The notes under the pieces: model-generated | What the model was told of the DNA's origin: nothing | Seen by the model: the letters and a program-made list of their open reading frames with translations, nothing else | The model's database searches: none | Assembly (NCBI GenBank): GCA_029939655.1 | Contig: JAOZSO010000001.1 | Location: forward strand, 1-34,229 | Reading direction: 5' to 3' | Length of the DNA stretch: 34,229 nt | Origin: Desulfobacterales bacterium | GTDB taxonomy: Bacteria; Desulfobacterota; Desulfobacteria; Desulfobacterales; B30-G6 | Made by a program: the position numbers and the translations under genes | Shown: piece after piece, positions 1-34,229 of the stretch | Numbering within the stretch: position 1 is the stretch's first letter | Layout: each line of letters opens with the position of its first letter

Positions 1-1097
1 TCAAAATCGGCAGCGGTGTGCTCACCCGCAAAAATGGATTGAATCTGAATTTAATCGATGATCTGGCAACCGAAGTCTGCAGACTACGCAACAGGGGAAT
101 CGAAATTATTCTTGTCTCCTCGGGGGCTATTGCAGCAGGGTTGAAAAAGGCAGGTCTATCCAAACGCCCAACATCACTTTCACAAATGCAGGCCTTGGCA
201 GCCATGGGACAAAGCAACCTGATCATGGCTTATGAGGAGGCCTTTTCGAGACAGGGAGCCAAGGCGGCACAACTTCTACTCACCCGGGATGATCTCACGC
301 ACCGACGGCGATATCTCAATGCCAGAAACACCCTGATGACATTGTTGTCCTGGAAAATCATTCCCATTATCAACGAAAATGATACCGTCGGCACCGACGA
401 GATCAAATTCGGTGACAACGACAACCTCAGTGCACTGGTGGTCAATCTGACGGAATCCCATCTGCTGGTGAACCTGACCAATATAGACGGTCTATACGAT
501 AAAGACCCTAGACGTCACCCTGATGCACAATTGATACCGGTAGTCGAAAAAATGGATCGCCGGATAGCCAAGGCTGCCAACACCATACCCGGTTTTCTGG
601 GAACCGGCGGGATGGCCAGCAAATTGACGGCGGCCAGGAATATTTCTCTGGGAGGTATCGCCAGCATTATTGCCAATGGTTCGAAACCGGATATTCTAAA
701 AGATGTATTTTCCGGAAAATCATGCGGCACTTTTTTTATCCCTGAAACCAGCGCATTGAACAGCCGCAAGCAGTGGATCGCCTTTACCAAGAAAACAAAA
801 GGATTACTCTTCGTCGACGAGGGTGCCGAGAGAGCGTTGACGAAAAATGGCAAGAGTCTCCTTCCCTCCGGCATCACGGCAGTTCAAGGCAGGTTCAGTA
901 TGGGAGATTCGGTGATCATACAAGGGAAAAACAAGCAAAAAATTGCCATCGGCATGGTCAATTACAACTCAGGGGATCTACAGAAAATAATCGGAGCCAG
1001 AACCAGCCGGATCGAATCGATCCTCGGGTATCGGCATGATGATGAGATCGTCCATCGGGACAATCTGATTCTCGAGTCCCGACTTGAAACAACGTGA
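1..1097 (+). CDS. proB: Glutamate 5-kinase with C-terminal PUA domain; 5' end lies outside the window
   Basis: The frame is open from nt 3 (KIGSGVL precedes the GTG at 18, so the listed start is internal). Amino-acid-kinase motifs VSSGAIAAG, GDNDNLSA and GTGGMASK are present, followed by a PUA-like tail. TGA stop at 1095-1097. Confidence 0.9.
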   Translation, partial: KIGSGVLTRKNGLNLNLIDDLATEVCRLRNRGIEIILVSSGAIAAGLKKAGLSKRPTSLSQMQALAAMGQSNLIMAYEEAFSRQGAKAAQLLLTRDDLTHRRRYLNARNTLMTLLSWKIIPIINENDTVGTDEIKFGDNDNLSALVVNLTESHLLVNLTNIDGLYDKDPRRHPDAQLIPVVEKMDRRIAKAANTIPGFLGTGGMASKLTAARNISLGGIASIIANGSKPDILKDVFSGKSCGTFFIPETSALNSRKQWIAFTKKTKGLLFVDEGAERALTKNGKSLLPSGITAVQGRFSMGDSVIIQGKNKQKIAIGMVNYNSGDLQKIIGARTSRIESILGYRHDDEIVHRDNLILESRLETT

Positions 1098-1208
1098 AAA
1101 TATCAATACTCCCACTTCACCTTATCCTGCTCAGTCTGACCTGGTTTCCGGGGAGGCTCCTTATGTCGCCAAGATTCGAGGGCTAAGAGCCAAGAACTAA
1201 CATTTGGA

Positions 1209-2408
1209 TTACCGCATGGCGATGTCAATGTGATAGGATTTCCCGAGAGCGTTTTTAAAATACTCGAGCATGAGAACCGATCTTAATTCATGTTTGTCCA
1301 TCTTTTCTACCTGCTCGTCCTTGAGCAGGTTGGCCGCCCATTTGGAAGACAGTGATTTGTCATTGGCGTATTCTTCGCGGATCGATTTCAGGTAGGACCG
1401 ATTCAATTGTTGCAGTTCTTCCATTTCCATTGTCTTGATTTTGGAAAAATGCCTTGTCATAACAGCAAGATCAGGAAGGGATGGATTCTCGACAATCGAT
1501 TTATAGGTCTGACCAAACCGCTGCAGGCCCTTATATATATGATGTTTCTTTACCATGTTGATTTTATTCCAGCCCGCGTCGAGCCACTTGAATACCCCGC
1601 ATTTAACCTGCTTCTCTTCCCCCTGGGTCTCGTAATAAACGATAATAGAGAAAGAATCATACATGTACGAACGGACCCATCCCAGTCCGGGTTTATTCAA
1701 CCCTTTTTTATCGGAATAAAGATAGGTCCAGTCGGTGTCAGCCCCCAGAACAACCCCTCTTTTACCAACATCCGATACTCCGGTCTGCTTGCTCAGGGAT
1801 ATCATAATGTTATTTCCATTATGTTTCATCAGGATCAGGGTTCGATCCAGATCATACCGAAAATATGTCCCTGTATGAATGTCCGGTGTATTTTCGACAA
1901 ACTCCCGGCCTTTGACAATGACGGGGCCATCCATTCTATCCATATTATCCCACAGTTTCGGTGAGCCCTGGCTTCCAGCACCGTATTCGTGCCAGTAGGA
2001 AAGTCGCACTGATGAGGGATTCATTAAAAATGAGGGCAGTTCTGGATTGTAGGAAAGTTTCAGGATATCAAGCAGTTCTTTATCAAAAATAAGTTCATGA
2101 TAAGCTGAAGTGGCTTCGAATAATCCATCAGTAAAATAGAGACGGCCGTCTTCCTTTGGAGCGGCCACAAAATCGAGAAGCCCATCGATGAGCTCTGTTT
2201 TAAGTACCTCGGCACTGTTGGGGCCGGTCAACATTCTCAAATGCTCAAAAGCCGGATAGAGTGCCTGGGAAATTTTAACATCTTTCAAGCCTGTTTCCGA
2301 CCGAACCCCCTGGGGTACCCAGGTAAAAAGAACGCATAAAGCTATCGTTATCCACAACCATCTCACATTGTTATATCGTTTTCTATCTATATTCTTATTC
2401 CAGTGCAT
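1209..2408 (-). CDS. Hypothetical secreted or membrane-anchored protein, family not recognised
   Basis: Long ORF with a TAA stop. The track start at 2522 is a TTG. The ATG at 2408 gives MHWNKNIDRKRYNNVRWLWITIALCVLFTWVPQGVRS, a basic n-region plus hydrophobic h-region typical of a signal peptide or anchor. I recognise no catalytic motif. Confidence 0.6.
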   Translation of the reverse strand: MHWNKNIDRKRYNNVRWLWITIALCVLFTWVPQGVRSETGLKDVKISQALYPAFEHLRMLTGPNSAEVLKTELIDGLLDFVAAPKEDGRLYFTDGLFEATSAYHELIFDKELLDILKLSYNPELPSFLMNPSSVRLSYWHEYGAGSQGSPKLWDNMDRMDGPVIVKGREFVENTPDIHTGTYFRYDLDRTLILMKHNGNNIMISLSKQTGVSDVGKRGVVLGADTDWTYLYSDKKGLNKPGLGWVRSYMYDSFSIIVYYETQGEEKQVKCGVFKWLDAGWNKINMVKKHHIYKGLQRFGQTYKSIVENPSLPDLAVMTRHFSKIKTMEMEELQQLNRSYLKSIREEYANDKSLSSKWAANLLKDEQVEKMDKHELRSVLMLEYFKNALGKSYHIDIAMR

Positions 2409-2613
2409 ACATCTCCACTTTCGAGTAGGGAATGAAAAAAGCCTCTCTCTCAAGGAGAAGCTCAGTGTTTTTTTTATCAATAAGGTTTCGCAAAAAAATA
2501 AGGCCTTAACAGCTCTTGTCAACTACATTTGCCAACGGTCGTTTAAAGGTGAGCCATTTTGGGTCATGAGAATTGAGCCACATTAATTCGGATGATCGGC
2601 AACCATCCAGATA

Positions 2614-4017
2614 TCACCCTGGCTGAGATGAAATATTGCCTGTTCGATACATATCCAGTATCCGAGGAAGTTGCCCCACCATGTAAAGAGGAAGGGAAAT
2701 TAACCGGTATTTGACCTGTGTGGTTGAATTTGCTTGTCGCAAAGAATGTTCTATATTCTGAATTGAAGGTAGATTAAGGTCGAAACGAACACCCAGTTTT
2801 GCATTTTTATTATAAACAAACTGGAGGAGTGATTTGAGCGTACCGCTTTTGCCCGCTTTCACTTCAACCGGGGTTATCAAATCCGCTCGCGAGATTACAT
2901 AATCAACTTCCGCATTAGCTGATTTTTTTTGTCTCAACCAGTAACACAATTCTGGTGGTTCGCTCAATCCTCGAAAATATAGAAGATGCTGACCAATAAA
3001 CTGTTCTGCCATGGCTCCCTCATTAACTATCTGGCGGTTATCCAGAGCAGATATTGCCAGCCAATCCAATCCGCAAACACGATTCATTAAACCGATATCC
3101 AAAAACAGAGCCTTATAAGTAAGCGCATCTATTTCAGCCTGAAGGGGCAATCCGGAGCAATGGCTGTGAAATACCTGGCTGATTATCCGGGCTTTTGAAA
3201 GAAGTTCAATGGCTGTTCTTAATTCACGTGATGCTTCTTCCCTGGAAATATTACTATACTTGATTTTTTTTCCCACTGCCCTTGGAATAAAATTAAACAC
3301 TTTTTGTAATCGAAGCAGTGCTTTTCGAGAAGCATATTTGGAAAAGTCATCAAGATAAGTCGATATGATAGACCGTTGAACTGGTATGGTATCGGAGAAT
3401 TGACCGCTTCTCAGGTAACCCAAGATAGCTTCCGGCATACCTCCAATCATTAAAAACTCACGTTGTCGATCCAACAGCTTTTTATGAGTGGTCATTGGAA
3501 TACTATCTGCAAAATCGAATTCCGTGATGGTTTTTAATAGCCCCCCATCGATTTCTGCAAGATATTCCTCAAACGTCATCGGACCGAGATGCAGGTAGTT
3601 AATTCTTCCCACCGGCATGGAGAAACTATGGTGTGAAAGCACAAACTCAAGTAAAGAACCGGCTGCTACTACCGGTATCTCAGGCAATTCCTCATAGAAA
3701 TAGCGAAGTGCCTGCAGAGCATATGGGGTAGCTTGAATTTCATCCAGAAACAAAATTGAATCAGGACGTATAATTTTTTTTCCTACTAGGCCTTCGAGTT
3801 CTTTCAGGATTATTCCAGAGTCCAGCGTTTTGAAAATATCATTTAATTCAAGGTGCTGTTCAAGATTTATTTCGTTTAATATCAGGTCATTGCTTTCAGC
3901 AAATTTACGAACCAGGGTTGATTTCCCAACCTGCCGGGCACCCCGGATAACAAGCGGCTTTCTGTATCTGTTTTTCAGCCAGCTTTTCAAGTGACATTCT
4001 GCAGTTCGTTTCATCAT
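2614..4017 (-). CDS. AAA-family ATPase (AAA_14 / DUF4143-type ATP-binding protein)
   Basis: Walker A GARQVGKSTL near the N-terminus and Walker B-like ILFLDEIQ. Length is about 467 aa. The C-terminal VEVKAG segment is typical of the DUF4143 family. Confidence 0.8.
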   Translation of the reverse strand: MMKRTAECHLKSWLKNRYRKPLVIRGARQVGKSTLVRKFAESNDLILNEINLEQHLELNDIFKTLDSGIILKELEGLVGKKIIRPDSILFLDEIQATPYALQALRYFYEELPEIPVVAAGSLLEFVLSHHSFSMPVGRINYLHLGPMTFEEYLAEIDGGLLKTITEFDFADSIPMTTHKKLLDRQREFLMIGGMPEAILGYLRSGQFSDTIPVQRSIISTYLDDFSKYASRKALLRLQKVFNFIPRAVGKKIKYSNISREEASRELRTAIELLSKARIISQVFHSHCSGLPLQAEIDALTYKALFLDIGLMNRVCGLDWLAISALDNRQIVNEGAMAEQFIGQHLLYFRGLSEPPELCYWLRQKKSANAEVDYVISRADLITPVEVKAGKSGTLKSLLQFVYNKNAKLGVRFDLNLPSIQNIEHSLRQANSTTQVKYRLISLPLYMVGQLPRILDMYRTGNISSQPG

Positions 4018-4193
4018 GCCGCCCTCTCGATATAAACCCTTTATTTAAACGTATATTGCTCAATAAAAGGGTTTATGTCAACCCCTATGGCAGATTACGG
4101 ATACAAATGGCCATCGGATAATTGATGGCGGGTACCAGATTTGATCAATTCCAGATAGGATCGTTATTTTTGAACTCACCATATACGATAGGT

Positions 4194-5357
4194 TCAGAGA
4201 ATATAATTAGAAATAATCTCCTTCATGATCTCGGTGGTGCCGCCACCGATGGACAGGATCCGATTGTCCCGGAACAGTCTTTCCACGAGATACCCACGCG
4301 TGTATCCATATCCGCCGAATATCTGGACTGCATCATAGGTGACCTTGTCGCTGACACTGCAGGAAAAATTTTTTGCCATGCTGATCTCCTTGATCTGGTT
4401 GTGTCCAGCGTCGATCTTGGCTGCAATCCGGTATGTAAATTCACGGCTCGCCTCCACAAGGGTTGCCATATCCACCAGCTTGTGCCGTGTCACCTGGAAT
4501 CCCTTCAGTTTTCTTCCGAAAGCATCCCTTTCCCCGGTGTAGGCAATGGCCGATTCGAGGGCCAGTTGGGCCGTCATGTTTGCCATGATTGCCAGAGCCA
4601 GTCTTTCACCCTGGAAGTTTTCCATAATGGTGTAAAAGCCTGCGTTTTCTTCCCCCAGTCGATTTTGTACGGGAACGCAACAGTCATCAAAAAATATCTG
4701 GGCTGTGTCCGATGCCCACCAGCCTGTCTTCTTGAATTTTTCGGATACAGAATACCCCGGTGTATTCGATTCGATGACCAGAAGACTGATGCCGTGGGCG
4801 CCGGATTCACCGGTGCGGACAGCACAGGTTATCTGATCCGCACGGTATCCGCTGGTAATGAAAGCCTTACTCCCATTGACCCGGTAGTAATCTCCTTCCC
4901 TGACGGCCGTTGTCTGCAAATTGGCCACATCCGAACCCCCTCCCGGCTCGGTTATGGCGAGTGCCGATATCTTTTCTCCCGCCAGAACCGGACTGACAAA
5001 CCGTTCTTTTTGGGATTCTGTTCCGGCCGACAGGATCGGAGGGATGGCGATATTCAGACTGCCCAGACCCGCCACCAGACCGCCGGATCCTGAGCGCATA
5101 AGTTCCTCGGACACGGCGATGTGAAAAAAAATGTCCCCTGGAATGCCACCGTATGCTTCGGGATATCCCGTTCCGAGAATACCTACTGCCGCTGCCTTTT
5201 GATAGAGCTCCCGTGGAAATTCCCCTGCTTCCTCCCAGTCTTCTATGAAGGGAAGAATCTCTTTGTCCACAAAAGCCTTGACCGATTTCCTCACCATGAC
5301 ATGGGATTTGCCGAAATATTCCTGACACGTTGCTTTGGAGCTGAATTTGTATGTCAT
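4194..5357 (-). CDS. Acyl-CoA dehydrogenase
   Basis: 387 aa. ACAD motifs ALAITEPGGGSDVANLQTTA and YGGYGYTRGYLVERLFRDNRILSIGGGTTEIM (catalytic-Glu region). ATG start, TGA stop. Confidence 0.9.
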   Translation of the reverse strand: MTYKFSSKATCQEYFGKSHVMVRKSVKAFVDKEILPFIEDWEEAGEFPRELYQKAAAVGILGTGYPEAYGGIPGDIFFHIAVSEELMRSGSGGLVAGLGSLNIAIPPILSAGTESQKERFVSPVLAGEKISALAITEPGGGSDVANLQTTAVREGDYYRVNGSKAFITSGYRADQITCAVRTGESGAHGISLLVIESNTPGYSVSEKFKKTGWWASDTAQIFFDDCCVPVQNRLGEENAGFYTIMENFQGERLALAIMANMTAQLALESAIAYTGERDAFGRKLKGFQVTRHKLVDMATLVEASREFTYRIAAKIDAGHNQIKEISMAKNFSCSVSDKVTYDAVQIFGGYGYTRGYLVERLFRDNRILSIGGGTTEIMKEIISNYIL

Positions 5358-5365
5358 AATAGACC

Positions 5366-5606
5366 GTTTTAAGTTTTAGGTTTTAAGTTTTAGGTAAGCC
5401 CATAAGCTCTTGGCTGTTGGGTCTTAGCTGTTGGCAGAATGACAGCCAAGAGCTAACAGCCGGGAACCGCCAGGTTGCCCAATGACAGCCGCAGGCATAA
5501 TGACGCGCACAGCGCTAATGTCGTTCGAAGGACAAGTGACAGCCGAAGGCTAAATGTCGCCCGTAGGGCTAATATCGTCCGAAGGACAAATGGCAATGGG
5601 AATATC
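5366..5606 (+). repeat. Composite intergenic repeat, copy R1 (14-bp tandem duplication, 13-bp inverted repeat, 7 x 18-bp mini-hairpin units)
   Basis: gttttaagttttag occurs twice in tandem (5366-5393). A perfect 13-bp inverted repeat agctcttggctgt / acagccaagagct lies at 5405-5417 and 5442-5454. 18-bp units begin at 5481, 5499, 5517, 5535, 5553, 5571 and 5589 (aatgNcNNNNgNaNNNNn). Confidence 0.85.
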
Positions 5607-7355
5607 TATAATCTTGGCTCTCAGGTATTCTCCCAGCGTTTTGGCCTGGGGATCACTCCTCAGGGATGCGGCCACGCCGTCACCCAACAGCCCTTTGATA
5701 TAGAAATTTAAGGCCAAGAGGTTGGGCAGTTCATATCGCTCGATTTCAAAATCCGCCAGGTCCTTGAGAAGCTTTTTCAGATGTTCCACCGATAAATAAT
5801 CCCTTAAAAAAGCAAACGCTTCCGGTGTTTTTGCCCAGATGCCCAGGTTGGCATTGCCACCCTTGTCTCCGGAACGTGTAGCAAACAGTTTCCCAAAAGA
5901 TGTTGAAATGGTTTCTCCATGTGGAACCGATGGAATCGATCTTGTCTGAAGCGGTATTGCATCGAAGGATTCTCTCTGAGCAAACGCTTTCACAACGATC
6001 TCTTGGCCATCGACAAAAACATGCTGTTGGATATGGTTGTTCGACACCAGTGCCGGCCAGTGCATAATCGCCGGAACTCCTTTGGTCGGGGGGGCTGTGG
6101 CTGTAAATCCGGGGATGTTGGCCAGAGCCAGTTCCACCAGCTTTGAAGATAATAAGGCCACCTTTTTGGGATCCGGATCCATGACCGATATACGCAGATG
6201 CGCAAAAGCCTCTTCATTGGTTTTCGGGTTCTCCTTTTCAGAACGAACAAGCTGTACATCCACCACCGAAAACAGTTTTTTCCCACCCAGACTGTCAAAG
6301 AGGGCTTCAGTCACGATCTGCGCCTTTTTTTCGATGTCGAGGCCGGTCAGAATAATGGTCATGCTGTTACGATATCCCCCCAGGTTGTTGATGCAGACTT
6401 TGGTGGTGCGAGTGGGTGGTTCCCCCTTGACGCCTTGAATCCGAACCCGGTCGACATCTTCCTGGGAAATATCGATGGTGTCAAAACGAGCTGCCACGTC
6501 CGGCGTCAGATATCTGGGTTCCCGGATTTCATACAGCAGCTGAGCGGTTACCGTTCCAACCGAGACAAGCCCGCCGGTGTTGGGATGCTTTGTAATGATC
6601 GAGGATCCATCCTTTTCAAGTTCTGCAATGGGAAACCCTACATTCCTGAAAGAGGGTACCTCCTCAATAAAAGAGTAATTGCCTCCGGTTGCCTGGGCGC
6701 TGCACTCGATCACATGGCCGGCCACCGCCGCACCCGCCAGTGCATCCCAGTCTGTTTTCTCCCATTTGAATTGCCAGGCCGCGGGTCCCATGACCAGTGC
6801 TGCATCGGCAATACGCCCCCCCACGACAATGTCTGCACCGTGATCCAGTGCCTCCACAATCCCCCAGCAACCCAGATAAGCATTGGCTGAAATCGTCTGA
6901 GCCTTGGCATCCTTCAAGGCGATCCCCTTGTCCATGTGGGTAAAAGGTTCTCCTTTGCCCTGAAGATCCTGTAGTCTCTGCATGAGGTTGTCACCCTCGA
7001 CATAGGCAATTTTGGGATGAAGCCCCAGCGTGTCCGCCACCTTCTCAAGTTCTCCGGCAAGCGAGGCTGGATTGAGGCCCCCTGCATTGGCAACAATCCT
7101 GATACGCTTGTCAAGGCATTCCCCCATGACAATTTCCATCTGTTTTAAAAAGGTCGTGACATAACCTGCATCGGGGTCCTTGAACTGTTTGCGAAGAAGG
7201 ATGGCCATGGTCAACTCGGCCAAGTAATCACCTGTCAGAAAATGGATAGGACCGCCCTGGACCATCTCCTGTGCCGCAGAAAATCGGTCACCGAAAAACC
7301 CGCTGCAGTTGGCAATGATTAATTTTTCGTTGTATAAATTGTATGTCTCATTCAT
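5550..7355 (-). CDS. AtuA-like (DUF1446) acyclic-terpene-utilisation family protein with a fused DUF4387-like C-terminal region
   Basis: The N-terminus IANCSGFFGDRFSAAQEMVQGGPIHFLTGDYLAELTMAILL is characteristic of DUF1446/AtuA. 601 aa. The last ~19 codons (..AICPSDDISPTGDI) and the TAG stop lie inside repeat R1. Confidence 0.8.
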   Translation of the reverse strand: MNETYNLYNEKLIIANCSGFFGDRFSAAQEMVQGGPIHFLTGDYLAELTMAILLRKQFKDPDAGYVTTFLKQMEIVMGECLDKRIRIVANAGGLNPASLAGELEKVADTLGLHPKIAYVEGDNLMQRLQDLQGKGEPFTHMDKGIALKDAKAQTISANAYLGCWGIVEALDHGADIVVGGRIADAALVMGPAAWQFKWEKTDWDALAGAAVAGHVIECSAQATGGNYSFIEEVPSFRNVGFPIAELEKDGSSIITKHPNTGGLVSVGTVTAQLLYEIREPRYLTPDVAARFDTIDISQEDVDRVRIQGVKGEPPTRTTKVCINNLGGYRNSMTIILTGLDIEKKAQIVTEALFDSLGGKKLFSVVDVQLVRSEKENPKTNEEAFAHLRISVMDPDPKKVALLSSKLVELALANIPGFTATAPPTKGVPAIMHWPALVSNNHIQQHVFVDGQEIVVKAFAQRESFDAIPLQTRSIPSVPHGETISTSFGKLFATRSGDKGGNANLGIWAKTPEAFAFLRDYLSVEHLKKLLKDLADFEIERYELPNLLALNFYIKGLLGDGVAASLRSDPQAKTLGEYLRAKIIDIPIAICPSDDISPTGDI

Positions 7356-7395
7356 GGGTATGCTCCTATGAAGTCAATTACATTTCTTGTGACAG

Positions 7396-7431
7396 AGATT
7401 CTTGGACGACATTTCGCCTTCGGCTGTCATT
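7396..7431 (-). repeat. Short inverted-orientation copy (R5) of the 18-bp unit array, 2 units
   Basis: The reverse complement of 7396-7431 reads aatgacagccgaaggcga aatgtcgtccaagaatct. The first unit is near-identical to R1 unit 5535-5552. It lies about 40 nt upstream of the AtuA-like start, in sense orientation to that gene. Confidence 0.7.
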
Positions 7432-7560
7432 GTAGATGTAAACCAAAAAGGTTCAAAGATCAAAGGTTGAATAACTTGTCGAGGCTTGATATCTTTCATG
7501 CATCTGGTTCAGATTATTTTTCACAAAGTTGAACCAAACTTAGAATGAAAGGACTTAGCC

Positions 7561-8811
7561 ATGAAAGATGTTGTTATTGCATCGGCATGCAGGACCGCCA
7601 TCGGTGCATTCGGTGGAACCCTGCGGGACACTATCGCCTCAGAAATTGCCAGAGTTACCATGCAGGAAGCCATAGACCGAGCCGGTATCGATCCCGCAAC
7701 TATCGATGATGTGCGCTACGGCTGCTGTTTGGAACCGGTGGACACATTGAATGTCGCCCGAACAGCTGCGTTATTGGCCGGTATACCCGACACTGTTCCC
7801 GCCGTAACCATCAACCGTGTGTGCATTTCGAGCATGGAAGCAACCATCTCCGGGATGGCTATGATTCAGGCCGGCATGGCCGATATCATTCTTGCCGGGG
7901 GTGTCGAACACATGTCCGGGGTCCCGTATGTCGTTCCGGCCGCCCGCTGGGGATGTCGCCTCCAGGATCAGGTCTTCGTGGACGCCTTGATTCGCAGCCT
8001 GCATTGTGGTTCCCATGTGATACCCCACCCTGAAAACGGCCCGGTGAATGCAGAAGAGCCCCCCTTAAGCTATTTTAAAGGGAAGCCTTATATCATGGGC
8101 CATACAGCAGAGTTTGTGGCCCAGCAGTATGGCATCACCCGGGAGGAGATGGATGAAGTGGCCCTGAGAAGTCATAACAATGTAGAGCGGTCAACCCAGG
8201 ATGGTTCGTTCAAGGAAGAAACCGTACCCATGAAAATTCCCCAACGAAAAAAAGATCCCATTCTGTTTGATAAGGATGAACACTTCAGACCGGGGATGAC
8301 CATGGAAAAGCTTCAGAAACTGCCATCCGTCTTTATCCCCAAAACCGGCAAGGTTACGGCAGGAAACTCAAGTGGTATCAATGACGGTTCGGCCGGAATG
8401 GTGATTATGTCTGCCGAAAAAGCCGCAACGCTCAACATCCAACCCCTGGCAAAAATCAAGGCCGTCGGAAAAGGAGCCTGTCATCCCTCGGTCATGGGCA
8501 TGTCGCCTGTTCCGGCCGTTCAGGACCTGATGACACGCAGTGGTCTGAAAATTGAGGATTTCGAACTCGTTGAAGTGAACGAAGCATTTGCCGCCCAGTA
8601 TATCGGTTGCGAAAGAGAGTTGGGATTGAACCGGGATATCACGAATGTCAATGGCTCGGGAATCGGTCTTGGACACCCGGTCGGCGCCACCGGTGCCCGT
8701 ATCATCGTCTCCCTGATCTACGCTATGAAACAGCGAGGAAAAACACTGGGGCTGGCCACCCTCTGTGGCGGTGGGGGCGTGTCCATGGCGTGTGCTATCG
8801 AGATGGTTTAA
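7561..8811 (+). CDS. Thiolase (acetyl-CoA C-acetyl/acyltransferase)
   Basis: Active-site Cys context NRVCISSMEA. C-terminal thiolase signatures NGSGIGLGHPVGATGARI and CGGGGVSMACAIE. SD gaaagga lies upstream of the ATG. Confidence 0.9.
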   Translation: MKDVVIASACRTAIGAFGGTLRDTIASEIARVTMQEAIDRAGIDPATIDDVRYGCCLEPVDTLNVARTAALLAGIPDTVPAVTINRVCISSMEATISGMAMIQAGMADIILAGGVEHMSGVPYVVPAARWGCRLQDQVFVDALIRSLHCGSHVIPHPENGPVNAEEPPLSYFKGKPYIMGHTAEFVAQQYGITREEMDEVALRSHNNVERSTQDGSFKEETVPMKIPQRKKDPILFDKDEHFRPGMTMEKLQKLPSVFIPKTGKVTAGNSSGINDGSAGMVIMSAEKAATLNIQPLAKIKAVGKGACHPSVMGMSPVPAVQDLMTRSGLKIEDFELVEVNEAFAAQYIGCERELGLNRDITNVNGSGIGLGHPVGATGARIIVSLIYAMKQRGKTLGLATLCGGGGVSMACAIEMV

Positions 8812-8830
8812 GACGAGGGTACAAGGATTT

Positions 8831-9017
8831 GAGGGGGAAACCAGGGTTGGAGGGGAAATACATCGGTTTAGGTTTTAGGTATTAGGTATTAGGTTCAACT
8901 AAGAGCAGACAGCTATCAGCAGCAATAAATGACGCCTGAAGGGCAAATATCATCCGGAGGATAAATGACACGCGCAGCGTAAATCTCGCGTGTAACGCAA
9001 ATAAAAGCTATGGCTTG
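8831..9017 (+). repeat. Composite intergenic repeat, copy R2 (G-rich module, TTAGG-type tandem, 5 x 18-bp units)
   Basis: gagggggaaaccagggttggaggggaaa is followed by ggtttaggttttaggtattaggtattaggtt and then agctatcagcagca. 18-bp units begin at 8928, 8946, 8964, 8982 and 9000. It aligns module-for-module with R4. Confidence 0.85.
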
Positions 9018-9066
9018 AAGCGACCCTACATTCTTTAGGCAGCAATAAAAATAAAGGAGCCGTCCC

Positions 9067-11715
9067 ATGAAAAATCTCTTCAAAACAATTTTGCATGATC
9101 GCCATGTCGACCTGGGTGCCCAGATGGTCGAATTCGGGGGCTGGGTCATGCCCATACAGTATCCACAGGGAATTGTCCGGGAACACCTTGCAACAAGACG
9201 GCATGCCGGTCTTTTTGATGTGTCGCATATGGGCCGATTCACTCTCCGTGGTCAGGATGCGCTGCCGTTTTTACAGCATGTCCTTTCCAACAATGCCGTC
9301 GGACTTGAGGAGGGAGAAAGTCAGTATACCTTGATTCCAAATGATCGCGGCGGCGCCATCGACGATGCCTATCTCTATCGCTTTCATGCAGATGAATACC
9401 TGCTGGTGGTCAATGCCGGCAACCGTCTCAAAGACTGGGATCACTTTCAGTCATCTCTGCCTGATTTCAAAAATGTCATCATGGAGGATAAAACCAAAGA
9501 CATATCCATGCTGAGCCTGCAGGGATCGACTTCCAAAGACATACTTCAAAAGATAATGGACACCGGCGCTCTTCCGGAACCCATGCGAAACCATCTCAGC
9601 ATTGCCACCATTCAAGGTAGAAAAGTATTGATCGCGCGCACGGGATACACCGGGGAACCCCTCTGCTTTGAACTGTTCATCGACAGTGCTGACACACCCG
9701 GTATCTGGGATCTGCTGATGGATCAGGGCGCCCACCCTGTTGGACTGGGTGCGCGGGACACTCTCAGACTTGAAGCAGGTCTTCCGCTGTACGGACACGA
9801 ACTGGGAATGGATCCGGACAATAAGGAAATCCCGATCTACGCGTCGCCTCTGTCAAGGTTTGCTGTGAGTCTGTCTCCTTTAAAAAAAGACTTCATCGGT
9901 CGAAATGCCCTTGAAAAGCAATTTGAAGCATTTAAAAAAATTGCTGACCGGGACTATTCCCTCATTCATGACCTCCCTCGCTGCATCATGCCGGTGGCAT
10001 TGAAAAAAAAGAGCGTAGCCCGTGCCGGATACAAGGTTTTTCAGGGTAATCGTCATGTCGGATATGTCACCAGCGGCACCATGATTCCGAGATGGGAGAT
10101 CGAGGGAGAAGGCATCTTCTCGAAATTGACCGAGAATCATGGTCTCAGAGGAATCTGCCTGGCACTGGTAGACAGCACGCTGGTGGAAGGCGACGACATC
10201 GAGATCGAAATCCGGTCAAAACAGGTGCCGGCGGTTATCGTTCCCTTTCATATGCGAAGCGAAGCACCGCCCTTTGCCAGGTCTATCCCCTGGGACAGGA
10301 TTGGGCAGGAAAAGGGACCGTCAGGAAAAGAGGAAATATCCAAAAACGTTCAATCTCTTCTCATAAAATCGATTCGAAATACAGAATGGCGGCAAAAGGA
10401 GTGCATCAACCTCATCCCGTCAGAACAGACCCAGTCCGAACTCATACGCTTGCTCTCCATCATGGACCCCTGCGGACGGTATGCTGAACACAAGCAGGTA
10501 AGTGCATTCAGTGAAGCCGAGGTTTTTTATTACCAGGGAACCGATTTCATTGCCGAAGTCGAGGCAAAACTCGAAACAGAGTTAAAAAAGTTTTTTGGGT
10601 GTCAGCAGGTCGAAACCCGACTGGTCTCGGGCCAGATGGCCAATATGGCCCTGTTCAGCGCACTGGTGGACTATATCAATCGAGCCGACCGGAAAAGTGA
10701 GCAACGACGACTCAGGAAAGTGATGAACAACCATATCATCAAAGGCGGCCATCTGAGTGCACAGCCCATGGGAGCGTTGAGAGACTTTGTGGCCCGGGAC
10801 CCCTTGTCTGAAAAACCGGCTGTGGTAAACTTTCCGGTCCTGCCCGAGAACCCCTATAAAATTGACCTGAGTGCCTGCGAGACTCTCATCCAAAAACATG
10901 AACCGGAACTTATTATCTTTGGCAAAAGTATGGTCCTCCACAAGGAGCCCGTCACAGAAGTTCGTCGAATAATCAATGGTCTGGGAATTGATTCGGTTAT
11001 CATGTACGATATGGCTCACGTTCTGGGCCTGGTAGGCCCCCACTTTCAGGAGCCATTTAAAGAAGGAGCGGATTTCATAACAGGATCTACCCATAAAACC
11101 TTTTTCGGGACACAACGGGGTATCATCGGCACGGATATCACGGATGAAGACCCCCGGTTCGAACTGTGGGAAGCCGTAAAACGCCGGGCATTCCCCGGAA
11201 GTGTCAGCAATCATCACCTGGGAACGATTTTAGGACTCCTGATGGCGACATACGAGATGAACCATTTCAAAGATGAATACCCTAAAAAAGTGCTCGACAA
11301 TGCACGCGTCTTCGCCAAAGCATTGAACGACTGCGGATTGAGCGTGGCCGGCGATCCGGAAATCTCTTTTACAGAAACCCACCAGGTTATACTCAACGTC
11401 GGCTATGCAAAGGGGCCTGCGATCGCCAGGAAACTGGAAGAGAACAACCTCATCGTCAACTACCAGGCAGCCCCGGTGGAAGAAGGTTTTACGGCTTCCG
11501 GATCTCTTCGCATGGGTGTACAGGAAATGACACGTTTTGGCATGGAGGCTACGGATTTCGAAGAACTGGCGCAATTCTTCAAGGATGTTCTGGTGGATAA
11601 CCGGACCGTCAAGGAAGCCGTTATATCGTTTCGAAACCGTTTTTTAGAGATGAAATACTGTTTTACAACGGATCAGGTCGGTGATAAAATCCAGAAATTG
11701 CATGAACTACTATAA
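9067..11715 (+). CDS. gcvT: Fusion protein: glycine-cleavage T protein (aminomethyltransferase) N-terminal half plus serine hydroxymethyltransferase-like PLP domain C-terminal half
   Basis: Residues 1 to about 420 are GcvT-like (HAGLFDVSHMGRF, EYLLVVNAGN, GARDTLRLEAGLPLYGHEL). Residues about 440-882 are SHMT-like (NLIPSEQ, VSGQMANMALF, YDMAHVLGLVG, PLP-lysine motif GSTHKTFFGTQRG). It is a single uninterrupted 882-aa ORF with an AAGGAG SD. Confidence 0.85.
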   Translation: MKNLFKTILHDRHVDLGAQMVEFGGWVMPIQYPQGIVREHLATRRHAGLFDVSHMGRFTLRGQDALPFLQHVLSNNAVGLEEGESQYTLIPNDRGGAIDDAYLYRFHADEYLLVVNAGNRLKDWDHFQSSLPDFKNVIMEDKTKDISMLSLQGSTSKDILQKIMDTGALPEPMRNHLSIATIQGRKVLIARTGYTGEPLCFELFIDSADTPGIWDLLMDQGAHPVGLGARDTLRLEAGLPLYGHELGMDPDNKEIPIYASPLSRFAVSLSPLKKDFIGRNALEKQFEAFKKIADRDYSLIHDLPRCIMPVALKKKSVARAGYKVFQGNRHVGYVTSGTMIPRWEIEGEGIFSKLTENHGLRGICLALVDSTLVEGDDIEIEIRSKQVPAVIVPFHMRSEAPPFARSIPWDRIGQEKGPSGKEEISKNVQSLLIKSIRNTEWRQKECINLIPSEQTQSELIRLLSIMDPCGRYAEHKQVSAFSEAEVFYYQGTDFIAEVEAKLETELKKFFGCQQVETRLVSGQMANMALFSALVDYINRADRKSEQRRLRKVMNNHIIKGGHLSAQPMGALRDFVARDPLSEKPAVVNFPVLPENPYKIDLSACETLIQKHEPELIIFGKSMVLHKEPVTEVRRIINGLGIDSVIMYDMAHVLGLVGPHFQEPFKEGADFITGSTHKTFFGTQRGIIGTDITDEDPRFELWEAVKRRAFPGSVSNHHLGTILGLLMATYEMNHFKDEYPKKVLDNARVFAKALNDCGLSVAGDPEISFTETHQVILNVGYAKGPAIARKLEENNLIVNYQAAPVEEGFTASGSLRMGVQEMTRFGMEATDFEELAQFFKDVLVDNRTVKEAVISFRNRFLEMKYCFTTDQVGDKIQKLHELL

Positions 11716-11720
11716 GAGAC

Positions 11721-11806
11721 AGACTGTAGGCTGTTAGACTGTTAGGCTATTAGCCGCCTAATCGTCTAACAGCCTAATAGCCTAAAAACCTAAACAACCT
11801 AAAACC
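11721..11806 (-). repeat. Composite repeat, copy R3 (nested palindromes plus reversed CCTAAA module)
   Basis: A perfect 13-bp inverted repeat taggctgttagac / gtctaacagccta lies at 11727-11739 and 11764-11776. An internal palindrome ggctattagcc lies at 11745-11755. cctaaaaacctaaacaacctaaaacc (11781-11806) is the reverse complement of the TTTAGG module of R1, R2 and R4. Confidence 0.75.
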
Positions 11807-11826
11807 TTTTTTTATAGGAGACCGTC

Positions 11827-12225
11827 ATGAAAGAATTGAGTGAGCTGAATTTTCCGGACGATGTCATGTATACCGACGATCACGAATGGACAAAAATGGA
11901 AAATGACGAGGCCATCATCGGCATCAGCGACTATGCACAGGATCAATTGGGAGACATCGTTTTTGTCGAACTGCCCCAGGTTGGCGAGACGTTTGAAAAG
12001 GGTGCCGAGTTTGGAACGGTGGAATCAGTCAAAGCCGTATCAGAACTGTTCCTGCCTGTGAGCGGCGAGATTGTTGCCGTCAATGACGCACTGGAAGACA
12101 CGCCTGAACTGCTCAACAATGAACCCTATACCGGGGGATGGATGCTCCGGATCAAGCTCAGTGAAAAATCTGAATTTGACCAGCTGATGAATAAAAACGC
12201 CTATCTCGAATCATTGAAGGGGTGA
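11827..12225 (+). CDS. gcvH: Glycine cleavage system H protein (lipoyl carrier)
   Basis: 132 aa. Lipoyl-lysine motif ESVKAVSE. Typical YTDDHEW N-terminus. Confidence 0.95.
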   Translation: MKELSELNFPDDVMYTDDHEWTKMENDEAIIGISDYAQDQLGDIVFVELPQVGETFEKGAEFGTVESVKAVSELFLPVSGEIVAVNDALEDTPELLNNEPYTGGWMLRIKLSEKSEFDQLMNKNAYLESLKG

Positions 12226-12229
12226 TAAC

Positions 12230-13564
12230 ATGAGATATTTACCGCACACGCAAGAAGATATCGCCGATATGCTGAAAAAAATCGGCGCCGGCAGTCTGGA
12301 TGATCTGTTTACATCCATTCCGGATGACTGCCGCAGAAAATCAGACCTCGATCTGCCGCAAGCCAAGACCGAATGGGAACTGAACCGGCACATGAGCGGA
12401 CTGGCTGAACAAATGGCGGTCTGCCCGGATTACAAGGTGTTCATCGGTGCCGGCAGTTATGATCATTACATTCCAGAGGTGATCAAACAGCTTTTGGGCA
12501 GGTCAGAGTTTTTCACAGCCTATACCCCCTATCAACCGGAAATGAGCCAGGGCACGCTTCAAGCCATTTATGAATACCAGACGCTTACCACCCGCCTTCT
12601 GGGGTTGGACGTGGCCAATGCCTCCATGTATGACGGGGCTTCCTCTCTGGCGGAAGCGCTCCTGATGTCCGTCCGGATCACCCGGCGAAAAAAGGTAGCT
12701 ATTTCCCGTCTCATCCATCCCCTGTATCGGCAAGTGGTTCGAACCTACTTCGCACCCACAGAGTTCGAAGTTGTCGAACTTCCTGTTCTGGAATCCGGTC
12801 AAACAGACATGACCGGCCTCCAGGATCTCGAGACCTTTGCAGGCGTGGCAGTTCAATCACCCAACTATTTTGGATGCATCGAGAACTTGAGTGCCCTTGG
12901 AGAAAAAATCCATTCGGACAACAAAACACTCTTCATCGTCTCTTTCACGGAGCCCCTTGCCTATGGCATATTAAAAAACCCCGGCAGTCTCGGTGCCGAC
13001 ATTGCCTGTGGTGAGGGACAGAGCCTCGGTGTTCCCAGCTCTTTCGGCGGTCCCGGTCTTGGCATGTTTGCAGCCAAAAAGACCTACATGAGAAATATGC
13101 CCGGCCGACTCGTTGGCCGGACACAGGATATTGAAGGCAAAAGAGGTTTTGTTTTGACCCTCTCCACCAGAGAGCAACACATTCGCCGGGAAAAAGCCAC
13201 CTCGAACATCTGCTCCAATCAGGGGTTATGTGCCACGGCCGCAGCCATGTATATGGCAACCCTGGGAGGCACCGGCATTCGAAAACTGGCGGAATTGAAC
13301 CATGACAAAGCCGCTTATCTCCAAAATGAATTGAAAACTGCCGGGTTTGAAGTTCCCTTTGATACACCTGTCTTCAATGAGTTTGTTATCAAATTTCCAG
13401 AGGGCTTTGAGAAAACCTATGCAAACCTGCTGGCCAAAAAAATAGTACCGGGGCTTTCGCTGACACCGGATTATCCGGAGTTTCCCGATTACTATCTGTT
13501 GTGTGTGACTGAAACCATGGACAAAGCGGATATGGACCTGCTGGTCAAGGAGGTGACATCATGA
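12230..13564 (+). CDS. gcvPA: Glycine dehydrogenase (decarboxylating) subunit 1
   Basis: 444 aa. The N-terminal MRYLPHT..DI..ML pattern is typical of split P-protein subunit 1. It lies directly after gcvH and overlaps gcvPB by 4 nt (ATGA). Confidence 0.9.
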   Translation: MRYLPHTQEDIADMLKKIGAGSLDDLFTSIPDDCRRKSDLDLPQAKTEWELNRHMSGLAEQMAVCPDYKVFIGAGSYDHYIPEVIKQLLGRSEFFTAYTPYQPEMSQGTLQAIYEYQTLTTRLLGLDVANASMYDGASSLAEALLMSVRITRRKKVAISRLIHPLYRQVVRTYFAPTEFEVVELPVLESGQTDMTGLQDLETFAGVAVQSPNYFGCIENLSALGEKIHSDNKTLFIVSFTEPLAYGILKNPGSLGADIACGEGQSLGVPSSFGGPGLGMFAAKKTYMRNMPGRLVGRTQDIEGKRGFVLTLSTREQHIRREKATSNICSNQGLCATAAAMYMATLGGTGIRKLAELNHDKAAYLQNELKTAGFEVPFDTPVFNEFVIKFPEGFEKTYANLLAKKIVPGLSLTPDYPEFPDYYLLCVTETMDKADMDLLVKEVTS

Positions 13565-15015
13565 AAGATCTCATGGGATCCACCGGTCTGATACTCAATG
13601 AACCCCTTTTGTGGGAAAAGGGTAAAAAAGGACGGACCGGGTTCTCTTTGCCTAATAGCGATGTCCCGTCATCCCCGCTGGTTGAAGAACTGATCGGGGT
13701 AGGGCCTGATTTCCCCGACCTGAGCGAGGTCGATGTCGTGAGACATTACACGCATCTTTCCACCTGGAACTTCGGGGTCGACAGCGGTATGTACCCCCTG
13801 GGGTCCTGCACCATGAAGTACAATCCCAAAACCAATGAACGCCAGGCATCACTGCCGGGCCTTGCCCAGGCGCATCCCTTGCTGCCGCCGGAATTGGCCC
13901 AGGGCGTTCTCAGAATCATGTTTGATCTCGAGAAACATCTGGCCGAAATCACAGGGCTGCCGGCCGTCACGTTGCAACCGGCCGCCGGTGCCCAGGGAGA
14001 GCTCACAGGCATGCTCCTGTTTTACGCTTTTCACATGATGAACAAAGAAAGGCGAACCAAAATTCTCATACCGGACACGGCCCACGGTACCAACCCTGCA
14101 AGTGCCGCCCTGTGTGGTTTCCGATCGATTTCCGTTGCATCCAATGCACAGGGTGTTCTTTCACCGGACGATGTGGATGCCCTCATGGATGAGGACACGG
14201 CAGGCATCATGGTCACGAACCCGAACACACTGGGTCTTTTTGAAGAACACATCAAACAGATATCGGACATCGTACATGCCAAAGGCGGCCTGGTATACGC
14301 AGACGGCGCCAACATGAACGCCGTGATGGGTATGGTTAACATGGCGGACCTCGGAGTGGATGTGCTGCACCTCAACCTCCACAAGACATTTTCGACTCCC
14401 CATGGTGGCGGTGGACCGGGCAGTGGACCGGTTTGCGTCACAAAAAAACTCGAACCCTTTCTGCCGGTGCCCAGAGTAGTTCATGTCCAGGGCAGGTATG
14501 AACTCTCTTATGATTTCCCGGAATCGATCGGCAAAGTTCACGCATTTTACGGAAATTTCGGGATTCAAATTCGGGCCTATTCCTATATCCTTTCCATGGG
14601 CGACCAGTTGAAAACAGCAAGTCAACTGGCGGTGCTGAACGCCAATTATCTGAAAGAGAGCCTCCGGGACATTTTTCACTTGCCCTATGACAGGCCCTGT
14701 ATGCATGAATGTGTCTTCACGGACAAATATCAACAAGTATACAAGGTAAGCACCCTCGACATTGCCAAGCGACTGATAGACTACGGTTTTCATCCACCCA
14801 CCGTCTATTTCCCTCTCGTGGTCCAGGGTGCTTTGATGATGGAGCCCACGGAAACGGAATCCAAAGAGGATCTCGATCGCTTTATCGAAGCCTTGAGGCA
14901 GATTGCCCAGGAAGCCAAAGACAATCCGGATTTGCTGCTGCAGGCCCCTGTCAAAACCAAGGTCCGGCGACTGGACGAAACCATGGCGGCACGAAAGCCC
15001 TGTCTTGCCGGTTAA
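13561..15015 (+). CDS. gcvPB: Glycine dehydrogenase (decarboxylating) subunit 2
   Basis: 484 aa. PLP-lysine motif HLNLHKTFSTPHGGGGPG. TAA stop at 15013-15015. Confidence 0.95.
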   Translation: MKDLMGSTGLILNEPLLWEKGKKGRTGFSLPNSDVPSSPLVEELIGVGPDFPDLSEVDVVRHYTHLSTWNFGVDSGMYPLGSCTMKYNPKTNERQASLPGLAQAHPLLPPELAQGVLRIMFDLEKHLAEITGLPAVTLQPAAGAQGELTGMLLFYAFHMMNKERRTKILIPDTAHGTNPASAALCGFRSISVASNAQGVLSPDDVDALMDEDTAGIMVTNPNTLGLFEEHIKQISDIVHAKGGLVYADGANMNAVMGMVNMADLGVDVLHLNLHKTFSTPHGGGGPGSGPVCVTKKLEPFLPVPRVVHVQGRYELSYDFPESIGKVHAFYGNFGIQIRAYSYILSMGDQLKTASQLAVLNANYLKESLRDIFHLPYDRPCMHECVFTDKYQQVYKVSTLDIAKRLIDYGFHPPTVYFPLVVQGALMMEPTETESKEDLDRFIEALRQIAQEAKDNPDLLLQAPVKTKVRRLDETMAARKPCLAG

Positions 15016-15022
15016 CCCGGAC

Positions 15023-15769
15023 ATGGTAAGACAACAGTCGCCCACACCGATACAAACCTGCTGGTGCTTGGATCTCCAGACAATGGATTATTCAGAAGCC
15101 TGGGAATTTCAACAGGCCATCGTCAGGGACAGCATTGGGAAAAAAAATTCCCGGGATATCATTCTGCTTGTAGAACACCCCCCGGTTTTTACACTGGGTC
15201 GCAGGGGGGGAATTGAAAATTTGACAGTCTCCGATGCCTTTCTGAAAACATCAGGCATACAGGTCATACAGGTGGAAAGGGGCGGGGACATCACATATCA
15301 CGGTCCCGGCCAGATGGTGATCTATCCGATCCTGGATCTGGATCGTCAACGACTCGGCATCACGGAACTGGTTTTTATGCTCGAAGAAATCATGATCCGT
15401 GTTTCCGAATCCCTCGGGGTCCAGGCTACGCGAAATCCCAGGAATCGCGGTGTGTGGGTCGGGGACAAAAAACTTGGCAGCGTTGGTCTTGCCGTCCGAA
15501 AGGGAATCAGTTTTCATGGAATAGCTCTGAACGTCAACCTTTCCATGACGCCCTTCAAATGGATTCATCCCTGCGGTCTTATGAATATTTCCATGACTTC
15601 CCTCGCAAGAGAACTTCCCCAAAGACCTTCCATGCAAACAGTGCGGGAACTAACAAAAAAACATTTAGGGGATGTTTTCGGACTACAGTTGGAAGAAGTA
15701 TCTCGGGAAATGTTGGGTGAAAAGATAGGGGGCAAGGGGAAAAACAACGTGTTAAGTTTTAGGTTTTAA
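15023..15769 (+). CDS. lipB: Octanoyltransferase (lipoyl(octanoyl) transferase)
   Basis: RGGDITYHGPGQ and the catalytic Cys context IHPCGL are present. The ATG at 15023 follows the gcvPB stop, whereas the track start at 14903 overlaps gcvPB. The last ~13 codons (GGKGKNNVLSFRF) are encoded by modules of repeat R4. Confidence 0.85.
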   Translation: MVRQQSPTPIQTCWCLDLQTMDYSEAWEFQQAIVRDSIGKKNSRDIILLVEHPPVFTLGRRGGIENLTVSDAFLKTSGIQVIQVERGGDITYHGPGQMVIYPILDLDRQRLGITELVFMLEEIMIRVSESLGVQATRNPRNRGVWVGDKKLGSVGLAVRKGISFHGIALNVNLSMTPFKWIHPCGLMNISMTSLARELPQRPSMQTVRELTKKHLGDVFGLQLEEVSREMLGEKIGGKGKNNVLSFRF

Positions 15770-15921
15770 GTGTTAGGTAAGTCCCAAGCTATCAGCGACA
15801 ATAAATTACGCCCGCAGGGCTAATGACCATAAATAACAGCCGGAGGCGTAATGTCGCGCGCAGCGCAAATGTCGTCCGCAGGACAAATATCGCCCGGAGA
15901 ACAAATGTCACACGAAGTACC
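15728..15921 (+). repeat. Composite intergenic repeat, copy R4 (G-rich module, TTTAGG tandem, ~6 x 18-bp units)
   Basis: gggggcaaggggaaaaacaacgtgttaagttttaggttttaagtgttaggtaag is followed by agctatcagcgaca. 18-bp units begin at 15804, 15832, 15850, 15868, 15886 and 15904, with a 10-bp partial at 15822. Confidence 0.85.
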
Positions 15922-16771
15922 AGCAAAACCAGCATGGCTGAAGCGGCGCCTGCCCGCGGGATCGGGTTTTGAAAAGGTTCGTGCGCTTATCGATAATTGC
16001 CACTTGCACACGGTTTGTCAGGAAGCCAAATGTCCCAACATCTGGGAATGTTTTTCCCGGCAAACTGCCACATTCCTCATCCTGGGAGACCGCTGCACCC
16101 GAAATTGCCGATTCTGCGCCGTTGCCCAAGGGCCTGAAAAGCTGCCCGACCCGGATGAGCCTGAACATGTGGCCTCCGCGGTTCACCAGCTGAAACTTGC
16201 CTATGTGGTTATTACCTCCGTTACCCGGGATGATTTGCCGGACGGCGGTGCACATCATTTTGCAAGGACGATTCAAGCGGTAAGGAATCGATGCCCCAAG
16301 GTCGGTATCGAGGTGCTGATACCCGATTTTCAGGGAAACCATGACGCATGGCAGACCATACTCGAATCACGACCTGACGTTATTAATCACAACCTGGAAA
16401 CCATCCAGCGTCTTTACCCGACGGTCAGACCGGAAGCGGATTACAGTCAATCTCTCGATCTTATCCGGTATGTAGCGGACAACAATAGGAACATCTCTAC
16501 CAAATCCGGACTCATGCTCGGGCTGGGAGAAACAAGAAAGGAAGTTGTGACGGTCTTTGCAGATCTCATCCAGGCCGGATGCCATCTCCTGACTCTGGGC
16601 CAATACCTGCAACCCAGCAAGGATCATCTCCCGGTGGCCCGTTATGTGCCGCCAGAGGAATTTAATGCGTTGAAAAAAAAGGCCCTTGAAATGGGTTTCA
16701 GCGATGTTGCCGCTGATCCGTTTGTGCGCAGTTCCTATCGAGCCAAGGAACTTTTTAGCGGTAAGTCTTAA
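15905..16771 (+). CDS. lipA: Lipoyl synthase (radical SAM)
   Basis: CQEAKCPNIWEC auxiliary-cluster motif and CTRNCRFC radical-SAM motif. KPAWLKRRLP is a typical LipA N-terminus. The upstream in-frame ATGs at 15851 and 15869 lie in the 18-bp repeat units, so I prefer 15905. Confidence 0.9.
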   Translation: MSHEVPAKPAWLKRRLPAGSGFEKVRALIDNCHLHTVCQEAKCPNIWECFSRQTATFLILGDRCTRNCRFCAVAQGPEKLPDPDEPEHVASAVHQLKLAYVVITSVTRDDLPDGGAHHFARTIQAVRNRCPKVGIEVLIPDFQGNHDAWQTILESRPDVINHNLETIQRLYPTVRPEADYSQSLDLIRYVADNNRNISTKSGLMLGLGETRKEVVTVFADLIQAGCHLLTLGQYLQPSKDHLPVARYVPPEEFNALKKKALEMGFSDVAADPFVRSSYRAKELFSGKS

Positions 16772-16809
16772 GCGATAAGCGGTATACTGCTTCTTGGGAA
16801 TAAGTATAT

Positions 16810-17021
16810 ACATTCGGTCGAGTATTTTCAATATATGTTTTTTTATTATACTGCCTGGATGAGTGGGACGTCTTATCATTTTTCGCATAATTCAATCTCC
16901 TAAGGATAGTCATCATAATTGACAACATATGCGTCTCCATCGATGAAATTAAAGAATAAACACCAATTGCCGGATACTTTGACTGCATGAAGGCTTTTAG
17001 ATTTACAAATTCAATCATCAC
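16810..17021 (-). pseudogene. Possible degraded higB/higA-type toxin-antitoxin remnant
   Basis: The ORF from 17021 begins MIEFVNLKAF...MMTILRRLNYAKN, which is loosely like the HigB killer-protein N-terminal half. A second frame from 16888 begins MRKMIRRPTHPGSIIKKHILK, which resembles the P-x-HPGE-x-L N-terminus of HigA antidotes. That second frame then runs into lipA antisense with no HTH domain. Similarity was judged by eye only. Confidence 0.3.
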
Positions 17022-17631
17022 ACATTGGCTATGGCGGCGATGTTTTGATTTAGCTCGAATTATGTTAACTATCTGAACTCACGGATATATTATGCTGTGT
17101 TACATAATCTTTAATTGGGAGGGGTCGCCAATTTTGATGTAATCTTCAATTTGCGAAGATACGACAGTATCGAAGACTTAAAACGCAAATCGTTTCAAGA
17201 ACAAAACACAAAAGGAAATGAAAAAAATATTGTGAAGCCCCTTTTTAAGGCGAAACTGTATTCCATTGGGTGAAGGGAGGTCATATAAGAGAATCCGCCG
17301 GTTGCGGTTTCTCGGTATTGGGAAGGTAGTGCCCAACCGGTTTCCTTCAATTATGCGTTGCCTATTCATATATAGTACTAATATCTTATTAAAAAAAGAA
17401 TCATTGTATTATAGACATTAGACATAAGATTTTCTGAATTTGGACTGTGTGCACCTTTTATTATAAATATATAAGTAATAAGAAGGATATCTAAGAATAT
17501 AAAACCTCCCAAAATAGCGAGATAGCAATCTATTTTTTCCTTGCAAGATATTTTCTTATATATATCACTCATCATGAACCTAATTTAGTCTATTGGCACG
17601 GTATACTTGAATATGGCTGATTAGTGTTCAG

Positions 17632-19068
17632 TTATATTTCACATTCATTTATAATTGCTTCCATTGCATCTTCTGCTCCTTCTGGTAAAGCCATCGGCTT
17701 GTGGTTCTTGATAAGAAATCTGGCTTTTTCATACGCCCTTTCGATAATGTCTTTCCCACCGATTTTTTTAACCCAGGTATCGCGGTCCATACAATCAAAC
17801 AAATCTCTTTGGGACATGCTTTTCATGTGTTTTAGTGTGTGTTTGCTAGATAAATATTCACCACCAGAGCTTACGCTTTGAATTGTTTCTAAAGCTATTG
17901 TCTCATCAGAAATGTCCATCCCATTTTTTATCCATTTTAAATTCCTTAATTGTTCAGCATCCAGAATCAGCTTTGCAAAATCAAACGTCAGTCCTGATTC
18001 AATAGAACCACATCCATAGATGACATTAGATCCGGCCAGTAATGCTATAGCCGTATTTGTGTTAAATTCATAAGCGGCCTGTACATCCATAAGTTTACTT
18101 CCGCTAACACCTGAACCACACCAACTTGGGATTCCATAATATTGCGCCATTTTTGCAGTCCCAACATTCAAAACACCACATTCTGGGGCAGCGACAGCAG
18201 GATTACCGAGTTTCAAATCCATAATTGTTCCCACACTACCATAAATGAAAGGTGTACTTTTTGAAGTAAGTTGGGTCAAAACTAAAGAACCAAGAAGTTC
18301 TGCATTCTGTACAACCAGGGTTCCAGCGATTGTCGTGGGCGCCGTAGCACCACTCAATGGCATCGTAATTGAACAAACCACAACACCTAATCTTGAGCAT
18401 TCTATAATGACATCACAGCAATTCTTAGAGAGTGTGAGTGGGCTAGTTGGGCAAACGGTGGTGGACACACAAGGACGCTTAATAAAATTCTCCATGCCAC
18501 CGACGCAGGCCGCTGCCATCTCAACAATCTTTATTGAGTTTCTCCCACTAAAAAAACCATGAAAGGCATGCTTACTTGTGTTTGAAACAATTGCTTCGTA
18601 ATTATGCATGGACTGCGTCTCGGCAGGCTTATCCCGTGATCCCATACATTTTTCAATAATTGCAAATTCATCTAACGCATCAGCCAATCGTGTTGCATCC
18701 CCTAAATCTTTCTTTGTACAAGTTCTGTGTTTTAAAGTGTAAAGGTCGTTAGTATAAGAATTTTCACCAAATAGTGTATAGCAGGAACTTCCAGGTTCGA
18801 TAAGATGATCGTGTTTGGGATCCCTTCCATACAAAACAAACCGTTCTGGTGCCCATTGAACACAATCACTAACTACGGATGGAGGAATCTTAACAACAAA
18901 ACAATCCCCCTTTTTAACAATCTCCGATCCAGCACCATGAAAGATCTCTGTTGCCTCATCTGACTCAATTTTTATCCCCGTATTTTCCAATATCTTAATA
19001 GATGCATGATGAATTCTATGAAGTTGTTCATTTGTAATCCCTTCTATTTGATATCCGAGCATATACAT
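17632..19068 (-). CDS. MttB-superfamily (COG5598) methyltransferase, non-pyrrolysine paralogue; probable quaternary-amine:corrinoid methyltransferase
   Basis: 478 aa, uninterrupted. It is colinear with the Pyl-type mttB below (CPTSPL, MPLSGATAPTTIAGTLVVQNAELLG, APECG). A sense Val codon (18106-18108) sits where mttB has TAG. Confidence 0.85.
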   Translation of the reverse strand: MYMLGYQIEGITNEQLHRIHHASIKILENTGIKIESDEATEIFHGAGSEIVKKGDCFVVKIPPSVVSDCVQWAPERFVLYGRDPKHDHLIEPGSSCYTLFGENSYTNDLYTLKHRTCTKKDLGDATRLADALDEFAIIEKCMGSRDKPAETQSMHNYEAIVSNTSKHAFHGFFSGRNSIKIVEMAAACVGGMENFIKRPCVSTTVCPTSPLTLSKNCCDVIIECSRLGVVVCSITMPLSGATAPTTIAGTLVVQNAELLGSLVLTQLTSKSTPFIYGSVGTIMDLKLGNPAVAAPECGVLNVGTAKMAQYYGIPSWCGSGVSGSKLMDVQAAYEFNTNTAIALLAGSNVIYGCGSIESGLTFDFAKLILDAEQLRNLKWIKNGMDISDETIALETIQSVSSGGEYLSSKHTLKHMKSMSQRDLFDCMDRDTWVKKIGGKDIIERAYEKARFLIKNHKPMALPEGAEDAMEAIINECEI

Positions 19069-19134
19069 TCCTCTTCAAGTACTGATATAGGCATAATGAA
19101 CAATTGTTATAGCTTCAATTAAATTAATATAAAC

Positions 19135-19788
19135 TTATTCAACGCTAAGCAATTCTTTAATTTTTTCTACGCCATCTTGAGCATTTTTTGCATACGCATC
19201 AGCTCCAATTCTCGCGGCCCAACGGGGAGTTACCGGTGCACCGCCGACAACTGTTTTAAAGCGATCTTTTAATCCTTCAGATTTAAGCACAACTTCTAGG
19301 TCCTTCTGTCGCGGCATGGTTGTGGTAAGCAGCGCGCTGGTACCAATAATATCCGCATCAATCTCTATGGCTGTTTCAATTATTTGCTGGGTGGCCACAT
19401 CCCTCCCTGCATCATGGACCTTAAATCCATTTGCTTGCATCAGTGAAACAACAATGCATTTTCCAATATCATGAACGTCACCCTGGACTGTAGCAATAAG
19501 AACTGTCCCTTTTTCTTGCTTAGCGTTAATCCCGCCACTTAAAGTTTCATTCACCATGTCGGTAACCACCTTCATGATTTCCGCAGCTTGTATAAGCTCT
19601 GGTAAAAACAACCTGCCGCGTCCAAACAAGTCACCCGTTGCGTTAATTCCTGGAATAAAACCTTCCTCCATCAGTTCCAGTGGGCTGCCCCCATCACTGA
19701 GATAATTTTTTACGATCTCAATGGCCCTGTCTTTGTTTGCTTTAATTAGAACTTCCGCCGTTTCTTCGATAATACTTTTATCGATCAT
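19135..19788 (-). CDS. Corrinoid (cobalamin-binding) methyl-carrier protein, MtbC/MttC-like
   Basis: 217 aa. B12-binding DxHxxG motif GDVHDIGK, plus SALLTTT and GGA elements. An N-terminal helical cap domain is present. Confidence 0.9.
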   Translation of the reverse strand: MIDKSIIEETAEVLIKANKDRAIEIVKNYLSDGGSPLELMEEGFIPGINATGDLFGRGRLFLPELIQAAEIMKVVTDMVNETLSGGINAKQEKGTVLIATVQGDVHDIGKCIVVSLMQANGFKVHDAGRDVATQQIIETAIEIDADIIGTSALLTTTMPRQKDLEVVLKSEGLKDRFKTVVGGAPVTPRWAARIGADAYAKNAQDGVEKIKELLSVE

Positions 19789-19847
19789 AGCTTTTTTCCT
19801 TTTCCCTAATAGGCATTAATAGAATGCTTGAGGTTTTGAATCCAGCC

Positions 19848-21221
19848 CTAACGTCTGAAACGGTTTAGGGAATTAATTTCAATATCCAACAGTTTTGCAA
19901 TATTATATTTTGCTTCAATGCCTTTTGGAGAACCCATGGTGGAATAGACACTCCCTATCTTATGGTCTTCTCTAACATCACTCATCACAGCAGCATCAGT
20001 AAGCTCATTAACACTAATTCCTAATTTGTCCGCCACATACTTTTTTGCATCTTTTATTTTCATAGCCCGGGTCATTTGCATGCGTGCGACCAGATCTCCG
20101 GAAGTACGCATTCCGCCCATGCCTGCGGCCATTGCATGTGGTATCGCCACCCCTGCGGGGTCTCCGTCGCCAACCTACAACCCGTCCAATCGTGTAATCT
20201 CTAAATGTGCCTTTGAAGCCATGGTCACTGCGTCAATCGGTGGTGTATAACACAATGGTAAACCGCCCACCCCCATTCCTAAATTCGCATGTACAGGAAT
20301 TTCAGCAGCGTCAACACAGGCTTTTGTGAATGTAACCGCACGTGCAATGTTCCAGGGAATAGACTCGGTAGGATCTGTATTTATCGCTGGTCCGAATATG
20401 TCCACACCAGCTTCTTGCGCGACCTTAACCTGTTCGTGGGGATAGAGCCCGGCAAGGCGTACACCGTTGTGAGAAATCTCCCCATGCATTCCCAAGATAA
20501 ATTCCCCGGCCATTCCGATTTCGACACACATACTTGGGTACTTCTCCTTCAGCTCCTGCACCGCTAATAATGTTGCTTTAAAATCAGGATCACCAGAACC
20601 CCCAACCGTATCGAAATTTATCCCATCCGCTCCAGCTTCAAATAGGGAGGATGATACATAAACCATATCACGAACAGAATGCTCGATAGCTTCATCGTAT
20701 GCATCACGCGCTTCTTTGATTTTTCCCTGAGGAATCAGTTCTGCCGGGTTGGTGACAGGCCCATCCGGTTTGGTGTAAAGACCGAGATTTGGCATTGATC
20801 CATAAAAGACAGGAGCCACCATGAGCAATTGTGCTTGCTCCATGAGAGGAACATTTTCTCGAACGATGTGTTTTGCTTGCTTGAAGCTGTAATCGAGGTC
20901 TGATAGCTCAGTGGTGTCAGCTCCGAAACAACGCTCATAGGTCTGAAGCACTTGTAAGCGACCGGTATTTATGCCAAGCCTTCCGATCTTATTGCTTCCA
21001 CCATCATAGGTCATTATAACCTCATACCCTTTTTCAACCCCTGATATGCTACAACTGCATTTGCATATTTCAAACAAATGTTTTCGTTCATCATCAGTGA
21101 GAGGCTGTATCTCTGCCCGATCTGCGGCATCCAGGGTTCCATCTTCAATGTCTTGAATTAGTTCTTTTTCATCTATCTCAACAGAAAAACCATCTCCCAT
21201 GCGGGTTATTACTTTGCTCAT
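19848..21221 (-). CDS. mtbB: Dimethylamine:corrinoid methyltransferase with an in-frame UAG (predicted pyrrolysine) at 20175-20177
   Basis: Track ORFs 20175..21221 and 19848..20150 are in the same frame. Translation across the gap reads [42 protein letters not shown], and the TAG is the only stop. The combined 457 codons are colinear with Methanosarcina MtbB (about 467 aa) along the whole length. AAGGAGG SD precedes the ATG at 21221. Confidence 0.9.
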
Positions 21222-21235
21222 TTAGTCCTCCTTTA

Positions 21236-22702
21236 TTATATTCCTAATTCCTTTTCCGCTTCCTCCACAATTGAGTGAATTCTCTTTTGGATATCATCCG
21301 CTATTGGATCAGGAGTATGAGTCTCCAGAATTTCTATGGCTTTCTCCGTTGCTTTTTTGTATATATCCGGCTTGCCGGCTTGTTCCCAATCTTCACGCAT
21401 CGTTCGGTCAAAAACTCTGGGCGCAGATATAGATCTCATGTGGCGTAGCGTGCTATCATGGCTGAGGAAGTCTTTCCCGATTCCAATTTCTTTTATAGCA
21501 TCCACAGCCAGGGTTTCATCATTTACCGCTATCCCGTTCACCACATGCCTGACCATTTGTGCAACTTCATTATCCAACACAAGTTGTCCAAAATCAAAGG
21601 TCATTCCCATCTCGATCATTCCCATGCCGTATATCAGGTTGGCCCCTGCCAACGCCGGCAATAACGACGTCATCGTTTTTTCATGACCGGTTTGGAAATC
21701 TGTAGCTTTTGTATCGCCCTACCCGCCGGCAACAAAGCTTGGCAATGCATAATAACGAGCCAATCTCGCAACAGCCGCACTGATCATTGCGCATTCTGGG
21801 GATCCCACCGATGCGCTCGCCATTCTTAAATCCATGGCTGTCGTCGAACTGCCGTATATGACCGGTCCACCCTTTATAGTGAGCTGGTTAAGCAAAATTC
21901 CAGATAGAATTTCGGCGTTATGGATTACCAATGTCCCGGCAAGTGTTACCGGAGACGAGCCTCCCGCCATTGCCATGGAGAGAATATTGACACCGATTCC
22001 GTGTCTAGCTGCCCCCATGATGACTTCACAGGTATCTTTAACCAATTTAAGCGGGCTCACCGGACAAGTGATCGTTGTGTAGATGGGTCTCTGCCTTAAC
22101 GCATCCTTGCCACCAGCGATTACGGTAGCCATTTCCACTATTTTATCGAGTTGGTAACCTGAAAATGCTCCCATGAAAAGGTGTTTACTTGTATTGTTGA
22201 ATGAATCTTCCGCATTATAAATCTGGGCAATTTCCTGAGGAACTTCATGTGCTCCAACGGCCCGTTCATAGACATCGATCTCGCTCAGATAGTCAGCCAA
22301 CTTGGCTGCATTGGCCACATCTTTTCTGGTGGGCTTTCTTCTTTCACCCGTGTAGGGATCGATTACAAAAACGCCCTCTCCAAAAGTAGTAAACCCGACT
22401 CTATTGCTTTCTAATATGGTATCGTTTTTTGGATTGCGACCTGCCAGAAAGAGCTTTGGCGGAGCACTGCGAATGGCATCTTCCACTATATATGGAGGAA
22501 TTTTTACGATTTTCTTTTTTGCATTAACGGCGGCACCACCACCATCAAAAATATCCAGAGCTTCCTCATCTTCAACAAATATTCCAGTTTTCTCAAGAAT
22601 CTCTAATGTTGCCAAATGAATTTCGTCGCACTCCTCTTCAGTAAATGAATTTAGGCCGAATCCGCCACTGAGCTTCTTCCCTGCATGTAGGTTTCGCTTC
22701 AT
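21236..22702 (-). CDS. mttB: Trimethylamine:corrinoid methyltransferase with an in-frame UAG (predicted pyrrolysine) at 21719-21721
   Basis: Track ORFs 21719..22702 and 21236..21673 are in the same frame. Translation reads [45 protein letters not shown]. The combined 488 codons are colinear with Methanosarcina MttB (about 495 aa), and the TAG is the only interruption. Confidence 0.9.
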
Positions 22703-22790
22703 TGATAAGCATCCTTATTTTATGTAACTGTTTGGAATGGAAGTTAAACTGTGTTCTTCTATCGGTTTTGGCGTCCCAGGCATAGAAGAA

Positions 22791-22822
22791 CTGGAGCCTT
22801 GTTATTAACAACAAGGCTCCAG
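22791..22822 (-). terminator. Probable intrinsic terminator hairpin after the solute-binding-protein gene
   Basis: Perfect 13-bp stem ctggagccttgtt / aacaaggctccag with a 6-nt loop, beginning 6 nt after the TAA stop. On the minus strand it is followed by UUCUUCUAUG, a partial U-tract. Confidence 0.55.
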
Positions 22823-22828
22823 CTTTGA

Positions 22829-24412
22829 TTATGCAAACCACCATCGTTCATGGATTCTACGACCGTCATACATGGCATTGGAGGCAATGGTGTTATACCT
22901 CAATTTACTGCTTGCTACATAAACAAAGTTACTAAAAATGGGAATGATTGAGGAACCTTCATCATGGACAATTTTTTGCATTTCCCAATACATATCGCGA
23001 CGCTTGACTTCATTCAGCTCAGATCGAGCCTCTTTGAGGAGCTTGTCGAATCGTGCATTCTTCCAATAGCTCTCATTCCAGTTTGCTGATCCAGCATATA
23101 CAAGCGATAACATCCAGTCTTCTGTGGGCCGACCATACCAGAAACTCCAGCACATGCCTTTCTTCATCCATACATCCTCCCAATAACCGTCATTCGGTAC
23201 CTTTTTAGTCTTGAGTTTCACTCCTGCTTTTTCGGCAGACTCTTGGAATAAGAGAGCCGAGTCTATTGCCCCGGCAAAAGCTGTATCAGCGGCATAAAGC
23301 TCGAAAGTATGATCTAACATACCGGCTTTCTTCAAGTAAAATTTAGCCTTATCCGGATCATAAGTCCTCTGAGGCAATTCAGAGTTGAAATATCGGTTCT
23401 TCTGTGAGATTGGATGATCGTTTCCAAGAGAACCGTAACCACGTAAAACCTGTTTTAACATCAACTCACGATCAAAAGCGTATTTTAATCCCAATCGGAC
23501 ATTATTATCATTGAAGGGCTTCTGGGTCGTCAACATAGGCATGGTATAGTGGGCATACCCTGGAACGTCTATAATTTGCACATTTTTATTCTTTTTCAGA
23601 AATTGAACCGTCTTAAGATCAGGTCGGGCAAATACATCTAATTCGCCGGTTACTACAGCAGAGGTCCTGGATACGACATCCGGTAAGGCCATCGTTTCAA
23701 CTTCATCAAAATAGGGAAGTCCCTCCTTGAAATAATTTGGGTTACGCGTAGTGAAAGCCCGGACACCTGGCTCCCAACTTTTAAGGATAAAGGGGCCTGT
23801 TCCCATCCCTTTTTCAAAATCGGTTGTCCCGTTTGGTACGACCATAAGATTCACTTCTGCCAAGAAATAGGGGAAGTCGGCATTCCCTGATTCAAGTGTG
23901 AAGATCACCTGGTTGTTACCATCTTTCTTTATGTCCGTAACAGGCTTAAGAATACCTTTTGCCGGAGATTTGGTCTTTTCGGTTCTACTAAGATTTATGG
24001 AATAGATAACGTCATCAGCATCCAGCGGCTTGCCGTTATGAAATTCGACGCCTTTTCGGAGGTTGAAAATCCATTGTTTTGCATCCGGTGTTGACTCCCA
24101 GTTTTCCGCAAGCTCCGGGGTAGCAACACCTTTTTCATCAATTACAATCAACTGGTTTCGACATTGTTGACTGACCAATTGAGGCATAATATCTGTCAAC
24201 AATGTGATATCTAGGCTCTCTGTTGTGGCACCACTGTGGCTCCCAATTCTCAAGCGGCCACCCTGTTTGGGGGTTGCGGCATGTGCTGTGCTATTAGCCA
24301 ATAAAGGCGACATAGCCACAGAAAGCCCCATAGCAGACACGTAGGCTAAGAAATCGCGGCGAGTAATTTTCCCTTGAAATAGCAAACGTTCCAACTCCTG
24401 CAATTTTTCCAT
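22829..24412 (-). CDS. ABC-transporter substrate-binding protein, family 5 (peptide/opine/nickel type), with a Tat-type signal peptide
   Basis: 527 aa. Twin-arginine motif TRRDFLAYVSAMGLSVAM...AHA. The length and sequence character are those of DppA/OppA-like SBPs. AAGGAGG SD is present. Confidence 0.8.
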   Translation of the reverse strand: MEKLQELERLLFQGKITRRDFLAYVSAMGLSVAMSPLLANSTAHAATPKQGGRLRIGSHSGATTESLDITLLTDIMPQLVSQQCRNQLIVIDEKGVATPELAENWESTPDAKQWIFNLRKGVEFHNGKPLDADDVIYSINLSRTEKTKSPAKGILKPVTDIKKDGNNQVIFTLESGNADFPYFLAEVNLMVVPNGTTDFEKGMGTGPFILKSWEPGVRAFTTRNPNYFKEGLPYFDEVETMALPDVVSRTSAVVTGELDVFARPDLKTVQFLKKNKNVQIIDVPGYAHYTMPMLTTQKPFNDNNVRLGLKYAFDRELMLKQVLRGYGSLGNDHPISQKNRYFNSELPQRTYDPDKAKFYLKKAGMLDHTFELYAADTAFAGAIDSALLFQESAEKAGVKLKTKKVPNDGYWEDVWMKKGMCWSFWYGRPTEDWMLSLVYAGSANWNESYWKNARFDKLLKEARSELNEVKRRDMYWEMQKIVHDEGSSIIPIFSNFVYVASSKLRYNTIASNAMYDGRRIHERWWFA

Positions 24413-24538
24413 CGTTTTTTCCTCCTTTGAATTTAAAGAGTTATGCTACTGATGAGTTTTCGAACAACAAACTTCTCAATTCCCATTAAAATGAAAGTAA
24501 TTAATTGCATAAACAAGTATTTAAATCGATATAACTTC

Positions 24539-25837
24539 TCAGGAAATTACAGCAAAAGAATCATCCATGATTTGGAGTGACTGATCTATCTGGACTTTAG
24601 TCATGACAACAGAAGGGACAAGCCGAATTGAATTGCCAAACCAGCCTTGTCCAGCTGGCAAAATCAAACCTCTCTTACCAGCCTCTTTTTTCAACCTAAT
24701 TGATTCCTCTTTTGCAGGCTCTTTGGTTTTACGGTCTTTTACGAGCTCGACCCCTATCATTACACCTTTACCGCGAACATCGCCTATGACATCATATTTG
24801 TCTTGTAATTTCCTTAATCCATTCATCCAATATTTTCCCAATTCTTCGGCACGTTCCCATGGCTTTTCTTTCATTATCGTTTCAATACTTGCCAGCGCAG
24901 CAGCCGCCATCAACGGGTTACTTCCAAAAGTTGTATAGTATAGAGGCGGCTCCGGCTCCGCAAATGCTTGGGCTATTTCGTCAGTGGTTAAAAGCGCCGA
25001 TATTGGCAGCCCCCCCCCTAATGTTTTTGACATCGTGATCATATCAGGAACGATTCCATAATGCTCAAAACAAAACTTTTTGCCGGTGCTGCCGAATGCA
25101 GTAAAGATTTCATCCATGAAGAGAAGAATATTGTGTTTATCAAGAATTTTTTTGATTTCCTGAAAATAACCATCCGGGGCTGGTATATTGCCGGCGGTTC
25201 CTTGTATGGGTTCTGTTACGAAAACGGCCACTTCGGAGGATGTATCATAATACAAAGCATCTTCCAGCATTTTGGCACACTGTAAGTTACAAGCTGGATA
25301 TTCCAAGCCAAGCTGGCACCGATAGCAATAATACGAAGGGATGCGCGTCACCCCTGGTAACATAGGTCCCATCCCTTTTTTTAATGGTGCAAAACCTAAC
25401 AGACTGCGAGCACCATGAGTTCTCCCGTGAAAGTCGCCATATAGTGATACCATTTCATATTTTTTAGTGTATTTTTTAGCTAGAAATAGAGCGACCTCAA
25501 CTGCTTCAGCCCCTGCATTTGCAAAGTAAACCTTGTTAAAAGGTTCAGGTACCACGGATAGAAGCTTTTCAGCCAGGTCCCTGGCGGGTTTTGTATTATA
25601 GTCGATAGCTAAGGAATACATTTTCCCGACTTGTTCTTTCACAGCCTCAACTACCGCAGGGTGGTTATAGCCGATCAATGTCGCACATCCATGGGAACAA
25701 AGTAAGTCGATATATTCTCTTCCTTCCGAATCTTTCAACACAGCCCCTTTTGCCTCGACAAAAATAATTTCTTCATCCCCAAAATGGTGTCGAACACATG
25801 GCAAAAAATAATTTCCGTTTTCACTTTTTATTTCCAT
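24539..25837 (-). CDS. Class-III (omega-amino acid type) PLP-dependent aminotransferase
   Basis: 432 aa. GAEAVE, FMDEIFTAFGSTGK and the PLP-lysine context DMITMSKTLGGGLPISA are typical of the acetylornithine/GABA aminotransferase family. Confidence 0.85.
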   Translation of the reverse strand: MEIKSENGNYFLPCVRHHFGDEEIIFVEAKGAVLKDSEGREYIDLLCSHGCATLIGYNHPAVVEAVKEQVGKMYSLAIDYNTKPARDLAEKLLSVVPEPFNKVYFANAGAEAVEVALFLAKKYTKKYEMVSLYGDFHGRTHGARSLLGFAPLKKGMGPMLPGVTRIPSYYCYRCQLGLEYPACNLQCAKMLEDALYYDTSSEVAVFVTEPIQGTAGNIPAPDGYFQEIKKILDKHNILLFMDEIFTAFGSTGKKFCFEHYGIVPDMITMSKTLGGGLPISALLTTDEIAQAFAEPEPPLYYTTFGSNPLMAAAALASIETIMKEKPWERAEELGKYWMNGLRKLQDKYDVIGDVRGKGVMIGVELVKDRKTKEPAKEESIRLKKEAGKRGLILPAGQGWFGNSIRLVPSVVMTKVQIDQSLQIMDDSFAVIS

Positions 25838-25864
25838 TGTTCTGTCCTTTCCGCAGTTAAGATA

Positions 25865-27628
25865 TTAACCAAAATCTAAATCATCCACCGGGATACCATC
25901 CTCATTCCAACCTCTAAGCTGGTAATAATTCTGAATCATTTTTTCCAGTTCTTCCGGTTTAATAACCTTCCCACCACTTATGGGCTCGGAGAAATATCTC
26001 GGTGGCAGGGTATCATCCTTTTTCGATATGCCTTCTCGCAGGTTAAACCGTCGGCTAAGATTACGAATGTTCGCCGCAATTTCTTTAAGACCATCATGGT
26101 TAAGTTTCATGCCCATTGTGCCTTGGATTATTTTGGCCAAACCATCCCAAGCATAGATATCACGATAAAACCTGCAGGTAATAAATGCATCATGCAGCGT
26201 AAGGCGATCTTCGAAATCAATTGCTATTTCAGCCTTACCTTCAATTTCATCAGGTGCTATTTGCCCGGACAGTTCAGCCTTGAAAACAGTGCTTCGTAAA
26301 TGGCATGCGCCTCTATCCGAAGTCGCATACGCCAGGCCCATTCCTTTTAGAACTCTTGGATCATAAGCTGAAGGCTCTAAACCTTTAACGTGAATGGCTA
26401 TATCTTTCATACCCCATTCTTGAGCTGCATGTCGTATCCCTTCAGCCAAAACAGCTCCTATGCCACGTCGATAGGCAATATCATTTAGTAATGAAACAAT
26501 ACCGTCTACATCTCCGTAGTCATACTTTTCTTTGATTTTGCCTCGTCTGGAAGCTTCTATAGTAAAAGCGGCTAAATTGCCTGCGGTAATTGTATCCAAG
26601 CCCAACCGATCACAGACATCGTTGAGGTAGACGATCTCATTAATATTAGGAATCTCGCAGAGGCCCCCAAAAGAATATATTGTCTCAAATTCGGGGCCTT
26701 CAAGTTTTAAGCCTTTATGCCTACCATCCCTTACTTCGGTTAACCTTCCGCAGGCCATTAAGCATTTAGCACAAGCATGGGGCTTGACATTACACTGTTC
26801 ATGAAGACCTTCGGCCGAAATATTCTCCCAACCGTCAAGAGTACCTTTAGACCAATAACGCGTGGGAAATGAACCGATTTTATTGAGAACACTCACCAGA
26901 GCCGGTGTGCCCTTAGTCTTAAAACCTTGTATGACAGGATTTGTCTTTCTTTCAGAACTTATCTGAGACCATAGTTCTTCCAATATTTCAGGTTCGGCTA
27001 CCTCTTTTTGGGCGGACCCGCTAAAGGCCATACCCTTAATATTTTTAGCGCCTAAAACCGCACCAATACCTGTCCTTCCGGCAGATCGCCAGTAATTGTT
27101 TGCCACTAACGAAAAACGCACAAGGTTTTCACCCGCAGGACCTATAACCATGATACCGGATTGTTTACCTACAAGATCACGAACAGCGTCTTGGGCGTCA
27201 TAAACCTCCATCCCCCAAATATTTCCCGCTTCGTGAAAAGTTATGCCGTTGTCCGTAATTTCCAGAACAGTCGGGCTTGATGCAGCGCCCCGCAATATGA
27301 AAGCATCGTACCCAACATGCCCCATGAATTCTGCAACAGACCCCCCCGAATAGGACTCAGCATATATCCCTGTTTGAGGTGATTTACTGAATAAACCATA
27401 CCGACTGGAACCCCATACTTTGGTATTTACAGTCGGGCCTAACGCGATCACCACGTGATTATCCGGAGAAAAAGGATCAATATTTGGCTTGTTCTTTTTT
27501 AAGAGCAGGTACGTGGCAAGACCCTTTCCTCCTATCAGAGACTCATAGATGCTGTCTGGGATTTCTATAGTGTTGCTGGTTTCATGCGTCAGATCAATTT
27601 CCAATACTTTCCCGTAAACCCCCTTCAT
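25865..27628 (-). CDS. aor: Aldehyde:ferredoxin oxidoreductase family protein (tungstopterin / 4Fe-4S)
   Basis: 587 aa. The N-terminus GKVLEIDLT..., the CxxCxxxC cluster motif (CAKCLMAC) and the overall AOR-family architecture are present. Confidence 0.85.
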   Translation of the reverse strand: MKGVYGKVLEIDLTHETSNTIEIPDSIYESLIGGKGLATYLLLKKNKPNIDPFSPDNHVVIALGPTVNTKVWGSSRYGLFSKSPQTGIYAESYSGGSVAEFMGHVGYDAFILRGAASSPTVLEITDNGITFHEAGNIWGMEVYDAQDAVRDLVGKQSGIMVIGPAGENLVRFSLVANNYWRSAGRTGIGAVLGAKNIKGMAFSGSAQKEVAEPEILEELWSQISSERKTNPVIQGFKTKGTPALVSVLNKIGSFPTRYWSKGTLDGWENISAEGLHEQCNVKPHACAKCLMACGRLTEVRDGRHKGLKLEGPEFETIYSFGGLCEIPNINEIVYLNDVCDRLGLDTITAGNLAAFTIEASRRGKIKEKYDYGDVDGIVSLLNDIAYRRGIGAVLAEGIRHAAQEWGMKDIAIHVKGLEPSAYDPRVLKGMGLAYATSDRGACHLRSTVFKAELSGQIAPDEIEGKAEIAIDFEDRLTLHDAFITCRFYRDIYAWDGLAKIIQGTMGMKLNHDGLKEIAANIRNLSRRFNLREGISKKDDTLPPRYFSEPISGGKVIKPEELEKMIQNYYQLRGWNEDGIPVDDLDFG

Positions 27629-27705
27629 AATTTTCTTCCTTTTATCTTATTTGCGTTAATATGATGAGTTAAACGATTCTTAATAAACCTGCTGAAATAC
27701 CCTGA

Positions 27706-28017
27706 CTACGGTGGATCATACATGTATAAGTTAAGATCTTTAGATAAACTCAGCTCCAAAATATTCATTAGCATTTTCTCTTTATGCTTTGGAGACAATT
27801 TAACTACTAGACAGGTTCTGTGATCTTCTTTCTCGCTGAAAAAGTTGTACTTAATGCCTCCTTTATTAAATACTGAGAGAAAATCAATTATTTCTTGAAA
27901 ACGGGTCCTTGGTTCACCATAGGTGTTTTGTTCAAAAATTAGATAGCTGTATTCAGGATCTAATCTGTCGTTGATACTTCCGAAACGAGCAAACACTGAT
28001 TTAGTGTGTTGATTCAT
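27706..28017 (-). CDS. Hypothetical small protein (103 aa)
   Basis: It lies in the same orientation between the dehydratase and aor. ATG start, TAG stop. I recognise no motif, so coding status rests on ORF length and operon position only. Confidence 0.4.
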   Translation of the reverse strand: MNQHTKSVFARFGSINDRLDPEYSYLIFEQNTYGEPRTRFQEIIDFLSVFNKGGIKYNFFSEKEDHRTCLVVKLSPKHKEKMLMNILELSLSKDLNLYMYDPP

Positions 28018-28100
28018 TTATTAAGACTTTATAGATAATCATTGTTCACAGGCTTTAGAGCACCAACCTATAGAAACAATAAATCCTCATTTAATATTTA

Positions 28101-29759
28101 TCACTCATACGCCAATACAGCACCTTTATCGGCCGAGCTTACCAAGAGCGAATATCTTTTTAAAAACTTACTACATTCTTTTTTAATTGGCTTAAATTTT
28201 TTCATACGTTCAGCAAGTTCAGTATCAGTTACATCAAGGTGTAGTTTTCGAGCCGGTATGTCTATTTCGATAATATCTTCCTCTTCTACTAAACCAATGG
28301 GACCACCAACAACTGCCTCAGGAGAGACATACCCAATGCAAGGTCCCCGTGTTGAACCGGAAAATCGACCATCAGTCACCAAGGCGACACAATCTCCTAG
28401 GCCCAATCCCATCAATATTGAAGTCACCATGTGCATCTCTCGCATCCCTGGCCCCCCTTTGGGCCCTTCGTAGCGGATGACCATCACGTCCCCGCTCATG
28501 ATTTGATCACCCATCAGAGCTTTTACAGCATCTTCCATGGAGATAAATATTCGGGCCGGGCCCTTGTGGGTCATCATCTTTTCATGGACACCGCTTTGTT
28601 TTACCACAGATCCGTCAGGTGCGAGATTACCATACAAAATGGCGAGGCTTCCTTCATGATGAAGAGGAGAATTTAAGGGTCTGATTACATCTTTATCGAG
28701 GACATGAACCGATTCGATATTTTTCCTCATCGTTCGTCCTGTTACCGTAGGTACGTTGGTATCGATTCGATCTCCAAGTTCCTTTATTACCGCCGGAATT
28801 CCCCCTGCTTCCTCTAACCGCAACAGTGGATATTTCCCTGATGGTATAATATCGCAAATATGCGGTGTTGTTTTGCTGATGAAATCGAGTTTTTCCAACG
28901 TATAATTGAAACCGGCCTCGAGCGCGATAGCTGGGATGTGAAGTGCTAAATTTGTTGAGCCCCCTATGGCCATCGCGACTGTGGTGGCATTTTTTATAGC
29001 GATTTCAGATATTATTTTTGAAGGGATTAAATTCTCATTTACCATCTGTACAATTCGAGATCCAGATTGACGAGCCAGTCTTGTCTTCTTGGTACTTTGT
29101 GCATGGGCTGTCCCACAACCTGGAAGCGTCATGCCTAGGGCCTCTGCAATACATGACATTGTGTTTGCTGTTGCCATCATCGCACAACTCCCCGGTCCGG
29201 GTAGGGCGCACTGTTCTATTTCAGCCAATTCGTCTTGAGATATATCACCGCGTTTAGTTTGCCCGATAAATTCACGCATGCTTGTTAGTGTAATGTTTTC
29301 ATTTTCTCTGAATTTACCAGGGTACATGGGGCCGCCAGTGACGATAATCGTTGGAATATCAAGCCTTAAAGAAGCCATGATATGTGCCGGCACGATTTTA
29401 TCGCATGAACACATCATGACCATTGCATCGAATCGATGACTTTCCACCATTAGTTCGATAGAATCAGCAATGATCTCACGGCTAGGTAGAGGATATCTCA
29501 TACCGATGTGACCTTGACACAAACCATCGCAGATAGCGATTGTGTTGAACTCAATGGGTATCCCTCCAGCTTCACGGATTCCTTCCTTAACTGATACAGC
29601 AAGCTCACGGAGATGATAGTGACCGGGCACGATCTCGTTCCATGAATTTACCACCGCAATGATGGGCTTTCCAAAATCCTCTTTGCTAAATCCCACGGCA
29701 TGCAGCAACGCTCGGTGAGCCGATCTTTCCAAGCCGGTATAAAGTTCTTTGCTTCTCAT
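28101..29759 (-). CDS. ilvD: IlvD/Edd-family dehydratase (dihydroxy-acid dehydratase-like)
   Basis: The N-terminus [23 protein letters not shown] matches the IlvD pattern. Fe-S ligand contexts CDG, CDK and [15 protein letters not shown] are present. The track start at 29783 is a TTG. The ATG at 29759 is preceded by AGGGAGG. Confidence 0.85.
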
Positions 29760-29879
29760 CGTAACGAATTCCTCCCTATTCAAACTACAGTTAAAGCTCC
29801 ACTACCAAAGATAAGAACGTCTTAATAAAATAGAATAAAGCATCTATATTTTAATAAGGTGAATGACCAAATATATATC

Positions 29880-29896
29880 AGCAAAAACAATGCCAA
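29880..29896 (-). promoter_or_regulatory. Sigma-54 (-24/-12) promoter upstream of the dehydratase operon
   Basis: The minus strand reads TTGGCATTGTTTTTGCT, that is TGGCAT-N5-TTGCT with the canonical GG-N10-GC spacing. It lies about 100-120 nt upstream of the ilvD-like start and immediately downstream of a sigma-54 enhancer-binding-protein gene. Confidence 0.75.
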
Positions 29897-30091
29897 TAGC
29901 AGCTGGTTTTATAATGTGTGTAATTTTAGCAGGTTAAGAAATAGAAGGCTAAAAATAATTTGGCAGATAATACATATATGAATTGAAGGGCATATAACAT
30001 GTTGAGATATCTACAGATATTAATTATACAAATATGAATAAATAATAAATATTAAATATCTTATTGATTCAGTATGTTGTAATTAATTAAT

Positions 30092-31846
30092 TCATTTCTG
30101 AATTAAACCGAATGAAAGCCCATGTTTTTTCAACTTGCGGAAAGCGGTTGGCTGGCTGATCCCCAGAAGCTTTGCAAGCTCGTGAGTTGTTTTGCATTTT
30201 GGCATGGCGCTTTTCAGTACCTCCTTTTCAAACGATAACAGCGAGTCCGATAAATTCTTTTTTCGTGTTGCTGAAGAGTTGCTTTTTGTAAGTAGTGCGA
30301 AGGATCCTTTCAATGCCTGTAGGATCAATACATCTAAATTTCTTTCTTCGCTGATGACTACTGCTTGTTTAATCACATTCATCAACTCGCGAACGTTTCC
30401 CGGAAATGGATAGGATTGAAGCGCTTCTACAGCCTTGGCTGTTATCCACCGTTGCACACCATAGGCTTTATTATATTTTTCAAGAAAATGTGTAGTAAGT
30501 TCAAATATGTCATTCTGCCGTTCGCGAAGGGGTGGAATTTTTAAGGTAAAGGAATTTAAACGATAGTACAAATCCTCTCGAAATTTATTGATTTTTGTAA
30601 GGTTGCCCAAATCACGGTTTGTTGCAGCGATGACGGTACAATCTATGGCTATGGTTTTTGTTCCGCCCAGACGCGTGATGATATTGTCATCAAGATATTT
30701 CAGGAGCTTCGCCTGAGTTGTTAAGGACAAATCACCTATTTCATCTAAAAAAAGAATTCCCCCCTGAGCCAATTCGAACAAACCAGCCTTACCTTCTTCG
30801 CTAGCTCCAGTAAAAGCACCTTTCTCGTAACCAAAAAGTTCCGCCTCCAAAAGGTTTTCGGGCACAGCTGCGCAGTTGATTTGAATAAGTGGCGCCTTTT
30901 TTCTTTTGCCGTTCTGGTGTATGAATTTTGCCAAAAGCCCCTTTCCGGTCCCGGACTCTCCCAAAATTAAAATATTGGACACCTTTAGTGTTGCAAGTTT
31001 CAAAGCAATTCTCAGCACCTGTCTCATCTCCTGACTTTTTGCAATAATTTCCTGCTGCTTCAACTCTATCACACTAAGTTCATTGAGTTTGTCCTTGTAT
31101 TTATTTGCAACCAAACGAGTTTCATTTAATTGCTTTTGTATTGCATTTAGCTGTGAAAGATCTCGTTCATTGAGCACCACCATATAAATATCACCGTTCT
31201 CATTAAAAACTGGTGTTCCGGTTACCAATAAATGCTTTTCTGTTTTCTGGACGTATACAAGTAAGCTTACTCGACGTTTTGTTTTTAGTATCTCCATTGT
31301 AACACTTCGATCTATTATACCCTTATCAACCATCATAGAAACATTTCTACCAATGATATCCTTTTCCTTCCATCCATTTAGTTGTTGAGCTGCTTTGTTC
31401 ATGCGGATAAAATTCCCCCGGCCATCCAAAATAACAAGACCGTCGGAAGAAGAGGAGAAAACCGTTTCAAATTGATCGGTTAGCTGTTGGTATGATTCTA
31501 ACCTTTGAGCTGAATTTTCAAACTGCTGCATTTTCTGGAAGTTGCTAACAGCGCCAACAACCATTCCGGCTTTTCGAATAGCGGTAACGTTTACAACAAG
31601 ATGAACATTTTTCCCCCGAATATGGACACCAATTTGGGGCTTACCGGTTTTCAGACAGTCGACGATATGATGACTGGTTAATGGCAACACTTCAATGACA
31701 TTAGAGCCAATAACTTCGTTTTTCTTTAATCCCAATATCCTCATAGCTTTCTGATTGACTAATACGATACAACCGCGAGCATCTGCAGCGATAACACCGT
31801 TACTGGTTGAATTAAATATATCCTGAACGGTAATTAAATGTGACAT
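30092..31846 (-). CDS. Sigma-54-dependent transcriptional activator with two N-terminal PAS domains and a C-terminal Fis-type HTH
   Basis: AAA+ core with GESGTGKGLLAKFIH and the GAFTGA motif (EKGAFTGA), plus ESELFGYE-like ELFGYEKG. The C-terminus HELAKLLGISQPTAFRKLKKHGL is an HTH. Confidence 0.9.
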   Translation of the reverse strand: MSHLITVQDIFNSTSNGVIAADARGCIVLVNQKAMRILGLKKNEVIGSNVIEVLPLTSHHIVDCLKTGKPQIGVHIRGKNVHLVVNVTAIRKAGMVVGAVSNFQKMQQFENSAQRLESYQQLTDQFETVFSSSSDGLVILDGRGNFIRMNKAAQQLNGWKEKDIIGRNVSMMVDKGIIDRSVTMEILKTKRRVSLLVYVQKTEKHLLVTGTPVFNENGDIYMVVLNERDLSQLNAIQKQLNETRLVANKYKDKLNELSVIELKQQEIIAKSQEMRQVLRIALKLATLKVSNILILGESGTGKGLLAKFIHQNGKRKKAPLIQINCAAVPENLLEAELFGYEKGAFTGASEEGKAGLFELAQGGILFLDEIGDLSLTTQAKLLKYLDDNIITRLGGTKTIAIDCTVIAATNRDLGNLTKINKFREDLYYRLNSFTLKIPPLRERQNDIFELTTHFLEKYNKAYGVQRWITAKAVEALQSYPFPGNVRELMNVIKQAVVISEERNLDVLILQALKGSFALLTKSNSSATRKKNLSDSLLSFEKEVLKSAMPKCKTTHELAKLLGISQPTAFRKLKKHGLSFGLIQK

Positions 31847-31883
31847 ATAAACACCTCACCACAATGAAACTATTCATTTCTCG

Positions 31884-32762
31884 TTATAGCATACGGCTTG
31901 TTGTCGACTGAATATGCGCGAGTACAATTTCAGCAAGAGGTTTTCCAAGACCAGGAGGAGTATCGTGCCCCATACCCTCTATCAATTTAAATATTGCGCC
32001 TGGAATCAGATCGGCGGTCTCCTTGCCTTTTTCCGGTGGAATCAGCAGATCATCGGTACCGTGAACTACCAAAACCGGCACTGAAATCGTTTTGACCCGA
32101 TCCCTTATGTTTTTCATTGATAACATGGCAAGCAACTGACGGTTGGCACCATCGGGTGAGTAGCATCGATCAAAGGTCGCTGCAGCCATCCGACGTGAGT
32201 GATCATCACTTTCGAAATACTTTTTGCTTCCAAATTGTCGAACATACTCGACCCACTCCTGAATGAAAACTTTCCGGGTTTTCCGAACGGACCACAACTC
32301 GTCGAGGAGTGCGAGATCAATAATTTGGCTGAAAGAACTGATTAGCGTCAGCGAAAGCGCCCGGGAAGGGCATTTAGCCGCCAGCAACTGAGCGATGAAA
32401 CCGCCCATGGAATTACCGATGATGTGGGCTGTTTCGATATCAAGCCCATCCATCAGAGCGATGACATCCTGTGCCATATCGTCCATTGTGTAGGGTGGAT
32501 CAATCTCCCCTCCTGCTGCAACCTGCCGCTTCAGCACTTCAAGTTCCTGGTCAGCGATGTGATCAATTTTTCCGGAAAGGCCGGTATCCCGATTGTCGAA
32601 TCGTATTGTTCGAAATCCCTGATTCGAAAGCGCTTCGTAAAACGATTCAGGCCAATGGATCAGTTGCATCCCTTGCCCCCGGATCAGAACTATGACTCCT
32701 TCCTCCCCACCACCGGATGTTTCATAGGCGATTTCAACCCGGCCGGTTTGCAAAACACCCAT
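31884..32762 (-). CDS. Alpha/beta-fold hydrolase
   Basis: 292 aa. Nucleophile elbow GNSMGG, and the late Asp and His contexts HGTDDLLIP and GMGHD. GGAGG SD is present. The gene lies 37 nt upstream of the regulator gene. Confidence 0.8.
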   Translation of the reverse strand: MGVLQTGRVEIAYETSGGGEEGVIVLIRGQGMQLIHWPESFYEALSNQGFRTIRFDNRDTGLSGKIDHIADQELEVLKRQVAAGGEIDPPYTMDDMAQDVIALMDGLDIETAHIIGNSMGGFIAQLLAAKCPSRALSLTLISSFSQIIDLALLDELWSVRKTRKVFIQEWVEYVRQFGSKKYFESDDHSRRMAAATFDRCYSPDGANRQLLAMLSMKNIRDRVKTISVPVLVVHGTDDLLIPPEKGKETADLIPGAIFKLIEGMGHDTPPGLGKPLAEIVLAHIQSTTSRML

Positions 32763-32804
32763 ACCAATGCACCTCCATTTATAAAACGTGAAGAGATAAG
32801 AAAA

Positions 32805-34229
32805 CTAAAAAGTGCTTCCTGCTCGATGGATTTCAATCAGCTCGCCGAAGTCGTTCAAAGATTTTTCTATGCATTCCAACAATAGTGTGGTCTCACGAGT
32901 TTTACTGGTAGCATTCACGACGATGTGATTCTCATGGATAACGTAACCAAGTCCGTAACCCTCAGGGTCCACTGGCCCGAAACCAACTAAGCCAATGGAC
33001 GGCGAACGCAGACCGCTGGTAGAGAGTATGACTCGGTCCAGAATCTCGGCGGTAGCACCAGCGCGGAACAGTGGATGTTCTCGGCCGCTGAGTTCCGACA
33101 AGGTCCGGAGTGCAAACAGATGGCGATCAAAACCCTGGCCGCTACTGCAATCCTTTATCAGTTGAACGTGTCGGTGGGCTGCCAGGTCCAACAACGCCCA
33201 TTGATCAGACCGGGATGCGGCATTGTCAAAACCGGTGACCAGTTCGAGAGATTCAGGTGTTACCGTCCGGATAGCACTTCCGCGCCCGAACTTGTATTTG
33301 CGGGTATTGACCGATTCATAGGCGCTGTACAATCTATCAAAACGGCGAAAACAGCCCATCTGAAAGGCAAGTTGTAAAATTACATCTGGGCTGAAACCGT
33401 TGCCTGCGATATGGTTCTTACCGAAACGTTTGTACGATAGCACACGGGTTTCATTTTCCCCGATCAGCGTATCTACATCTGTTTCGGCTGTGCGGATAGC
33501 CGATATGATAGTCGGTGGCAACCGCCAATGAATCTCTTCAACATTTTTGCTATTGAAGAGTTCAGTTGATCCGGTAGAAGGATCATCGGCCAAATCATGG
33601 CTAAGTCCAGTATGGATTTCATCAATGAAGCGCACGGCAGTGAGACCGTCCACAAGGGTGTGCTCGGTGTTGACACCAAAGGATCCGTCAGCGGCCAGAA
33701 TGACCTGAATTGGTTTGTCGAACCAGCGGTTGCGGCCGTCGCCGTGCAGCACCATTCTAGAAAGCTCCGCCAGATCCCGTGGTGCCGATTCTTCGAGGCA
33801 CAGAACAAACAGGGCACTATCAACTAGAGATAAAGAATCCTGGTTGAGAACATCAAAGGCAGCCAAACAGCTGCGCCAGACAGCCCAATCGGTGCGGTTA
33901 GCGCTGGTCATCACCCCAACCGACCCGATCGAAGAGTCTTTTAATGTCGGGCTATCGGCGACATCAATGATCCATTGCAATGCGTTTTCCAATTCCGCTT
34001 GCGGCAAGGGTTGCCCGTGCACATCAAGGATATTCAAACGAAAAAACCGATTACGGTGTAAAACGACGATGTGGCGTGTAAGCGCAAAAGTGACAAATTG
34101 ATCCATTCGAATGTGAGGAATCCGACCTGAGGAAAACATCGTCTTGTATTGGGACATGCACCGGGGCACATCCTTTTGCACGTCGGGCGGAAGGCGGTCC
34201 AGAACCTTGCCGACCCGCGTATTCAGTCG
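32805..34229 (-). CDS. Choline/carnitine O-acyltransferase family protein (PF00755-like); N-terminus lies outside the window
   Basis: Family motifs are present in order: CMSQYKTMFSSGRIP, NRWFDKPIQ, catalytic-His motif NTEHTLVDG, LSTSGL and FGPVDPEGYGLGY. The frame stays open to nt 34229, and the GTG at 34181 is internal. TAG stop. Confidence 0.8.
   Translation of the reverse strand, partial: RLNTRVGKVLDRLPPDVQKDVPRCMSQYKTMFSSGRIPHIRMDQFVTFALTRHIVVLHRNRFFRLNILDVHGQPLPQAELENALQWIIDVADSPTLKDSSIGSVGVMTSANRTDWAVWRSCLAAFDVLNQDSLSLVDSALFVLCLEESAPRDLAELSRMVLHGDGRNRWFDKPIQVILAADGSFGVNTEHTLVDGLTAVRFIDEIHTGLSHDLADDPSTGSTELFNSKNVEEIHWRLPPTIISAIRTAETDVDTLIGENETRVLSYKRFGKNHIAGNGFSPDVILQLAFQMGCFRRFDRLYSAYESVNTRKYKFGRGSAIRTVTPESLELVTGFDNAASRSDQWALLDLAAHRHVQLIKDCSSGQGFDRHLFALRTLSELSGREHPLFRAGATAEILDRVILSTSGLRSPSIGLVGFGPVDPEGYGLGYVIHENHIVVNATSKTRETTLLLECIEKSLNDFGELIEIHRAGSTF

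Follow-up and report, generated by a model that had tools for sequence, protein, structure and literature searches.

The locus raises the question of what kind of element is formed by strings of short hairpins with variable stems in intergenic DNA, and whether their complementarity speaks for a regulatory RNA. The window, that is, the whole 34,229-nt stretch analysed here, comes from an uncultured marine Desulfobacterota genome and carries four such arrays (R1 to R4) in intergenic DNA, each unit consisting of AATNWC, the 5' arm of a 4-bp stem, a GNA loop and the complementary arm. We assign a probability of about 0.55 to the reading that these arrays are REP/BIME-like selfish or neutral repeats whose hairpins form in single-stranded DNA (ssDNA).

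The arrays lie where the initial annotation had placed them, and all seven stem/loop combinations that it listed are present. R1 (5481..5606, plus strand; units read from the sequence, as for R2 and R3) has six 18-nt units (5481-5588) followed by a degenerate unit (5589-5606); from 5' to 3', the six stems and loops are AGCC/GGCA-GCA, GCGC-ACA, GTTC/GGAC-GAA, AGCC/GGCT-GAA, GCCC/GGGC-GTA and GTCC/GGAC-GAA. At the 5' edge of the R1 mosaic is a heptamer block (GTTTTAA/GTTTTAG x4; 5366..5395, plus strand; Tandem Repeats Finder period 7/14), a module also found 5' of arrays at many Desulfobacterota loci. It is followed by a leader designated type 2 (5405..5480, plus strand), which contains an imperfect inverted repeat of 13-20 nt (arms 5405-5431 and 5442-5461) and, in its 3' part, a hairpin with a 7-bp stem (GGGAACC-GCCA-GGTTGCC, 5463-5480). 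The same leader type is present at L043, L047, L050, L102, L129 and L205, and a strain-level indel of 7 nt occurs within it at about 5447.

R2 (8928..8999, plus strand) consists of four units with GCCT/GGGC-GAA, ATCC/GGAT-GGA, ACGC/GCGT-GCA and GCGT/ACGC-GTA. Its 5' modules (8826..8927, plus strand) are a G-rich block (about 8826-8860), GGTTTTA/GGTATTA heptamers (8864-8895) and a type 1 leader, AGCTATCAGCAGCAATA (8911-8927). The leader form AGC....AGC..CAATA precedes 21 of 66 Desulfobacterota arrays under a strict pattern, and others have a visible ...CAATA ending. R3 (15804..15903, plus strand) has five units and one 10-nt hairpin-less unit, AATGACCATA, which changes the repeat phase; the order is GCCC/GGGC-GCA, the hairpin-less unit, AGCC/GGCG-GGA, GCGC-GCA, GTCC/GGAC-GCA and a decayed GCCC-GGA-GAAC. 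The modules 5' of R3 (15727..15803, plus strand) are again a G-rich block, heptamers (GTTAAGT/TTTAGGT, 15751-15778) and a leader, AGCTATCAGCGACAATA (15787-15803), and the stop codon of a lipB-like gene (15767-15769) sits inside the heptamers. Tandem Repeats Finder reports a period of 54 (three units) for R1 and of 18 for R3. R4 (7396..7431, minus strand), in the divergent intergenic region 41-76 nt upstream of atuA, is a remnant of two units, AATGAC-AGCC-GAA-GGCG-A and a decayed AATGTC-GTCC-AAG-AATC.

The mosaics thus run from a G-rich block through heptamers and an AGCTATC-type leader into the units. Some loci have inverted short units on the opposite side of the leader, and some mosaics are roughly palindromic, through inverted short units or through G-rich against C-rich blocks. 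Across the family the basic module is a 6-nt A/T-rich linker (AATGAC, AATTAC, AATGTC or AATATC) followed by a mini-hairpin core C-GNA-G with a stem of 2-4 bp, the core ranging from GCGAAGC up to GCGCGAAGCGC, and the units stand head to tail, usually behind leader and heptamer blocks. A related module of octamer/heptamer repeats without mini-hairpins lies between gcvT and gcvH (11721..11807); its repeats form an inverted repeat with arms of 27-30 nt, and it shows a strain-level indel of 8 nt at about 11770. A promoter array was considered by eye only and rejected, the ATGACA and ATAATG-like hexamers being 9 or 27 nt apart, not 17.

The hairpins in the window are well formed. Among its 17 hairpin units, 10 pair perfectly (4/4 Watson-Crick), two have a single T.G (GTTC..GGAC at 5523 and GCCT..GGGC at 8934), three have one other mismatch (AGCC..GGCA once, AGCC..GGCG twice) and two are decayed, so that the initial estimate of pairing in about 14 of 18 units was fair, if slightly generous. 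Eight of the ten perfect 4-bp/3-nt C-GNA-G hairpins in the whole 34-kb window fall inside arrays, and the two-unit pattern has 5 matches there against 0.00 expected from 100 dinucleotide shuffles. Compensatory covariation was assessed on wider-family units chosen only by linkers 18 nt apart, with no stem demanded by the search pattern. Stems were perfect in 60 of 70 such units. In the 58 distinct ones, 95.3% of stem cells were paired (65.4 ± 2.3% in shuffled controls), and two-sided changes numbered 61 (16.6 ± 3.1 shuffled) and were seen at all four stem pairs. The covariation score was 0.733 against 0.221 for shuffled units, a value reached by 0 of 500 shuffles, with slid controls at or below 0.10. 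The mini-hairpins and their compensatory covariation are therefore real and strong, as first proposed. Even a selfish repeat, or one acting at the DNA level, can show covariation of textbook quality, which alone is no evidence for a functional RNA.

The two T.G pairs in the window had been taken as a sign of an RNA structure on the plus strand, an argument that the family does not bear out. G.U-type pairs occupy 1 of 232 unbiased stem cells, and among listed units with a single mismatch G.T (12) does not exceed A.C (14). In orthologous units of relatives a C stands at the position of the wobble T (GTCC in L129, GCCC in L017), so the two pairs look like recent C>T decay.

The loops and closing pairs follow other rules. 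Of the 70 unselected units, 52 have G and 17 have A at loop position 1, 67 have A at position 3, and the middle base is free. In the 58 distinct units the closing pair is C-G in 50, T-A in 6 and G-C in none, while the inner stem pairs flip freely (CG 34 vs GC 14; CG 33 vs GC 21). Shorter units are exactly GCGAAGC, AGCGAAGCG or GGCGAAGCC, and 19-nt units have GATA, GAAA or GTAA loops; with GATA, GTAA and GGTA beside GAAA, the tetraloops are not confined to GNRA. The loops of 444 listed units include GAA (161), GCA (122), GTA (35) and GGA (16). According to published data, only GNA, of 64 possible triloops, yields a DNA mini-hairpin, which needs a GC-GC or CC-GG stem context, also allows the tetraloop forms GCGNNAGC and binds SSB poorly; closing with C:G instead of G:C gains about 2-3 kcal/mol, and the stability of RNA versions is far lower (Tm 39 °C vs 76.5 °C for DNA). 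The motif does not tolerate G-C closing, its GNA or GNNA loop can in principle form a sheared G.A pair, and the folded hairpin is marked by a high Tm and resistance to nucleases. At the level of sequence, the GNA loop, the C.G closing pair and the minimal GCGAAGC match the rules of Hirao's hyperstable DNA mini-hairpin. When both strands of R1-R3 were folded by nearest-neighbour methods, under RNA as well as DNA parameters, z-scores were only -1 to -2.5 and did not differ between strands; the parameter sets do not include the GNA bonus. Predicted RNA unit hairpins range from -0.9 to -4.6 kcal/mol, and ViennaRNA DNA parameters, again missing the GNA bonus, give -0.6 to -3.2 kcal/mol per unit.

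The same units bear on whether the arrays bind a protein as duplex DNA, with AATGAC-type linkers 18 bp apart recruiting a nucleoid-associated or topology protein and the hairpin being secondary, in the way that IHF and gyrase are bound by BIMEs. No part of the unit is better conserved than the linker (A1, A2, T3 and C6 do not vary in unit alignment A1), the 18-nt spacing is strict (307 of the linker intervals counted) and the arrays are intergenic. Duplex binding would, however, preserve neither the complementarity of the spacer nor the GNA loop and C-G closing pair. Moreover, the hairpin core is retained in units of differing length (10, 14-16 and 19 nt), 18 bp is no helical repeat, and the invariance of the linker is partly a product of how units were defined. 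We regard this explanation as unlikely.

Similar arrays are widespread. At least 84 arrays with at least two different perfect stems were found in at least 69 loci; among the matches listed, they belong to at least nine Desulfobacterota MAGs, one Calditrichia MAG and at least ten Bacteroidota MAGs, and 83 of the 84 are intergenic, outside long ORFs. Single MAGs contain at least 4-11 array-bearing 8-kb blocks under a strict seed. By these sequence comparisons, the family is one of interspersed intergenic mosaic repeats, lineage-restricted yet multi-phylum. The initial annotation had not recognised the element, and neither Rfam nor the full-text literature supplied a description. No Rfam match fell on the arrays in the window at the gathering threshold or on the arrays in 18 array-bearing loci, Rfam 15 at E ≤ 10 over 5300-9100 gave only noise (miRNA and snoRNA models), and no description was found in the full-text literature for the unit sequences or for tandem, hairpin or intergenic repeats of these taxa. 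The repeat family is thus apparently undescribed. A known REP, BIME or MITE family had been named as the case that would overturn the first interpretation; the present family is not a known one, although it behaves like that class.

Orientation speaks for an action at the RNA level. Among the listed arrays, gaps are co-directional in 52 cases, convergent in 13 and divergent in 8, and within co-directional gaps the arrays are sense in 38 and antisense in 14, a count in which orthologous sites of related MAGs enter repeatedly and which relies on a crude ORF caller. Most listed sense arrays stop 2-112 nt before the next start codon, in some cases the last unit runs into a ribosome-binding site (that of lipA in the window, L129 and L105; that of gcvT in L017), and heptamer repeats of other bacteria likewise point toward start codons. 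The GC skew of the 8-kb flanks follows gene orientation and not the array strand, so that, within a measure that cannot separate replication from transcription, the sense bias looks tied to transcription rather than replication and shows no replication-linked orientation. The arrays may therefore have a role in transcription or as RNA. In a generic form of this explanation, co-transcribed strings of hairpins would modulate mRNA decay, processing or translation, or bind an abundant RNA-binding protein; some REP sequences are documented as modulating flanking cistrons, and binding of an RNA-binding protein has been proposed for TAACTGA heptamer repeats. Against it, G.U pairs are not enriched, loops and closing pairs obey the rules of DNA mini-hairpins with tetraloops beyond GNRA, and the predicted RNA hairpins are only marginally stable. 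Antisense (14) and convergent-gap (13) arrays are common and equally well preserved, hairpin integrity being alike in antisense (12/14 and 30/37) and sense (27/32 and 98/111) orientation, and orthologous genes in close relatives have no arrays or different ones. We hold the RNA-level explanation as a tentative possibility.

A narrower proposal of the initial annotation was that the arrays are gene-specific leaders modulating translation, a CsrA-like protein-titrating RNA or, for R1, a stand-alone sRNA. The gene positions on which it drew are correct: R2, R3 and R4 are sense-oriented upstream of gcvT, lipA and atuA, respectively, and R1 is antisense to both of its neighbours. Some 3' arms also create AGGA or AGGG, which had been likened to Shine-Dalgarno or CsrA sites; these motifs follow automatically from a GNA loop and a 3' arm starting with G, and the rarity of GGA loops (16 of 444 listed units) speaks against CsrA-type sites. 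The proposal is further weakened by the failure of the wobble argument and by the dispersal of a multi-copy family over all gap types, with no link to gene class.

Comparison of orthologous genes is most informative at gcvT. The 3' end of R2 lies about 67 nt upstream of the ATG (9067) of the gcvT-SHMT fusion and abuts the last 36 nt of a deleted regulator gene, an Lrp/AsnC 3'-end remnant (9001..9038, plus strand; ...KSYGLKRPYIL and stop) fused directly to the last R2 unit; the BLAST alignment of the window to relatives begins at 9001. The regulator gene (Pfam AsnC_trans_reg, HTH_AsnC-type) is intact (147 aa) in L128 and L133, and its 3' end also adjoins gcvT in L132 and L138. None of L128, L130, L133, L132 and L138 has an array directly upstream of gcvT; they have an intact Lrp/AsnC gene instead, except that L130 retains only a 3' remnant. 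In L128 an array lies upstream of the Lrp/AsnC gene, just past a thiolase stop codon. Upstream of gcvT, the 46 nt available from L127 (98% identity) agree with the window and stop short of the array; L205 (96%) differs in its leader and carries two other units; and L129 and L131 (92%) have heptamers and inverted short units. The L017 array partly shares the content of R2 (GCCC-GCA-GGGC, then ATCC-GGA-GGAT), and about 60 loci at 57-67% identity have no array at this position. Relatives with 90-96% protein identity thus have another array upstream of gcvT, a remodelled one or none, and the array is not conserved at orthologous gcvT genes. Arrays mark sites of gene loss or rearrangement, as in the deletion of the Lrp/AsnC regulator upstream of the glycine-cleavage genes.

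The atuA and lipA sites show the same combination of persistence and turnover. R1 overlaps the 3' end of the atuA ORF: the final four codons of atuA and its stop have given way to the array, whose 3' part supplies the closing 15 codons of the ORF. L004, with flanks 99.8% identical, keeps the native atuA end and has different downstream DNA. A stand-alone R1 sRNA is hard to reconcile with this overlap and with an origin of R1 by rearrangement. At the site orthologous to R4, L205 has four intact units. At the R1 and R3 sites, L129 has arrays with other leaders, unit numbers and unit order. R3 extends into the ribosome-binding site of lipA, and its decayed last unit supplies the Shine-Dalgarno sequence GGAGAA. 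The real lipA start is the ATG at 15905, with an N-terminus (MSH..) conserved in L129 and L105, and the product has 288 aa with LIAS_N and Radical_SAM domains. Array sites persist across species (R1 and R3 in L129, lipA in L105, atuA in L069 and gcvT in L017) while their content changes. These comparative data largely refute the gene-specific reading, which would now be very improbable.

The arrays also break short-read assemblies and mislead gene annotation, which raises the concern that they are assembly artefacts or translated hexapeptide repeats. Short-read MAG contigs break or show N-runs at arrays, gene callers run into them (a false N-terminal extension makes lipA 306 aa instead of 288, and a false C-terminal extension makes atuA 601 aa instead of 590), and the pattern search also catches, at other sites, 18-nt repeats that are genuinely coding, Ser-Asp repeats for example. 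Identical arrays nevertheless occur in four independent assemblies (L001-L003 and L005), with zero mismatches in the repeat regions, and arrays are found in long-read MAGs as well. True coding repeats consist of identical units without stem covariation; a coding repeat was rejected here on the in-frame stops within arrays, the intergenic location and the lack of periodic identity. Either explanation is improbable in the extreme.

We therefore return to the reading of the arrays as selfish or neutral repeats. The hairpin would act in single-stranded DNA, on the GNA-carrying strand, as a hyperstable mini-hairpin that presumably forms in vivo. Arrays would grow, shrink and reshuffle through replication slippage, template switching and recombination between copies, and would spread to new loci or persist as selfish or neutral DNA in the manner of REP/BIME/REPIN elements, probably without a host function. 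Complementary stems would be retained because units propagate only if they form hairpins, or because template switching at quasi-palindromes copies one arm onto the other; selection on how the adjacent gene is regulated would not be the cause. The changes seen in neighbouring genes, namely deletions where arrays end, modified C-termini and spurious ATGs upstream, appear to be by-products. As a precedent, REPINs are described as selfish, forming hairpins "in ssDNA or mRNA", with common compensatory changes and tandem clusters.

Several observations weigh against this reading. The sense bias of 38:14 is more simply explained by an RNA-level or transcription-coupled role, persistence at the same intergenic sites across species could mean local usefulness, and the conserved linker suggests recognition by some factor. 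The nearest-neighbour z-scores, from parameters that omit the GNA bonus, are weak. Lastly, no mobilising enzyme or insertion signature was found near the arrays: array loci yielded no transposase, target-site duplication, clean empty/filled pair, defined ends or parent IS, and phmmer searches of 6,668 ORFs from 1.2 Mb of array loci, with approximate queries, found no IS200/IS608-type TnpA. Clustering of array-neighbouring ORFs returned no recurrent non-syntenic neighbours, the recurrent families being syntenic acyl-CoA metabolism genes only. BLAST with a consensus array, a word-based search that variable stems defeat, had no match in 72,556 plasmids or 50,697 phage records. A pattern scan of viral contigs gave ten matches, nine of them coding-type identical 18-nt repeats and one (L010) a related heptamer-plus-GCGCAGC repeat, and so provided no evidence for phage carriage.

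The arrays might also be a functional, strand-specific ssDNA signal common to Desulfobacterota, Calditrichia and Bacteroidota, a reading that we consider doubtful. Such a signal might provide SSB-excluding priming or pausing sites or recombination sites, or act on the non-template strand in transcription. Alternatively, the arrays might be the substrate of an ssDNA-specific enzyme (HUH-type or other) that reads the AATGAC/AATTAC linker and the hairpin, and that builds and moves arrays. Either role, if true, would make the arrays a bacterial DNA element of a new class, mobile or structural, and the first instance of the Hirao motif serving genome-wide in chromosomes. More generally, if the DNA-level reading is true, this would be the first case found in which bacterial chromosomes employ the GCGNAGC mini-hairpin, previously known from DNA chemistry and a few phage and plasmid origins, on a massive scale and in tandem, and the arrays would offer a natural setting in which to test how ssDNA is structured in vivo, including SSB exclusion, slippage and template switching.

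Among known systems, the arrays resemble REP/BIME/REPIN elements of Enterobacteria and Pseudomonas (with RAYT transposases). Both are short, extragenic, multi-copy palindromic units, hairpin-forming in ssDNA or mRNA, with compensatory stem changes; both occur in clusters, tandem arrays and mosaics with other short motifs, form lineage-specific families and are associated with rearrangements. REP-type elements are viewed as selfish DNA with occasional secondary functions. They differ in several respects: the present hairpin is 7-11 nt long (4-bp stem at 11 nt) rather than 20-40 nt, and the units are head-to-tail direct repeats at 18 nt rather than inverted doublets, with inverted arms at some loci only. 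The AATGAC/AATTAC linker stands in place of a GTAG-type 5' tetranucleotide, loop and closing pair are held to the DNA mini-hairpin motif, the hosts here are Desulfobacterota, Calditrichia and Bacteroidota, and no RAYT was seen in the 1.2 Mb of array loci with the approximate IS200/IS608 queries.

The core of the units is identical to the Hirao mini-hairpins d(GCGAAGC), d(GCGNAGC) and d(GCGNNAGC). The arrays share with them GCGAAGC as the minimal unit, GNA loops, C-G closing and GNNA tetraloop variants, and GCGCGAAGCGC is among the commoner 18-mer cores. Known natural Hirao hairpins are single and occur at ssDNA-phage origins, RSF1010 ssiA and phage N4 promoters; unlike the present arrays, whose folding is predicted from sequence, they are not dispersed chromosomal tandem arrays. 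CsrB/RsmZ sponge sRNAs likewise have many short hairpins in series, but their loops present GGA, and each comes from a single conserved gene that has a promoter and terminator of its own, whereas the arrays have mainly GAA, GCA and GTA loops, are multi-copy, take any orientation and are not conserved per locus.

Cyanobacterial SDRs (small dispersed repeats) are said to be hairpin-capable mini-elements of 21-27 nt nested in heptamer arrays, with compensatory changes and an unknown mode of mobilisation. STRR2 read on the opposite strand is presumably (AATGACC)n, which contains the same hexamer as the array linker. Hairpin-less units here are correspondingly AATGAC plus 4 nt, a likeness by description and not by SDR sequence. 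Like the arrays, the STRR/SDR system comprises intergenic tandem heptamers (Elhai et al. 2008). SDRs, which are reported from Nostocaceae only, are dispersed single insertions and not tandem arrays of 18-nt units whose stems vary. TAACTGA and related heptamers of Beggiatoaceae, Cyanobacteria and Bacteroidetes resemble the arrays in being patchy across phyla, intergenic and mostly "forward" shortly upstream of start codons, with unit-sized strain indels and no known mechanism (MacGregor 2015). Those are simple 7-nt repeats without hairpins, whereas here heptamers are one module of a mosaic beside the hairpin array. With its patchy distribution over three phyla, and with heptamers that resemble those of cyanobacteria and large sulfur bacteria, the family is relevant to how repeats spread between distant lineages.

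The positions of the four mini-hairpin arrays reported in the initial annotation were confirmed on the window sequence (46% G+C). R1 (5481-5588) comprises six units, R2 (8928-8999) four, and R3 (15804-15903) five plus one 10-nt unit without a hairpin, AATGACCATA; R4 (7396-7431, minus strand) is a remnant of two units. Each unit consists of an AAT[G/T/A/C][A/T]C linker, a 5' arm of 4 nt, a loop of 3 nt, a 3' arm of 4 nt and one further base. Stems are perfect in 10 of the 17 hairpin units, with one T.G pair in two, one other mismatch in three and decay in two. The array signal is far above chance, since Tandem Repeats Finder recovered a period of 54 (three units) for R1 and 18 for R3, of the ten perfect C-GNA-G 4/3 hairpins found along the 34 kb, eight fall inside arrays, and a two-unit pattern gave 5 matches vs 0 expected. 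The source genome is an uncultured marine-sediment 'Deltaproteobacteria'/Thermodesulfobacteriota, and the locus was found at 99.7-99.8% identity in ENA, JGI, NCBI and Logan assemblies.

Gene order around the arrays is acyl-CoA dehydrogenase (-), atuA (-), thiolase (+), gcvT-SHMT fusion (+), gcvH, gcvPA, gcvPB, lipB-like, lipA (+), followed by a pyrrolysine-type methyltransferase gene block. There, Rfam PYLIS_2 and PYLIS_3 matches on the minus strand (18009-18107, 20078-20177, 21622-21721) adjoin split MTTB and Dimeth_Pyl ORFs, which are genes, with in-frame UAG, for pyrrolysine-containing tri-/dimethylamine methyltransferases; a gene for a B12-binding corrinoid protein is also present. An ORF of 399-437 aa at 1209-2522 (minus), without a Pfam match, adjoins an AAA_14/DUF4143 ATPase gene and has no evident link to the repeats.

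A pattern search of other genomes, as proposed in the initial annotation, revealed a dispersed family. A scan with AATNNCNNNCGNAGNNNNAATNNCNNNCGNAGNNNNAAT of GTDB genomes, one for each species, matched at least 110 stretches; removal of obvious coding repeats, e.g. Ser-Asp repeats in lactobacilli and Acinetobacter, left at least 84 arrays, each containing two or more different perfect stems, in at least 69 loci. Among the matches listed, arrays occur in at least nine MAGs of Desulfobacterota, several of them long-read assemblies, and at seven loci of one Calditrichia MAG; Bacteroidota contribute at least ten MAGs (Bacteroidales, Rikenellaceae, Lentimicrobiaceae, Paludibacter, Saprospiraceae). 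These arrays contain at least 17 different perfect stem types, the commonest being GCGC, GCCC/GGGC, GTCC/GGAC, GCAC/GTGC, GGCC, ATCC/GGAT, GTGC/GCAC and AGCC/GGCT. Three loci (L083 2885-3150, L117 4193-4500, L023 ~1700-1860) show higher-order repeats of near-identical three-unit blocks (53-63 nt, 3-5 copies), pointing to recent block duplication. A viral contig, L010 (IMGVR_UViG_3300046616_000600), carries at ~3400-3560 a 25-nt tandem repeat, AATGACC-AATGACA-AGCGCAGCGAC, composed of AATGAC heptamers and a GCGCAGC mini-hairpin and resembling the short-unit form of the family. Short-read MAG contigs stop or show N-runs exactly at arrays (L004, GCA_029935735.1, at 3547-3646 and both ends; also L019, L037 and L060); arrays break assemblies, and MAGs may under-represent them.

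To avoid circularity, covariation was assessed on units lying between two linkers 18 nt apart and outside any pattern match. Perfect stems were present in 60 of 70 such unselected units. In alignment A1 of 58 distinct sequences (structure ......((((...)))). ), 95.3% of cells pair vs 65.4 ± 2.3% after shuffling, and two-sided changes occupy 61 cells vs 16.6 ± 3.1, occurring in all four stem pairs. The covariation score was 0.733 vs 0.221 for shuffled alignments, none of which (0/500) attained 0.733, and shifting the 3' arm 1-3 columns out of register gave scores of ≤0.10. The compensatory covariation first proposed from the window alone is thus borne out, with complementarity far above that of shuffled copies.

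The sequence constraints on the hairpin are specific. Among the 70 unselected units, the loop opens with G in 52 and with A in 17 and ends with A in 67, and its middle position is unconstrained (A 36, C 25, T 7, G 2). Of the 58 distinct units of A1, 50 close the loop with C-G, 6 with T-A and none with G-C; both inner pairs switch freely between C-G and G-C, and G.U-type wobbles occupy 1 of 232 stem cells. Among single-mismatch units in the larger set of matches listed, G.T (12) is not commoner than A.C (14), and the mismatch seen most often is the terminal A.G of a recurrent AGCC..GGCG unit. Units measure 18 nt in 307 intervals, and other lengths form a series: 10-nt units (AATGAC plus CATA or AATA) lacking the hairpin, 14-15-nt units (GCGAAGC, AGCGAAGCG), 16-nt units (GGCGAAGCC) and 19-nt units with GATA, GAAA or GTAA tetraloops. 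The GCGAAGC core is identical to the 'extraordinarily stable mini-hairpin' described by Hirao and colleagues, whose review reports that, among 64 triloops, GNA alone gives a mini-hairpin, that stems must be GC-GC or CC-GG (CG-CG or GG-CC fail), that GNNA tetraloops are also permitted, that RNA counterparts are far weaker (Tm 39 °C vs 76.5 °C), and that mini-hairpins are poor SSB binders. For d(GNA) loops, a closing C:G is published to be worth ~2-3 kcal/mol more than G:C. Nearest-neighbour folding, a model that omits the GNA bonus, gave marginal energies of -0.9 to -4.6 kcal/mol for RNA units, with weak z-scores on both strands. In their sequence, the units obey DNA mini-hairpin rules, not RNA helix rules. 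Protein binding to the arrays as duplex DNA would leave the stem, loop and closing-pair constraints unexplained, and we consider it quite improbable.

Orientation bears on the main rival, a generic RNA-level role within operon transcripts. A crude ORF caller, used to define gene context, placed 83 of the 84 arrays among the matches listed between genes; 52 lie in co-directional gaps, 13 in convergent and 8 in divergent ones. The sense bias within co-directional gaps (38:14) speaks for an RNA-level role, as do final units that merge with ribosome-binding sites and the TAACTGA heptamers of Beggiatoaceae, for which a similar orientation was reported and read as post-transcriptional. Sense arrays usually end 2-112 nt 5' of the next start codon. 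Hairpin integrity is independent of orientation: perfect non-seed units number 27/32 in sense and 12/14 in antisense arrays, and perfect seed units 98/111 and 30/37. Local GC skew tracks gene orientation rather than array strand. We regard an RNA-level role as possible, if rather unlikely. Among the fetched loci, no neighbouring gene recurs except syntenic acyl-CoA metabolism genes, and a weak search of the fetched 1.2 Mb found no IS200/IS608-like ORF.

In Desulfobacterota, the arrays form the 3' part of a polar mosaic. Its start often coincides with, or overlaps, the upstream gene's stop codon, and it runs from a G-rich block (GGGTTGGAGGG...) through GTTTTAG-like heptamers and a leader to the units. 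Type 1 leaders (AGCTATC/AGCAACA-type) end in ...CAATA, and type 2 leaders form a 7-bp hairpin, GACAACC-NNNN-GGTTGTC. Many loci carry inverted short units (GTCATT + TGCTGCGC...) on the far side of the leader, so that the whole mosaic is roughly palindromic. Among the matches listed, 71% of type 1 leaders are followed first by a GCGC or GCCC unit, and no two arrays begin with the same series of four units. All these mosaic features recur in the window. Its heptamers occupy 5366-5395, 8864-8895 and 15751-15778; the leader of R1, which contains inverted repeats, is of type 2, and those of R2 and R3 are of type 1. G-rich blocks at 8826-8860 and 15727-15745 (GGGTTGGAGGGG..., GGGGGCAAGGGG...) directly follow the thiolase gene and the lipB-like gene; at other loci, comparable GGGTTGA/GGAGGGT repeats lie 5' of arrays, and C-rich reverse complements lie beyond some arrays. 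The lipB-like stop codon (TAA, 15767-15769) falls inside the heptamer block, so the last residues (...LSFRF*) are repeat-encoded. Between gcvT and gcvH, octamer/heptamer repeats at 11721-11807 (AGGCTGTT/AGACTGTT vs CCTAAAA-type) are arranged as the arms, 27-30 nt long, of an inverted repeat, and a hairpin-less octamer palindrome spans 11727-11792; this is a hairpin-less module from the same repeat landscape.

Comparison of orthologous sites revealed fast turnover. A metagenome scan with the GcvT-SHMT protein yielded 80 loci (57-98% identity), in which arrays were confined to the closest relatives (≥90%) and absent from all ~60 loci at 57-67% (up to 22 kb each). Upstream of gcvT, the 98% locus (L127) matches the window over 46 nt, a stretch that stops short of the array; the 96% locus (L205) has a type 2 leader and two other units; and two 92% loci (L129, L131) have heptamers and inverted short units without 18-mers. 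At four loci (L128, L133, L132, L138; 67-92%), an intact Lrp/AsnC regulator gene (147 aa) abuts gcvT, and a 90% locus (L130) keeps only its 3' remnant, with unrelated AT-rich DNA before it. In the window, the last ~36 nt of this gene (...KSYGLKRPYIL*, 9001-9038) are fused to the final unit of R2, which places R2 at a deletion junction and implies that the rest was deleted in the window lineage, leaving the glycine-cleavage cluster without its adjacent regulator. Likewise, atuA natively ends in ...VPKTIL* or ...IPREIL* (590 aa; L129, L069, L004); in the window (minus, 5550-5606) the antisense of R1 takes the place of its final four codons and stop, giving 601 aa. In L004, flanks are 99.8% identical to the window, DNA beyond atuA differs, and an N-run and a contig end coincide with the other arrays.

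At the R1 and R3 sites, the arrays of L129 differ from those of the window in leaders, unit numbers and unit order, and single point changes separate orthologous units. The two T.G units had been taken to favour a plus-strand RNA; GTTC..GGAC is GTCC..GGAC in L129 and GCCT..GGGC is GCCC..GGGC in another locus (L017), so both are most simply recent C>T mutations, and with the scarcity of G.U-type pairs in A1 that argument falls. Among 99.7%-identical strain contigs (L001-L003, L005), the hairpin arrays are invariant and the sole length changes are a 7-nt indel at ~5447 (R1 leader) and an 8-nt indel at ~11770 (octamer block), both unit-sized slippage events. Public calls start lipA at ATG 15851 within R3 (306 aa), where AATGAC/AATGTC linkers supply an in-frame ATG every 18 nt; the true start is 15905 (288 aa), as judged from the conserved MSH... 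N-terminus and a GGAGAA Shine-Dalgarno sequence. The gene-specific leader, sponge or sRNA suggested initially is contradicted by this turnover and by the dispersed family, and is very improbable.

The array properties are those of a REP/BIME/REPIN-type extragenic repeat rather than a conserved riboregulator, because the family is multi-copy, intergenic in all contexts, mosaic, lineage-restricted yet multi-phylum and fast in turnover, lies at breakpoints and has hairpins with compensatory changes. We therefore favour a DNA-level element, with a probability of roughly 0.55. The GNA strand would fold once single-stranded, during replication, transcription, or as a transposition/recombination intermediate. 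The folded state would favour slippage, template switching and recombination, by which arrays could expand, contract and homogenise their stems, with adjacent deletions; complementarity could be maintained by element-level selection, quasi-palindrome correction, or both. We infer in vivo folding and self-driven dynamics from the motif match. Selfish or neutral DNA is the likeliest answer, but the family has a genuine, if lesser, chance of hiding a new ssDNA-based mechanism.

No description of the family was found in Rfam 15 or, by sequence strings or topic terms, in the literature searched, and BLAST of a consensus array, a weak test given the variable stems, gave no match in plasmid and phage records. 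We class the arrays as a kind of interspersed extragenic palindromic or mosaic repeat. Their closest published counterparts include REP/BIME/REPIN elements, cyanobacterial STRR heptamers, SDR mini-elements (likened by description only), TAACTGA repeats and the DNA mini-hairpin itself. Published REPINs form hairpins 'in ssDNA or mRNA', show frequent compensatory changes, occur in tandem clusters and are argued to be selfish. What is distinctive here is the module, a tandem 18-nt unit following the rules of a hyperstable DNA mini-hairpin; its natural occurrence in three phyla with textbook covariation is surprising and testable for specialists. The known natural cases, according to the review by Hirao and colleagues, are isolated hairpins found at the origins of ssDNA phages, in RSF1010 ssiA and in phage N4 promoters, whereas the present family arranges hairpins in tandem 18-nt units that obey the same sequence rules feature by feature.

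What the first reader, a model, noticed from the sequence alone, without database searches (positions are those of the whole stretch)
9067..11715. Single 882-aa ORF fusing glycine-cleavage T protein to an SHMT-like PLP domain
**What the sequence shows**
- The N-terminal half is a complete GcvT.
- After a linker of about 20-30 aa (..GQEKGPSGKEEISKN..), the C-terminal half has the SHMT fold signatures. These include the PLP lysine (STHK), SGQMAN and DMAH..GLV.

**Why it is of interest**
- GcvT releases or consumes 5,10-methylene-THF.
- SHMT uses the same cofactor species to interconvert glycine and serine.
- A covalent fusion would favour channelling of methylene-THF in either direction, that is glycine oxidation to serine or a reductive-glycine-type assimilation.
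- The gene heads a gcvH-PA-PB-lipB-lipA cluster next to a methyl-group-harvesting module.
- The SHMT-like domain is divergent: YYQG replaces YYGG and SEQ replaces SEN. Its real activity is therefore uncertain.
Basis: partly seen in the sequence, partly recalled or inferred. Interest (0 to 1): 0.6.

Follow-up and report, generated by a model that had tools for sequence, protein, structure and literature searches.

The report
Natural GcvT–SHMT fusion enzyme
One real, widely conserved gene joins the folate-dependent T protein of the glycine cleavage system to an archaeal-type serine hydroxymethyltransferase. In this group of sulfate-reducer relatives it seems to be the only T protein, yet databases call it just "GcvT" and no paper in the searched library describes it.

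Summary
Window 9067-11715 (+) is one uninterrupted 882-aa ORF with a Shine-Dalgarno site. It has a complete GcvT module, a fast-evolving linker of about 30 aa, and an SHMT-fold PLP module.

The "divergent" motifs (YYQG, FPGSVSNHH) are hallmarks of archaeal-type SHMT, not decay. The best solved relative is Methanocaldococcus jannaschii SHMT. The catalytic residues are invariant or nearly invariant across fusions that share only 33-55% identity. The SHMT module is at least as conserved as the GcvT module.

The fusion is old and widespread. It occurs in Desulfobacterota, Bacillota (Ca. Formimonas warabiya), Actinomycetota, Armatimonadota, Planctomycetota, SAR324 and an archaeal MAG. Adjacent split forms also exist.

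Among 151 sampled genomes of this order, every GcvT above NCBI's equivalog cut-off lies in the fusion frame. The genomes checked also keep a canonical glyA.

Glycine riboswitches precede the fusion in two distant lineages, which points to glycine consumption.

The most likely function is a bifunctional T-protein/SHMT that couples glycine cleavage to serine formation through methylene-THF. Channelling is untested.

No paper describing it was found. This scan had already flagged the same fusion in other genomes.

The parts
9055..9061 (+). Shine-Dalgarno AAAGGAG, 6 nt before the start codon
   Evidence: sequence read
9067..11715 (+). Whole fusion ORF, 882 aa plus stop (P0001)
9067..10266 (+). GcvT (aminomethyltransferase, T protein) module, residues 1 to about 400. 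D99, D100, N116, R230 and R234 are invariant among the fusions.
   Evidence: Pfam GCV_T and GCV_T_C. TIGR00528 and NF001567 are above their cut-offs. Foldseek target-normalised TM (TMt) is 0.89 to T. maritima T protein 1wos.
10267..10362 (+). Inter-domain linker, residues about 401-432. It evolves fast and has lower model confidence.
   Evidence: Identity to other fusions is 3-84% here, against 33-94% in the two modules. pLDDT is 65-79 around residues 400-420.
10363..11712 (+). Archaeal-type SHMT-fold PLP module, residues 433-882
   Evidence: Pfam SHMT scores 115.8 bits. PDB phmmer best hit is M. jannaschii SHMT 4uqv/4bhd at 180.7 bits. Foldseek target-normalised TM (TMt) is 0.87-0.88. Tree.
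11095..11097 (+). Codon of Lys677, the predicted PLP Schiff-base lysine in S-T-H-K
   Evidence: The position follows. K677 is kept in at least 90% of fusions, and S674 and H676 are invariant.
11827..12225 (+). gcvH (lipoyl carrier H protein)
   Evidence: Pfam GCV_H, E 1.5e-42
12230..13564 (+). gcvPA (P protein subunit 1)
   Evidence: Pfam GDC-P, E 1.2e-131
13561..15015 (+). gcvPB (P protein subunit 2)
   Evidence: Pfam GcvP2_C and GDC-P
14903..15769 (+). lipB-type octanoyl/lipoyl transferase. These are the ORF limits. The true start is probably downstream of the gcvPB stop, because the Pfam match begins at residue 62.
   Evidence: Pfam LplA-B_cat, E 1.2e-44
15851..16771 (+). lipA (lipoyl synthase, radical SAM)
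   Evidence: Pfam Radical_SAM and LIAS_N

Best explanation
The gene encodes a bifunctional enzyme.

**N-terminal module.** It is the T protein of this organism's glycine cleavage system, and apparently the only one. It takes the aminomethyl group from lipoyl-H protein and, with tetrahydrofolate, releases NH3 and 5,10-methylene-THF.

**C-terminal module.** It is a catalytically competent PLP-dependent serine hydroxymethyltransferase of an archaeal-like lineage. Here it most likely uses THF, not H4MPT. It interconverts glycine + methylene-THF and serine + THF.

**Combined reaction.** Fused through a linker of about 30 residues, the two modules share a local methylene-THF/THF pool. With H, P and L proteins the net reaction favoured is 2 glycine -> serine + CO2 + NH3 + 2[H]. 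THF is regenerated next to the T site.

**Likely role in this organism.** This would dispose of glycine made from methylated amines. The genome carries several DMGDH/sarcosine-dehydrogenase-type proteins and MttB-family methyltransferases.

**Shown here:** the fusion, the identity of the domains, conservation of catalytic residues, distribution, T-protein exclusivity in the sampled order, and glycine-riboswitch control in two other lineages.

**Inferred:** SHMT activity, THF as cofactor, net direction, and any physical channelling.
For: 1. **The GcvT module passes the equivalog cut-offs**. It is the only strong GcvT in the 93.6%-complete MAG. The other GCV_T hits are DAO-FAO_M-GCV_T dehydrogenase-type proteins.
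2. **In the sampled order, bona fide GcvT exists only as the fusion.** Among 151 genomes, all 50 with TIGR00528 above its cut-off carry it in the roughly 880-975-aa fusion frame. The only exceptions are frames cut at contig ends (cross-checked).
3. **The SHMT module keeps the catalytic set.**
   - Present: S452-E453, Y472, Y489, S521-G522, G560-G561-H562, D648, H651, S674-T675-H676-K677, R815.
   - These are invariant or at least 90% conserved across 36 fusions down to 33% identity.
4. **The SHMT module is under constraint.** It is more conserved than the GcvT module in 29 of 35 comparisons, and in tblastn of other loci.
5. **Its closest solved relative is a characterised SHMT.** M. jannaschii SHMT (4uqv/4bhd) is the best hit by sequence (180.7 bits) and by fold (TMt 0.87-0.88). 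PMC3697235 reports it as a normal SHMT mechanistically.
6. **Split forms exist.** A gcvT gene followed 18 nt later by the SHMT-like gene was found, identically arranged in the three contigs shown out of 15 that carry it. This is a Rosetta-stone type link.
7. **Glycine riboswitches precede the fusion in two distant lineages**. This indicates induction by excess glycine.
   - A tandem glycine riboswitch lies directly upstream in Ca. Formimonas warabiya.
   - A single aptamer heads the fusion operon in a Thermoleophilia MAG.
8. **The host has a THF marker but not the H4MPT marker tested.** FTHFS is present, and MCH was not found.
9. **The model predicts a defined domain arrangement.** AF2 gives pLDDT 91.1 and pTM 0.87 for the whole 882 aa.
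Against: - **No biochemical data exist** for any member.
- **The module fails NCBI's GlyA subfamily cut-off** (238 against 335).
- **It has clade-specific changes near the folate site:**
  - N-Y-Q replaces N-K-N.
  - SEQ/SEM replaces SEN.
  - There is an insert of about 10 aa between the two catalytic tyrosines. This insert has low pLDDT.
  - There is an insert of about 12 aa after SGQMAN.
- **Its nearest characterised relative uses H4MPT, not THF**.
- **A route from serine to pyruvate is not evident.** No Fe-S L-serine dehydratase alpha domain was found in the MAG.
- **The gcvH/P neighbourhood is not universal.** Many fusion genes elsewhere do not sit next to gcvH/P.
- **Fusion alone does not show channelling.** In the serine-to-glycine and the reductive directions the two modules do not pass a product to each other.
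- **One fusion representative (P0125) has His in place of the PLP lysine**.
Confidence: 0.6

Rival explanations
1. The chemistry is the same but the physiological direction is opposite. The fusion serves a reductive-glycine-type or serine-forming assimilation. Both modules would consume methylene-THF made from formate/CO2 or from methyl groups. The T protein would run in the glycine-synthase direction, and SHMT would then make serine.
For: - GCS and SHMT are reversible (established biochemistry).
- A stand-alone member of the fusion clade (P0139) lies directly behind an NAD-linked formate dehydrogenase. It shares a gene string with an aminotransferase, a PALP enzyme and a GDC-P fragment.
- The window has a methyl-harvesting module next door.
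- FTHFS is present.
Against: - Glycine riboswitches ahead of the fusion in two lineages fit glycine disposal better. Such riboswitches typically switch gcvT operons on at high glycine (own knowledge).
- The genome holds several glycine-yielding DMGDH/sarcosine-dehydrogenase-type proteins.
- In this direction fusion gives no product hand-over.
Confidence: 0.17
2. The C-terminal module is an active PLP enzyme but not an SHMT proper. It might be a folate-independent beta-hydroxy-amino-acid aldolase or transaldolase, or an enzyme acting on another small amino acid that feeds or drains the glycine pool.
For: - It scores below the GlyA cut-off.
- The SHMT fold also hosts threonine transaldolases. 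ObiH (7k34) scores 96.5 bits, and the fluorothreonine transaldolase model scores 141 bits.
- The canonical folate-contacting N-K-N is changed to N-Y-Q, and two clade-specific inserts lie near the active site.
- The genome already has two other SHMTs.
Against: - It is far closer to true archaeal SHMT than to transaldolases.
- It keeps the glutamate of the SE motif, both tyrosines, the G-G-H-L folate/PLP wall and the carboxylate-binding arginine.
- It is permanently tied, fused or adjacent, to a folate enzyme whose product is SHMT's substrate.
Confidence: 0.12
3. The SHMT-like module is mainly structural or regulatory. As an obligate dimer it would dimerise the T protein, scaffold a stable glycine cleavage complex, or sense serine/glycine, with little catalytic turnover.
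For: - SHMTs are obligate dimers (established knowledge).
- The whole-protein model has a high pTM, which suggests a fixed domain arrangement.
- One divergent fusion lacks the PLP lysine.
Against: - The full catalytic residue set is almost entirely conserved over deep divergence.
- The module is more conserved than the catalytic GcvT module.
Confidence: 0.05
4. The single ORF is an assembly or frameshift artefact that joins two genes.
For: - The MAG is fragmented into 543 contigs.
- Some records show two overlapping genes (L092; L020, L022 and L024).
Against: The same in-frame fusion recurs in dozens of independent genomes, including closed chromosomes, and in more than 100 metagenome clusters.
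Confidence: 0.01

Closest known systems
Glycine cleavage system T protein GcvT (TIGR00528 / PF01571+PF08669; structures 1wos/1woo T. maritima, 1yx2 B. subtilis, 3a8i E. coli)
   Same: - The N-terminal 400 residues pass the equivalog cut-offs.
- They share the fold (TMt 0.89).
- The gene sits in front of gcvH, gcvPA and gcvPB.
   Different: It carries an extra C-terminal PLP enzyme of about 450 aa, whereas canonical GcvT proteins are about 360 aa and stand alone. In the sampled Desulfobacterales no stand-alone GcvT above the cut-off was seen.
Methanocaldococcus jannaschii SHMT (PDB 4bhd, 4uqv), H4MPT-dependent archaeal SHMT
   Same: - It is the best solved relative by sequence (180.7 bits) and by fold (TMt 0.87-0.88, 32-33% identity).
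- It shares the Y-Q-G and FPGxVSNHH motifs and the whole PLP catalytic set.
   Different: - The fusion clade is a separate lineage beside archaeal SHMT, not inside it.
- It has two extra inserts, IPSE(Q/M) instead of IASEN, and N-Y-Q instead of N-K-N.
- The host lacks the H4MPT marker MCH and has FTHFS, so THF is the likely cofactor.
- It is fused to GcvT.
Bacterial GlyA (NF000586; E. coli 1dfo, G. stearothermophilus 1kkj)
   Same: Same fold type I PLP fold, and the same catalytic Lys, Asp, His, Tyr, Glu and Arg positions.
   Different: - It scores only 46-76 bits against bacterial GlyA of the same genomes.
- It is below the NCBIfam cut-off.
- Bona fide glyA is kept elsewhere in the own genome and in the three other fusion genomes checked.
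Functional GDC-SHMT coupling in plant mitochondria during photorespiration (separate enzymes, 2 Gly -> Ser + CO2 + NH3); own knowledge
   Same: The same pair of reactions, linked through methylene-THF.
   Different: There the proteins are separate. Here they are one polypeptide, or adjacent genes, in anaerobic bacteria.
DMGDH / sarcosine dehydrogenase / sarcosine oxidase alpha (DAO-FAO_M-GCV_T fusions; 4pab, 5l46, 1vrq)
   Same: These are natural fusions in which a GCV_T folate module captures a C1 unit made by a fused partner. Several copies exist in this genome.
   Different: In those, the partner is a flavin oxidase upstream of the folate module. Here the partner is a PLP enzyme that uses the folate product downstream.

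Membership tests
GcvT (glycine cleavage T protein) | Score above the curated equivalog/subfamily cut-offs | tested here: met
   TIGR00528 scores 274.5 against 235.85. NF001567 scores 318.6 against 300.
GcvT (glycine cleavage T protein) | T-protein three-domain fold | tested here: met
   The AF2 model (pLDDT 91) matches 1wos, 1woo and 1yx2 with TMt 0.89.
GcvT (glycine cleavage T protein) | Conserved acidic and Asn/Arg residues of the folate/aminomethyl site | tested here: inconclusive
   D99, D100, N116, R230 and R234 are invariant in 36 fusions. Their equivalence to E. coli D97/N113 rests on memory, not on a structure-based alignment made here.
GcvT (glycine cleavage T protein) | Genomic association with gcvH and gcvP | tested here: met
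   gcvH, gcvPA and gcvPB lie directly downstream. The same holds in L013, L017, L019 and L023.
GcvT (glycine cleavage T protein) | H-protein-dependent aminomethyl transfer to THF | not testable with these tools
   Needs an enzyme assay.
SHMT (PF00464 / GlyA) | Pfam SHMT above the gathering score over the full length | tested here: met
   115.8 bits against 27. Residues 433-837 cover profile positions 9-398 of 399.
SHMT (PF00464 / GlyA) | NCBIfam GlyA subfamily cut-off | tested here: not met
   NF000586 scores 238.4 against 335. It is not a canonical bacterial GlyA.
SHMT (PF00464 / GlyA) | PLP lysine in (S/T)-T-H-K-T, the PLP-binding Asp, and the stacking His | tested here: met
   K677 (at least 90% conserved); S674, H676 and D648 invariant; H562 at least 90% conserved.
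SHMT (PF00464 / GlyA) | Catalytic Glu, two Tyr, and the carboxylate-binding Arg | tested here: met
   E453 (at least 90% conserved); Y472, Y489 and R815 invariant. The mapping to E. coli E57/Y55/Y65/R363 is from memory.
SHMT (PF00464 / GlyA) | Canonical folate-contacting Asn of the N-K-N motif | tested here: not met
   Most fusion-clade members have N-x-Q (N-Y-Q here, Q800 at least 90% conserved). Bacterial and Hadarchaeota SHMTs have N-(K/R)-N. The role of this Asn is from memory.
SHMT (PF00464 / GlyA) | THF-dependent Ser/Gly interconversion | not testable with these tools
   Needs an enzyme assay.
Archaeal-type (H4MPT-dependent) SHMT | Closest sequence and fold relatives are archaeal SHMTs | tested here: met
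   - 4uqv scores 180.7 bits, against at most 83 bits for bacterial or eukaryotic SHMTs.
- Hadarchaeota SHMTs score 168-183 bits, against 46-76 bits for bacterial GlyA.
Archaeal-type (H4MPT-dependent) SHMT | Branches inside the archaeal SHMT clade | tested here: not met
   The fusion clade (SH-aLRT 100) and related stand-alone bacterial forms make a separate group beside the Hadarchaeota SHMTs. Only one archaeal phylum was sampled.
Archaeal-type (H4MPT-dependent) SHMT | Host makes or uses H4MPT | tested here: not met
   No MCH (PF02289) was found in the 93.6%-complete MAG, while FTHFS is present. Only a single marker was tested.

The most novel reading that the evidence does not exclude
The fusion would be a self-contained glycine-to-serine machine. 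A tightly bound (polyglutamyl) folate would cycle between the T site and the SHMT site without leaving the protein. The obligate SHMT dimer would form the core that organises H, P and L proteins into a stable complex. This would be a natural substrate-channelling solution that the loosely associated canonical glycine cleavage system lacks, and a ready-made part for synthetic reductive-glycine or photorespiratory-bypass designs.
Probability: 0.2. Interest if true: 0.75.

Novelty: new variant of a known kind. Interest (0 to 1): 0.55.

Why it matters
GCS and SHMT are the two central glycine/serine/C1 enzymes. Their coupling underlies photorespiration, glycine catabolism and the reductive glycine pathway now being engineered for formate- and CO2-based bioproduction.

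A natural, ancient fusion spread across several phyla offers three things:
- a direct system to test whether methylene-THF channelling between the two enzymes exists and pays off
- a correction to annotation, because thousands of proteins named only "GcvT" hide an SHMT, which affects metabolic reconstructions of sulfate reducers, SAR324, Planctomycetota and others
- an example of an archaeal-like SHMT lineage recruited into bacterial glycine metabolism alongside the housekeeping glyA

The sampled Desulfobacterales showed bona fide GcvT only as the fusion. This suggests the arrangement is the working form of the glycine cleavage system there, not a curiosity.

Tried and rejected
- **Glycine riboswitch upstream of this gene.** None at Rfam gathering scores over the whole window, and none at E <= 1 in 8750-9120. 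None in the eight other fusion loci scanned, mostly Desulfobacterota plus one Armatimonadota MAG.
- **H4MPT as cofactor.** No MCH was found in the genome. Rejected as the likelier cofactor, but only one marker was tested.
- **Promoter and terminator scan of 8700-17700.** Counts equal chance, so it says nothing on operon limits.
- **Serine dehydratase as downstream sink.** No SDH_alpha hit. PLP-type dehydratases were not searched.
- **CdhC search.** Negative, but the control rings only in archaea, so it is uninformative for bacterial acetyl-CoA synthase.
- **Conserved neighbourhood beyond the gcv genes.** Mostly none. The context of the stand-alone form in G417 was uninformative.
- **The search for homologous proteins with the C-module alone.** It returned mostly contig-end fragments of fusions, not stand-alone or archaeal relatives.
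- **Literature.** Five full-text searches found no description of the fusion. The search on Formimonas and glycine cleavage found only a comparative-genomics paper, which I did not open. The library lacks most subscription journals.
Full report
**1. Observation**

Window 9067-11715 (+) is one open frame of 882 codons plus a stop. An AAAGGAG ribosome-binding site lies 6 nt before the ATG.
- Pfam places GCV_T at residues 9-247 (E 1.7e-76), GCV_T_C at 361-393, and SHMT at 433-837, covering profile positions 9-398 of 399 (E 2.4e-33).
- The NCBIfam GcvT models are above their curated cut-offs: TIGR00528 at 274.5 against 235.85, and NF001567 at 318.6 against 300.
- The GlyA subfamily model is below its cut-off, at 238.4 against 335.
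- Downstream lie gcvH, gcvPA, gcvPB, a LipB-type transferase and lipA.
- Further on, on the minus strand, lies the pyrrolysine methylamine methyltransferase module (PYLIS hits).

**2. Not an artefact, and not rare**
- The 120 best database hits are all 828-934 aa (nearly all 880-890) and 64-97% identical. All carry PF01571 and PF00464, and nearly all also PF08669. Where named, they are called only "aminomethyltransferase/GcvT".
- An exhaustive scan of cluster representatives at 50% identity found at least 11 further full-length fusion clusters, at 35-55% identity and 873-961 aa.
- Named genome records with the full fusion include:
  - Ca. Formimonas warabiya DCMF (complete chromosome)
  - Desulfatirhabdium, Desulfobacterales and Desulfatiglandales MAGs
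  - SAR324, Thermoleophilia, Armatimonadetes and Planctomycetota/Phycisphaerae MAGs
  - two gammaproteobacterial MAGs
  - a Ca. Woesearchaeota MAG
- In a sample of 151 genomes of the window's own order, 52 genomes (38 of 104 genera) have the C-module at E <= 1e-80.
  - It is always in a frame of about 880-975 aa, except for frames cut at contig ends.
  - One more distant hit is a 442-aa stand-alone form.
- Across the phylum, 30 of 301 genomes have it, concentrated in a few families.

**3. The fusion is the T protein here**
- In the MAG (543 contigs, 93.6% complete), the only strong match to the N-module is the fusion itself.
- The other GCV_T hits are frames of 815-844 aa with DAO-FAO_M-GCV_T-GCV_T_C architecture, which is the dimethylglycine/sarcosine dehydrogenase type.
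- Across the 151 order genomes, TIGR00528 exceeds its cut-off in 50 genomes. Every one of those hits lies in the fusion frame. The only exceptions (G041, G086, G031) are frames cut at contig ends.
- In this sample, bona fide GcvT was therefore seen only as the fusion.

**4. What the C-module is**
- By sequence, the best solved relatives are M. jannaschii SHMT 4uqv/4bhd (180.7 bits). ObiH threonine transaldolase scores 96.5 bits, and bacterial or eukaryotic SHMTs score at most 83 bits.
- Hadarchaeota SHMTs score 168-183 bits against it. Bacterial GlyA from the same or other fusion-bearing genomes scores 46-76 bits.
- A maximum-likelihood tree was built (32 rows, LG+G4, quick search, rooted on bacterial GlyA).
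  - It separates bacterial GlyA by a long, fully supported branch.
  - It places the Hadarchaeota SHMTs beside a bacterial group. In that group, stand-alone forms (Schekmanbacteria, SAR324 and others) branch first.
  - A fully supported clade (SH-aLRT 100) holds all 14 fusions plus three stand-alone sequences.
- The "divergent" motifs are therefore lineage hallmarks. Y-Q-G and FPGxVSNHH are shared with M. jannaschii SHMT.
- The catalytic set is kept across 36 fusions down to 33% identity. It comprises SE, RYAE, YY, SG, GGHL, D..AH, S-T-H-K and the SGxR arginine.
- Clade-specific differences are:
  - IPSE(Q/M/N) for IASEN
  - an insert of about 10 residues between the two tyrosines
  - an insert of about 12 residues after SGQMAN
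  - N-x-Q for N-K-N
- The module is at least as constrained as the GcvT module. Mean identity is 63.0% against 59.5%, and it is higher in 29 of 35 comparisons. The linker (residues 401-432) drifts freely.
- An AlphaFold2 model built on the 36-sequence alignment has mean pLDDT 91.1 and pTM 0.87.
  - Foldseek matches the N half to T proteins (TMt 0.89) and the C half to M. jannaschii SHMT (TMt 0.87-0.88).
  - No PDB entry covers both halves (query-normalised TM at most 0.44).

**5. It is an extra SHMT, and probably THF-dependent**
- The MAG also has a canonical glyA (551.8 bits on Pfam) and a second SHMT (362.8 bits).
- Formimonas, the Armatimonadetes MAG and the Thermoleophilia MAG likewise keep canonical glyA genes at 513-581 bits beside the fusion.
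- M. jannaschii SHMT uses H4MPT (PMC3697235). This MAG shows no MCH but does have FTHFS, and the fused partner is a THF enzyme. THF is therefore the likelier cofactor. This step is inferred.

**6. Evidence for a functional link and for direction**
- *Split forms.* One lineage has gcvT (438 aa) followed 18 nt later by the SHMT-like gene (457 aa), arranged identically in the three contigs shown out of 15 that carry it. Another record shows two overlapping genes, which may be a frameshift.
- *Stand-alone clade member.* P0139 sits behind an NAD-linked formate dehydrogenase. It shares a gene string with an aminotransferase, a PALP enzyme and a GDC-P fragment.
- *Neighbourhood.* The fusion is next to gcvH-PA-PB(-lipB-lipA) in several Desulfobacterota and in an Armatimonadetes MAG, but not in many other genomes.
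- *Riboswitches.* A tandem glycine riboswitch lies directly upstream of the fusion in Ca. Formimonas warabiya (L018 7488-7573 and 7662-7765; the gene starts at 8001). A single aptamer heads an aminotransferase-fusion-transketolase-like operon in a Thermoleophilia MAG. This implies induction by glycine.
  - There is no riboswitch in this window.
  - There is also none in the eight other fusion loci scanned, which are mostly Desulfobacterota plus one Armatimonadota MAG.
- *Interpretation.* This genome has glycine-yielding DMGDH-type enzymes and MttB-family methyltransferases. Together these favour glycine disposal: the T module makes methylene-THF, and the SHMT module spends it on a second glycine to give serine and returns THF. 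Only in this direction does one module hand a product to the other.
- *Limits.* Physical channelling, the net direction in this organism and the fate of serine remain untested. No Fe-S serine dehydratase alpha domain was found.

**7. Comparison with the known, and novelty**
- Both halves belong to well-known enzyme families.
- Fusions of GCV_T modules to flavin oxidases (DMGDH, sarcosine oxidase) are known. Functional GDC-SHMT coupling between separate proteins is textbook in plant mitochondria (own knowledge).
- Five full-text searches found no description of a GcvT-SHMT fusion. The library lacks most subscription journals.
- Earlier agents of this scan flagged the same fusion in other genomes and read it the same way. 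My tests were independent of theirs and agree. Their glycine-riboswitch lead was tested here, with the result given above.
- I file it as a new variant of a known kind: real, conserved, mis-annotated and biochemically unstudied.

**8. Limits**
- The tree samples one archaeal phylum and used a quick search.
- The genome samples are MAG-rich and the genomes are related to each other.
- Residue-role assignments use E. coli numbering from memory.
- Model coordinates could not be inspected.

Noticed in passing
window 18009-18107 (-): A third Rfam PYLIS_3 (mttB pyrrolysine insertion element) match, at 40.5 bits against a gathering score of 38. It lies inside the MttB paralogue 17632-19068, which has no in-frame TAG. 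It may be a relic or simply sequence homology.
   Followed up: no
L015 6597-13073 and L012 5620-12013: In a Thermoleophilia MAG and a 'Xanthomonadales' MAG, the fusion is flanked by the same two genes. These are a class I/II aminotransferase and a transketolase-like TPP enzyme of about 780 aa. In L015 the string starts with a glycine riboswitch. It may be a glycine-to-serine-to-hydroxypyruvate type route.
   Followed up: partly
L093 1056-12154: A stand-alone member of the fusion SHMT clade (485 aa) is translationally coupled behind an NAD-linked formate dehydrogenase (Complex1_51K and molybdopterin subunits). It is followed by an epimerase, an aminotransferase, a PALP enzyme, an NAD kinase and a GDC-P fragment. 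This looks like a C1/glycine/serine gene string.
   Followed up: partly
L103 and L105 (SAR324 genome G153): This SAR324 genome showed no high-scoring bacterial-type glyA. Its best SHMT hits are 183 and 147 bits on Pfam. The former (435 aa) belongs to the archaeal-like lineage next to the fusion clade, so that lineage may serve as the housekeeping SHMT there.
   Followed up: partly
G000 contigs C214, C532, C472, C326 (L004, L006, L007, L008): The MAG has at least four paralogues of 815-844 aa. Two were checked by Pfam and have DAO-FAO_M-GCV_T-GCV_T_C architecture (DMGDH/sarcosine dehydrogenase type); the other two are inferred from frame size and GCV_T score. This is unusual for an anaerobe and fits heavy use of N-methylated glycine derivatives.
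   Followed up: partly
order sample: Many Desulfobacterales genomes without the fusion carry only sub-threshold GCV_T-family proteins. These are frames of about 430 aa and about 980-1030 aa, scoring 170-200 bits on TIGR00528. Their roles are unclear.
   Followed up: no
window 11721-11813 and 8831-9017: The spacers before and after the fusion gene are filled with short tandem and palindromic repeat modules (tagg/ctaa-type units, with a 13-bp inverted repeat at 11727-11776). No Rfam family and no above-chance terminator signal was found there. Other notes of this scan already cover them.
   Followed up: no
P0125 (fusion representative): One divergent fusion has S-A-H-H-T in place of S-T-H-K-T, which means no PLP lysine. 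Its letter composition is also atypical in the tree. It may be a degenerate or repurposed SHMT module.
   Followed up: no

Follow-up and report, generated by a model that had tools for sequence, protein, structure and literature searches.

A predicted methylamine and quaternary-amine demethylation block with one corrinoid protein gene in an uncultured marine Desulfobacterales bacterium

We examined a 34,229-nucleotide stretch of DNA (the window) from an uncultured marine Desulfobacterales bacterium, a relative of sulfate reducers, in order to understand how three methyltransferase (MT1) genes could work with a single corrinoid protein gene, and where their methyl groups would go. The reading that we favor, with a probability of about 0.65 for the explanation as a whole, is that these four genes form a methylamine and quaternary-amine demethylation operon. 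On the minus strand their order is mttB, mtbB, the corrinoid protein gene and a full-length MttB paralogue (mttB2). A first-pass annotation had described an operon-like layout, and its coordinates, its gaps of 14, 59 and 66 nt and its Shine-Dalgarno sequences all hold, with an AGGA/GGAGG-type sequence preceding each of the four starts. Its gene identities and pyrrolysine (Pyl) codons are likewise borne out, by Pfam and NCBIfam matches and by TAGs at the Pyl positions.

Four genes and two in-frame UAG codons

The first gene, mttB (21236-22702, minus strand), has 488 codons with one in-frame TAG and encodes a pyrrolysine-type trimethylamine (TMA):corrinoid methyltransferase. Its product matches Pfam MTTB (PF06253) with E = 8e-94 and scores 755 bits against NCBIfam TIGR02369, passing the equivalog cut-off of 525. 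Among solved structures, Methanosarcina barkeri MttB (7xcl) is the nearest, at 427 bits. Alignment to 7xcl shows that the equivalents of Gly110, Met249 and Tyr364, residues named for Pyl/TMA activation, are kept in the window protein, and that Thr111 is replaced by Glu. The in-frame UAG (21719-21721, minus strand), the inferred Pyl codon, falls opposite Pyl334 of 7xcl, which is written there as X; the TAG is kept in the related loci L006 and L007, and the part of the gene downstream of it has a dN/dS of 0.07 against L007. Judged from these matches, the window MttB is a member of the Pyl-dependent TMA methyltransferase family, with methyl transfer from TMA to a corrinoid as its predicted activity.

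mtbB (19848-21221, minus strand; 457 codons, one in-frame TAG) encodes a pyrrolysine-type dimethylamine (DMA):corrinoid methyltransferase, whose product matches Pfam Dimeth_Pyl (PF09505) with E = 5e-188 and passes the equivalog cut-off of TIGR02368 (495 bits, cut-off 369). Its UAG (20175-20177, minus strand), also a putative Pyl codon, lies at a conserved TAG position: a TAG stands there in 90 of the 90 bacterial mtbB genes examined. The TAG is kept in L006 and L007, and the downstream part of the gene has a dN/dS of 0.085-0.10.

Both UAGs open a match to an Rfam PYLIS element. A PYLIS_3 (RF02510) match starts at the mttB UAG (21622-21721, minus strand; 60.8 bits, gathering 38, E = 6e-11), and a PYLIS_2 (RF02509) match starts at the mtbB UAG (20078-20177, minus strand; 69.4 bits, gathering 36, E = 1e-15). 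The latter contains an 11-bp hairpin (20080-20111) that is 92.5% paired across 88 bacterial sequences, compared with 17-45% when the partners are slid, and one of its pairs shows all six standard pair types in these sequences, indicating covariation. The placement of the TAGs, both of which align to Pyl residues and open PYLIS matches, is far beyond chance. Purifying selection on the downstream parts is strong, with a dN/dS of 0.07-0.10 after the two TAGs and both frames intact to full length, indicating that both UAGs are translated through.

The non-Pyl MttB paralogue (17632-19068, minus strand) is 478 aa long without an internal stop, matches Pfam MTTB (PF06253) with E = 5e-89 and carries Val321 (GTT, 18106-18108) at the Pyl position. 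It is 39% identical to the Pyl-MttB of the window and scores 282 bits against 7xcl versus 187 bits against MtgB (2qne), placing it closer to Pyl-MttB. Members of its clade carry V or I at the Pyl site, and this clade and that of Pyl-MttB are sisters; the matches of the paralogue include a non-Pyl MttB homologue of the Olavius algarvensis delta-1 symbiont. The paralogue is probably a quaternary-amine methyltransferase; because it is nearer to Pyl-MttB than to MtgB and sister to the Pyl clade, we do not assume that its substrate is glycine betaine.

The single corrinoid (B12-binding) carrier (19135-19788, minus strand) contains both a cap domain and a Rossmann B12 domain (Pfam B12-binding_2 and B12-binding, PF02607 and PF02310), with the DxHxxG His-on motif present as DVHDIG at residues 104-109 (19462-19479). 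Its closest solved relative is MttC (7xcn_M, 163 bits). Its scores fall below the cut-offs of both TIGR02370 (200.3 bits, cut-off 215.3) and the MtbC family NF041607 (196.8 bits, cut-off 350), indicating that it belongs to this corrinoid-protein superfamily without being a curated member of a particular cognate family, and is no clear orthologue of any characterized cognate carrier. The contrast drawn earlier with methanogens, in which each MT1 has its own corrinoid protein, is fair; for bacteria it is not new. Experiments in vitro have established that three MT1s of Eubacterium limosum share the carrier MtqC, with the MT2 and the activase encoded elsewhere (PMC8604678).

Conservation of the block and the whereabouts of partner genes

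Five related lineages of Desulfobacterales carry the block together with a solute-binding protein (SBP) gene, in the order SBP–mttB–mtbB–corrinoid–mttB2. The order mttB-mtbB-corrinoid-mttB2 with one corrinoid gene is found in four of the five (the window, L006/L085, L089/L090 and L091), and the block of L007, a sister lineage, has no corrinoid gene. Since the arrangement recurs in four of five related lineages, we regard one carrier beside three MT1 genes as a conserved design. The single corrinoid gene among three MT1 genes that had been singled out as odd is thus real, but the data do not support calling it unusual.

Genes for the remaining components were sought across the window. It contains no tRNA genes, and hence no pylT, and tblastn with queries taken from a related locus gave no significant match in it to MT2 (Pterin_bind, URO-D), PylS, PylB or PylC. 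Of its 23 large ORFs, 22, the four block genes included, have other Pfam assignments, leaving no room for mtmB or ramA; a 437-aa ORF at 1209-2522 has no Pfam family match. With neither an MT2 nor a RamA-type activase in these 34 kb, the three-component system is incomplete there. The earlier observation that mtmB, MT2, ramA and pyl genes are missing within 34 kb is therefore correct, but what had looked anomalous is an effect of the window, since an MT2 and pyl genes lie beside homologous loci of relatives. Directly after its block, the L006/L085-88 lineage has an MT2, and that of L006 is of the THF type (NF005719, 357 bits, cut-off 259). The window and L007 have none at this place, nor does L089 in the 1.3 kb of contig after its block; an MT2 next to the block is a variable accessory. 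In the more distant relatives L002 and L004, MT2, pylT and pylS/B/C lie inside the homologous locus, and the L005 locus has an MT2 and pylT within its contig. Because L007 is without even a corrinoid gene, partners clearly act in trans. For the genome of the window, we infer that the genes for MT2 and activase, and pylTSBCD, lie outside these 34 kb. Lack of mtmB is usual in this lineage and has been published: the Olavius delta-1 symbiont has six MtbB, two MttB and no MtmB (PMC1976440).

Upstream of the block and co-oriented with it lie genes for a family-5 SBP (22829-24412; Pfam SBP_bac_5, Tat signal TRRDFL), a class-III aminotransferase (24539-25837), an AOR (25865-27628) and an ilvD-type dehydratase (28101-29783), all on the minus strand. 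The SBP gene also stands directly upstream of mttB in L006, L007, L089 and L090, and the order of ilvD, AOR and aminotransferase is the same in L007. Metabolism of free TMA and DMA leaves the conserved SBP, aminotransferase and AOR neighbors unexplained. More broadly, class-III aminotransferases, AOR and transporters are frequent neighbors of mtbB in bacteria. The glycine-cleavage/lipoate cluster near the block, which the first-pass annotation had placed about 1 kb away, is not conserved among relatives; gyrB/dnaN occupies this position in L007, and an MT2 followed by other genes in L006/L085.

A sigma-54 promoter-like site, TGGCAT-N5-TTGC (29881-29895, minus strand), lies about 100 nt upstream of ilvD, with a counterpart at the matching place in L007 and another such site in L002. 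Farther upstream is the gene for a 584-aa PAS-PAS sigma-54 activator (30092-31846, minus strand; Pfam). Its full length aligns at 52% identity with the activator encoded directly ahead of the methyltransferase genes in L002. The interval from the SBP gene to mttB contains a 13-bp perfect hairpin followed by a U-rich run (22791-22822), which may be an attenuator or an mRNA-stability element. The hairpin is conserved in L007, where a U-A pair is replaced by C-G as a compensatory change. Because of this conserved hairpin, and because a promoter-site search of the window found no sigma-54 site directly upstream of mttB, co-transcription with the upstream genes is uncertain; the block probably belongs to one sigma-54 regulon with ilvD, AOR, aminotransferase and SBP.

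Proposed pathway and alternatives

In the pathway that we propose, the pyrrolysine of MttB (UAG 21719-21721) would activate trimethylamine and that of MtbB (UAG 20175-20177) dimethylamine, while the Val-substituted MttB paralogue would demethylate a quaternary amine, which already bears a charge. All three MT1s would methylate the Co(I) form of the single corrinoid protein encoded among them, and a Pterin_bind (MtgA/MtqA/AcsE-like) methyltransferase would discharge the methyl-corrinoid to tetrahydrofolate (THF), the methyl-THF then being oxidized via the reverse Wood-Ljungdahl pathway. For marine Deltaproteobacteria, the same genes and a THF/Wood-Ljungdahl route have been proposed (PMC8318568). 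MT2, a RamA-type activase and pylTSBCD would be supplied in trans, and no Pyl enzyme of this lineage would act on monomethylamine (MMA).

The neighboring genes suggest a different use of the same enzymes, which we consider unlikely. A larger quaternary amine, R-N(CH3)3+, would be captured by the Tat-exported family-5 SBP and lose three methyl groups in turn, to the non-Pyl MttB, then the Pyl-MttB-like and then the Pyl-MtbB-like enzyme; the class-III aminotransferase would deaminate the resulting primary amine and AOR would oxidize the aldehyde, so that the Pyl enzymes would not, or not only, be TMA and DMA enzymes. The clearest case lies in other loci, where a GABA-transaminase-type gene adjoins mtbB and gamma-butyrobetaine or 4-methylaminobutyrate would be converted to GABA and on to succinate. 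Such serial demethylation would fit the SBP-mttB-mtbB-corrinoid-mttB2 synteny in four lineages and the class-III aminotransferase adjoining the block in four of five. Of 79 mtbB loci, 28 have class-III aminotransferases, 15 AOR, five ALDH, five BCCT transporters and 11 DAO+GCV_T (DMGDH/MABO-like) proteins. A 12-member aminotransferase clade is encoded mostly just upstream of mtbB, and the only member scanned, that of L069, scores above the cut-off of TIGR00700, the equivalog for GABA transaminase (547 bits, cut-off 507); the window aminotransferase, however, lies outside this clade and far below that cut-off. Moreover, mtbB subclades go with neighbor types, genomes hold several paralogues that are ~55-65% identical (PMC1976440), and E. 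limosum leaves 4-dimethylaminobutyrate undegraded (PMC8604678), so that a consumer of this compound is missing in nature. This support comes entirely from gene neighborhood, and it is opposed by the window MttB itself, whose score lies well beyond the equivalog cut-off for TMA methyltransferases and which retains every named TMA-activation residue, and by the stringent specificity described for characterized MttB-family enzymes (PMC13044021). In addition, ilvD passes the equivalog for true dihydroxy-acid dehydratases and has no role in the scheme, and the hairpin lies between the SBP gene and mttB. If serial demethylation did occur, pyrrolysine enzymes would gain a new range of substrates, and quaternary amines could be fully demethylated by an anaerobic route.

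The same neighbors could instead dispose of the MMA that MtbB releases, with the class-III aminotransferase yielding formaldehyde and AOR formate. Such a route would account for the lineage-wide absence of mtmB, and it fits the window, which has none, the delta-1 symbiont, which lacks mtmB despite six mtbB genes (PMC1976440), and the recurrent linkage of mtbB to an aminotransferase plus AOR or ALDH. We nevertheless find it improbable: the best-linked aminotransferase clade resembles GABA transaminase, and cells could just excrete MMA or assimilate it for its nitrogen. To our knowledge, no aminotransferase uses methylamine, which also counts against this route. The blocks without an MT2 in the window, L007 and, to the extent of its contig, L089, and the constant company that the non-Pyl paralogue keeps with Pyl enzymes, would allow this paralogue to pass the methyl group of methyl-corrinoid on to a tertiary amine or some other acceptor, making a separate MT2 unnecessary. 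This is very improbable, because all characterized non-Pyl MttB members are MT1s that demethylate quaternary amines (PMC13044021, PMC8604678), and a THF-type MT2 adjoins the same block in L006/L085 and also occurs in L002-type loci. Finally, the block might be a decaying or inactive remnant in which the TAGs are real stops, the Pyl machinery is absent and the lack of an MT2 reflects lost function. The pyl genes, MT2 and activase are indeed all absent from the 34 kb, TAG is the genuine terminator in three of 23 window genes, and MT2 is missing where the L006 lineage has one. This reading is already disfavored, and hardly credible, given the strong purifying selection downstream of both TAGs, the intact full-length frames, the conserved PYLIS_2 and PYLIS_3 elements and the conservation of the block in five lineages.

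Comparison with known systems

The block can be set beside several known systems. In methanogens, the M. barkeri mtbC-mttB-mttC-mttP-mtbB1 cluster, which works with MtbA and RamA (Paul et al. 2000, as cited in PMC8318568; 7xcl/7xcn), resembles the block in its clustered TMA and DMA genes, both with Pyl, in its MT1-to-corrinoid chemistry and in Rfam PYLIS_2/PYLIS_3 matches downstream of the UAGs. Methanogens have a separate cognate corrinoid protein for each MT1 and a CoM-methylating MT2 of the URO-D type, whereas the window has one carrier and an extra non-Pyl MttB, with THF as the likely acceptor. E. limosum, with MtpB/MtcB/MtyB, MtqC, MtqA and RamQ (PMC8604678), likewise combines several MttB-family MT1s with one corrinoid protein; its MT2 and activase are encoded in other clusters, and the acceptor is THF. 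The shared MtqC and the trans-encoded MtqA/RamQ have been shown in vitro. However, its MT1s are all non-Pyl quaternary-amine enzymes, with no TMA/DMA use and no Pyl. The Desulfitobacterium hafniense glycine betaine system MtgB/MtgC/MtgA (2qne, 9yce) shares a non-Pyl MttB-family MT1, a corrinoid protein and a Pterin_bind MT2, but the window paralogue is more like Pyl-MttB than MtgB (282 and 187 bits).

Among bacteria with Pyl enzymes, the pyrroproteome of the Olavius algarvensis delta-1 symbiont (Zhang & Gladyshev 2007, PMC1976440) comes from a relative within the Desulfobacterales that has several Pyl-MtbB and Pyl-MttB genes and one pylTSnScBCD set but lacks MtmB; that study is a gene catalogue, with the exact four-gene block, carrier and MT2 outside its scope. 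The 'Deltaproteobacteria-bbl'/Desulfobacterales TMA locus (Kivenson et al. 2021, PMC8318568) has a Pyl-MttB whose UAG falls near residue 327, with its cognate corrinoid protein close by. It also has a candidate MT2 of the metH/Pterin_bind type, a transcriptional regulator and a non-Pyl MttB, with Pyl-MtbB in most genomes and the same proposed THF/reverse Wood-Ljungdahl route. The window differs from it in the order mttB-mtbB-corrinoid-mttB2, in having neither MT2 nor pyl genes in cis, and in a sigma-54 activator gene set apart from the block by ilvD-AOR-aminotransferase-SBP; L002, L004 and L005 show the fuller layout of that locus. Work of 2007 and 2021 on marine Deltaproteobacteria had thus already described Pyl-MttB and Pyl-MtbB without MtmB, along with a corrinoid protein close by, an MT2 like metH and a non-Pyl MttB, and the block is a further example of this already described type of locus.

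Methyltransferase genes with in-frame UAG codons

We examined the four co-oriented minus-strand genes at 17632-22702, which are separated by gaps of 14, 59 and 66 nt and bear out the operon-like layout proposed in the first-pass annotation. The mttB gene (21236-22702, minus strand, 488 codons) contains one in-frame TAG at 21719-21721, between the residues FVAGG and GDTK. When the stop is translated as X, its score for the NCBIfam equivalog [trimethylamine-corrinoid protein] Co-methyltransferase is 755 bits (cut-off 525). In the alignment to the M. barkeri MttB structure 7xcl (427 bits), the TAG falls exactly on pyrrolysine (Pyl) 334, and Gly110, Met249 and Tyr364, which the structure paper ties to pyrrolysine and TMA activation, are kept. 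The adjacent mtbB gene (19848-21221, minus strand, 457 codons) has one in-frame TAG at 20175-20177, between RLDGL and VGDGDP, and matches both Pfam Dimeth_Pyl (E = 5e-188) and TIGR02368 (495 bits, cut-off 369).

The product of the third gene (19135-19788, minus strand) is a 217-aa corrinoid protein that combines a cap domain with a B12-binding domain and carries the motif DVHDIG. MttC is its closest relative of solved structure, and the protein scores below the curated cut-offs of TIGR02370 and MtbC. The fourth gene (17632-19068, minus strand) encodes an uninterrupted 478-aa member of the MTTB family with Val at the Pyl position. This non-Pyl paralogue is 39% identical to the Pyl-MttB of the window, and it resembles Pyl-MttB (282 bits with 7xcl) more than it does MtgB, the glycine betaine enzyme (187 bits). 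When 60 MttB-family genes of related loci are placed in a tree, the clade that holds the paralogue, in which the Pyl site is V or I, is the sister of the clade with UAG; homologues of the paralogue occur in MAGs of Desulfobacterales and Desulfococcaceae and in the Olavius delta-1 symbiont. The window itself matches a 25-kb contig (Ga0164315_10000617) of JGI metagenome 3300013099, which NCBI also has on deposit. One full-length MttB inside the Pyl clade (locus L047, about 18356) has Trp at the Pyl position.

Several lines of sequence evidence indicate that both UAGs are read through. The TAG codons of mttB and mtbB are shared with the two closest sequenced relatives, and dN/dS between the window and these relatives is 0.07-0.10 after the stop, as low as upstream; TAG also occupies the Pyl position in 90/90 bacterial mtbB genes extracted. 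We therefore rejected a pseudogene reading of the TAGs on the basis of dN/dS and TAG conservation. Starting from the respective UAG, the Rfam models PYLIS_2 and PYLIS_3 match mtbB (69.4 bits, gathering score 36) and mttB (60.8 bits, gathering score 38). TAG ends three of the 23 window genes (an AtuA-like gene, mtbB itself and the acyltransferase gene), and since it is a genuine terminator there, UAG is ambiguous here rather than fully reassigned to, or reserved for, Pyl.

Downstream of the UAG, synonymous divergence in mtbB is lower, with dS at 0.4-0.5 instead of about 1.4-1.8. An 11-bp hairpin in this region (20080-20111) has 92.5% of its cells paired over 88 sequences, compared with 17-45% when its partners are slid. 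One third-codon-position pair of this hairpin shows all six standard pair types, and the window region alone folds no better than shuffles (z = -0.05). We considered a new RNA element and rejected it, because the dS drop and the covarying hairpin correspond to the existing family PYLIS_2; the hairpin thus confirms a known element and is no new find. The non-Pyl paralogue is matched by PYLIS_3 as well, at 18009-18107 (minus strand; 40.5 bits, gathering score 38), at the site homologous to the Pyl codon. Because its helices are broken, this match probably reflects coding-sequence homology; it may also be left over from an ancestral mttB with a UAG.

Conservation of the block and of its partner genes

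We tabulated the block for five lineages with paralogues that share 79-96% identity with that of the window. The window and L089/L090 share the order family-5 solute-binding protein (SBP), mttB, mtbB, corrinoid protein and non-Pyl paralogue, and in L006/L085-88 the same order is followed by a gene for a methyl-discharging methyltransferase (MT2). L007 has SBP, mttB, mtbB and paralogue, with the corrinoid gene absent, and L091 reads (mttB)-mtbB-corrinoid protein-paralogue-aminotransferase. In L007, loss of the corrinoid gene leaves a gap of 126 nt (11374-11501) from mtbB to the paralogue. In three more distant loci (L002, L004 and L005), whose paralogues are 57-60% identical to that of the window, the order is sigma-54 activator, paralogue, mttB, MT2, mtbB, one corrinoid protein, small ORF, second mtbB and pylT. 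Where the contig extends (L002, L004), pylS, pylB and pylC follow pylT; two genes are divergently transcribed, one for URO-D in L002 and L004 and one for MFS in all three loci. A single carrier amid three or four genes for substrate-specific methyltransferases (MT1) is therefore a conserved design.

The L006 MT2 is a Pterin_bind protein that scores 357 bits (cut-off 259) with the methyltetrahydrofolate:corrinoid methyltransferase model. Its place in the window is taken by 860 bp of AT-rich sequence (16772-17631, 35% GC) with small ORFs only, one of which encodes a 65-aa hydrophobic peptide. No MT2 remnant was detected there by tblastn, and the sole similarity is a 52-nt segment resembling the region after MT2 in L006. 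The other mtbB contigs of species-level relatives (L013, L021, L071) lack pyl genes. Since MT2, the pyl genes and even the carrier are not always present in cis, they can also be provided in trans. The first-pass annotation had reported expected partners as missing: the window indeed holds no MT2 or pyl genes, but this is a window effect, as their presence in cis varies among relatives.

Upstream genes and the right-hand flank

The left flank (24539-31846, minus strand) encodes a PAS-PAS sigma-54 activator (30092-31846), ilvD, a 103-aa ORF, an aldehyde oxidoreductase (AOR) and a class-III aminotransferase (24539-25837), followed by a Tat-signal family-5 SBP (22829-24412), and this gene order is syntenic in L007 (1-8390). 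A sigma-54 promoter-like site, TGGCAT-N5-TTGC (29881-29895), lies about 100 nt upstream of ilvD, and L007 has TGGCAC-N5-TTGC at the same place. Along its whole length, the activator shares 52% identity with the activator that directly precedes the L002 methyltransferase genes, where a TGGCTT-N5-TTGCA site precedes the first gene. We infer that the block and its upstream genes may be under sigma-54 regulation. Directly upstream of mttB, we found neither a convincing sigma-54 promoter nor a clear one for sigma-70. The SBP stop and the mttB start are separated by a perfect hairpin of 13 bp with a U-rich run after it (22791-22822); L007 retains this hairpin, with U-A replaced by C-G as a compensatory change, and L006 lacks it. 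This hairpin may be an attenuator of read-through or a stabiliser of the SBP mRNA.

Upstream of the activator, a choline/carnitine O-acyltransferase homologue (32805-34181, minus strand; Pfam E = 6e-123, no NCBIfam match) adjoins an alpha/beta hydrolase (31884-32762, minus strand). Such acyltransferases are probably unusual in bacteria, and this homologue may have a link with the metabolism of quaternary amines.

To the right of the block, each lineage has a different flank: a glycine-cleavage/lipoate cluster in the window, gyrB/dnaN in L007, and in L006/L085 MT2 with other genes after it. We therefore rejected a functional tie to the glycine-cleavage system, whose closeness, noted in the first-pass annotation, is incidental. 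The window's gcvH-gcvPA-gcvPB-lipB-lipA cluster is headed by an 882-aa ORF (9067-11715, plus strand) in which a GcvT aminomethyltransferase (residues 1-395) is fused with an SHMT-like domain that is divergent (residues 432-859). At ~17 kb the GC content shows a step: it is about 0.50 over 4-16 kb and about 0.39-0.48 over 17-32 kb. Elsewhere in the window, a 437-aa ORF (1209-2522, minus strand) with no Pfam or NCBIfam match adjoins an AAA_14/DUF4143 ATPase (2614-4017).

Bacterial mtbB loci and published systems

Scanning one genome per GTDB species, we found at least 489 mtbB-encoding stretches, mostly from Desulfobacterota, with others from Dehalococcoidia, Spirochaetota, Clostridia and further groups; bacterial Pyl-MtbB is thus common. 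Two come from cultured strains, Desulfospira joergensenii DSM 10085 (L066) and Desulforhopalus singaporensis DSM 12130 (L069); in the latter the gene order is GABA-AT-mtbB-corrinoid. We clustered the proteins encoded within 10 kb of mtbB at 79 loci of GTDB genomes (L006-L084). MttB (50 loci) and corrinoid proteins (39) are the commonest neighbours; class-III aminotransferases occur at 28 loci, pyl genes at 16-20, AOR at 15, Pterin_bind MT2 at 12, family-5 SBPs and 814-aa DAO+GCV_T proteins (DMGDH/methylaminobutyrate-oxidase-like) at 11 each, and ALDH and BCCT transporters at 5 each. The mtbB subclades of a neighbour-joining tree correspond to the types of neighbour. A 12-member aminotransferase clade is mostly encoded immediately upstream of mtbB, and its one scanned member, from D. 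singaporensis, passes the 4-aminobutyrate transaminase equivalog. The window aminotransferase falls in a different, uncharacterised subclade from this GABA-transaminase-type clade.

Gene neighbourhood only, taken with the lineage-wide lack of mtmB, suggests that some bacterial MtbB paralogues may act on N-methylated amines other than DMA, or that their product may be transaminated and aldehyde-oxidised. It seems unlikely that Pyl and non-Pyl enzymes demethylate a larger quaternary amine step by step, with transamination afterwards. The more consequential question is why bacterial mtbB paralogues have no mtmB partner and why genes for aminotransferases, aldehyde oxidoreductases and transporters are linked to them so frequently. 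For marine methanogens, methylamines and quaternary amines are the classic "non-competitive" substrates, and Pyl-using, sulfate-reducing Desulfobacterales that consume TMA and DMA steer that carbon away from methane.

The Olavius delta-1 symbiont encodes six Pyl-MtbB, two Pyl-MttB, no MtmB and one pyl gene set (Zhang & Gladyshev 2007, PMC1976440). In marine Deltaproteobacteria, a Pyl-MttB locus contains a nearby cognate corrinoid protein, a metH-family candidate MT2 and ramA, together with a regulator and a non-Pyl MttB; several MttB copies and a Pyl-MtbB are present in most of the genomes studied, and transfer to THF with reverse Wood-Ljungdahl oxidation has been proposed (Kivenson et al. 2021, PMC8318568). 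In E. limosum, three MttB-family MT1 enzymes methylate one corrinoid protein, MtqC, and MtqC and MtqA/RamQ are encoded in clusters apart from the MT1 genes (Ellenbogen et al. 2021, PMC8604678). These papers therefore provide precedent for one carrier, for MT2, activase and pyl genes located elsewhere, and for the lack of mtmB. The single carrier for three MT1 enzymes highlighted by the first-pass annotation is real and conserved across lineages, but its precedent, MtqC, is already published, and the window locus leaves the picture of 2007 and 2021 unchanged. It adds a compact, conserved variant of known machinery, with one carrier and three MT1 enzymes, and is a handy system for asking whether one corrinoid protein serves Pyl and non-Pyl methyltransferases alike. 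Compared with the published systems, what is specific to this locus is its gene order and its conserved SBP and aminotransferase neighbours.

Follow-up and report, generated by a model that had tools for sequence, protein, structure and literature searches.

In Methanosarcina barkeri, the dimethylamine methyltransferase genes mtbB1-3 carry amber codons, at a site that each family keeps constant. In archaeal MtbB, pyrrolysine (Pyl) has been identified at the UAG position by mass spectrometry (PMC2933860). Bacteria also have such genes. The deltaproteobacterial delta-1 symbiont of Olavius algarvensis has mtbB and mttB genes with in-frame UAG codons, several of which form clusters, and also has pylT, pylSn, pylSc and pylBCD (Zhang and Gladyshev 2007, PMC1976440). 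Kivenson et al. 2021 (PMC8318568) describe marine Deltaproteobacteria that use both Pyl and Sec, Guaymas Basin genomes included (nine genomes surveyed), and give a trimethylamine (TMA) methyltransferase of 485 residues in which Pyl is residue 327. The mtbB gene described below is real but of an already well-described type, reported from marine Deltaproteobacteria in 2007 (PMC1976440) and 2021 (PMC8318568). A first-pass annotation of the locus had overstated its novelty, a Pyl-containing MtbB in a marine deltaproteobacterium having been published in the earlier of these papers.

The window, by which we mean the whole 34,229-nucleotide stretch analysed, encodes mtbB on its minus strand (19848..21221). 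Direct translation from the ATG at 21221 to the terminator, a TAG at 19850-19848, gives 457 codons with a sole internal stop: a TAG at codon 349 (20175..20177, plus-strand CTA). The open reading frame listing breaks the gene into two pieces, 20175..21221 (348 aa) and 19848..20150 (100 aa, GTG start). The first-pass annotation had read these as one minus-strand frame split by a single TAG, and our re-derivation returned the same frame, the same codon position and an identical translation across the junction. A Shine-Dalgarno sequence, AGGAGG (21227..21232), lies 5 nt 5' of the mtbB ATG, inside the 14-nt gap that separates mtbB from mttB.

Read through the TAG, the protein belongs to the dimethylamine methyltransferase family. 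PF09505 matches residues 5-456 (profile positions 4-461 of 463; 5e-188, 625.8 bits, cut-off 25) and the NCBIfam equivalog model TIGR02368 matches residues 5-457 (profile positions 6-464 of 466; 495.3 bits, cut-off 369.1), so that both profiles run end to end across the TAG. We consider it very probable, judging from sequence comparison, that 21221 to 19848 is one functional mtbB gene whose UAG codon 349 is read as Pyl, giving a dimethylamine:corrinoid protein Co-methyltransferase of ~457 residues. That Pyl is actually inserted at codon 349 we infer, as we do the chemistry and substrate of MtbB at this locus. A search of the PDB with MtbB returned no sequence relative and no solved structure. 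An AlphaFold2 model built from an 11-row alignment (A1) was unusable, its pLDDT averaging 53 and dropping under 50 near the Pyl position.

The internal stop is invariant among the homologues compared. All 98 distinct homologous copies have TAG at the codon-349 column, with no TAA, no TGA and no sense codon among them. This set combines 80 genome loci with metagenome loci and spans at least five bacterial phyla, its members coming from Desulfobacterales/Thermodesulfobacteriota, Dehalococcoidia, Spirochaetota, Clostridia, Halanaerobiales and one Acidobacteriota MAG. By contrast, the terminal stops of these same homologues vary (TAA 50, TGA 25, TAG 23), and a plain terminator would leave the constancy of the internal TAG unexplained. 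The TAG also aligns to positions 1-3, UAG, of the Rfam model RF02509 (PYLIS_2), whose consensus UAG AUA GGU GUC GGC GAC CCU AUG GG translates to O-IGVGDPMG. This reproduces the Methanosarcina motif quoted in the first-pass annotation. The position given there for the Methanosarcina residue, ~356 of ~467, agrees with the length of the TIGR02368 profile (466 positions, matched over 6-464). The alignment of the TAG with the Pyl column proposed there as a check was borne out, the placement resting on the RF02509 consensus and the bacterial homologues.

Could the TAG have arisen by a random nonsense mutation, or through an error in base calling or assembly? GenBank and other pipelines do annotate only the 348-aa fragment. 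The GenBank entries RLC06131.1 and RLC16689.1 are that fragment, and of the 120 top-scoring database hits, at 59-99% identity, almost every one is exactly 348 aa, that is, cut at the same codon; the expectation that pipelines would miscall the locus was well founded. However, four independent metagenome contigs (L001-L004) share a 100% identical 348-codon N-terminal part and the TAG, and in each the frame stays open for a further 108 codons. Another contig, L183, has the 348-aa call and ends at the TAG. The codon is kept in every copy across phyla, the downstream frame is intact and under purifying selection, and a like pattern is seen in the adjoining mttB, at the column specific to its family. 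Homologue identities of 53-91% exclude a single recently spread pseudogene. We therefore give a pseudogene or sequencing error practically no credence; the comparison of homologues has already refuted it, and the earlier judgement that this is no random nonsense mutation stands.

The 108 codons 3' of the UAG (19851..20174) are translated as part of MtbB, to judge from their dN/dS and conserved frame. After the TAG, dN/dS is 0.085, 0.155 and 0.079 against the homologous loci L013, L016 and L023, respectively. Against five homologues, pN ranges from 0.03 to 0.24 on either side of the TAG and is equal on both, in agreement with the earlier remark that similarity continues at the same level across it. 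Every homologue retains 102-119 in-frame codons after the TAG. Purifying selection acts on these 108 codons.

A rival reading is a split gene, in which the 348-aa chain ends at the TAG, a 100-aa C-terminal chain starts at GTG 20150, and the two assemble without Pyl. Such a GTG-initiated frame exists (19848..20150), and UAG works as a terminator elsewhere in the window. Three observations speak against this arrangement. Among 57 diverged sequences, the eight codons between the TAG and the GTG (VGDGDPAG) keep their amino acids, and the variation falls mostly at third positions. The first residues past the TAG belong to the family motif in 98 of 98 copies. And the internal stop is always TAG, never TAA or TGA, unlike the terminal stops. 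We regard a split gene as very improbable, and the family match, the invariant column and the downstream selection together support the proposal that this UAG is a Pyl codon in a bacterial MtbB.

If a single chain is made across the UAG, the codon might still be read as something other than Pyl: by another suppressor tRNA, by a near-cognate tRNA (Gln, Tyr, Lys or Trp), or through lineage-wide reassignment. In favour of such a reading, one database gene caller gave Q for the UAG of a homologue (P0120). This Q comes from an alternative-code gene call, however, and the other members of its cluster are 352-aa fragments. Global reassignment is countered by the window itself, where UAG ends 4 of 24 genes, mtbB included. 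UAG is therefore an ambiguous codon here rather than a reassigned one, and read-through in mtbB would be neither fully efficient nor unconditional.

The whereabouts of the Pyl machinery bear directly on this question. Searches for tRNAs and with protein profiles found no pylT, pylS or pylBCD in the window or, on longer contigs, in the 10 kb on either side; the window has no tRNA gene and no Pyl family among its open reading frames. In relatives the association is close. Among the 16 tRNA genes in loci around mtbB homologues, 15 are tRNA-Pyl(CUA), and PylSc adjoins mtbB in 14 homologous loci; one of the loci (L014, MtbB 72% identical) has the order pylT-pylSc-pylC-pylSn. A complete pylT-Sc-B-C-D-Sn cluster sits on contigs L149 and L173; on L149, from sample 3300013099, pylT is accompanied by PylSc, PylB, PylC, PylD and PylSn, all above their NCBIfam cut-offs. 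The L149-type PylSc occurs, exactly, in ERZ27227323, ERZ27227324, 3300013099, 3300013101, SRR35107986 and GCA_029935755.1. These six assemblies also hold the mtbB locus of the window, with the pyl cluster on another contig. The search for pyl genes suggested by the first-pass annotation was thus negative close to mtbB and positive at the level of the assemblies.

We infer that the complete pyl cluster belongs to the same genome as the mtbB locus, the link being co-occurrence in metagenome assemblies only, which leaves some room for a decoder other than tRNA(Pyl). Further pyl clusters, at least two (L113 and L125), are present in the same samples. Tetranucleotide composition is compatible with a shared genome but did not discriminate. 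The pyl contig correlates with the window at r 0.90-0.92, but loci from other, unrelated Desulfobacterales genomes reach 0.96 and the window's own two halves correlate at only 0.77, so we rejected this link as uninformative. The order of GenBank accessions gives no clear answer: RLC04121 and RLC16540 are PylSc, the window genes are RLC06124-39, RLC16689-96 and RLC17625-30, and the known locus tags are limited to DRH90_04170 and DRI24_05250. The pyl contig could have been binned into a different MAG. For the close relative L013 (JAOZRT01, MtbB 91% identical), the PylSc proteins P0132 and P0131 (92% identical) come from assemblies other than its own. Many relatives have tRNA-Pyl and PylS beside mtbB, and six assemblies that hold the locus also contain a complete pyl cluster; on these grounds we think it highly unlikely that the UAG is decoded as another amino acid.

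The neighbouring mttB also argues for Pyl. Directly upstream on the same strand, it (21236..22702) encodes a TMA:corrinoid methyltransferase of 488 codons with its own UAG at codon 328 (21721-21719). The protein scores 755 bits against TIGR02369 (cut-off 525), its UAG falls opposite the Pyl residue (X, chain position 334) in the M. barkeri MttB structure PDB 7xcl, and the PYLIS_3 model matches the gene at 21721-21622. Upstream of mttB, and again on the same strand, lies a gene for a family-5 solute-binding protein (22829..24412; Pfam SBP_bac_5, 6.9e-75). Downstream, 59 nt past mtbB, begins a gene for a corrinoid protein (19135..19788, minus strand) with Pfam B12-binding and B12-binding_2 domains, which scores just under the cut-off of TIGR02370 (pyl_corrinoid; 200 bits, cut-off 215) and well under that of NF041607, the model for MtbC (197 bits, cut-off 350). 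GenBank names it 'dimethylamine corrinoid protein 3', and we presume that it is the methyl acceptor for both MtbB and MttB. The last gene of the cluster (17632..19068, minus strand; Pfam MTTB, 4.9e-89) encodes an MttB-superfamily methyltransferase without a UAG, in which GSGVSGSK aligns with AGGXGDTK. Read along this strand, the gene for the solute-binding protein is followed by the two Pyl genes, mttB and then mtbB, and these by the genes for the corrinoid protein and the non-Pyl MttB-family methyltransferase. A sigma-54 activator is also encoded in the window.

From these elements a working mechanism can be proposed. An amber-suppressor tRNA(Pyl) with anticodon CUA would read the UAG at mtbB codon 349, after being charged with pyrrolysine by the split PylSn/PylSc synthetase; PylB, PylC and PylD would make the pyrrolysine from lysine. 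Decoding as Pyl would compete with release-factor termination at the same codon. In the full-length enzyme, the active-site Pyl side chain would bind and activate dimethylamine, and MtbB would pass one methyl group to the Co(I) form of the corrinoid protein encoded directly downstream (19788-19135). On the basis of its gene content, we propose that the cluster serves stepwise demethylation of TMA and dimethylamine, and it suggests that a quaternary amine is probably demethylated as well. The host would be an uncultured Desulfobacterales-type bacterium of hydrothermal or marine sediment, related to marine sulfate reducers.

The one part of this analysis that goes beyond what is known is a constraint on synonymous sites near the UAG in mtbB and mttB. 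In mtbB, synonymous sites are unusually conserved over codons ~358-388 (20058..20150, minus strand), with a codon-identity ratio of 1.7-2.5 where the whole gene averages 1.15 +/- 0.21. These sites, 10-40 codons past the UAG, hardly vary in at least five phyla: the sequence GGAGAUCUGG at 20099-20090 is invariant across mtbB copies, Gly375 is GGA in 98 of 98 and Leu377 is CUG in 96 of 98. Directly 5' of the UAG, the codon is UUG in 92 of 98 copies. We rejected amino-acid conservation and codon-accuracy selection as the cause, as the signal persists when only amino-acid-invariant columns are compared (codons 342-388 versus the rest: median 1.65 versus 1.03, Mann-Whitney p = 2e-6). The same analysis of mttB placed its most constrained synonymous sites around its UAG and 13-35 codons downstream.

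Within the frozen stretch lies a small conserved hairpin of 7 bp with an AGAU loop, at UAG+74 to +91 (20087..20104, minus strand), which corresponds to helix 2 of RF02509. Across 57 sequences, 95.5% of cells in this helix are paired, two pairs show compensatory changes, and none of 500 shuffles reached its covariation score. In the window itself the helix forms five of its seven pairs.

The large stem-loop of the PYLIS model is another matter. RF02509, the 'pyrrolysine insertion sequence mtbB', does match the window (20078..20177, minus strand; 69.4 bits, gathering score 36). However, PYLIS_3 matches not only mttB but also its UAG-less homologue (18107-18009, 40.5 bits), which indicates that the PYLIS models largely detect coding-sequence homology, and the PYLIS_2 match that begins at the mtbB UAG is essentially that. 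Helix 1 of RF02509 is 72% paired in bacterial mtbB, indistinguishable from shuffles, and the folding energy of the PYLIS_2 region in the window is no better than that of shuffles (z = +0.78). With helix 1 unsupported in bacteria, we rejected the large stem-loop as a mechanism.

Whether the UUG codon, the frozen synonymous stretch and the hairpin amount to a nucleotide-level recoding signal in bacterial Pyl genes is a matter for caution, and we rate the idea as unlikely, if well above the rival readings of the UAG itself. Were it correct, elements that tune tRNA(Pyl) decoding against RF1 termination would do in bacteria what the disputed PYLIS is supposed to do, and would be its functional counterpart; so would elements that instead shield the mRNA during a ribosomal pause at the UAG. 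The constrained sites offer concrete targets for mutation in asking how UAG is read as Pyl or as stop where UAG still terminates.

There is also a consequence for annotation. Both mtbB and mttB should each be annotated as a single Pyl-containing protein, where GenBank holds a fragment alone for mtbB, and thousands of entries in the databases are truncated in the same way. Ecologically, a further Desulfobacterales-type lineage, from hydrothermal or marine sediment, joins those that probably demethylate TMA and dimethylamine. Such bacteria would compete with methylotrophic methanogens for these two substrates, an idea already in the literature.

How does the locus compare with the systems described so far? 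Like M. barkeri MtbB1-3, the protein belongs to the PF09505/TIGR02368 family, which it matches end to end above curated cut-offs; the gene has a single UAG at the family column followed by a (V/I)G.GDP motif; and a presumed cognate corrinoid protein is encoded alongside. There are differences too. The host here is bacterial, of Desulfobacterales type, and MtbB is ~10 residues shorter. The candidate pyl cluster encodes its synthetase as two proteins, PylSn and PylSc, and bacterial mtbB does not conserve helix 1 of the PYLIS_2 model, which is archaeal. Whereas in M. barkeri the methyl group enters coenzyme M and methanogenesis, here it presumably passes to tetrahydrofolate and is oxidised, as extrapolated from the model in PMC8318568.

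Outside the archaea and the Deltaproteobacteria, Acetohalobium arabaticum has Pyl-type methylamine methyltransferase genes, and in this bacterium, from a different phylum (Halanaerobiales), UAG is a normal stop and Pyl decoding conditional, as Prat and colleagues reportedly described in 2012. The last gene of the cluster (19068-17632) has its own likeness, in the non-Pyl MttB superfamily that includes the glycine betaine methyltransferase of PDB 9yce (a sequence also deposited as 2qne, 'putative methyltransferase'): it is full-length, and where the Pyl genes have their UAG it has a codon for Val.

There are likenesses with marine Deltaproteobacteria as well. Compared by description with the delta-1 symbiont of O. 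algarvensis, the bacterium here is free-living and known from hydrothermal or marine sediment metagenomes. The genomes of Kivenson et al. 2021 (PMC8318568) come from the same ecological and taxonomic group and pose the same problem to standard gene callers; the portions of that paper drawn on here describe neither the gene order mttB-mtbB-corrinoid protein-non-Pyl MttB nor a synonymous-site constraint. The TMA methyltransferase given there has Pyl at 327 of 485 residues, and the mttB gene beside our mtbB has its UAG at codon 328 of 488.

The mtbB gene, predicted to encode a dimethylamine:corrinoid methyltransferase, occupies 21221-19848 on the minus strand as a single frame of 457 sense positions, whose sole interruption is a TAG at codon 349 (20177-20175). 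ORF listing and translation reproduced the two fragments described in the first-pass annotation, of 348 aa (20175..21221) and 100 aa (19848..20150, GTG start), in one frame and split only by this codon. Four independent metagenome contigs are 100% identical over the N-terminal 348 codons, keep the TAG and continue for 108 in-frame codons beyond it; their agreement shows that the TAG is not an assembly error. A fifth contig carries the 348-aa call and stops at the TAG.

When the TAG is translated as X, family models match the product across the interruption: Pfam PF09505 (Dimeth_Pyl; 5e-188, residues 5-456) and the NCBIfam equivalog TIGR02368 (495 bits, cut-off 369 bits, residues 5-457). A PDB search found no MtbB relative. 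The Rfam model RF02509 (PYLIS_2), which comprises 100 nt beginning at the mtbB UAG, matches 20177-20078 at 69 bits and aligns the window TAG to model positions 1-3, placing it on the pyrrolysine (Pyl) column of MtbB. After the TAG the RF02509 consensus translates as O-IGVGDPMG, exactly the Methanosarcina motif given in the first-pass annotation, and the window reads O-VGDGDPAG.

Scanning the MtbB alignment against one genome per GTDB species gave 80 loci, mostly in Desulfobacterales/Thermodesulfobacteriota MAGs, with others in Dehalococcoidia, Spirochaetota, Clostridia, Natroniella/Halanaerobiaceae and one Acidobacteriota MAG; the nearest among them is a Desulfobacterales MAG at 91% amino-acid identity. 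The position-349 column holds TAG in 96 of 96 copies, and in 98 of 98 distinct sequences once metagenome loci are added. Every copy has 102-119 conserved in-frame codons beyond it. The same 98 genes end in TAA (50), TGA (25) or TAG (23), so that stop identity is free at true termination and fixed where the codon does not terminate. Similarity is, as had been claimed, level across the TAG: pN is equal on both sides between the window mtbB and five homologues, and dN/dS beyond the TAG is 0.085, 0.155 and 0.079 in the comparisons with unsaturated dS. The best 120 matches in a 5.8-billion-protein database (59-99% identity) are nearly all gene calls of exactly 348 aa. The GenBank records for exactly this gene, RLC06131.1 and RLC16689.1 (titled '[dimethylamine--corrinoid protein] Co-methyltransferase'), are also 348-aa fragments, just as one would predict of pipelines that cut mtbB at the TAG.

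Together, the invariant TAG, the equal pN, the conserved codons and low dN/dS downstream, the free terminal stops and the 348-aa database calls rule out a pseudogene or a nonsense mutation arisen by chance, in line with the initial argument that no random mutation would be expected at this column. A split gene, with the two pieces made separately, is very unlikely: protein-level conservation extends through the eight codons that separate the TAG from the next possible start. The in-frame TAG is thus confirmed, and we consider it highly probable that it is decoded as Pyl to give full-length MtbB.

The gene lies in a minus-strand cluster that begins with a solute-binding protein gene (24412-22829) and continues with mttB (22702-21236), mtbB, a corrinoid protein gene (19788-19135) and an MttB-family gene without a UAG (19068-17632), which has Val at the MttB Pyl column in our alignment. 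An AGGAGG ribosome-binding site occupies the 14-nt gap between mttB and mtbB. mttB also has a single in-frame TAG (21721-21719, codon 328 of 488), which in alignment falls on the Pyl (shown as X) at chain position 334 of M. barkeri MttB in the solved structure PDB 7xcl; the mttB product scores 755 bits against TIGR02369, and in public data the gene is split into calls of 327 aa and 145 aa. Upstream of mttB, in the interval that follows the solute-binding protein gene, 22791-22822 holds a perfect 13-bp inverted repeat (CTGGAGCCTTGTT...AACAAGGCTCCAG), a possible terminator or attenuator separating the two genes.

Elsewhere in the window, an 882-aa fusion of glycine-cleavage T-protein (GcvT) and serine hydroxymethyltransferase domains (9067-11715, plus strand) is followed by gcvH, gcvPA, gcvPB, lipoate ligase and lipoyl synthase genes, divergent from the methyltransferase cluster. 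A choline/carnitine O-acyltransferase family gene (PF00755; 32805-34229, minus strand) lies near quaternary-amine-type methyltransferases in a bacterial locus. Its protein is 590 aa on longer contigs (L009, 8186-9958); at the window's right end the first 11 codons differ from the otherwise identical L009, which may stem from strain variation or from an artefact of the contig end.

The sister model PYLIS_3 matches 18009-18107 (minus strand), inside the UAG-less MttB-family gene, with a score of 40.5 (gathering threshold 38). The Rfam PYLIS models therefore largely detect coding homology, not a recoding element, and the RF02509 match in mtbB is mainly coding-sequence homology. Moreover, shuffled sequences fold as well as the window's PYLIS region (z = +0.78) and helix 1 of RF02509 is unsupported in 57 diverged bacterial sequences; with the PYLIS_3 match, these results speak against a large structured PYLIS element in mtbB. 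PYLIS has been held not essential (PMC2933860).

Synonymous constraint was measured as codon identity normalised by gene-wide codon usage. The ratio is 1.15 +/- 0.21 across mtbB and 1.7-2.5 at codons about 358-388 (window 20058-20150), some 10-40 codons past the UAG, and all of the top 25 12-codon windows fall inside codons 342-388. Amino-acid conservation was rejected as the cause, as the contrast persists at amino-acid-invariant columns (median 1.65 vs 1.03, p = 2e-6). Near-fixed codons are UUG348 directly before the UAG (20178-20180; 92/98), GGC369 (90/98), GGA375 (98/98) and CUG377 (96/98); across phyla, GGAGAUCUGG does not vary. The stretch UAG+74..+91 forms a 7-bp hairpin; it is 95.5% paired, and two lineages show a compensatory replacement of C-G by A-U. 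mttB parallels mtbB: in 40 Pyl-type copies the 20 most constrained 12-codon windows all lie at codons 318-336, around the UAG, or 341-363, which is 13-35 codons downstream, and the ratio peaks at 1.67 (gene mean 1.16 +/- 0.11). We offer this nucleotide-level constraint near the UAG as a lead, apart from the Pyl verdict.

The window contains no tRNA gene, family profile searches found no Pyl biosynthesis or synthetase gene among its ORFs, and longer contigs with the same locus have no pyl genes in the 10 kb flanking it on each side. Relatives show a direct link of mtbB to pyl genes: 15 of the 16 tRNAs in loci around mtbB are tRNA-Pyl(CUA), PylSc adjoins mtbB in 14 loci, and at locus L014, where MtbB is 72% identical, pylT-pylSc-pylC-pylSn stands next to mtbB. 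There (7092-9866), pylT-pylSc, an ORF covering only PylC positions 63-277, and pylSn are flanked by two mtbB copies; PylB and PylD were not found among 10 ORFs scanned against NCBIfam, and rearrangement or decay may have altered this cluster.

A PylSc query against metagenomes recovered Ga0164315_10002425 (L149), from a JGI sample shared with window-identical contigs. It holds pylT and PylSc, PylB, PylC, PylD and PylSn, all of the proteins exceeding NCBIfam cut-offs. An identical PylSc occurs in ERZ27227323, ERZ27227324, 3300013099, 3300013101, SRR35107986 and GCA_029935755.1, and the window locus is present in all six assemblies. This is good circumstantial evidence, not proof, that the pyl cluster and the window locus come from one genome. 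On this point tetranucleotide composition is uninformative, GenBank accession numbering is ambiguous, and the same samples contain at least two further pyl clusters. No UAG-containing methyltransferase gene lies within 10 kb of the candidate cluster on L149 or on L173 (1-20840, ERZ27227323 k141_2477731). These contigs also encode two full-length non-Pyl MttB-family proteins, a pterin-binding methyltransferase, a corrinoid protein, an aldehyde:ferredoxin oxidoreductase 52% identical to the window's and, directly downstream of pylSn, a Y1 transposase.

UAG terminates 4 of 24 window genes, mtbB among them, and is therefore ambiguous in the host, as has been reported of other organisms that use Pyl (PMC1976440, PMC12626013). 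In the region 19786-19850, read-through of the terminal mtbB TAG would add 13 residues before a second TAG, and six more would lead to a TGA overlapping the ATG of the corrinoid gene. Most likely, the internal UAG would be read via amber suppression by Pyl-tRNA(Pyl), competing with termination and yielding full-length MtbB. By analogy with characterised archaeal enzymes (PMC2933860), MtbB would then methylate the adjacent corrinoid protein with dimethylamine as donor.

The claimed novelty of a bacterial Pyl-type mtbB is not borne out. Genes for Pyl-containing MtbB and MttB, with pylTSnScBCD, were published in 2007 from a marine deltaproteobacterial symbiont (PMC1976440), and a 2021 survey of marine Deltaproteobacteria that use Pyl and Sec, with Guaymas Basin genomes among them, placed the MttB Pyl at 327 of 485 (PMC8318568). 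The window mtbB shows every sequence-level hallmark of the known MtbB family, and only its host and details set it apart; it is a further example of a kind of gene already described, bordering on already known.

Follow-up and report, generated by a model that had tools for sequence, protein, structure and literature searches.

Does an in-frame UAG in a methylamine methyltransferase gene of an uncultured Desulfobacterales bacterium specify pyrrolysine (Pyl), or does it simply end the protein? The question is raised by a stretch of 34,229 nucleotides (referred to here as the window, meaning the whole stretch of DNA that was analysed), in which two features are central:

21236..22702, minus strand: mttB, Pyl-type trimethylamine:corrinoid methyltransferase (assigned by Pfam MTTB, TIGR02369 and a match to 7XCL at E 1e-126)
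21719-21721, minus strand (CTA on the plus strand): in-frame UAG, predicted pyrrolysine codon 328, aligned with X334 of 7XCL

Judging from the sequence, we consider it very probable that 22702→21236 is one intact, functional Pyl-encoding mttB. Translation of the minus strand over this interval gives 489 codons, that is, 488 sense codons including UAG328, followed by a terminal TAA. The frame begins with an ATG at 22702-22700, preceded 9 nt upstream by AAGGA, and in a translation of the whole frame the TAG at codon 328 is the sole internal stop, with no further stops or frameshifts. The list of open reading frames shows the gene as two pieces of the same frame, 21719..22702 (327 aa) and 21236..21673 (145 aa, starting at an internal ATG). 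The original prediction had described fragments of 327 aa and 145 aa sharing one frame and had placed the TAG at 21719-21721 as codon 328 of 488, and both statements are borne out by the ORF list and the translation. The translated peptide that it quoted is exact on retranslation, and the possibility of additional frameshifts, which it had raised, came to nothing, the frame being open throughout but for the TAG. Its gene coordinates were likewise exact, but it omitted the strand, which is the minus strand.

Assemblies in ENA, NCBI, JGI and Logan contain an identical TAG-terminated 327-aa fragment on 11 contigs that are independent of one another, which excludes a sequencing or assembly artefact. 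On all 11 contigs the gene callers split mttB into pieces of 327 and 145 aa, and do the same to the neighbouring mtbB (348 and 100 aa). In GenBank, where these proteins are entered under a 'Deltaproteobacteria bacterium' MAG (e.g. RLC06133.1), the N-terminal piece of mttB is labelled 'hypothetical protein' and the name MttB sits on a paralogue that lacks Pyl. Records of this kind would suit a pseudogene, in which a nonsense mutation had inactivated mttB and the downstream part was decaying, and one orthologous locus in our collection (L030) is truly frame-broken. The stop in the window, set against this, falls exactly on the catalytic Pyl column of the family.

The family assignment draws on both halves of the gene. 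Each fragment matches Pfam MTTB (PF06253; 8e-58 and 1e-29), and the NCBIfam model TIGR02369 (trimeth_pyl) is matched at positions 1-313 (490.2 bits) and 315-469 (246.2 bits), so that profile position 314, which corresponds to the TAG, is the only position skipped between the fragments. The simple sum of the two fragments (~736 bits) is above the model cut-off of 525, each fragment alone being below it. The best PDB match of the product is MttB of M. barkeri (7XCL/7XCM/7XCN; E 1e-126, 427 bits), and when an X is placed at the TAG (328) it pairs with X334 (pyrrolysine 334) of 7XCL chain A, with no gaps nearby. The glycine-betaine enzyme MtgB (2QNE/9YCE) scores 268 bits against the same product, compared with 427 for Pyl-MttB, and the mttB product therefore clusters with the true Pyl-type enzymes. 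In the M. barkeri protein the partners of Pyl334 are Gly110, Tyr364 and the gate residue Met249 (PMC9842639). In the 7XCL alignment Gly110, Met249 and Tyr364 map to Gly108, Met243 and Tyr358 of the window protein, and Met243 and Tyr358 are invariant in the orthologue alignment. Some orthologues carry Ser where PMC9842639 reports an invariant Gly110; the window protein has Gly. The original prediction had cited 38 letters of a Methanosarcina MttB with Pyl near residue 334, and these match residues 324-361 of 7XCL chain A, including X334. Its further expectations, that the TAG would lie on the Pyl column and that this copy would group with Pyl-type rather than non-Pyl MttB proteins, agree with the gap-free pairing, the skipped profile position and the scores given above.

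We scanned genomes, one per species, and obtained 24 related loci that are 56-82% identical, ranging from Desulfobacterales MAGs (82%) down to Aminicenantes/Acidobacteriota (56%), with hosts from Desulfobacterium, Desulfamplus, Desulfocicer vacuolatum DSM 3385, Desulfobacula and Desulfosarcina between these extremes. Codon 328 is TAG in 23 of the 24, and ~160 further codons of open frame follow before a real stop; the lone exception is L030, which is frame-broken throughout. A metagenome scan gave TAG at codon 328 in all 80 loci. Synonymous sites are saturated between the window and its relatives (pS ~0.7-0.8), and the codons that flank the TAG vary at the third position (GGG/GGA/GGU/GGC), while the TAG itself never changes. 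Over the 160 codons past the TAG, pN is 0.13-0.31, comparable to the N-terminal part, and dN/dS, where dS can be estimated, is 0.07-0.13; by these measures there is protein-level selection on both sides of the UAG. The persistence of a TAG at one and the same codon in more than 100 orthologues despite saturated flanking third positions, together with the low dN/dS past it and a frame with no other stops or frameshifts, leaves a decaying gene with a vanishingly small likelihood, and conservation effectively refutes the pseudogene reading. The earlier judgement that UAG-to-Pyl recoding is far likelier than decay is in line with these counts and ratios.

Selection on the downstream part also bears on whether the UAG is a true stop, with a 327-residue protein as the product (with or without a separate C-terminal piece) and the Pyl machinery missing or unexpressed. 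In this genome TAG does serve as a stop: it ends 4 of the 24 genes in the window (AtuA, mtbB, a 103-aa ORF and a carnitine-acyltransferase-like gene) and 1 of 15 further genes on flanking contig sequence (5/39 overall besides mttB), and in Pyl-using bacteria a UAG stop is expected to compete with Pyl insertion. The window, its surroundings and the samples of this organism yielded no pyl genes. Within the 34 kb of the window, ARAGORN reported no tRNA, a purpose-built tRNA-Pyl covariance model had no match, and pylT, pylS and pylBCD were not found by protein family matches; pyl genes were also not found in the ~10 kb beyond either window end on the 66-kb source contig, and the nine PylS candidates from database searches all come from samples other than this organism's, as judged by sample co-occurrence. 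Pyl-using bacteria may moreover express the machinery only under some conditions (Prat et al. 2012, as cited in PMC8318568). On the other side, a conserved start codon with a Shine-Dalgarno motif past the TAG is seen in only 0-1 of 97 orthologues, and separate translation of the C-terminal part is therefore unlikely. The active site of the TIM barrel uses residues from both sides of the UAG (Gly108 and Met243 before, Tyr358 after), and if the UAG were not read through, strong purifying selection on the same reading frame would be difficult to account for.

Pyl genes are, in addition, present in all close relatives examined. In locus L021, pylT-pylSc-pylB-pylC-pylD-pylSn lie directly upstream of the orthologous TAG-mttB, and pylT adjoins the mttB orthologue in L019-L022, L026 and L027. 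In the genomes of L011 (a 7.85-Mb Desulfobacterium chromosome) and L013 (Desulfocicer vacuolatum DSM 3385), whose hosts are the two nearest well-assembled relatives, PylS is encoded elsewhere. Since PylS lies away from mttB in both of these genomes, non-adjacency is normal in this sub-clade, and by analogy we infer that the Pyl machinery is probably encoded elsewhere in the present genome as well. Taking the two sides together, we regard true termination as improbable and retain Pyl insertion at UAG328 as the preferred reading.

The surroundings of mttB supply a second case of the same kind. Its neighbours on the minus strand are:

22829..24412, minus strand: family-5 periplasmic solute-binding protein, immediately upstream of mttB
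19848..21221, minus strand: mtbB, Pyl-type dimethylamine methyltransferase, 14 nt downstream of mttB
19135..19788, minus strand: cognate corrinoid protein of the MttC/MtbC type, methyl acceptor (Pfam B12-binding and B12-binding_2)
17632..19068, minus strand: paralogue of the MttB superfamily without Pyl (Val occupies the Pyl column), sharing 39% identity with the Pyl copy

The order along the minus strand is thus solute-binding protein, mttB, mtbB, corrinoid protein and Pyl-less paralogue. Genes further upstream encode an aminotransferase, an aldehyde:ferredoxin oxidoreductase, an IlvD-like dehydratase and a sigma-54 activator, and on the other side of the locus are lipoate synthesis genes and the glycine-cleavage system. 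A scan for sigma-54 promoters gave no overall enrichment (18 matches versus 17.9 expected). Between the solute-binding protein gene and mttB there is a 13-bp perfect palindrome (22791-22822).

In the case of mtbB, AGGAGG precedes the ATG, the terminator is also TAG, and a single internal TAG is found at 20175-20177 (codon 349). The model for Pyl-type dimethylamine methyltransferases is matched at positions 6-355 before this TAG and 357-464 after it, and the TAG is kept in 36 distinct orthologues. Two adjacent genes of unrelated families, each with one in-frame TAG at the Pyl position of its family, had been a main argument of the original prediction, and the profiles place both TAGs accordingly (codon 328 in mttB and codon 349 in mtbB). 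As operon partners of mttB, the Pyl-type mtbB and the corrinoid protein count in favour of the Pyl reading. The corrinoid protein scores 200.3 bits with TIGR02370, slightly under the cut-off of 215.3, and 197 bits with the MtbC model. The Pyl-less paralogue (17632-19068) scores 282 bits to 7XCL versus 188 bits to MtgB.

These neighbours also speak to the identity of the inserted residue. Sequence alone does not identify that residue, and read-through could in principle place a standard amino acid there, either by a near-cognate or other suppressor tRNA or by genome-wide reassignment of UAG. Ordinary genes in the window end in TAG, so recoding would be gene- or condition-specific and not a reassignment of the codon. 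Among the genes checked, internal TAGs are confined to mttB and mtbB, the two methylamine methyltransferase genes, where they occupy the family-specific Pyl columns. In Pyl-independent paralogues the column in question is occupied by Val, Ala, Ile, Ser, His or Leu, and with sense codons acceptable there, the retention of TAG in the Pyl-type genes implies a residue that cannot be standard. We therefore give the insertion of a standard amino acid hardly any weight and continue with pyrrolysine as the residue at position 328.

The workings of the Pyl-type methyltransferase family are well established, and they allow a mechanism to be proposed for this locus. UAG328 would be decoded by the amber-suppressor tRNA-Pyl(CUA), in competition with release factor 1. 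A split synthetase, PylSn/PylSc, would charge the tRNA with pyrrolysine supplied by PylBCD, and tRNA, synthetase and PylBCD alike are presumably encoded elsewhere in the genome. Trimethylamine would be bound by the pyrroline imine of Pyl, aided by Tyr358 and the carbonyl of Gly108, and its methyl group would pass to the Co(I) of the corrinoid protein whose gene is the second one downstream. The dimethylamine product would be demethylated by the neighbouring Pyl-type MtbB, and the methyl groups may then be transferred to tetrahydrofolate and oxidized with sulfate as the electron acceptor.

Downstream of the UAG, both genes carry a short hairpin in the coding sequence:

21638..21653, minus strand: mttB hairpin GUUGGC-AGGG-GCCAAC, 6 bp, codons Ala350-Asn355, found by RNAalifold on 24 orthologues
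20090..20101, minus strand: mtbB hairpin core CCGG-AGAU-CUGG, at +77 to +88 from the mtbB UAG

Counting the U of the UAG as +1, the mttB hairpin occupies +69 to +84, about 66 nt past the UAG, and its consensus is GUUGGC-AGGN-GCCAAC. In 97 distinct sequences 99.0% of the stem cells are paired, versus 23-58% in slid registers. The closing pair is G-C in 74 sequences, A-U in 21 and G-U in 1, with one mismatch, and the 21 double changes at this pair compare with 5.0 ± 1.8 in shuffles (0/500 shuffles). On a neighbour-joining tree the A-U closing pair forms seven separate clades, which suggests about seven independent compensatory switches from G-C to A-U. Codon choice is narrow in the stem (Leu351 is UUG in 94/97, Ala352 is GCA in 97/97 and Ala354 is GCC in 95/95) and free in the loop, where all four codons for Gly353 are in use. 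Across the whole of mttB, the lowest synonymous entropy is at the hairpin (0.34 versus a mean of 0.85; 110 sequences, 186 windows). Predicted stabilities are -7 to -11 kcal/mol.

Two simpler origins of the mttB hairpin were considered and rejected. Were it driven by codon bias or by the peptide, the Pyl-less paralogues of the same loci, which encode an identical ALAGAN peptide, should show it too; in these, codon choice is unconstrained and the full set of six pairs never occurs. Nor is the palindrome a generic repeat, as it occurs 112 times in the 1.1 Mb of sequence searched and all 112 occurrences sit 68 nt after a TAG. Longer-range pairs proposed by RNAalifold (columns 28-37 with 94-105) were discarded because they show no covariation. 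One Pyl-type mttB, L048, has no such hairpin.

The mtbB hairpin, C(C/U)GG-AGAU-CUGG, retains its four core pairs in 36/36 sequences, includes one compensatory switch, and coincides with the most constrained window of that gene (codons +22 to +26 past the UAG; 0.33 versus 0.86, 154 windows). Covariation is limited to one pair in each of the two hairpins. In each of two unrelated genes synonymous constraint peaks at a hairpin, and at the same offset from the Pyl codon, which is unlikely to be due to chance; by our rough estimate, the agreement in offset alone would arise by chance in about 5% of cases. From the sequence patterns, the constraint appears to act on base pairing and to be specific to the UAG genes, and the candidate element may be an RNA hairpin or a DNA palindrome, on either strand. 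We tentatively put forward the mttB and mtbB hairpins, 21-26 codons past the UAG, as a candidate bacterial cis-element tied to UAG recoding, a role that we think doubtful at present. The stems begin ~65-73 nt past the UAG and so lie out of reach of a ribosome that is decoding this codon. Such an element might instead act as a pause for RNA polymerase or for the leading ribosome, or as a binding site for a factor, and so coordinate transcription and translation while the ribosome waits for Pyl-tRNA.

PYLIS elements are known from mtmB1 and are represented in Rfam by RF02509 for mtbB and RF02510 for mttB; the relation of these hairpins to the two models differs between the genes. The mttB gene is matched by one such model, starting at the UAG:

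21622..21721, minus strand: match to Rfam PYLIS_3 (RF02510), 60.8 bits versus a gathering score of 38

PYLIS_3 has only ~8 model pairs, most of them non-canonical in the window match, and it reaches 40.5 bits on the TAG-less paralogue as well (18009-18107). RNAalifold on the 24 orthologues did not recover the PYLIS_3 structure. With most of its pairs broken and a TAG-less paralogue matched as well, we did not accept the PYLIS_3 match as structural evidence; it reflects conserved coding homology and not a demonstrated structure. Have et al. 2013 (PMC3639795) state that a common structure is lacking in mttB. RF02510 models a structure other than the covarying mttB hairpin at +69 to +84. That hairpin is not formed in the archaea-dominated Rfam consensus, for which the predicted stability over the same peptide is -2 kcal/mol. 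In mtbB, on the other hand, Rfam PYLIS_2 (RF02509) matches from the UAG above its gathering score, and the 3' hairpin of that model corresponds to the mtbB hairpin at +77 to +88.

There are practical consequences of reading mttB as a single Pyl-encoding gene. Because public records split mttB and misname its paralogue, metabolic reconstructions of this Guaymas-type relative of sulfate reducers would miss or mis-assign the use of trimethylamine and dimethylamine, and this bears on competition with methylotrophic methanogens in marine sediments (PMC8318568). Published evidence already points to Pyl-dependent methylamine metabolism as widespread in the Desulfobacterales, and the locus is consistent with it. 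The hairpins, found on the side, are in our view more interesting than the claim about mttB itself: if the cis-element reading were true, they would supply the gene-specific bacterial Pyl-UAG signal for which a search has been under way since 2007, and they offer a concrete, mutable target for asking how bacteria that use UAG as a stop treat Pyl codons differently.

Among known systems, the closest structurally characterized counterpart is M. barkeri MttB (7XCL/7XCM/7XCN; PMC9842639). Residues 2-485 of the window protein align with residues 3-491 of the archaeal enzyme, with the same Pyl column, equivalents of Gly110, Met249 and Tyr364, the GHEKT and PALAGAN motifs in common, and a corrinoid protein gene nearby. 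The two systems differ in their hosts, a bacterial relative of sulfate reducers for the window as opposed to a methanogen, and presumably in the methyl acceptor, for which we would expect tetrahydrofolate rather than coenzyme M. Unlike in M. barkeri, PylS is split into PylSn and PylSc in the bacteria related to the window host. MtgB of Desulfitobacterium hafniense (2QNE/9YCE) shares the PF06253 fold family, the length and the partnership with a corrinoid protein, whereas members of the non-Pyl MttB superfamily such as MtgB have a sense codon at the Pyl column.

The nearest parallels in gene content come from marine Deltaproteobacteria. Kivenson et al. 2021 (PMC8318568) described loci of marine Desulfobacterales with a Pyl trimethylamine methyltransferase and a nearby cognate corrinoid protein, together with a Pyl-less 'glycine betaine'-type paralogue and a dimethylamine methyltransferase with in-frame Pyl, and listed a Guaymas Basin MAG project among such genomes; the accessible part of that paper's supplements does not name the organism of the window. 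The deltaproteobacterial delta-1 symbiont of Olavius has Pyl-type MttB and MtbB along with pyl genes (Zhang & Gladyshev 2007, PMC1976440). The window shares clade, type of habitat and gene set with these systems (PMC8318568, PMC1976440) and differs from them in that pyl genes are not adjacent to its locus. In the same two papers a conserved RNA structure is either reported absent or not discussed, and the mttB hairpin downstream of the UAG appears to be previously unreported. Since the gene configuration has already been published for this clade and habitat, the mttB of the window is not new biology: it is a correct identification of biology already described, bar the hairpin downstream of its UAG.

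Two hairpins lie downstream of the UAG codons that occur in frame in mttB and mtbB, the genes for the Pyl-type trimethylamine and dimethylamine methyltransferases; they are listed here with the mtbB terminator and a neighbouring paralogue:

21638-21653, minus strand: mttB hairpin, GUUGGC-AGGG-GCCAAC, 6 bp, 66 nt 3′ of the UAG
20090-20101 (extended stem 20087-20104), minus strand: mtbB hairpin, CCGG-AGAU-CUGG, +77 to +88 from the mtbB UAG
19848-19850, minus strand: mtbB terminator, TAG
17632-19068, minus strand: Pyl-less MttB paralogue, with Val at the Pyl column

The mttB hairpin is the segment of strongest synonymous constraint across the whole gene, and in 97 sequences its stem has undergone about seven independent compensatory switches from G-C to A-U. 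It is not present in Pyl-less paralogues that share the ALAGAN peptide, and is also missing in one distant Pyl-type mttB (L048:4646-5299, from a related locus). No earlier description of this hairpin was found in the literature searched. In mtbB, the hairpin is likewise the most constrained window of the entire gene, is paired in 36 of 36 orthologues, and matches the 3′ hairpin of the Rfam model PYLIS_2. The offset from UAG to hairpin is equal in the two genes (21-26 codons), which are unrelated. mtbB itself terminates in TAG; if tRNA-Pyl also reads this codon, the protein would gain 13 residues (GWIQNLKHSINAY) before a TAA. Of 39 genes examined from the source genome of the window, 5 end in TAG.

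L030:10001-10875 is the one mttB orthologue whose frame is broken: it contains several stops, starting at codon 101. The sequence comes from a 2.58-Mb long-read-style contig, and the broken frame is therefore either a real pseudogene or the product of indel errors.

The paralogue scores 525.3 against a cut-off of 525 bits for the Pyl-type equivalog TIGR02369, and resembles Pyl-MttB (282 bits) more than MtgB (188 bits). GenBank labels the Pyl-less paralogue ‘Trimethylamine methyltransferase MttB’ (RLC06128.1) and the N-terminal fragment of the true Pyl gene ‘hypothetical protein’ (RLC06133.1). The Rfam mttB model PYLIS_3 also scores 40.5 bits on the UAG-less paralogue (18009-18107, minus strand), above its gathering threshold of 38. 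This model largely picks up conserved mttB coding sequence, and can yield false ‘PYLIS’ annotations.

Other features of the window are:

9067-11715, plus strand: 882-aa protein in which a GcvT-type aminomethyltransferase (residues 4-395) is fused to a serine hydroxymethyltransferase (432-859)
22791-22822: palindrome with a perfect 13-bp stem, CTGGAGCCTTGTT-ATTAAC-AACAAGGCTCCAG, separating mttB from the solute-binding-protein gene
29880-29895, minus strand: sigma-54 promoter-like site, TGGCATTGTTTTTGCT, with one mismatch, some 100 nt upstream of an IlvD-like gene
32805-34181, running past the window end, minus strand: carnitine/choline acyltransferase-family gene, 590 aa (Pfam Carn_acyltransf on longer contigs)

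The fusion heads a gcvH-gcvPA-gcvPB-lipB-lipA cluster adjoining the methylamine locus. The palindrome could be a terminator or regulatory hairpin dividing transcription units. The sigma-54 promoter-like site adjoins a sigma-54 activator gene (30092-31846) and could drive the full row of minus-strand genes as far as the methyltransferases; overall, the promoter scan gave no enrichment over chance. The acyltransferase gene and an alpha/beta hydrolase gene head the same strand block, which hints that the locus processes esters of quaternary amines upstream of TMA and DMA.

In a Desulfobacterium-like clade, four related loci share one pyl gene arrangement:

L041:3739-8849: MFS transporter-pylC-pylD-gap-pylSc-AFOR
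L043:4565-8870: same arrangement
L044:4111-8849: same arrangement
L047:4111-8849: same arrangement

An aldehyde:ferredoxin oxidoreductase (AFOR) gene is also found near mttB in the window (25865-27628). Within 8 kb, none of the four has pylT (tRNA-Pyl; ARAGORN and covariance model), pylB or pylSn. They are unlike the pyl loci of L021, L129 and L133, which show the canonical pylT-Sc-B-C-D-Sn arrangement.

Follow-up and report, generated by a model that had tools for sequence, protein, structure and literature searches.

The genes from a PAS-containing sigma-54 activator through a non-Pyl mttB paralogue may form one sigma-54-dependent island for methylated amines in the window, a 34,229-nt stretch of a Desulfobacterales contig (JAOZSO010000001.1); we put the probability of this reading at about 0.45. 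It builds on what the sequences show: gene identities, intact catalytic motifs, the layout of promoter and binding sites, and synteny. That the two halves are coupled we infer from gene order only, and all substrates named below are putative.

Activator, promoter and the five genes that follow

31846..30092, - strand: sigma-54 enhancer-binding activator gene, 584 aa
30023..30039, no strand: distal candidate activator-binding site, ATAATTCA-N4-TGAATTAT-type palindrome, pair conserved in L007 and L013
29967..29983, no strand: proximal candidate activator-binding site, located some 80 bp before the -24 element
29895..29880, - strand: -24/-12 sigma-54 promoter TGGCATTGTTTTTGCT, exact TGGCAY-N5-TTGCW match
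29759..28101, - strand: IlvD/Edd-family dehydratase, 552 aa, ATG at 29759, RBS AGGGAGG
28017..27706, - strand: ORF for a 103-aa small protein, accessory
27628..25865, - strand: aldehyde:ferredoxin oxidoreductase (AOR), tungsten/molybdopterin AOR family, AFOR_N and AFOR_C domains
25837..24539, - strand: class-III (fold-type I) aminotransferase (AT), core member, Aminotran_3 (330 bits)
24412..22829, - strand: periplasmic family-5 solute-binding protein (SBP5), SBP_bac_5 (253 bits)

All six genes from the activator to SBP5 are located on the - strand. The identities and positions of the gene set listed in the initial annotation (IlvD/Edd dehydratase, a 103-aa unknown, AOR, aminotransferase and SBP) were confirmed. 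The activator, described there as a two-PAS sigma-54 activator, indeed has a PAS-PAS-AAA+-HTH architecture: Pfam searches found two PAS domains, Sigma54_activat, AAA_lid_14 and HTH_50 and no receiver domain, and the motifs GAFTGA (residue 343), Walker A GESGTGK (296) and Walker B DEI (368) are intact. Its top NCBIfam match is PrdR; this assignment was rejected because the score of 399 bits is far below the cut-off of 795. L007 and L013 have activator orthologues (73-75% identity) in the same place, and homologues with 41% identity are found upstream of MtbB in L012 and L115.

A near-consensus -24/-12 promoter had been noted between the activator and the five genes. TGGCATTGTTTTTGCT is in fact the sole exact TGGCAY-N5-TTGCW match on either strand of the window (0.09 matches expected from shuffles; any match in 8 of 100 shuffles). 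It is located 120 bp upstream of the IlvD ATG, within the spacer of 332 bp that follows the activator gene. Alignment places its counterparts in L007 (TGGCACAGGTATTGCT) and L013 (TGGTACTAGTCTTGCT, one change) at the corresponding position. The two candidate palindromes are 56 bp apart (start to start) and align across all three loci, with the same pair at the same spacing.

The IlvD start in the mechanical ORF listing (TTG 29783) was rejected in favor of the ATG preceded by the RBS. IlvD scores 733 bits to TIGR00110 (cut-off 618) and 738 bits to NF002068 (cut-off 644). The closest relatives recovered outside the island are from Hadarchaeia (57-58% identity), near AOR and glucose-dehydrogenase-like genes, and the identity to IlvD of the Desulfobacterales MAG L101 and the unassigned metagenome contig L106 is 45-47%, with a Desulfobacterales IlvD at only 47%. 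An 88% identical copy is found in L007. IlvD is absent from L013, and neither IlvD nor AOR was found in the 1.3 kb available upstream of AT in L107. IlvD is an accessory island member outside the conserved core.

The 103-aa protein gave no match in Pfam and NCBIfam searches and falls into only two clusters among 5.8 billion proteins. Its structure model (pLDDT 73) shows a ferredoxin-like beta-alpha-beta-beta-alpha-beta fold, for which a search of the PDB returned nothing at E<=0.001, and there is no obvious RBS upstream of the ORF. L013 carries a counterpart of equal length (41% identity) at the same position. The gene is missing in L007; the island can thus lack either IlvD or the 103-aa protein.

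The AOR is a single subunit of 587 aa that aligns with 9mqx (384 bits) and with Pyrococcus furiosus AOR (1aor, 341 bits); identity to solved enzymes is 35-45% as estimated by eye from the alignments. CxxCxxxC, the fourth Cys and residues matching Glu313 and His448 all align. The aminotransferase reached no NCBIfam equivalog cut-off. It contains the catalytic Lys271, Asp242, Glu209 and Arg139 (in FHGRT), and the closest solved structures are a class-III enzyme from P. horikoshii (7vno), dialkylglycine decarboxylase and amino-acid racemases. Both enzymes are intact, with full sets of catalytic and cofactor residues.

SBP5, the structured spacer and the methyltransferase genes

22755..22823, - strand: two tandem stem-loops in the SBP5-mttB spacer, from folding and conservation
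22702..21236, - strand: Pyl-MttB, trimethylamine (TMA) methyltransferase, in-frame TAG at 21721..21719
21221..19848, - strand: Pyl-MtbB, dimethylamine (DMA) methyltransferase, in-frame TAG at 20177..20175
19788..19135, - strand: corrinoid methyl-acceptor protein, B12-binding and B12-binding_2 domains
19068..17632, - strand: non-Pyl MttB-superfamily methyltransferase (MttB2), MTTB domain (299 bits)

SBP5 carries a twin-arginine signal (TRRDFL), and no permease or ATPase genes are found within the island. The binding protein had been counted with the aminotransferase genes. It appears to belong with the methyltransferase half instead, since in L119 and L120 homologues with 50-52% identity immediately precede non-Pyl MttB-family genes. 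An AorABC-like set also lies directly upstream in L120. The L121 homologue, in the same identity range, has an alpha/beta hydrolase and a corrinoid protein as neighbours.

The initial annotation placed a hairpin terminator after SBP5 and treated the methyltransferase genes as a second operon. The hairpin is real: a stem of 13-15 bp (22823..22790) begins immediately past the SBP5 stop codon and is retained through compensatory changes in L007, L116 and L013. Terminator is too strong a name for it, because in the window and L007 its U-rich tail is paired, serving a second stem-loop as 5' arm. The spacer folds with a minimum free energy of -38.1 kcal/mol (z = -4.7; L007 is similar with z = -4.8). 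No sigma-70-like or sigma-54-like site was detected on the coding strand of the 126-bp spacer. Given the lack of a detected promoter and the paired U-tract, we infer that IlvD to MttB2 is probably one co-transcribed unit rather than two operons. Stem 1 could still terminate some fraction of transcripts.

The in-frame TAG codons are accompanied by PYLIS elements above the Rfam gathering score (PYLIS_3, 60.8 bits in mttB; PYLIS_2, 69.4 bits in mtbB), and both proteins reach equivalog level for TMA/DMA methyltransferases. Pyl-MttB scores 427 bits to M. barkeri MttB and conserves Gly110, Met249, Pyl334 and Tyr364, residues whose roles have been described (PMC9842639). It looks like a genuine TMA enzyme by these sequence features. 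MttB2 has Val at the Pyl position in the alignment and scores 282 bits to M. barkeri MttB vs 188 bits to MtgB; it is present in L007 and L107 and absent from L013. No mtmB, MT2 or ramA gene is located within the island, nor was MtmB found in the examined flanks of any bacterial locus in this study. The Olavius delta-1 symbiont encodes six MtbB, two MttB and zero MtmB (PMC1976440, Table 3), and Kivenson et al. reported that marine Deltaproteobacteria which use Pyl have methyltransferases for TMA and DMA (PMC8318568).

Conservation of the island and contexts of the aminotransferase

A constant core of AT-SBP5-MttB-MtbB is shared by the window, L007, L013 and L107, usually together with AOR; L107, whose upstream end is cut off, enters the core comparison only. 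The unit activator...AT-SBP5-MttB-MtbB holds its boundaries in three genomic settings: acyltransferase/hydrolase genes on one side and lipA/gcv on the other in the window, a tRNA synthetase gene and gyrB in L007, and DNA polymerase B and the contig end in L013. The island moves as a unit. As the four loci are closely related, they represent roughly one evolutionary event. L012 is an independent second architecture that joins AT to Pyl-MtbB behind a PAS/sigma-54 activator, in the order activator - small protein - LIV-type ABC - AT (76% identical) - Pyl-MtbB - amidohydrolase - Pterin_bind - pylS - corrinoid - pylBCD. The proposed link to the methylamine module is supported by these loci. Of the gene set, AT-SBP5-MttB-MtbB co-occurs in each of the window-type loci, IlvD and the 103-aa gene only in some. 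In L115 the activator homologue and a small ORF are located directly before mtbB-mttB, so that the methyltransferases by themselves are plausible sigma-54 targets. In four to five other mtbB loci of Desulfobacterota (L109, L111, L112, L113, L115) there is no AT inside 10 kb.

The AT clade recurs beside AORs of three subfamilies or beside SDR/ADH/ALDH genes, and the suggested logic of amine to aldehyde (AT) to acid (AOR) holds in this respect. A transporter component is found within ~5 kb of AT, mostly directly adjacent, in 11 of 12 contexts examined, the exception being the archaeal locus L010 with a distant MFS gene only. SBP5 is the only such component near AT in the window. ATs with 71-78% identity occur in methyltransferase-free contexts (LIV-type ABC, NMT1-type ABC, Dpp-type, hydantoinase), and the clade is thus not dedicated to methylamines. 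We found no paper that describes the gene set, in agreement with the initial annotation, which knew of no such pathway.

Possible functions and relation to known systems

In the island reading, the PAS/AAA+ activator would bind the palindrome pair, which lies 80-140 bp before the promoter, and, upon sensing its effector, open the -24/-12 promoter. Transcription would run from IlvD through the small protein, AOR, AT and SBP5, and continue across the structured, non-canonical spacer into mttB-mtbB-corrinoid-mttB2. A methylated amine would be captured in the periplasm by SBP5, and Pyl-dependent MttB and MtbB would move methyl groups onto the corrinoid protein and from there to tetrahydrofolate and into the Wood-Ljungdahl pathway, whose genes lie elsewhere. 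Since no MtmB is present, the leftover primary amine (monomethylamine or larger) would not be demethylated further here; the class-III aminotransferase would convert it to an aldehyde, which the tungsten-type AOR would oxidize to a carboxylate with reduction of ferredoxin. IlvD would act in an accessory reaction, on a product of the 2,3-dihydroxy-acid type. If the substrate is TMA, monomethylamine would go to formaldehyde and formate. Against this version, our literature search found no class-III aminotransferase using methylamine, a cluster-C binding protein is odd for a molecule as small as TMA, and IlvD and the non-Pyl MttB get no explanation. If it is a larger N-methylated amine, as the initial annotation suggested, an omega-amino compound would go to a semialdehyde and an acid. 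Against this second version, Pyl-MttB scores as a TMA enzyme and keeps the M. barkeri active-site residues, and a 2026 paper calls MttB-family enzymes stringently specific (PMC13044021). The island may show how methylated-amine use is completed in these uncultured marine sulfate-reducer relatives without the usual third methyltransferase.

It is also conceivable, if rather doubtful, that two independent modules travel together. AT and AOR (with or without IlvD) would then process an imported primary amine or omega-amino acid (e.g., GABA, 5-aminovalerate, beta-alanine, a diamine or taurine) in the manner of gabT/gabD, davT/davD or rocD/rocA, with AOR taking the place of an aldehyde dehydrogenase in the anaerobe, and a separate TMA/DMA unit would share the niche and possibly the regulator. 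The many methyltransferase-free clusters of the 71-78% identical ATs, with their own transporter and often SDR/ADH/AOR, argue for this, as do the absence of AT from several mtbB loci and the strong stem-loop between SBP5 and mttB; the hydantoinase/lactamase-type context and the FHGRT arginine fit an omega-amino-acid aminotransferase. However, both halves stay together across different genomic settings, the differently ordered L012 again joins AT to Pyl-MtbB, and no promoter was detected before mttB; if SBP5 belongs to the methyltransferases, the island lacks a transporter for such an amine. Chance adjacency of housekeeping or biosynthetic genes (a branched-chain IlvD, an ArgD/GabT-like AT and AOR as a general aldehyde scavenger) is very improbable. 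Although IlvD exceeds the curated dihydroxy-acid dehydratase cut-offs and the AOR family has broad substrate specificity, the surroundings contain no further ilv or arg genes, the genes in question follow a dedicated and conserved sigma-54 activator and promoter, the otherwise identical island of L013 has no IlvD, IlvD is only 45-47% identical to those of L101 and L106, and AT stays under every equivalog cut-off.

An unlikely alternative is a carnitine/gamma-butyrobetaine-type route, in which MttB2, Pyl-MttB and Pyl-MtbB would in that order remove all methyl groups to yield an omega-amino acid, which AT and AOR would convert to a dicarboxylate, with IlvD acting on a hydroxy-acid intermediate. 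Three methyltransferases would match three methyl groups, MtmB would not be needed, and AT is an omega-amino-acid-type enzyme. Immediately upstream of the activator are genes for a choline/carnitine O-acyltransferase homologue and an alpha/beta hydrolase, and the L121 hydrolase beside the SBP5 homologue and corrinoid protein is 61% identical. Diverged MtbB paralogues in L109 (57% and 72% identical) and the six MtbB copies of the Olavius symbiont (PMC1976440) also fit. Yet removal of only a single methyl group is reported for the phosphocholine/MthB (PMC12155760) and gamma-butyrobetaine/MtyB (PMC8604678) pathways. Furthermore, Pyl-MttB shows the full TMA-enzyme signature, the L013 island has no non-Pyl MttB, the acyltransferase and hydrolase are not neighbours in L007, and paths through malate or succinate semialdehyde need no IlvD-type dehydratase.

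The closest known control systems are the sigma-54/PAS-controlled omega-amine operons, such as Bacillus subtilis RocR with rocD (ornithine aminotransferase) and rocA (P5C/semialdehyde dehydrogenase); gabT/gabD and davT/davD are comparable aminotransferase/dehydrogenase pairs. The island resembles RocR-type operons in its PAS-AAA+-HTH activator with no receiver domain, upstream sites and -24/-12 promoter, and in a class-III aminotransferase followed by an aldehyde-oxidizing enzyme and an uptake component. It differs in that the aldehyde oxidizer is a ferredoxin-linked tungsten-type AOR in place of an NAD(P) aldehyde dehydrogenase, AT falls short of every curated equivalog cut-off, and the island continues into Pyl-dependent methyltransferases, with an IlvD-type dehydratase in some variants.

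Quaternary-amine clusters of the MttB superfamily typically have transporters of BCCT or ProX type, whereas the uptake component of the island is a family-5 SBP. As in the non-Pyl MtgB/MtpB/MtcB/MtyB/MthB clusters (PMC8604678, PMC12155760), a non-Pyl MttB paralogue is found with a corrinoid protein, and the uptake component adjoins a methyltransferase; the island paralogue is closer to true MttB than to MtgB (282 vs 188 bits), and no AT/AOR for the product skeleton is described in the MtyB (PMC8604678) and MthB (PMC12155760) systems, which are reported to remove one methyl group. With the methanogen MttB/MttC, MtbB/MtbC and MtmB/MtmC and the Deltaproteobacterial Pyl systems (PMC8318568, PMC1976440) the island shares TAG and PYLIS in mttB and mtbB, a cognate corrinoid protein and the M. 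barkeri active-site residues in MttB. It differs in having no mtmB, MT2 or ramA, and the association of such genes with a sigma-54 promoter, AT, AOR and SBP5 is absent from the literature searched. The AOR is a single subunit with no adjacent ferredoxin or FAD subunit, in contrast to the AorABC-like set of L120. Like P. furiosus AOR/FOR and Aromatoleum AorABC, it keeps the two domains, the Fe-S cysteines and the catalytic Glu/His, and its likely role, as in tungsten AORs of anaerobes, is to oxidize aldehydes from amino-compound catabolism.

Sigma-54 activator, promoter and probable transcription unit

The region at 22829-31846 carries six co-oriented genes on the minus strand, which encode a sigma-54 activator, an IlvD/Edd dehydratase, a 103-aa ORF product, an aldehyde:ferredoxin oxidoreductase (AOR), a class-III aminotransferase (AT) and a family-5 solute-binding protein (SBP5). 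The regulatory features are as follows.

Activator gene, minus strand: 584 aa, two PAS domains, a sigma-54 interaction AAA+ domain and a C-terminal HTH
29895..29880, minus strand: -24/-12 promoter TGGCATTGTTTTTGCT (TGGCAT-N5-TTGCT), exact consensus match
29967-29983 and 30023-30039, no strand assigned: palindrome pair, candidate activator sites, 80-140 bp upstream of the promoter

The activator scores 213 bits against PF00158 and its motifs are intact (GAFTGA at residue 343, Walker A GESGTGK at 296 and Walker B DEI at 368). The pattern TGGCAY-N5-TTGCW has a single exact match on both strands of the 34 kb, with 0.09 expected from shuffles. Alignment of the spacers between the activator and the first gene placed the element at the same position in two related islands, L007 (a Desulfobacterales MAG, AOR 85% identical) and L013 (a metagenome contig, AOR 78% identical). 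It is an exact match in L007 and carries one change in L013, with the GG and GC dinucleotides retained. The -24/-12 promoter predicted in the initial annotation was therefore borne out by every available test (unique match and conservation in the two islands). The palindrome ATAATTCA-N4-TGAATTAT is present in two copies per spacer, exactly 56 bp apart from start to start, in the window, L007 and L013. A distance of 80-140 bp upstream fits the usual geometry for enhancer-binding proteins (about 80-150 bp). By sequence, the activator, promoter and candidate upstream sites have the make-up of a sigma-54 enhancer-binding regulon.

The spacer between the SBP5 gene and mttB is 126 bp long and folds into two tandem stem-loops (MFE -38.1 kcal/mol, z = -4.7). 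The L007 spacer adopts the same fold (z = -4.8). Stem 1 is retained with compensatory changes in L007, L013 and the comparison locus L116 and is not retained in the related island L107 or in L117. A hairpin terminator had been proposed here; the stem-loop is indeed present, but a clean intrinsic terminator is rejected since in the folding the U-rich tract after stem 1 pairs as the 5' strand of stem 2. Neither a sigma-70-like nor a -24/-12-like site was detected on the coding strand of the spacer, and Rfam found no riboswitch in the spacer or the rest of the six-gene region. In L115, a methyltransferase cluster of different gene order, a PAS/sigma-54 activator (41% identical) and a 90-aa ORF immediately precede mtbB-mttB. 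As no spacer promoter was detected, and from the paired U-tract and the L115 gene order, we infer one sigma-54-dependent transcription unit with a structured element inside it, which could act in attenuation or differential mRNA stability.

Conservation and surroundings of the island

By exact-protein look-ups, the window population was found in several marine metagenomes. Gene orders at other loci were compared with the window.

Gene order at three related islands and one differently ordered cluster
L007: activator - IlvD - AOR - AT - SBP5 - MttB - MtbB - MttB2 (the non-Pyl MttB paralogue)
L013: activator - 103-aa - AOR - AT - SBP5 - SBP5 - MttB - MtbB
L107: SGL-type propeller - AT - SBP5 - MttB - MtbB - corrinoid - MttB2 - Pterin_bind
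L012: activator - small ORF - LIV-type ABC transporter - AT - Pyl-MtbB - amidohydrolase - Pterin_bind methyltransferase - pylS - corrinoid - pylBCD

The gene set put forward in the initial annotation recurs in part. AT-SBP5-MttB-MtbB is the constant core and AOR is usual, but IlvD and the 103-aa gene are individually dispensable. The window island lies between an acyltransferase/hydrolase pair and lipA/gcv, L007 between a class-II tRNA synthetase gene and gyrB, and L013 between a DNA polymerase B gene and the contig end. Since the flanks differ at each locus, the island moves as a unit. L012 is found in a different genome (AT 76%, MtbB 70% and activator 41% identical to the window proteins) and provides independent support for the link between AT and the methyltransferases. 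On an archaeal contig (L010), mtmB and a gene for a URO-D-type methyltransferase lie no more than 8 kb from AT and AOR. At five other Desulfobacterota mtbB loci AT is absent within 10 kb; the association is not universal.

Upstream of the activator are an alpha/beta hydrolase gene (31884-32762, minus strand), directly adjoining, and a choline/carnitine O-acyltransferase homologue (32805-34229, minus strand, cut at the window end; 590 aa in the comparison locus L001), with acyltransferase/hydrolase/activator gaps of 42 and 37 bp. Choline/carnitine O-acyltransferases are an unusual family for a bacterium. The pair was considered as part of the conserved unit and rejected because it is not kept in L007.

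On the other side, a glycine-cleavage cluster (9067-16771, plus strand) is convergent with the methyltransferase genes and encodes an 882-aa GcvT-SHMT fusion followed by GcvH, GcvPA, GcvPB, a LipB-like ligase and LipA; the Rfam scan gave no glycine riboswitch. A 0.7-kb AT-rich stretch without an ORF (16890-17631) separates mttB2 from lipA, and neither a tRNA nor an Rfam match was found in it. The enclosing 1-kb composition interval 17001-18000 has 35% GC as compared with 42-50% in neighbouring sequence. At 1209-2522 and 2614-4017 (minus strand), a 437-aa ORF without a Pfam match adjoins an AAA_14/DUF4143 ATPase gene in a lower-GC segment (about 42%), and the pair may be a mobile or defence-type insertion.

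Properties of the encoded proteins

Downstream of SBP5 on the same strand are mttB and mtbB, each with an in-frame TAG (codon 328 in MttB, codon 349 in MtbB), a corrinoid protein gene and a non-Pyl mttB paralogue. PYLIS elements begin at both TAGs and score above the Rfam gathering threshold (PYLIS_3, 60.8 bits; PYLIS_2, 69.4 bits). Both Pyl proteins reach equivalog level for TMA and DMA methyltransferases. Pyl-MttB can be aligned end to end with M. barkeri MttB (427 bits) and retains Gly110, Met249, the Pyl position and Tyr364 (M. barkeri numbering), the residues singled out in PMC9842639, while Thr111 is replaced by Glu. The equivalog scores and conserved residues argue that TMA and DMA are genuine substrates. 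Scores and residues as orthodox as these do not support demethylation of substituted amines by the Pyl enzymes, as suggested in the initial annotation. The Desulfobacterota locus L109 encodes two Pyl-MtbB paralogues (5701-7068 and 10001-11368), only 57% and 72% identical to the window MtbB, a divergence which suggests that the substrates of the two may differ. In the non-Pyl paralogue (17632-19068) Val occupies the Pyl position, and the protein resembles M. barkeri MttB more closely than the glycine-betaine enzyme MtgB. Its gene still matches PYLIS_3 at 18009-18107 (40.5 bits, gathering score 38), and it may represent a recent loss of Pyl. No tRNA-Pyl gene was found in the window, and no MtmB in the window or in the available sequence, up to 10 kb on each side, of any bacterial locus examined.

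The AOR possesses AFOR_N and AFOR_C domains, the four Fe-S cysteines (CxxCxxxC plus the fourth) and the catalytic Glu/His pair of P. furiosus AOR. These features place it in the tungsten/molybdopterin AOR family as predicted from sequence; no NCBIfam model reached its equivalog cut-off.

The AT has the Aminotran_3 fold with Schiff-base Lys271, pyridine-binding Asp242 and the EPxQG Glu209 invariant in 44 homologues, and it carries the FHGRT arginine. It missed every curated cut-off for GabT, ArgD, BioA, PbfA and class-III racemase equivalogs: the best match was PRK08360 (349 vs 608 bits), and the scores were 321 vs 525 bits for PbfA and 286 vs 507 bits for GabT (TIGR00700). Residues 171-187 (gene at 24539-25837) contain a cysteine quartet, C171-x2-C174...C183-x3-C187, which is invariant in the 44 homologues down to 53% identity and suggests a metal or Fe-S site atypical for class-III aminotransferases. 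A role in pyrrolysine biosynthesis or as an ornithine enzyme, raised by the pyl genes of L012 and a match to 7vno, was rejected because window-type islands carry no pyl genes. Members of the AT clade (63-81% identity) are also found in clusters without a methyltransferase, with LIV-type ABC and AOR; PotD-like ABC, AOR and SDR; NMT1-type ABC; Dpp-type and SDR; TRAP, SDR and TPP enzyme; or hydantoinase A/B and ABC. AT has a transporter component nearby (about 5 kb or less, usually adjoining) in 11 of the 12 contexts examined; the exception is the archaeal L010, with a distant MFS gene only. The partner enzyme of AT in these contexts acts on an aldehyde or a ketone, which supports a general scheme in which an amine becomes a carbonyl compound and then an acid or alcohol. 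The amine-aldehyde-acid order of the initial annotation thus holds in its general form. An alignment-based scan of genome contigs with the 44 AT homologues matched the generic class-III motif and, among the matches listed, returned mostly relatives of 33-40% identity with uninformative context.

SBP5 (SBP_bac_5, 253 bits) has a Tat-type (twin-arginine) signal, TRRDFL. Cognate permease or ATPase genes were not found beside it in the window, L007, L013 or L107. In a metagenome scan, SBP5 homologues of 50-52% identity were located directly upstream of non-Pyl MttB-family genes at L119 and L120. L120 (6126-13146) has the order ferredoxin - AOR - FAD oxidoreductase - SBP5 - MttB-like. L119 (1609-4757 and 7366-9027) has FAD oxidoreductase, SBP5 and MttB-like genes in series on both strands, with an enolase-superfamily gene, URO-D and a second SBP5. 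Near these SBP5-MttB pairs are AorABC-like, aconitase-X, enolase-superfamily and URO-D genes. The two loci look like betaine demethylation clusters with a family-5 binding protein, possibly for proline or hydroxyproline betaine. A further homologue (L121) adjoins genes for a corrinoid protein and an alpha/beta hydrolase; this hydrolase shares 61% identity with its counterpart upstream of the window activator. Given these MttB-family and corrinoid neighbours, SBP5 likely belongs with the methyltransferase side and its ligand is likely a methylated amine. Binding of nickel/cobalt or an opine metallophore was rejected, since NikA and CntA models gave only 71-128 bits against cut-offs of 393-800, and the recurring MttB-family neighbours also disfavour it.

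IlvD starts at ATG 29759 after an AGGGAGG ribosome-binding site and scores above the curated dihydroxy-acid dehydratase cut-offs (TIGR00110, 733 vs 618 bits; NF002068, 738 vs 644 bits). A role in branched-chain amino-acid synthesis is not borne out: the window contains no ilv genes and the gene is missing from the L013 island. Two other IlvD genes were seen, in a Desulfobacterales MAG (L101) and an unassigned metagenome contig (L106), and identity to them is only 45-47%. The closest relatives recovered outside the island, by a word-based and therefore biased search, are from Hadarchaeia (57-58% identity), near AOR, glucose-dehydrogenase-like and LarA-like genes. In three such loci (L094, L095 and L097) the dehydratase gene is 2-3 kb from an AOR gene, and in L097 it also adjoins genes for a glucose-dehydrogenase-like Zn-ADH and a LarA-like protein; these neighbourhoods may represent a non-phosphorylative sugar-acid route. 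We speculate that the accessory IlvD dehydrates a 2,3-dihydroxy-acid product, e.g., glycerate to pyruvate.

The 103-aa ORF has no family match, and a homology search gave only two clusters. Its predicted structure is a generic ferredoxin-like fold without a significant PDB match. L012 (4764-5081) and L115 (9517-9789) carry small ORFs of 90-105 aa, mutually 30% identical, directly after the sigma-54 activator; they are positional equivalents of the 103-aa gene. Similarity to them was undetectable in sequence tests, which gave homology no support.

Proposed route and comparison with known systems

Methylated amines (TMA, DMA, betaines and choline) count among the main carbon and nitrogen currencies of marine sediments and animal symbioses, and were long regarded as 'non-competitive' substrates of methanogens. 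Kivenson et al. described marine Deltaproteobacteria that use Pyl and possess TMA and DMA methyltransferases and the Wood-Ljungdahl pathway, and Pyl-using Desulfobacterales compete for TMA (PMC8318568). The Olavius delta-1 symbiont is reported to have six MtbB, two MttB and no MtmB (PMC1976440, Table 3). Such a complement, with MttB and MtbB and apparently without MtmB, raises the question of what becomes of the last methyl group and the nitrogen. The island offers a concrete, testable candidate answer, with AT and a ferredoxin-linked AOR in the same predicted sigma-54 regulon.

We tentatively propose, with a probability of roughly one in three, that AT and AOR form the missing end of bacterial Pyl methylamine catabolism, in which the primary amine would be removed by transamination and not by an MtmB-type methyltransferase. 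The proposal can take two versions. In version (a), TMA would be converted to DMA and monomethylamine, which AT would convert to formaldehyde and AOR to formate. The orthodox Pyl-MttB and Pyl-MtbB favour this version, as does the absence of the non-Pyl MttB from L013. In version (b), a larger N-methylated amine would yield a primary amine, then a semialdehyde and an acid. It is favoured by the omega-amino-acid type of AT, the large-pocket family of SBP5, the presence of the non-Pyl MttB2 and the accessory dehydratase, and the diverged MtbB paralogues in Desulfobacterota. SBP5 is the sole uptake component of the island, so that AT would most economically act on a compound derived from its ligand. 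In a more radical form, substituted tertiary and secondary amines would be substrates for the Pyl-MttB and Pyl-MtbB paralogues of Desulfobacterota; SBP5 would bind a quaternary or N-methylated amine, every methyl group would be removed from it, and the remaining carbon skeleton would undergo anaerobic oxidation.

The literature searched held nothing relevant on methylamine as a transaminase substrate, or on AOR combined with an aminotransferase and a methylamine/TMA methyltransferase. If true, monomethylamine to formaldehyde to formate would be a methylamine-oxidation route not described in that literature. Coupling of the two halves would provide a new biochemical exit from methylamine metabolism, and TMA-derived carbon, nitrogen and reducing power would be budgeted differently in sulfate-reducing sediments. 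If the halves are uncoupled, the island remains a clear case of AOR taking the place of NAD-dependent aldehyde dehydrogenases in anaerobic amine catabolism.

The initial annotation knew of no described pathway with this gene set, and none was found in the literature searched; nor is an amine-operon half joined to a Pyl methylamine half under one sigma-54 switch, as predicted here, described in it. Each half has known counterparts. The left half would work like the RocR/rocD/rocA and gabT/gabD amine operons, with the NAD(P) aldehyde dehydrogenase replaced by AOR. On the right is the standard Pyl methylamine module, without MtmB, and the missing third methyltransferase of bacterial Pyl users becomes a question open to direct experiments.
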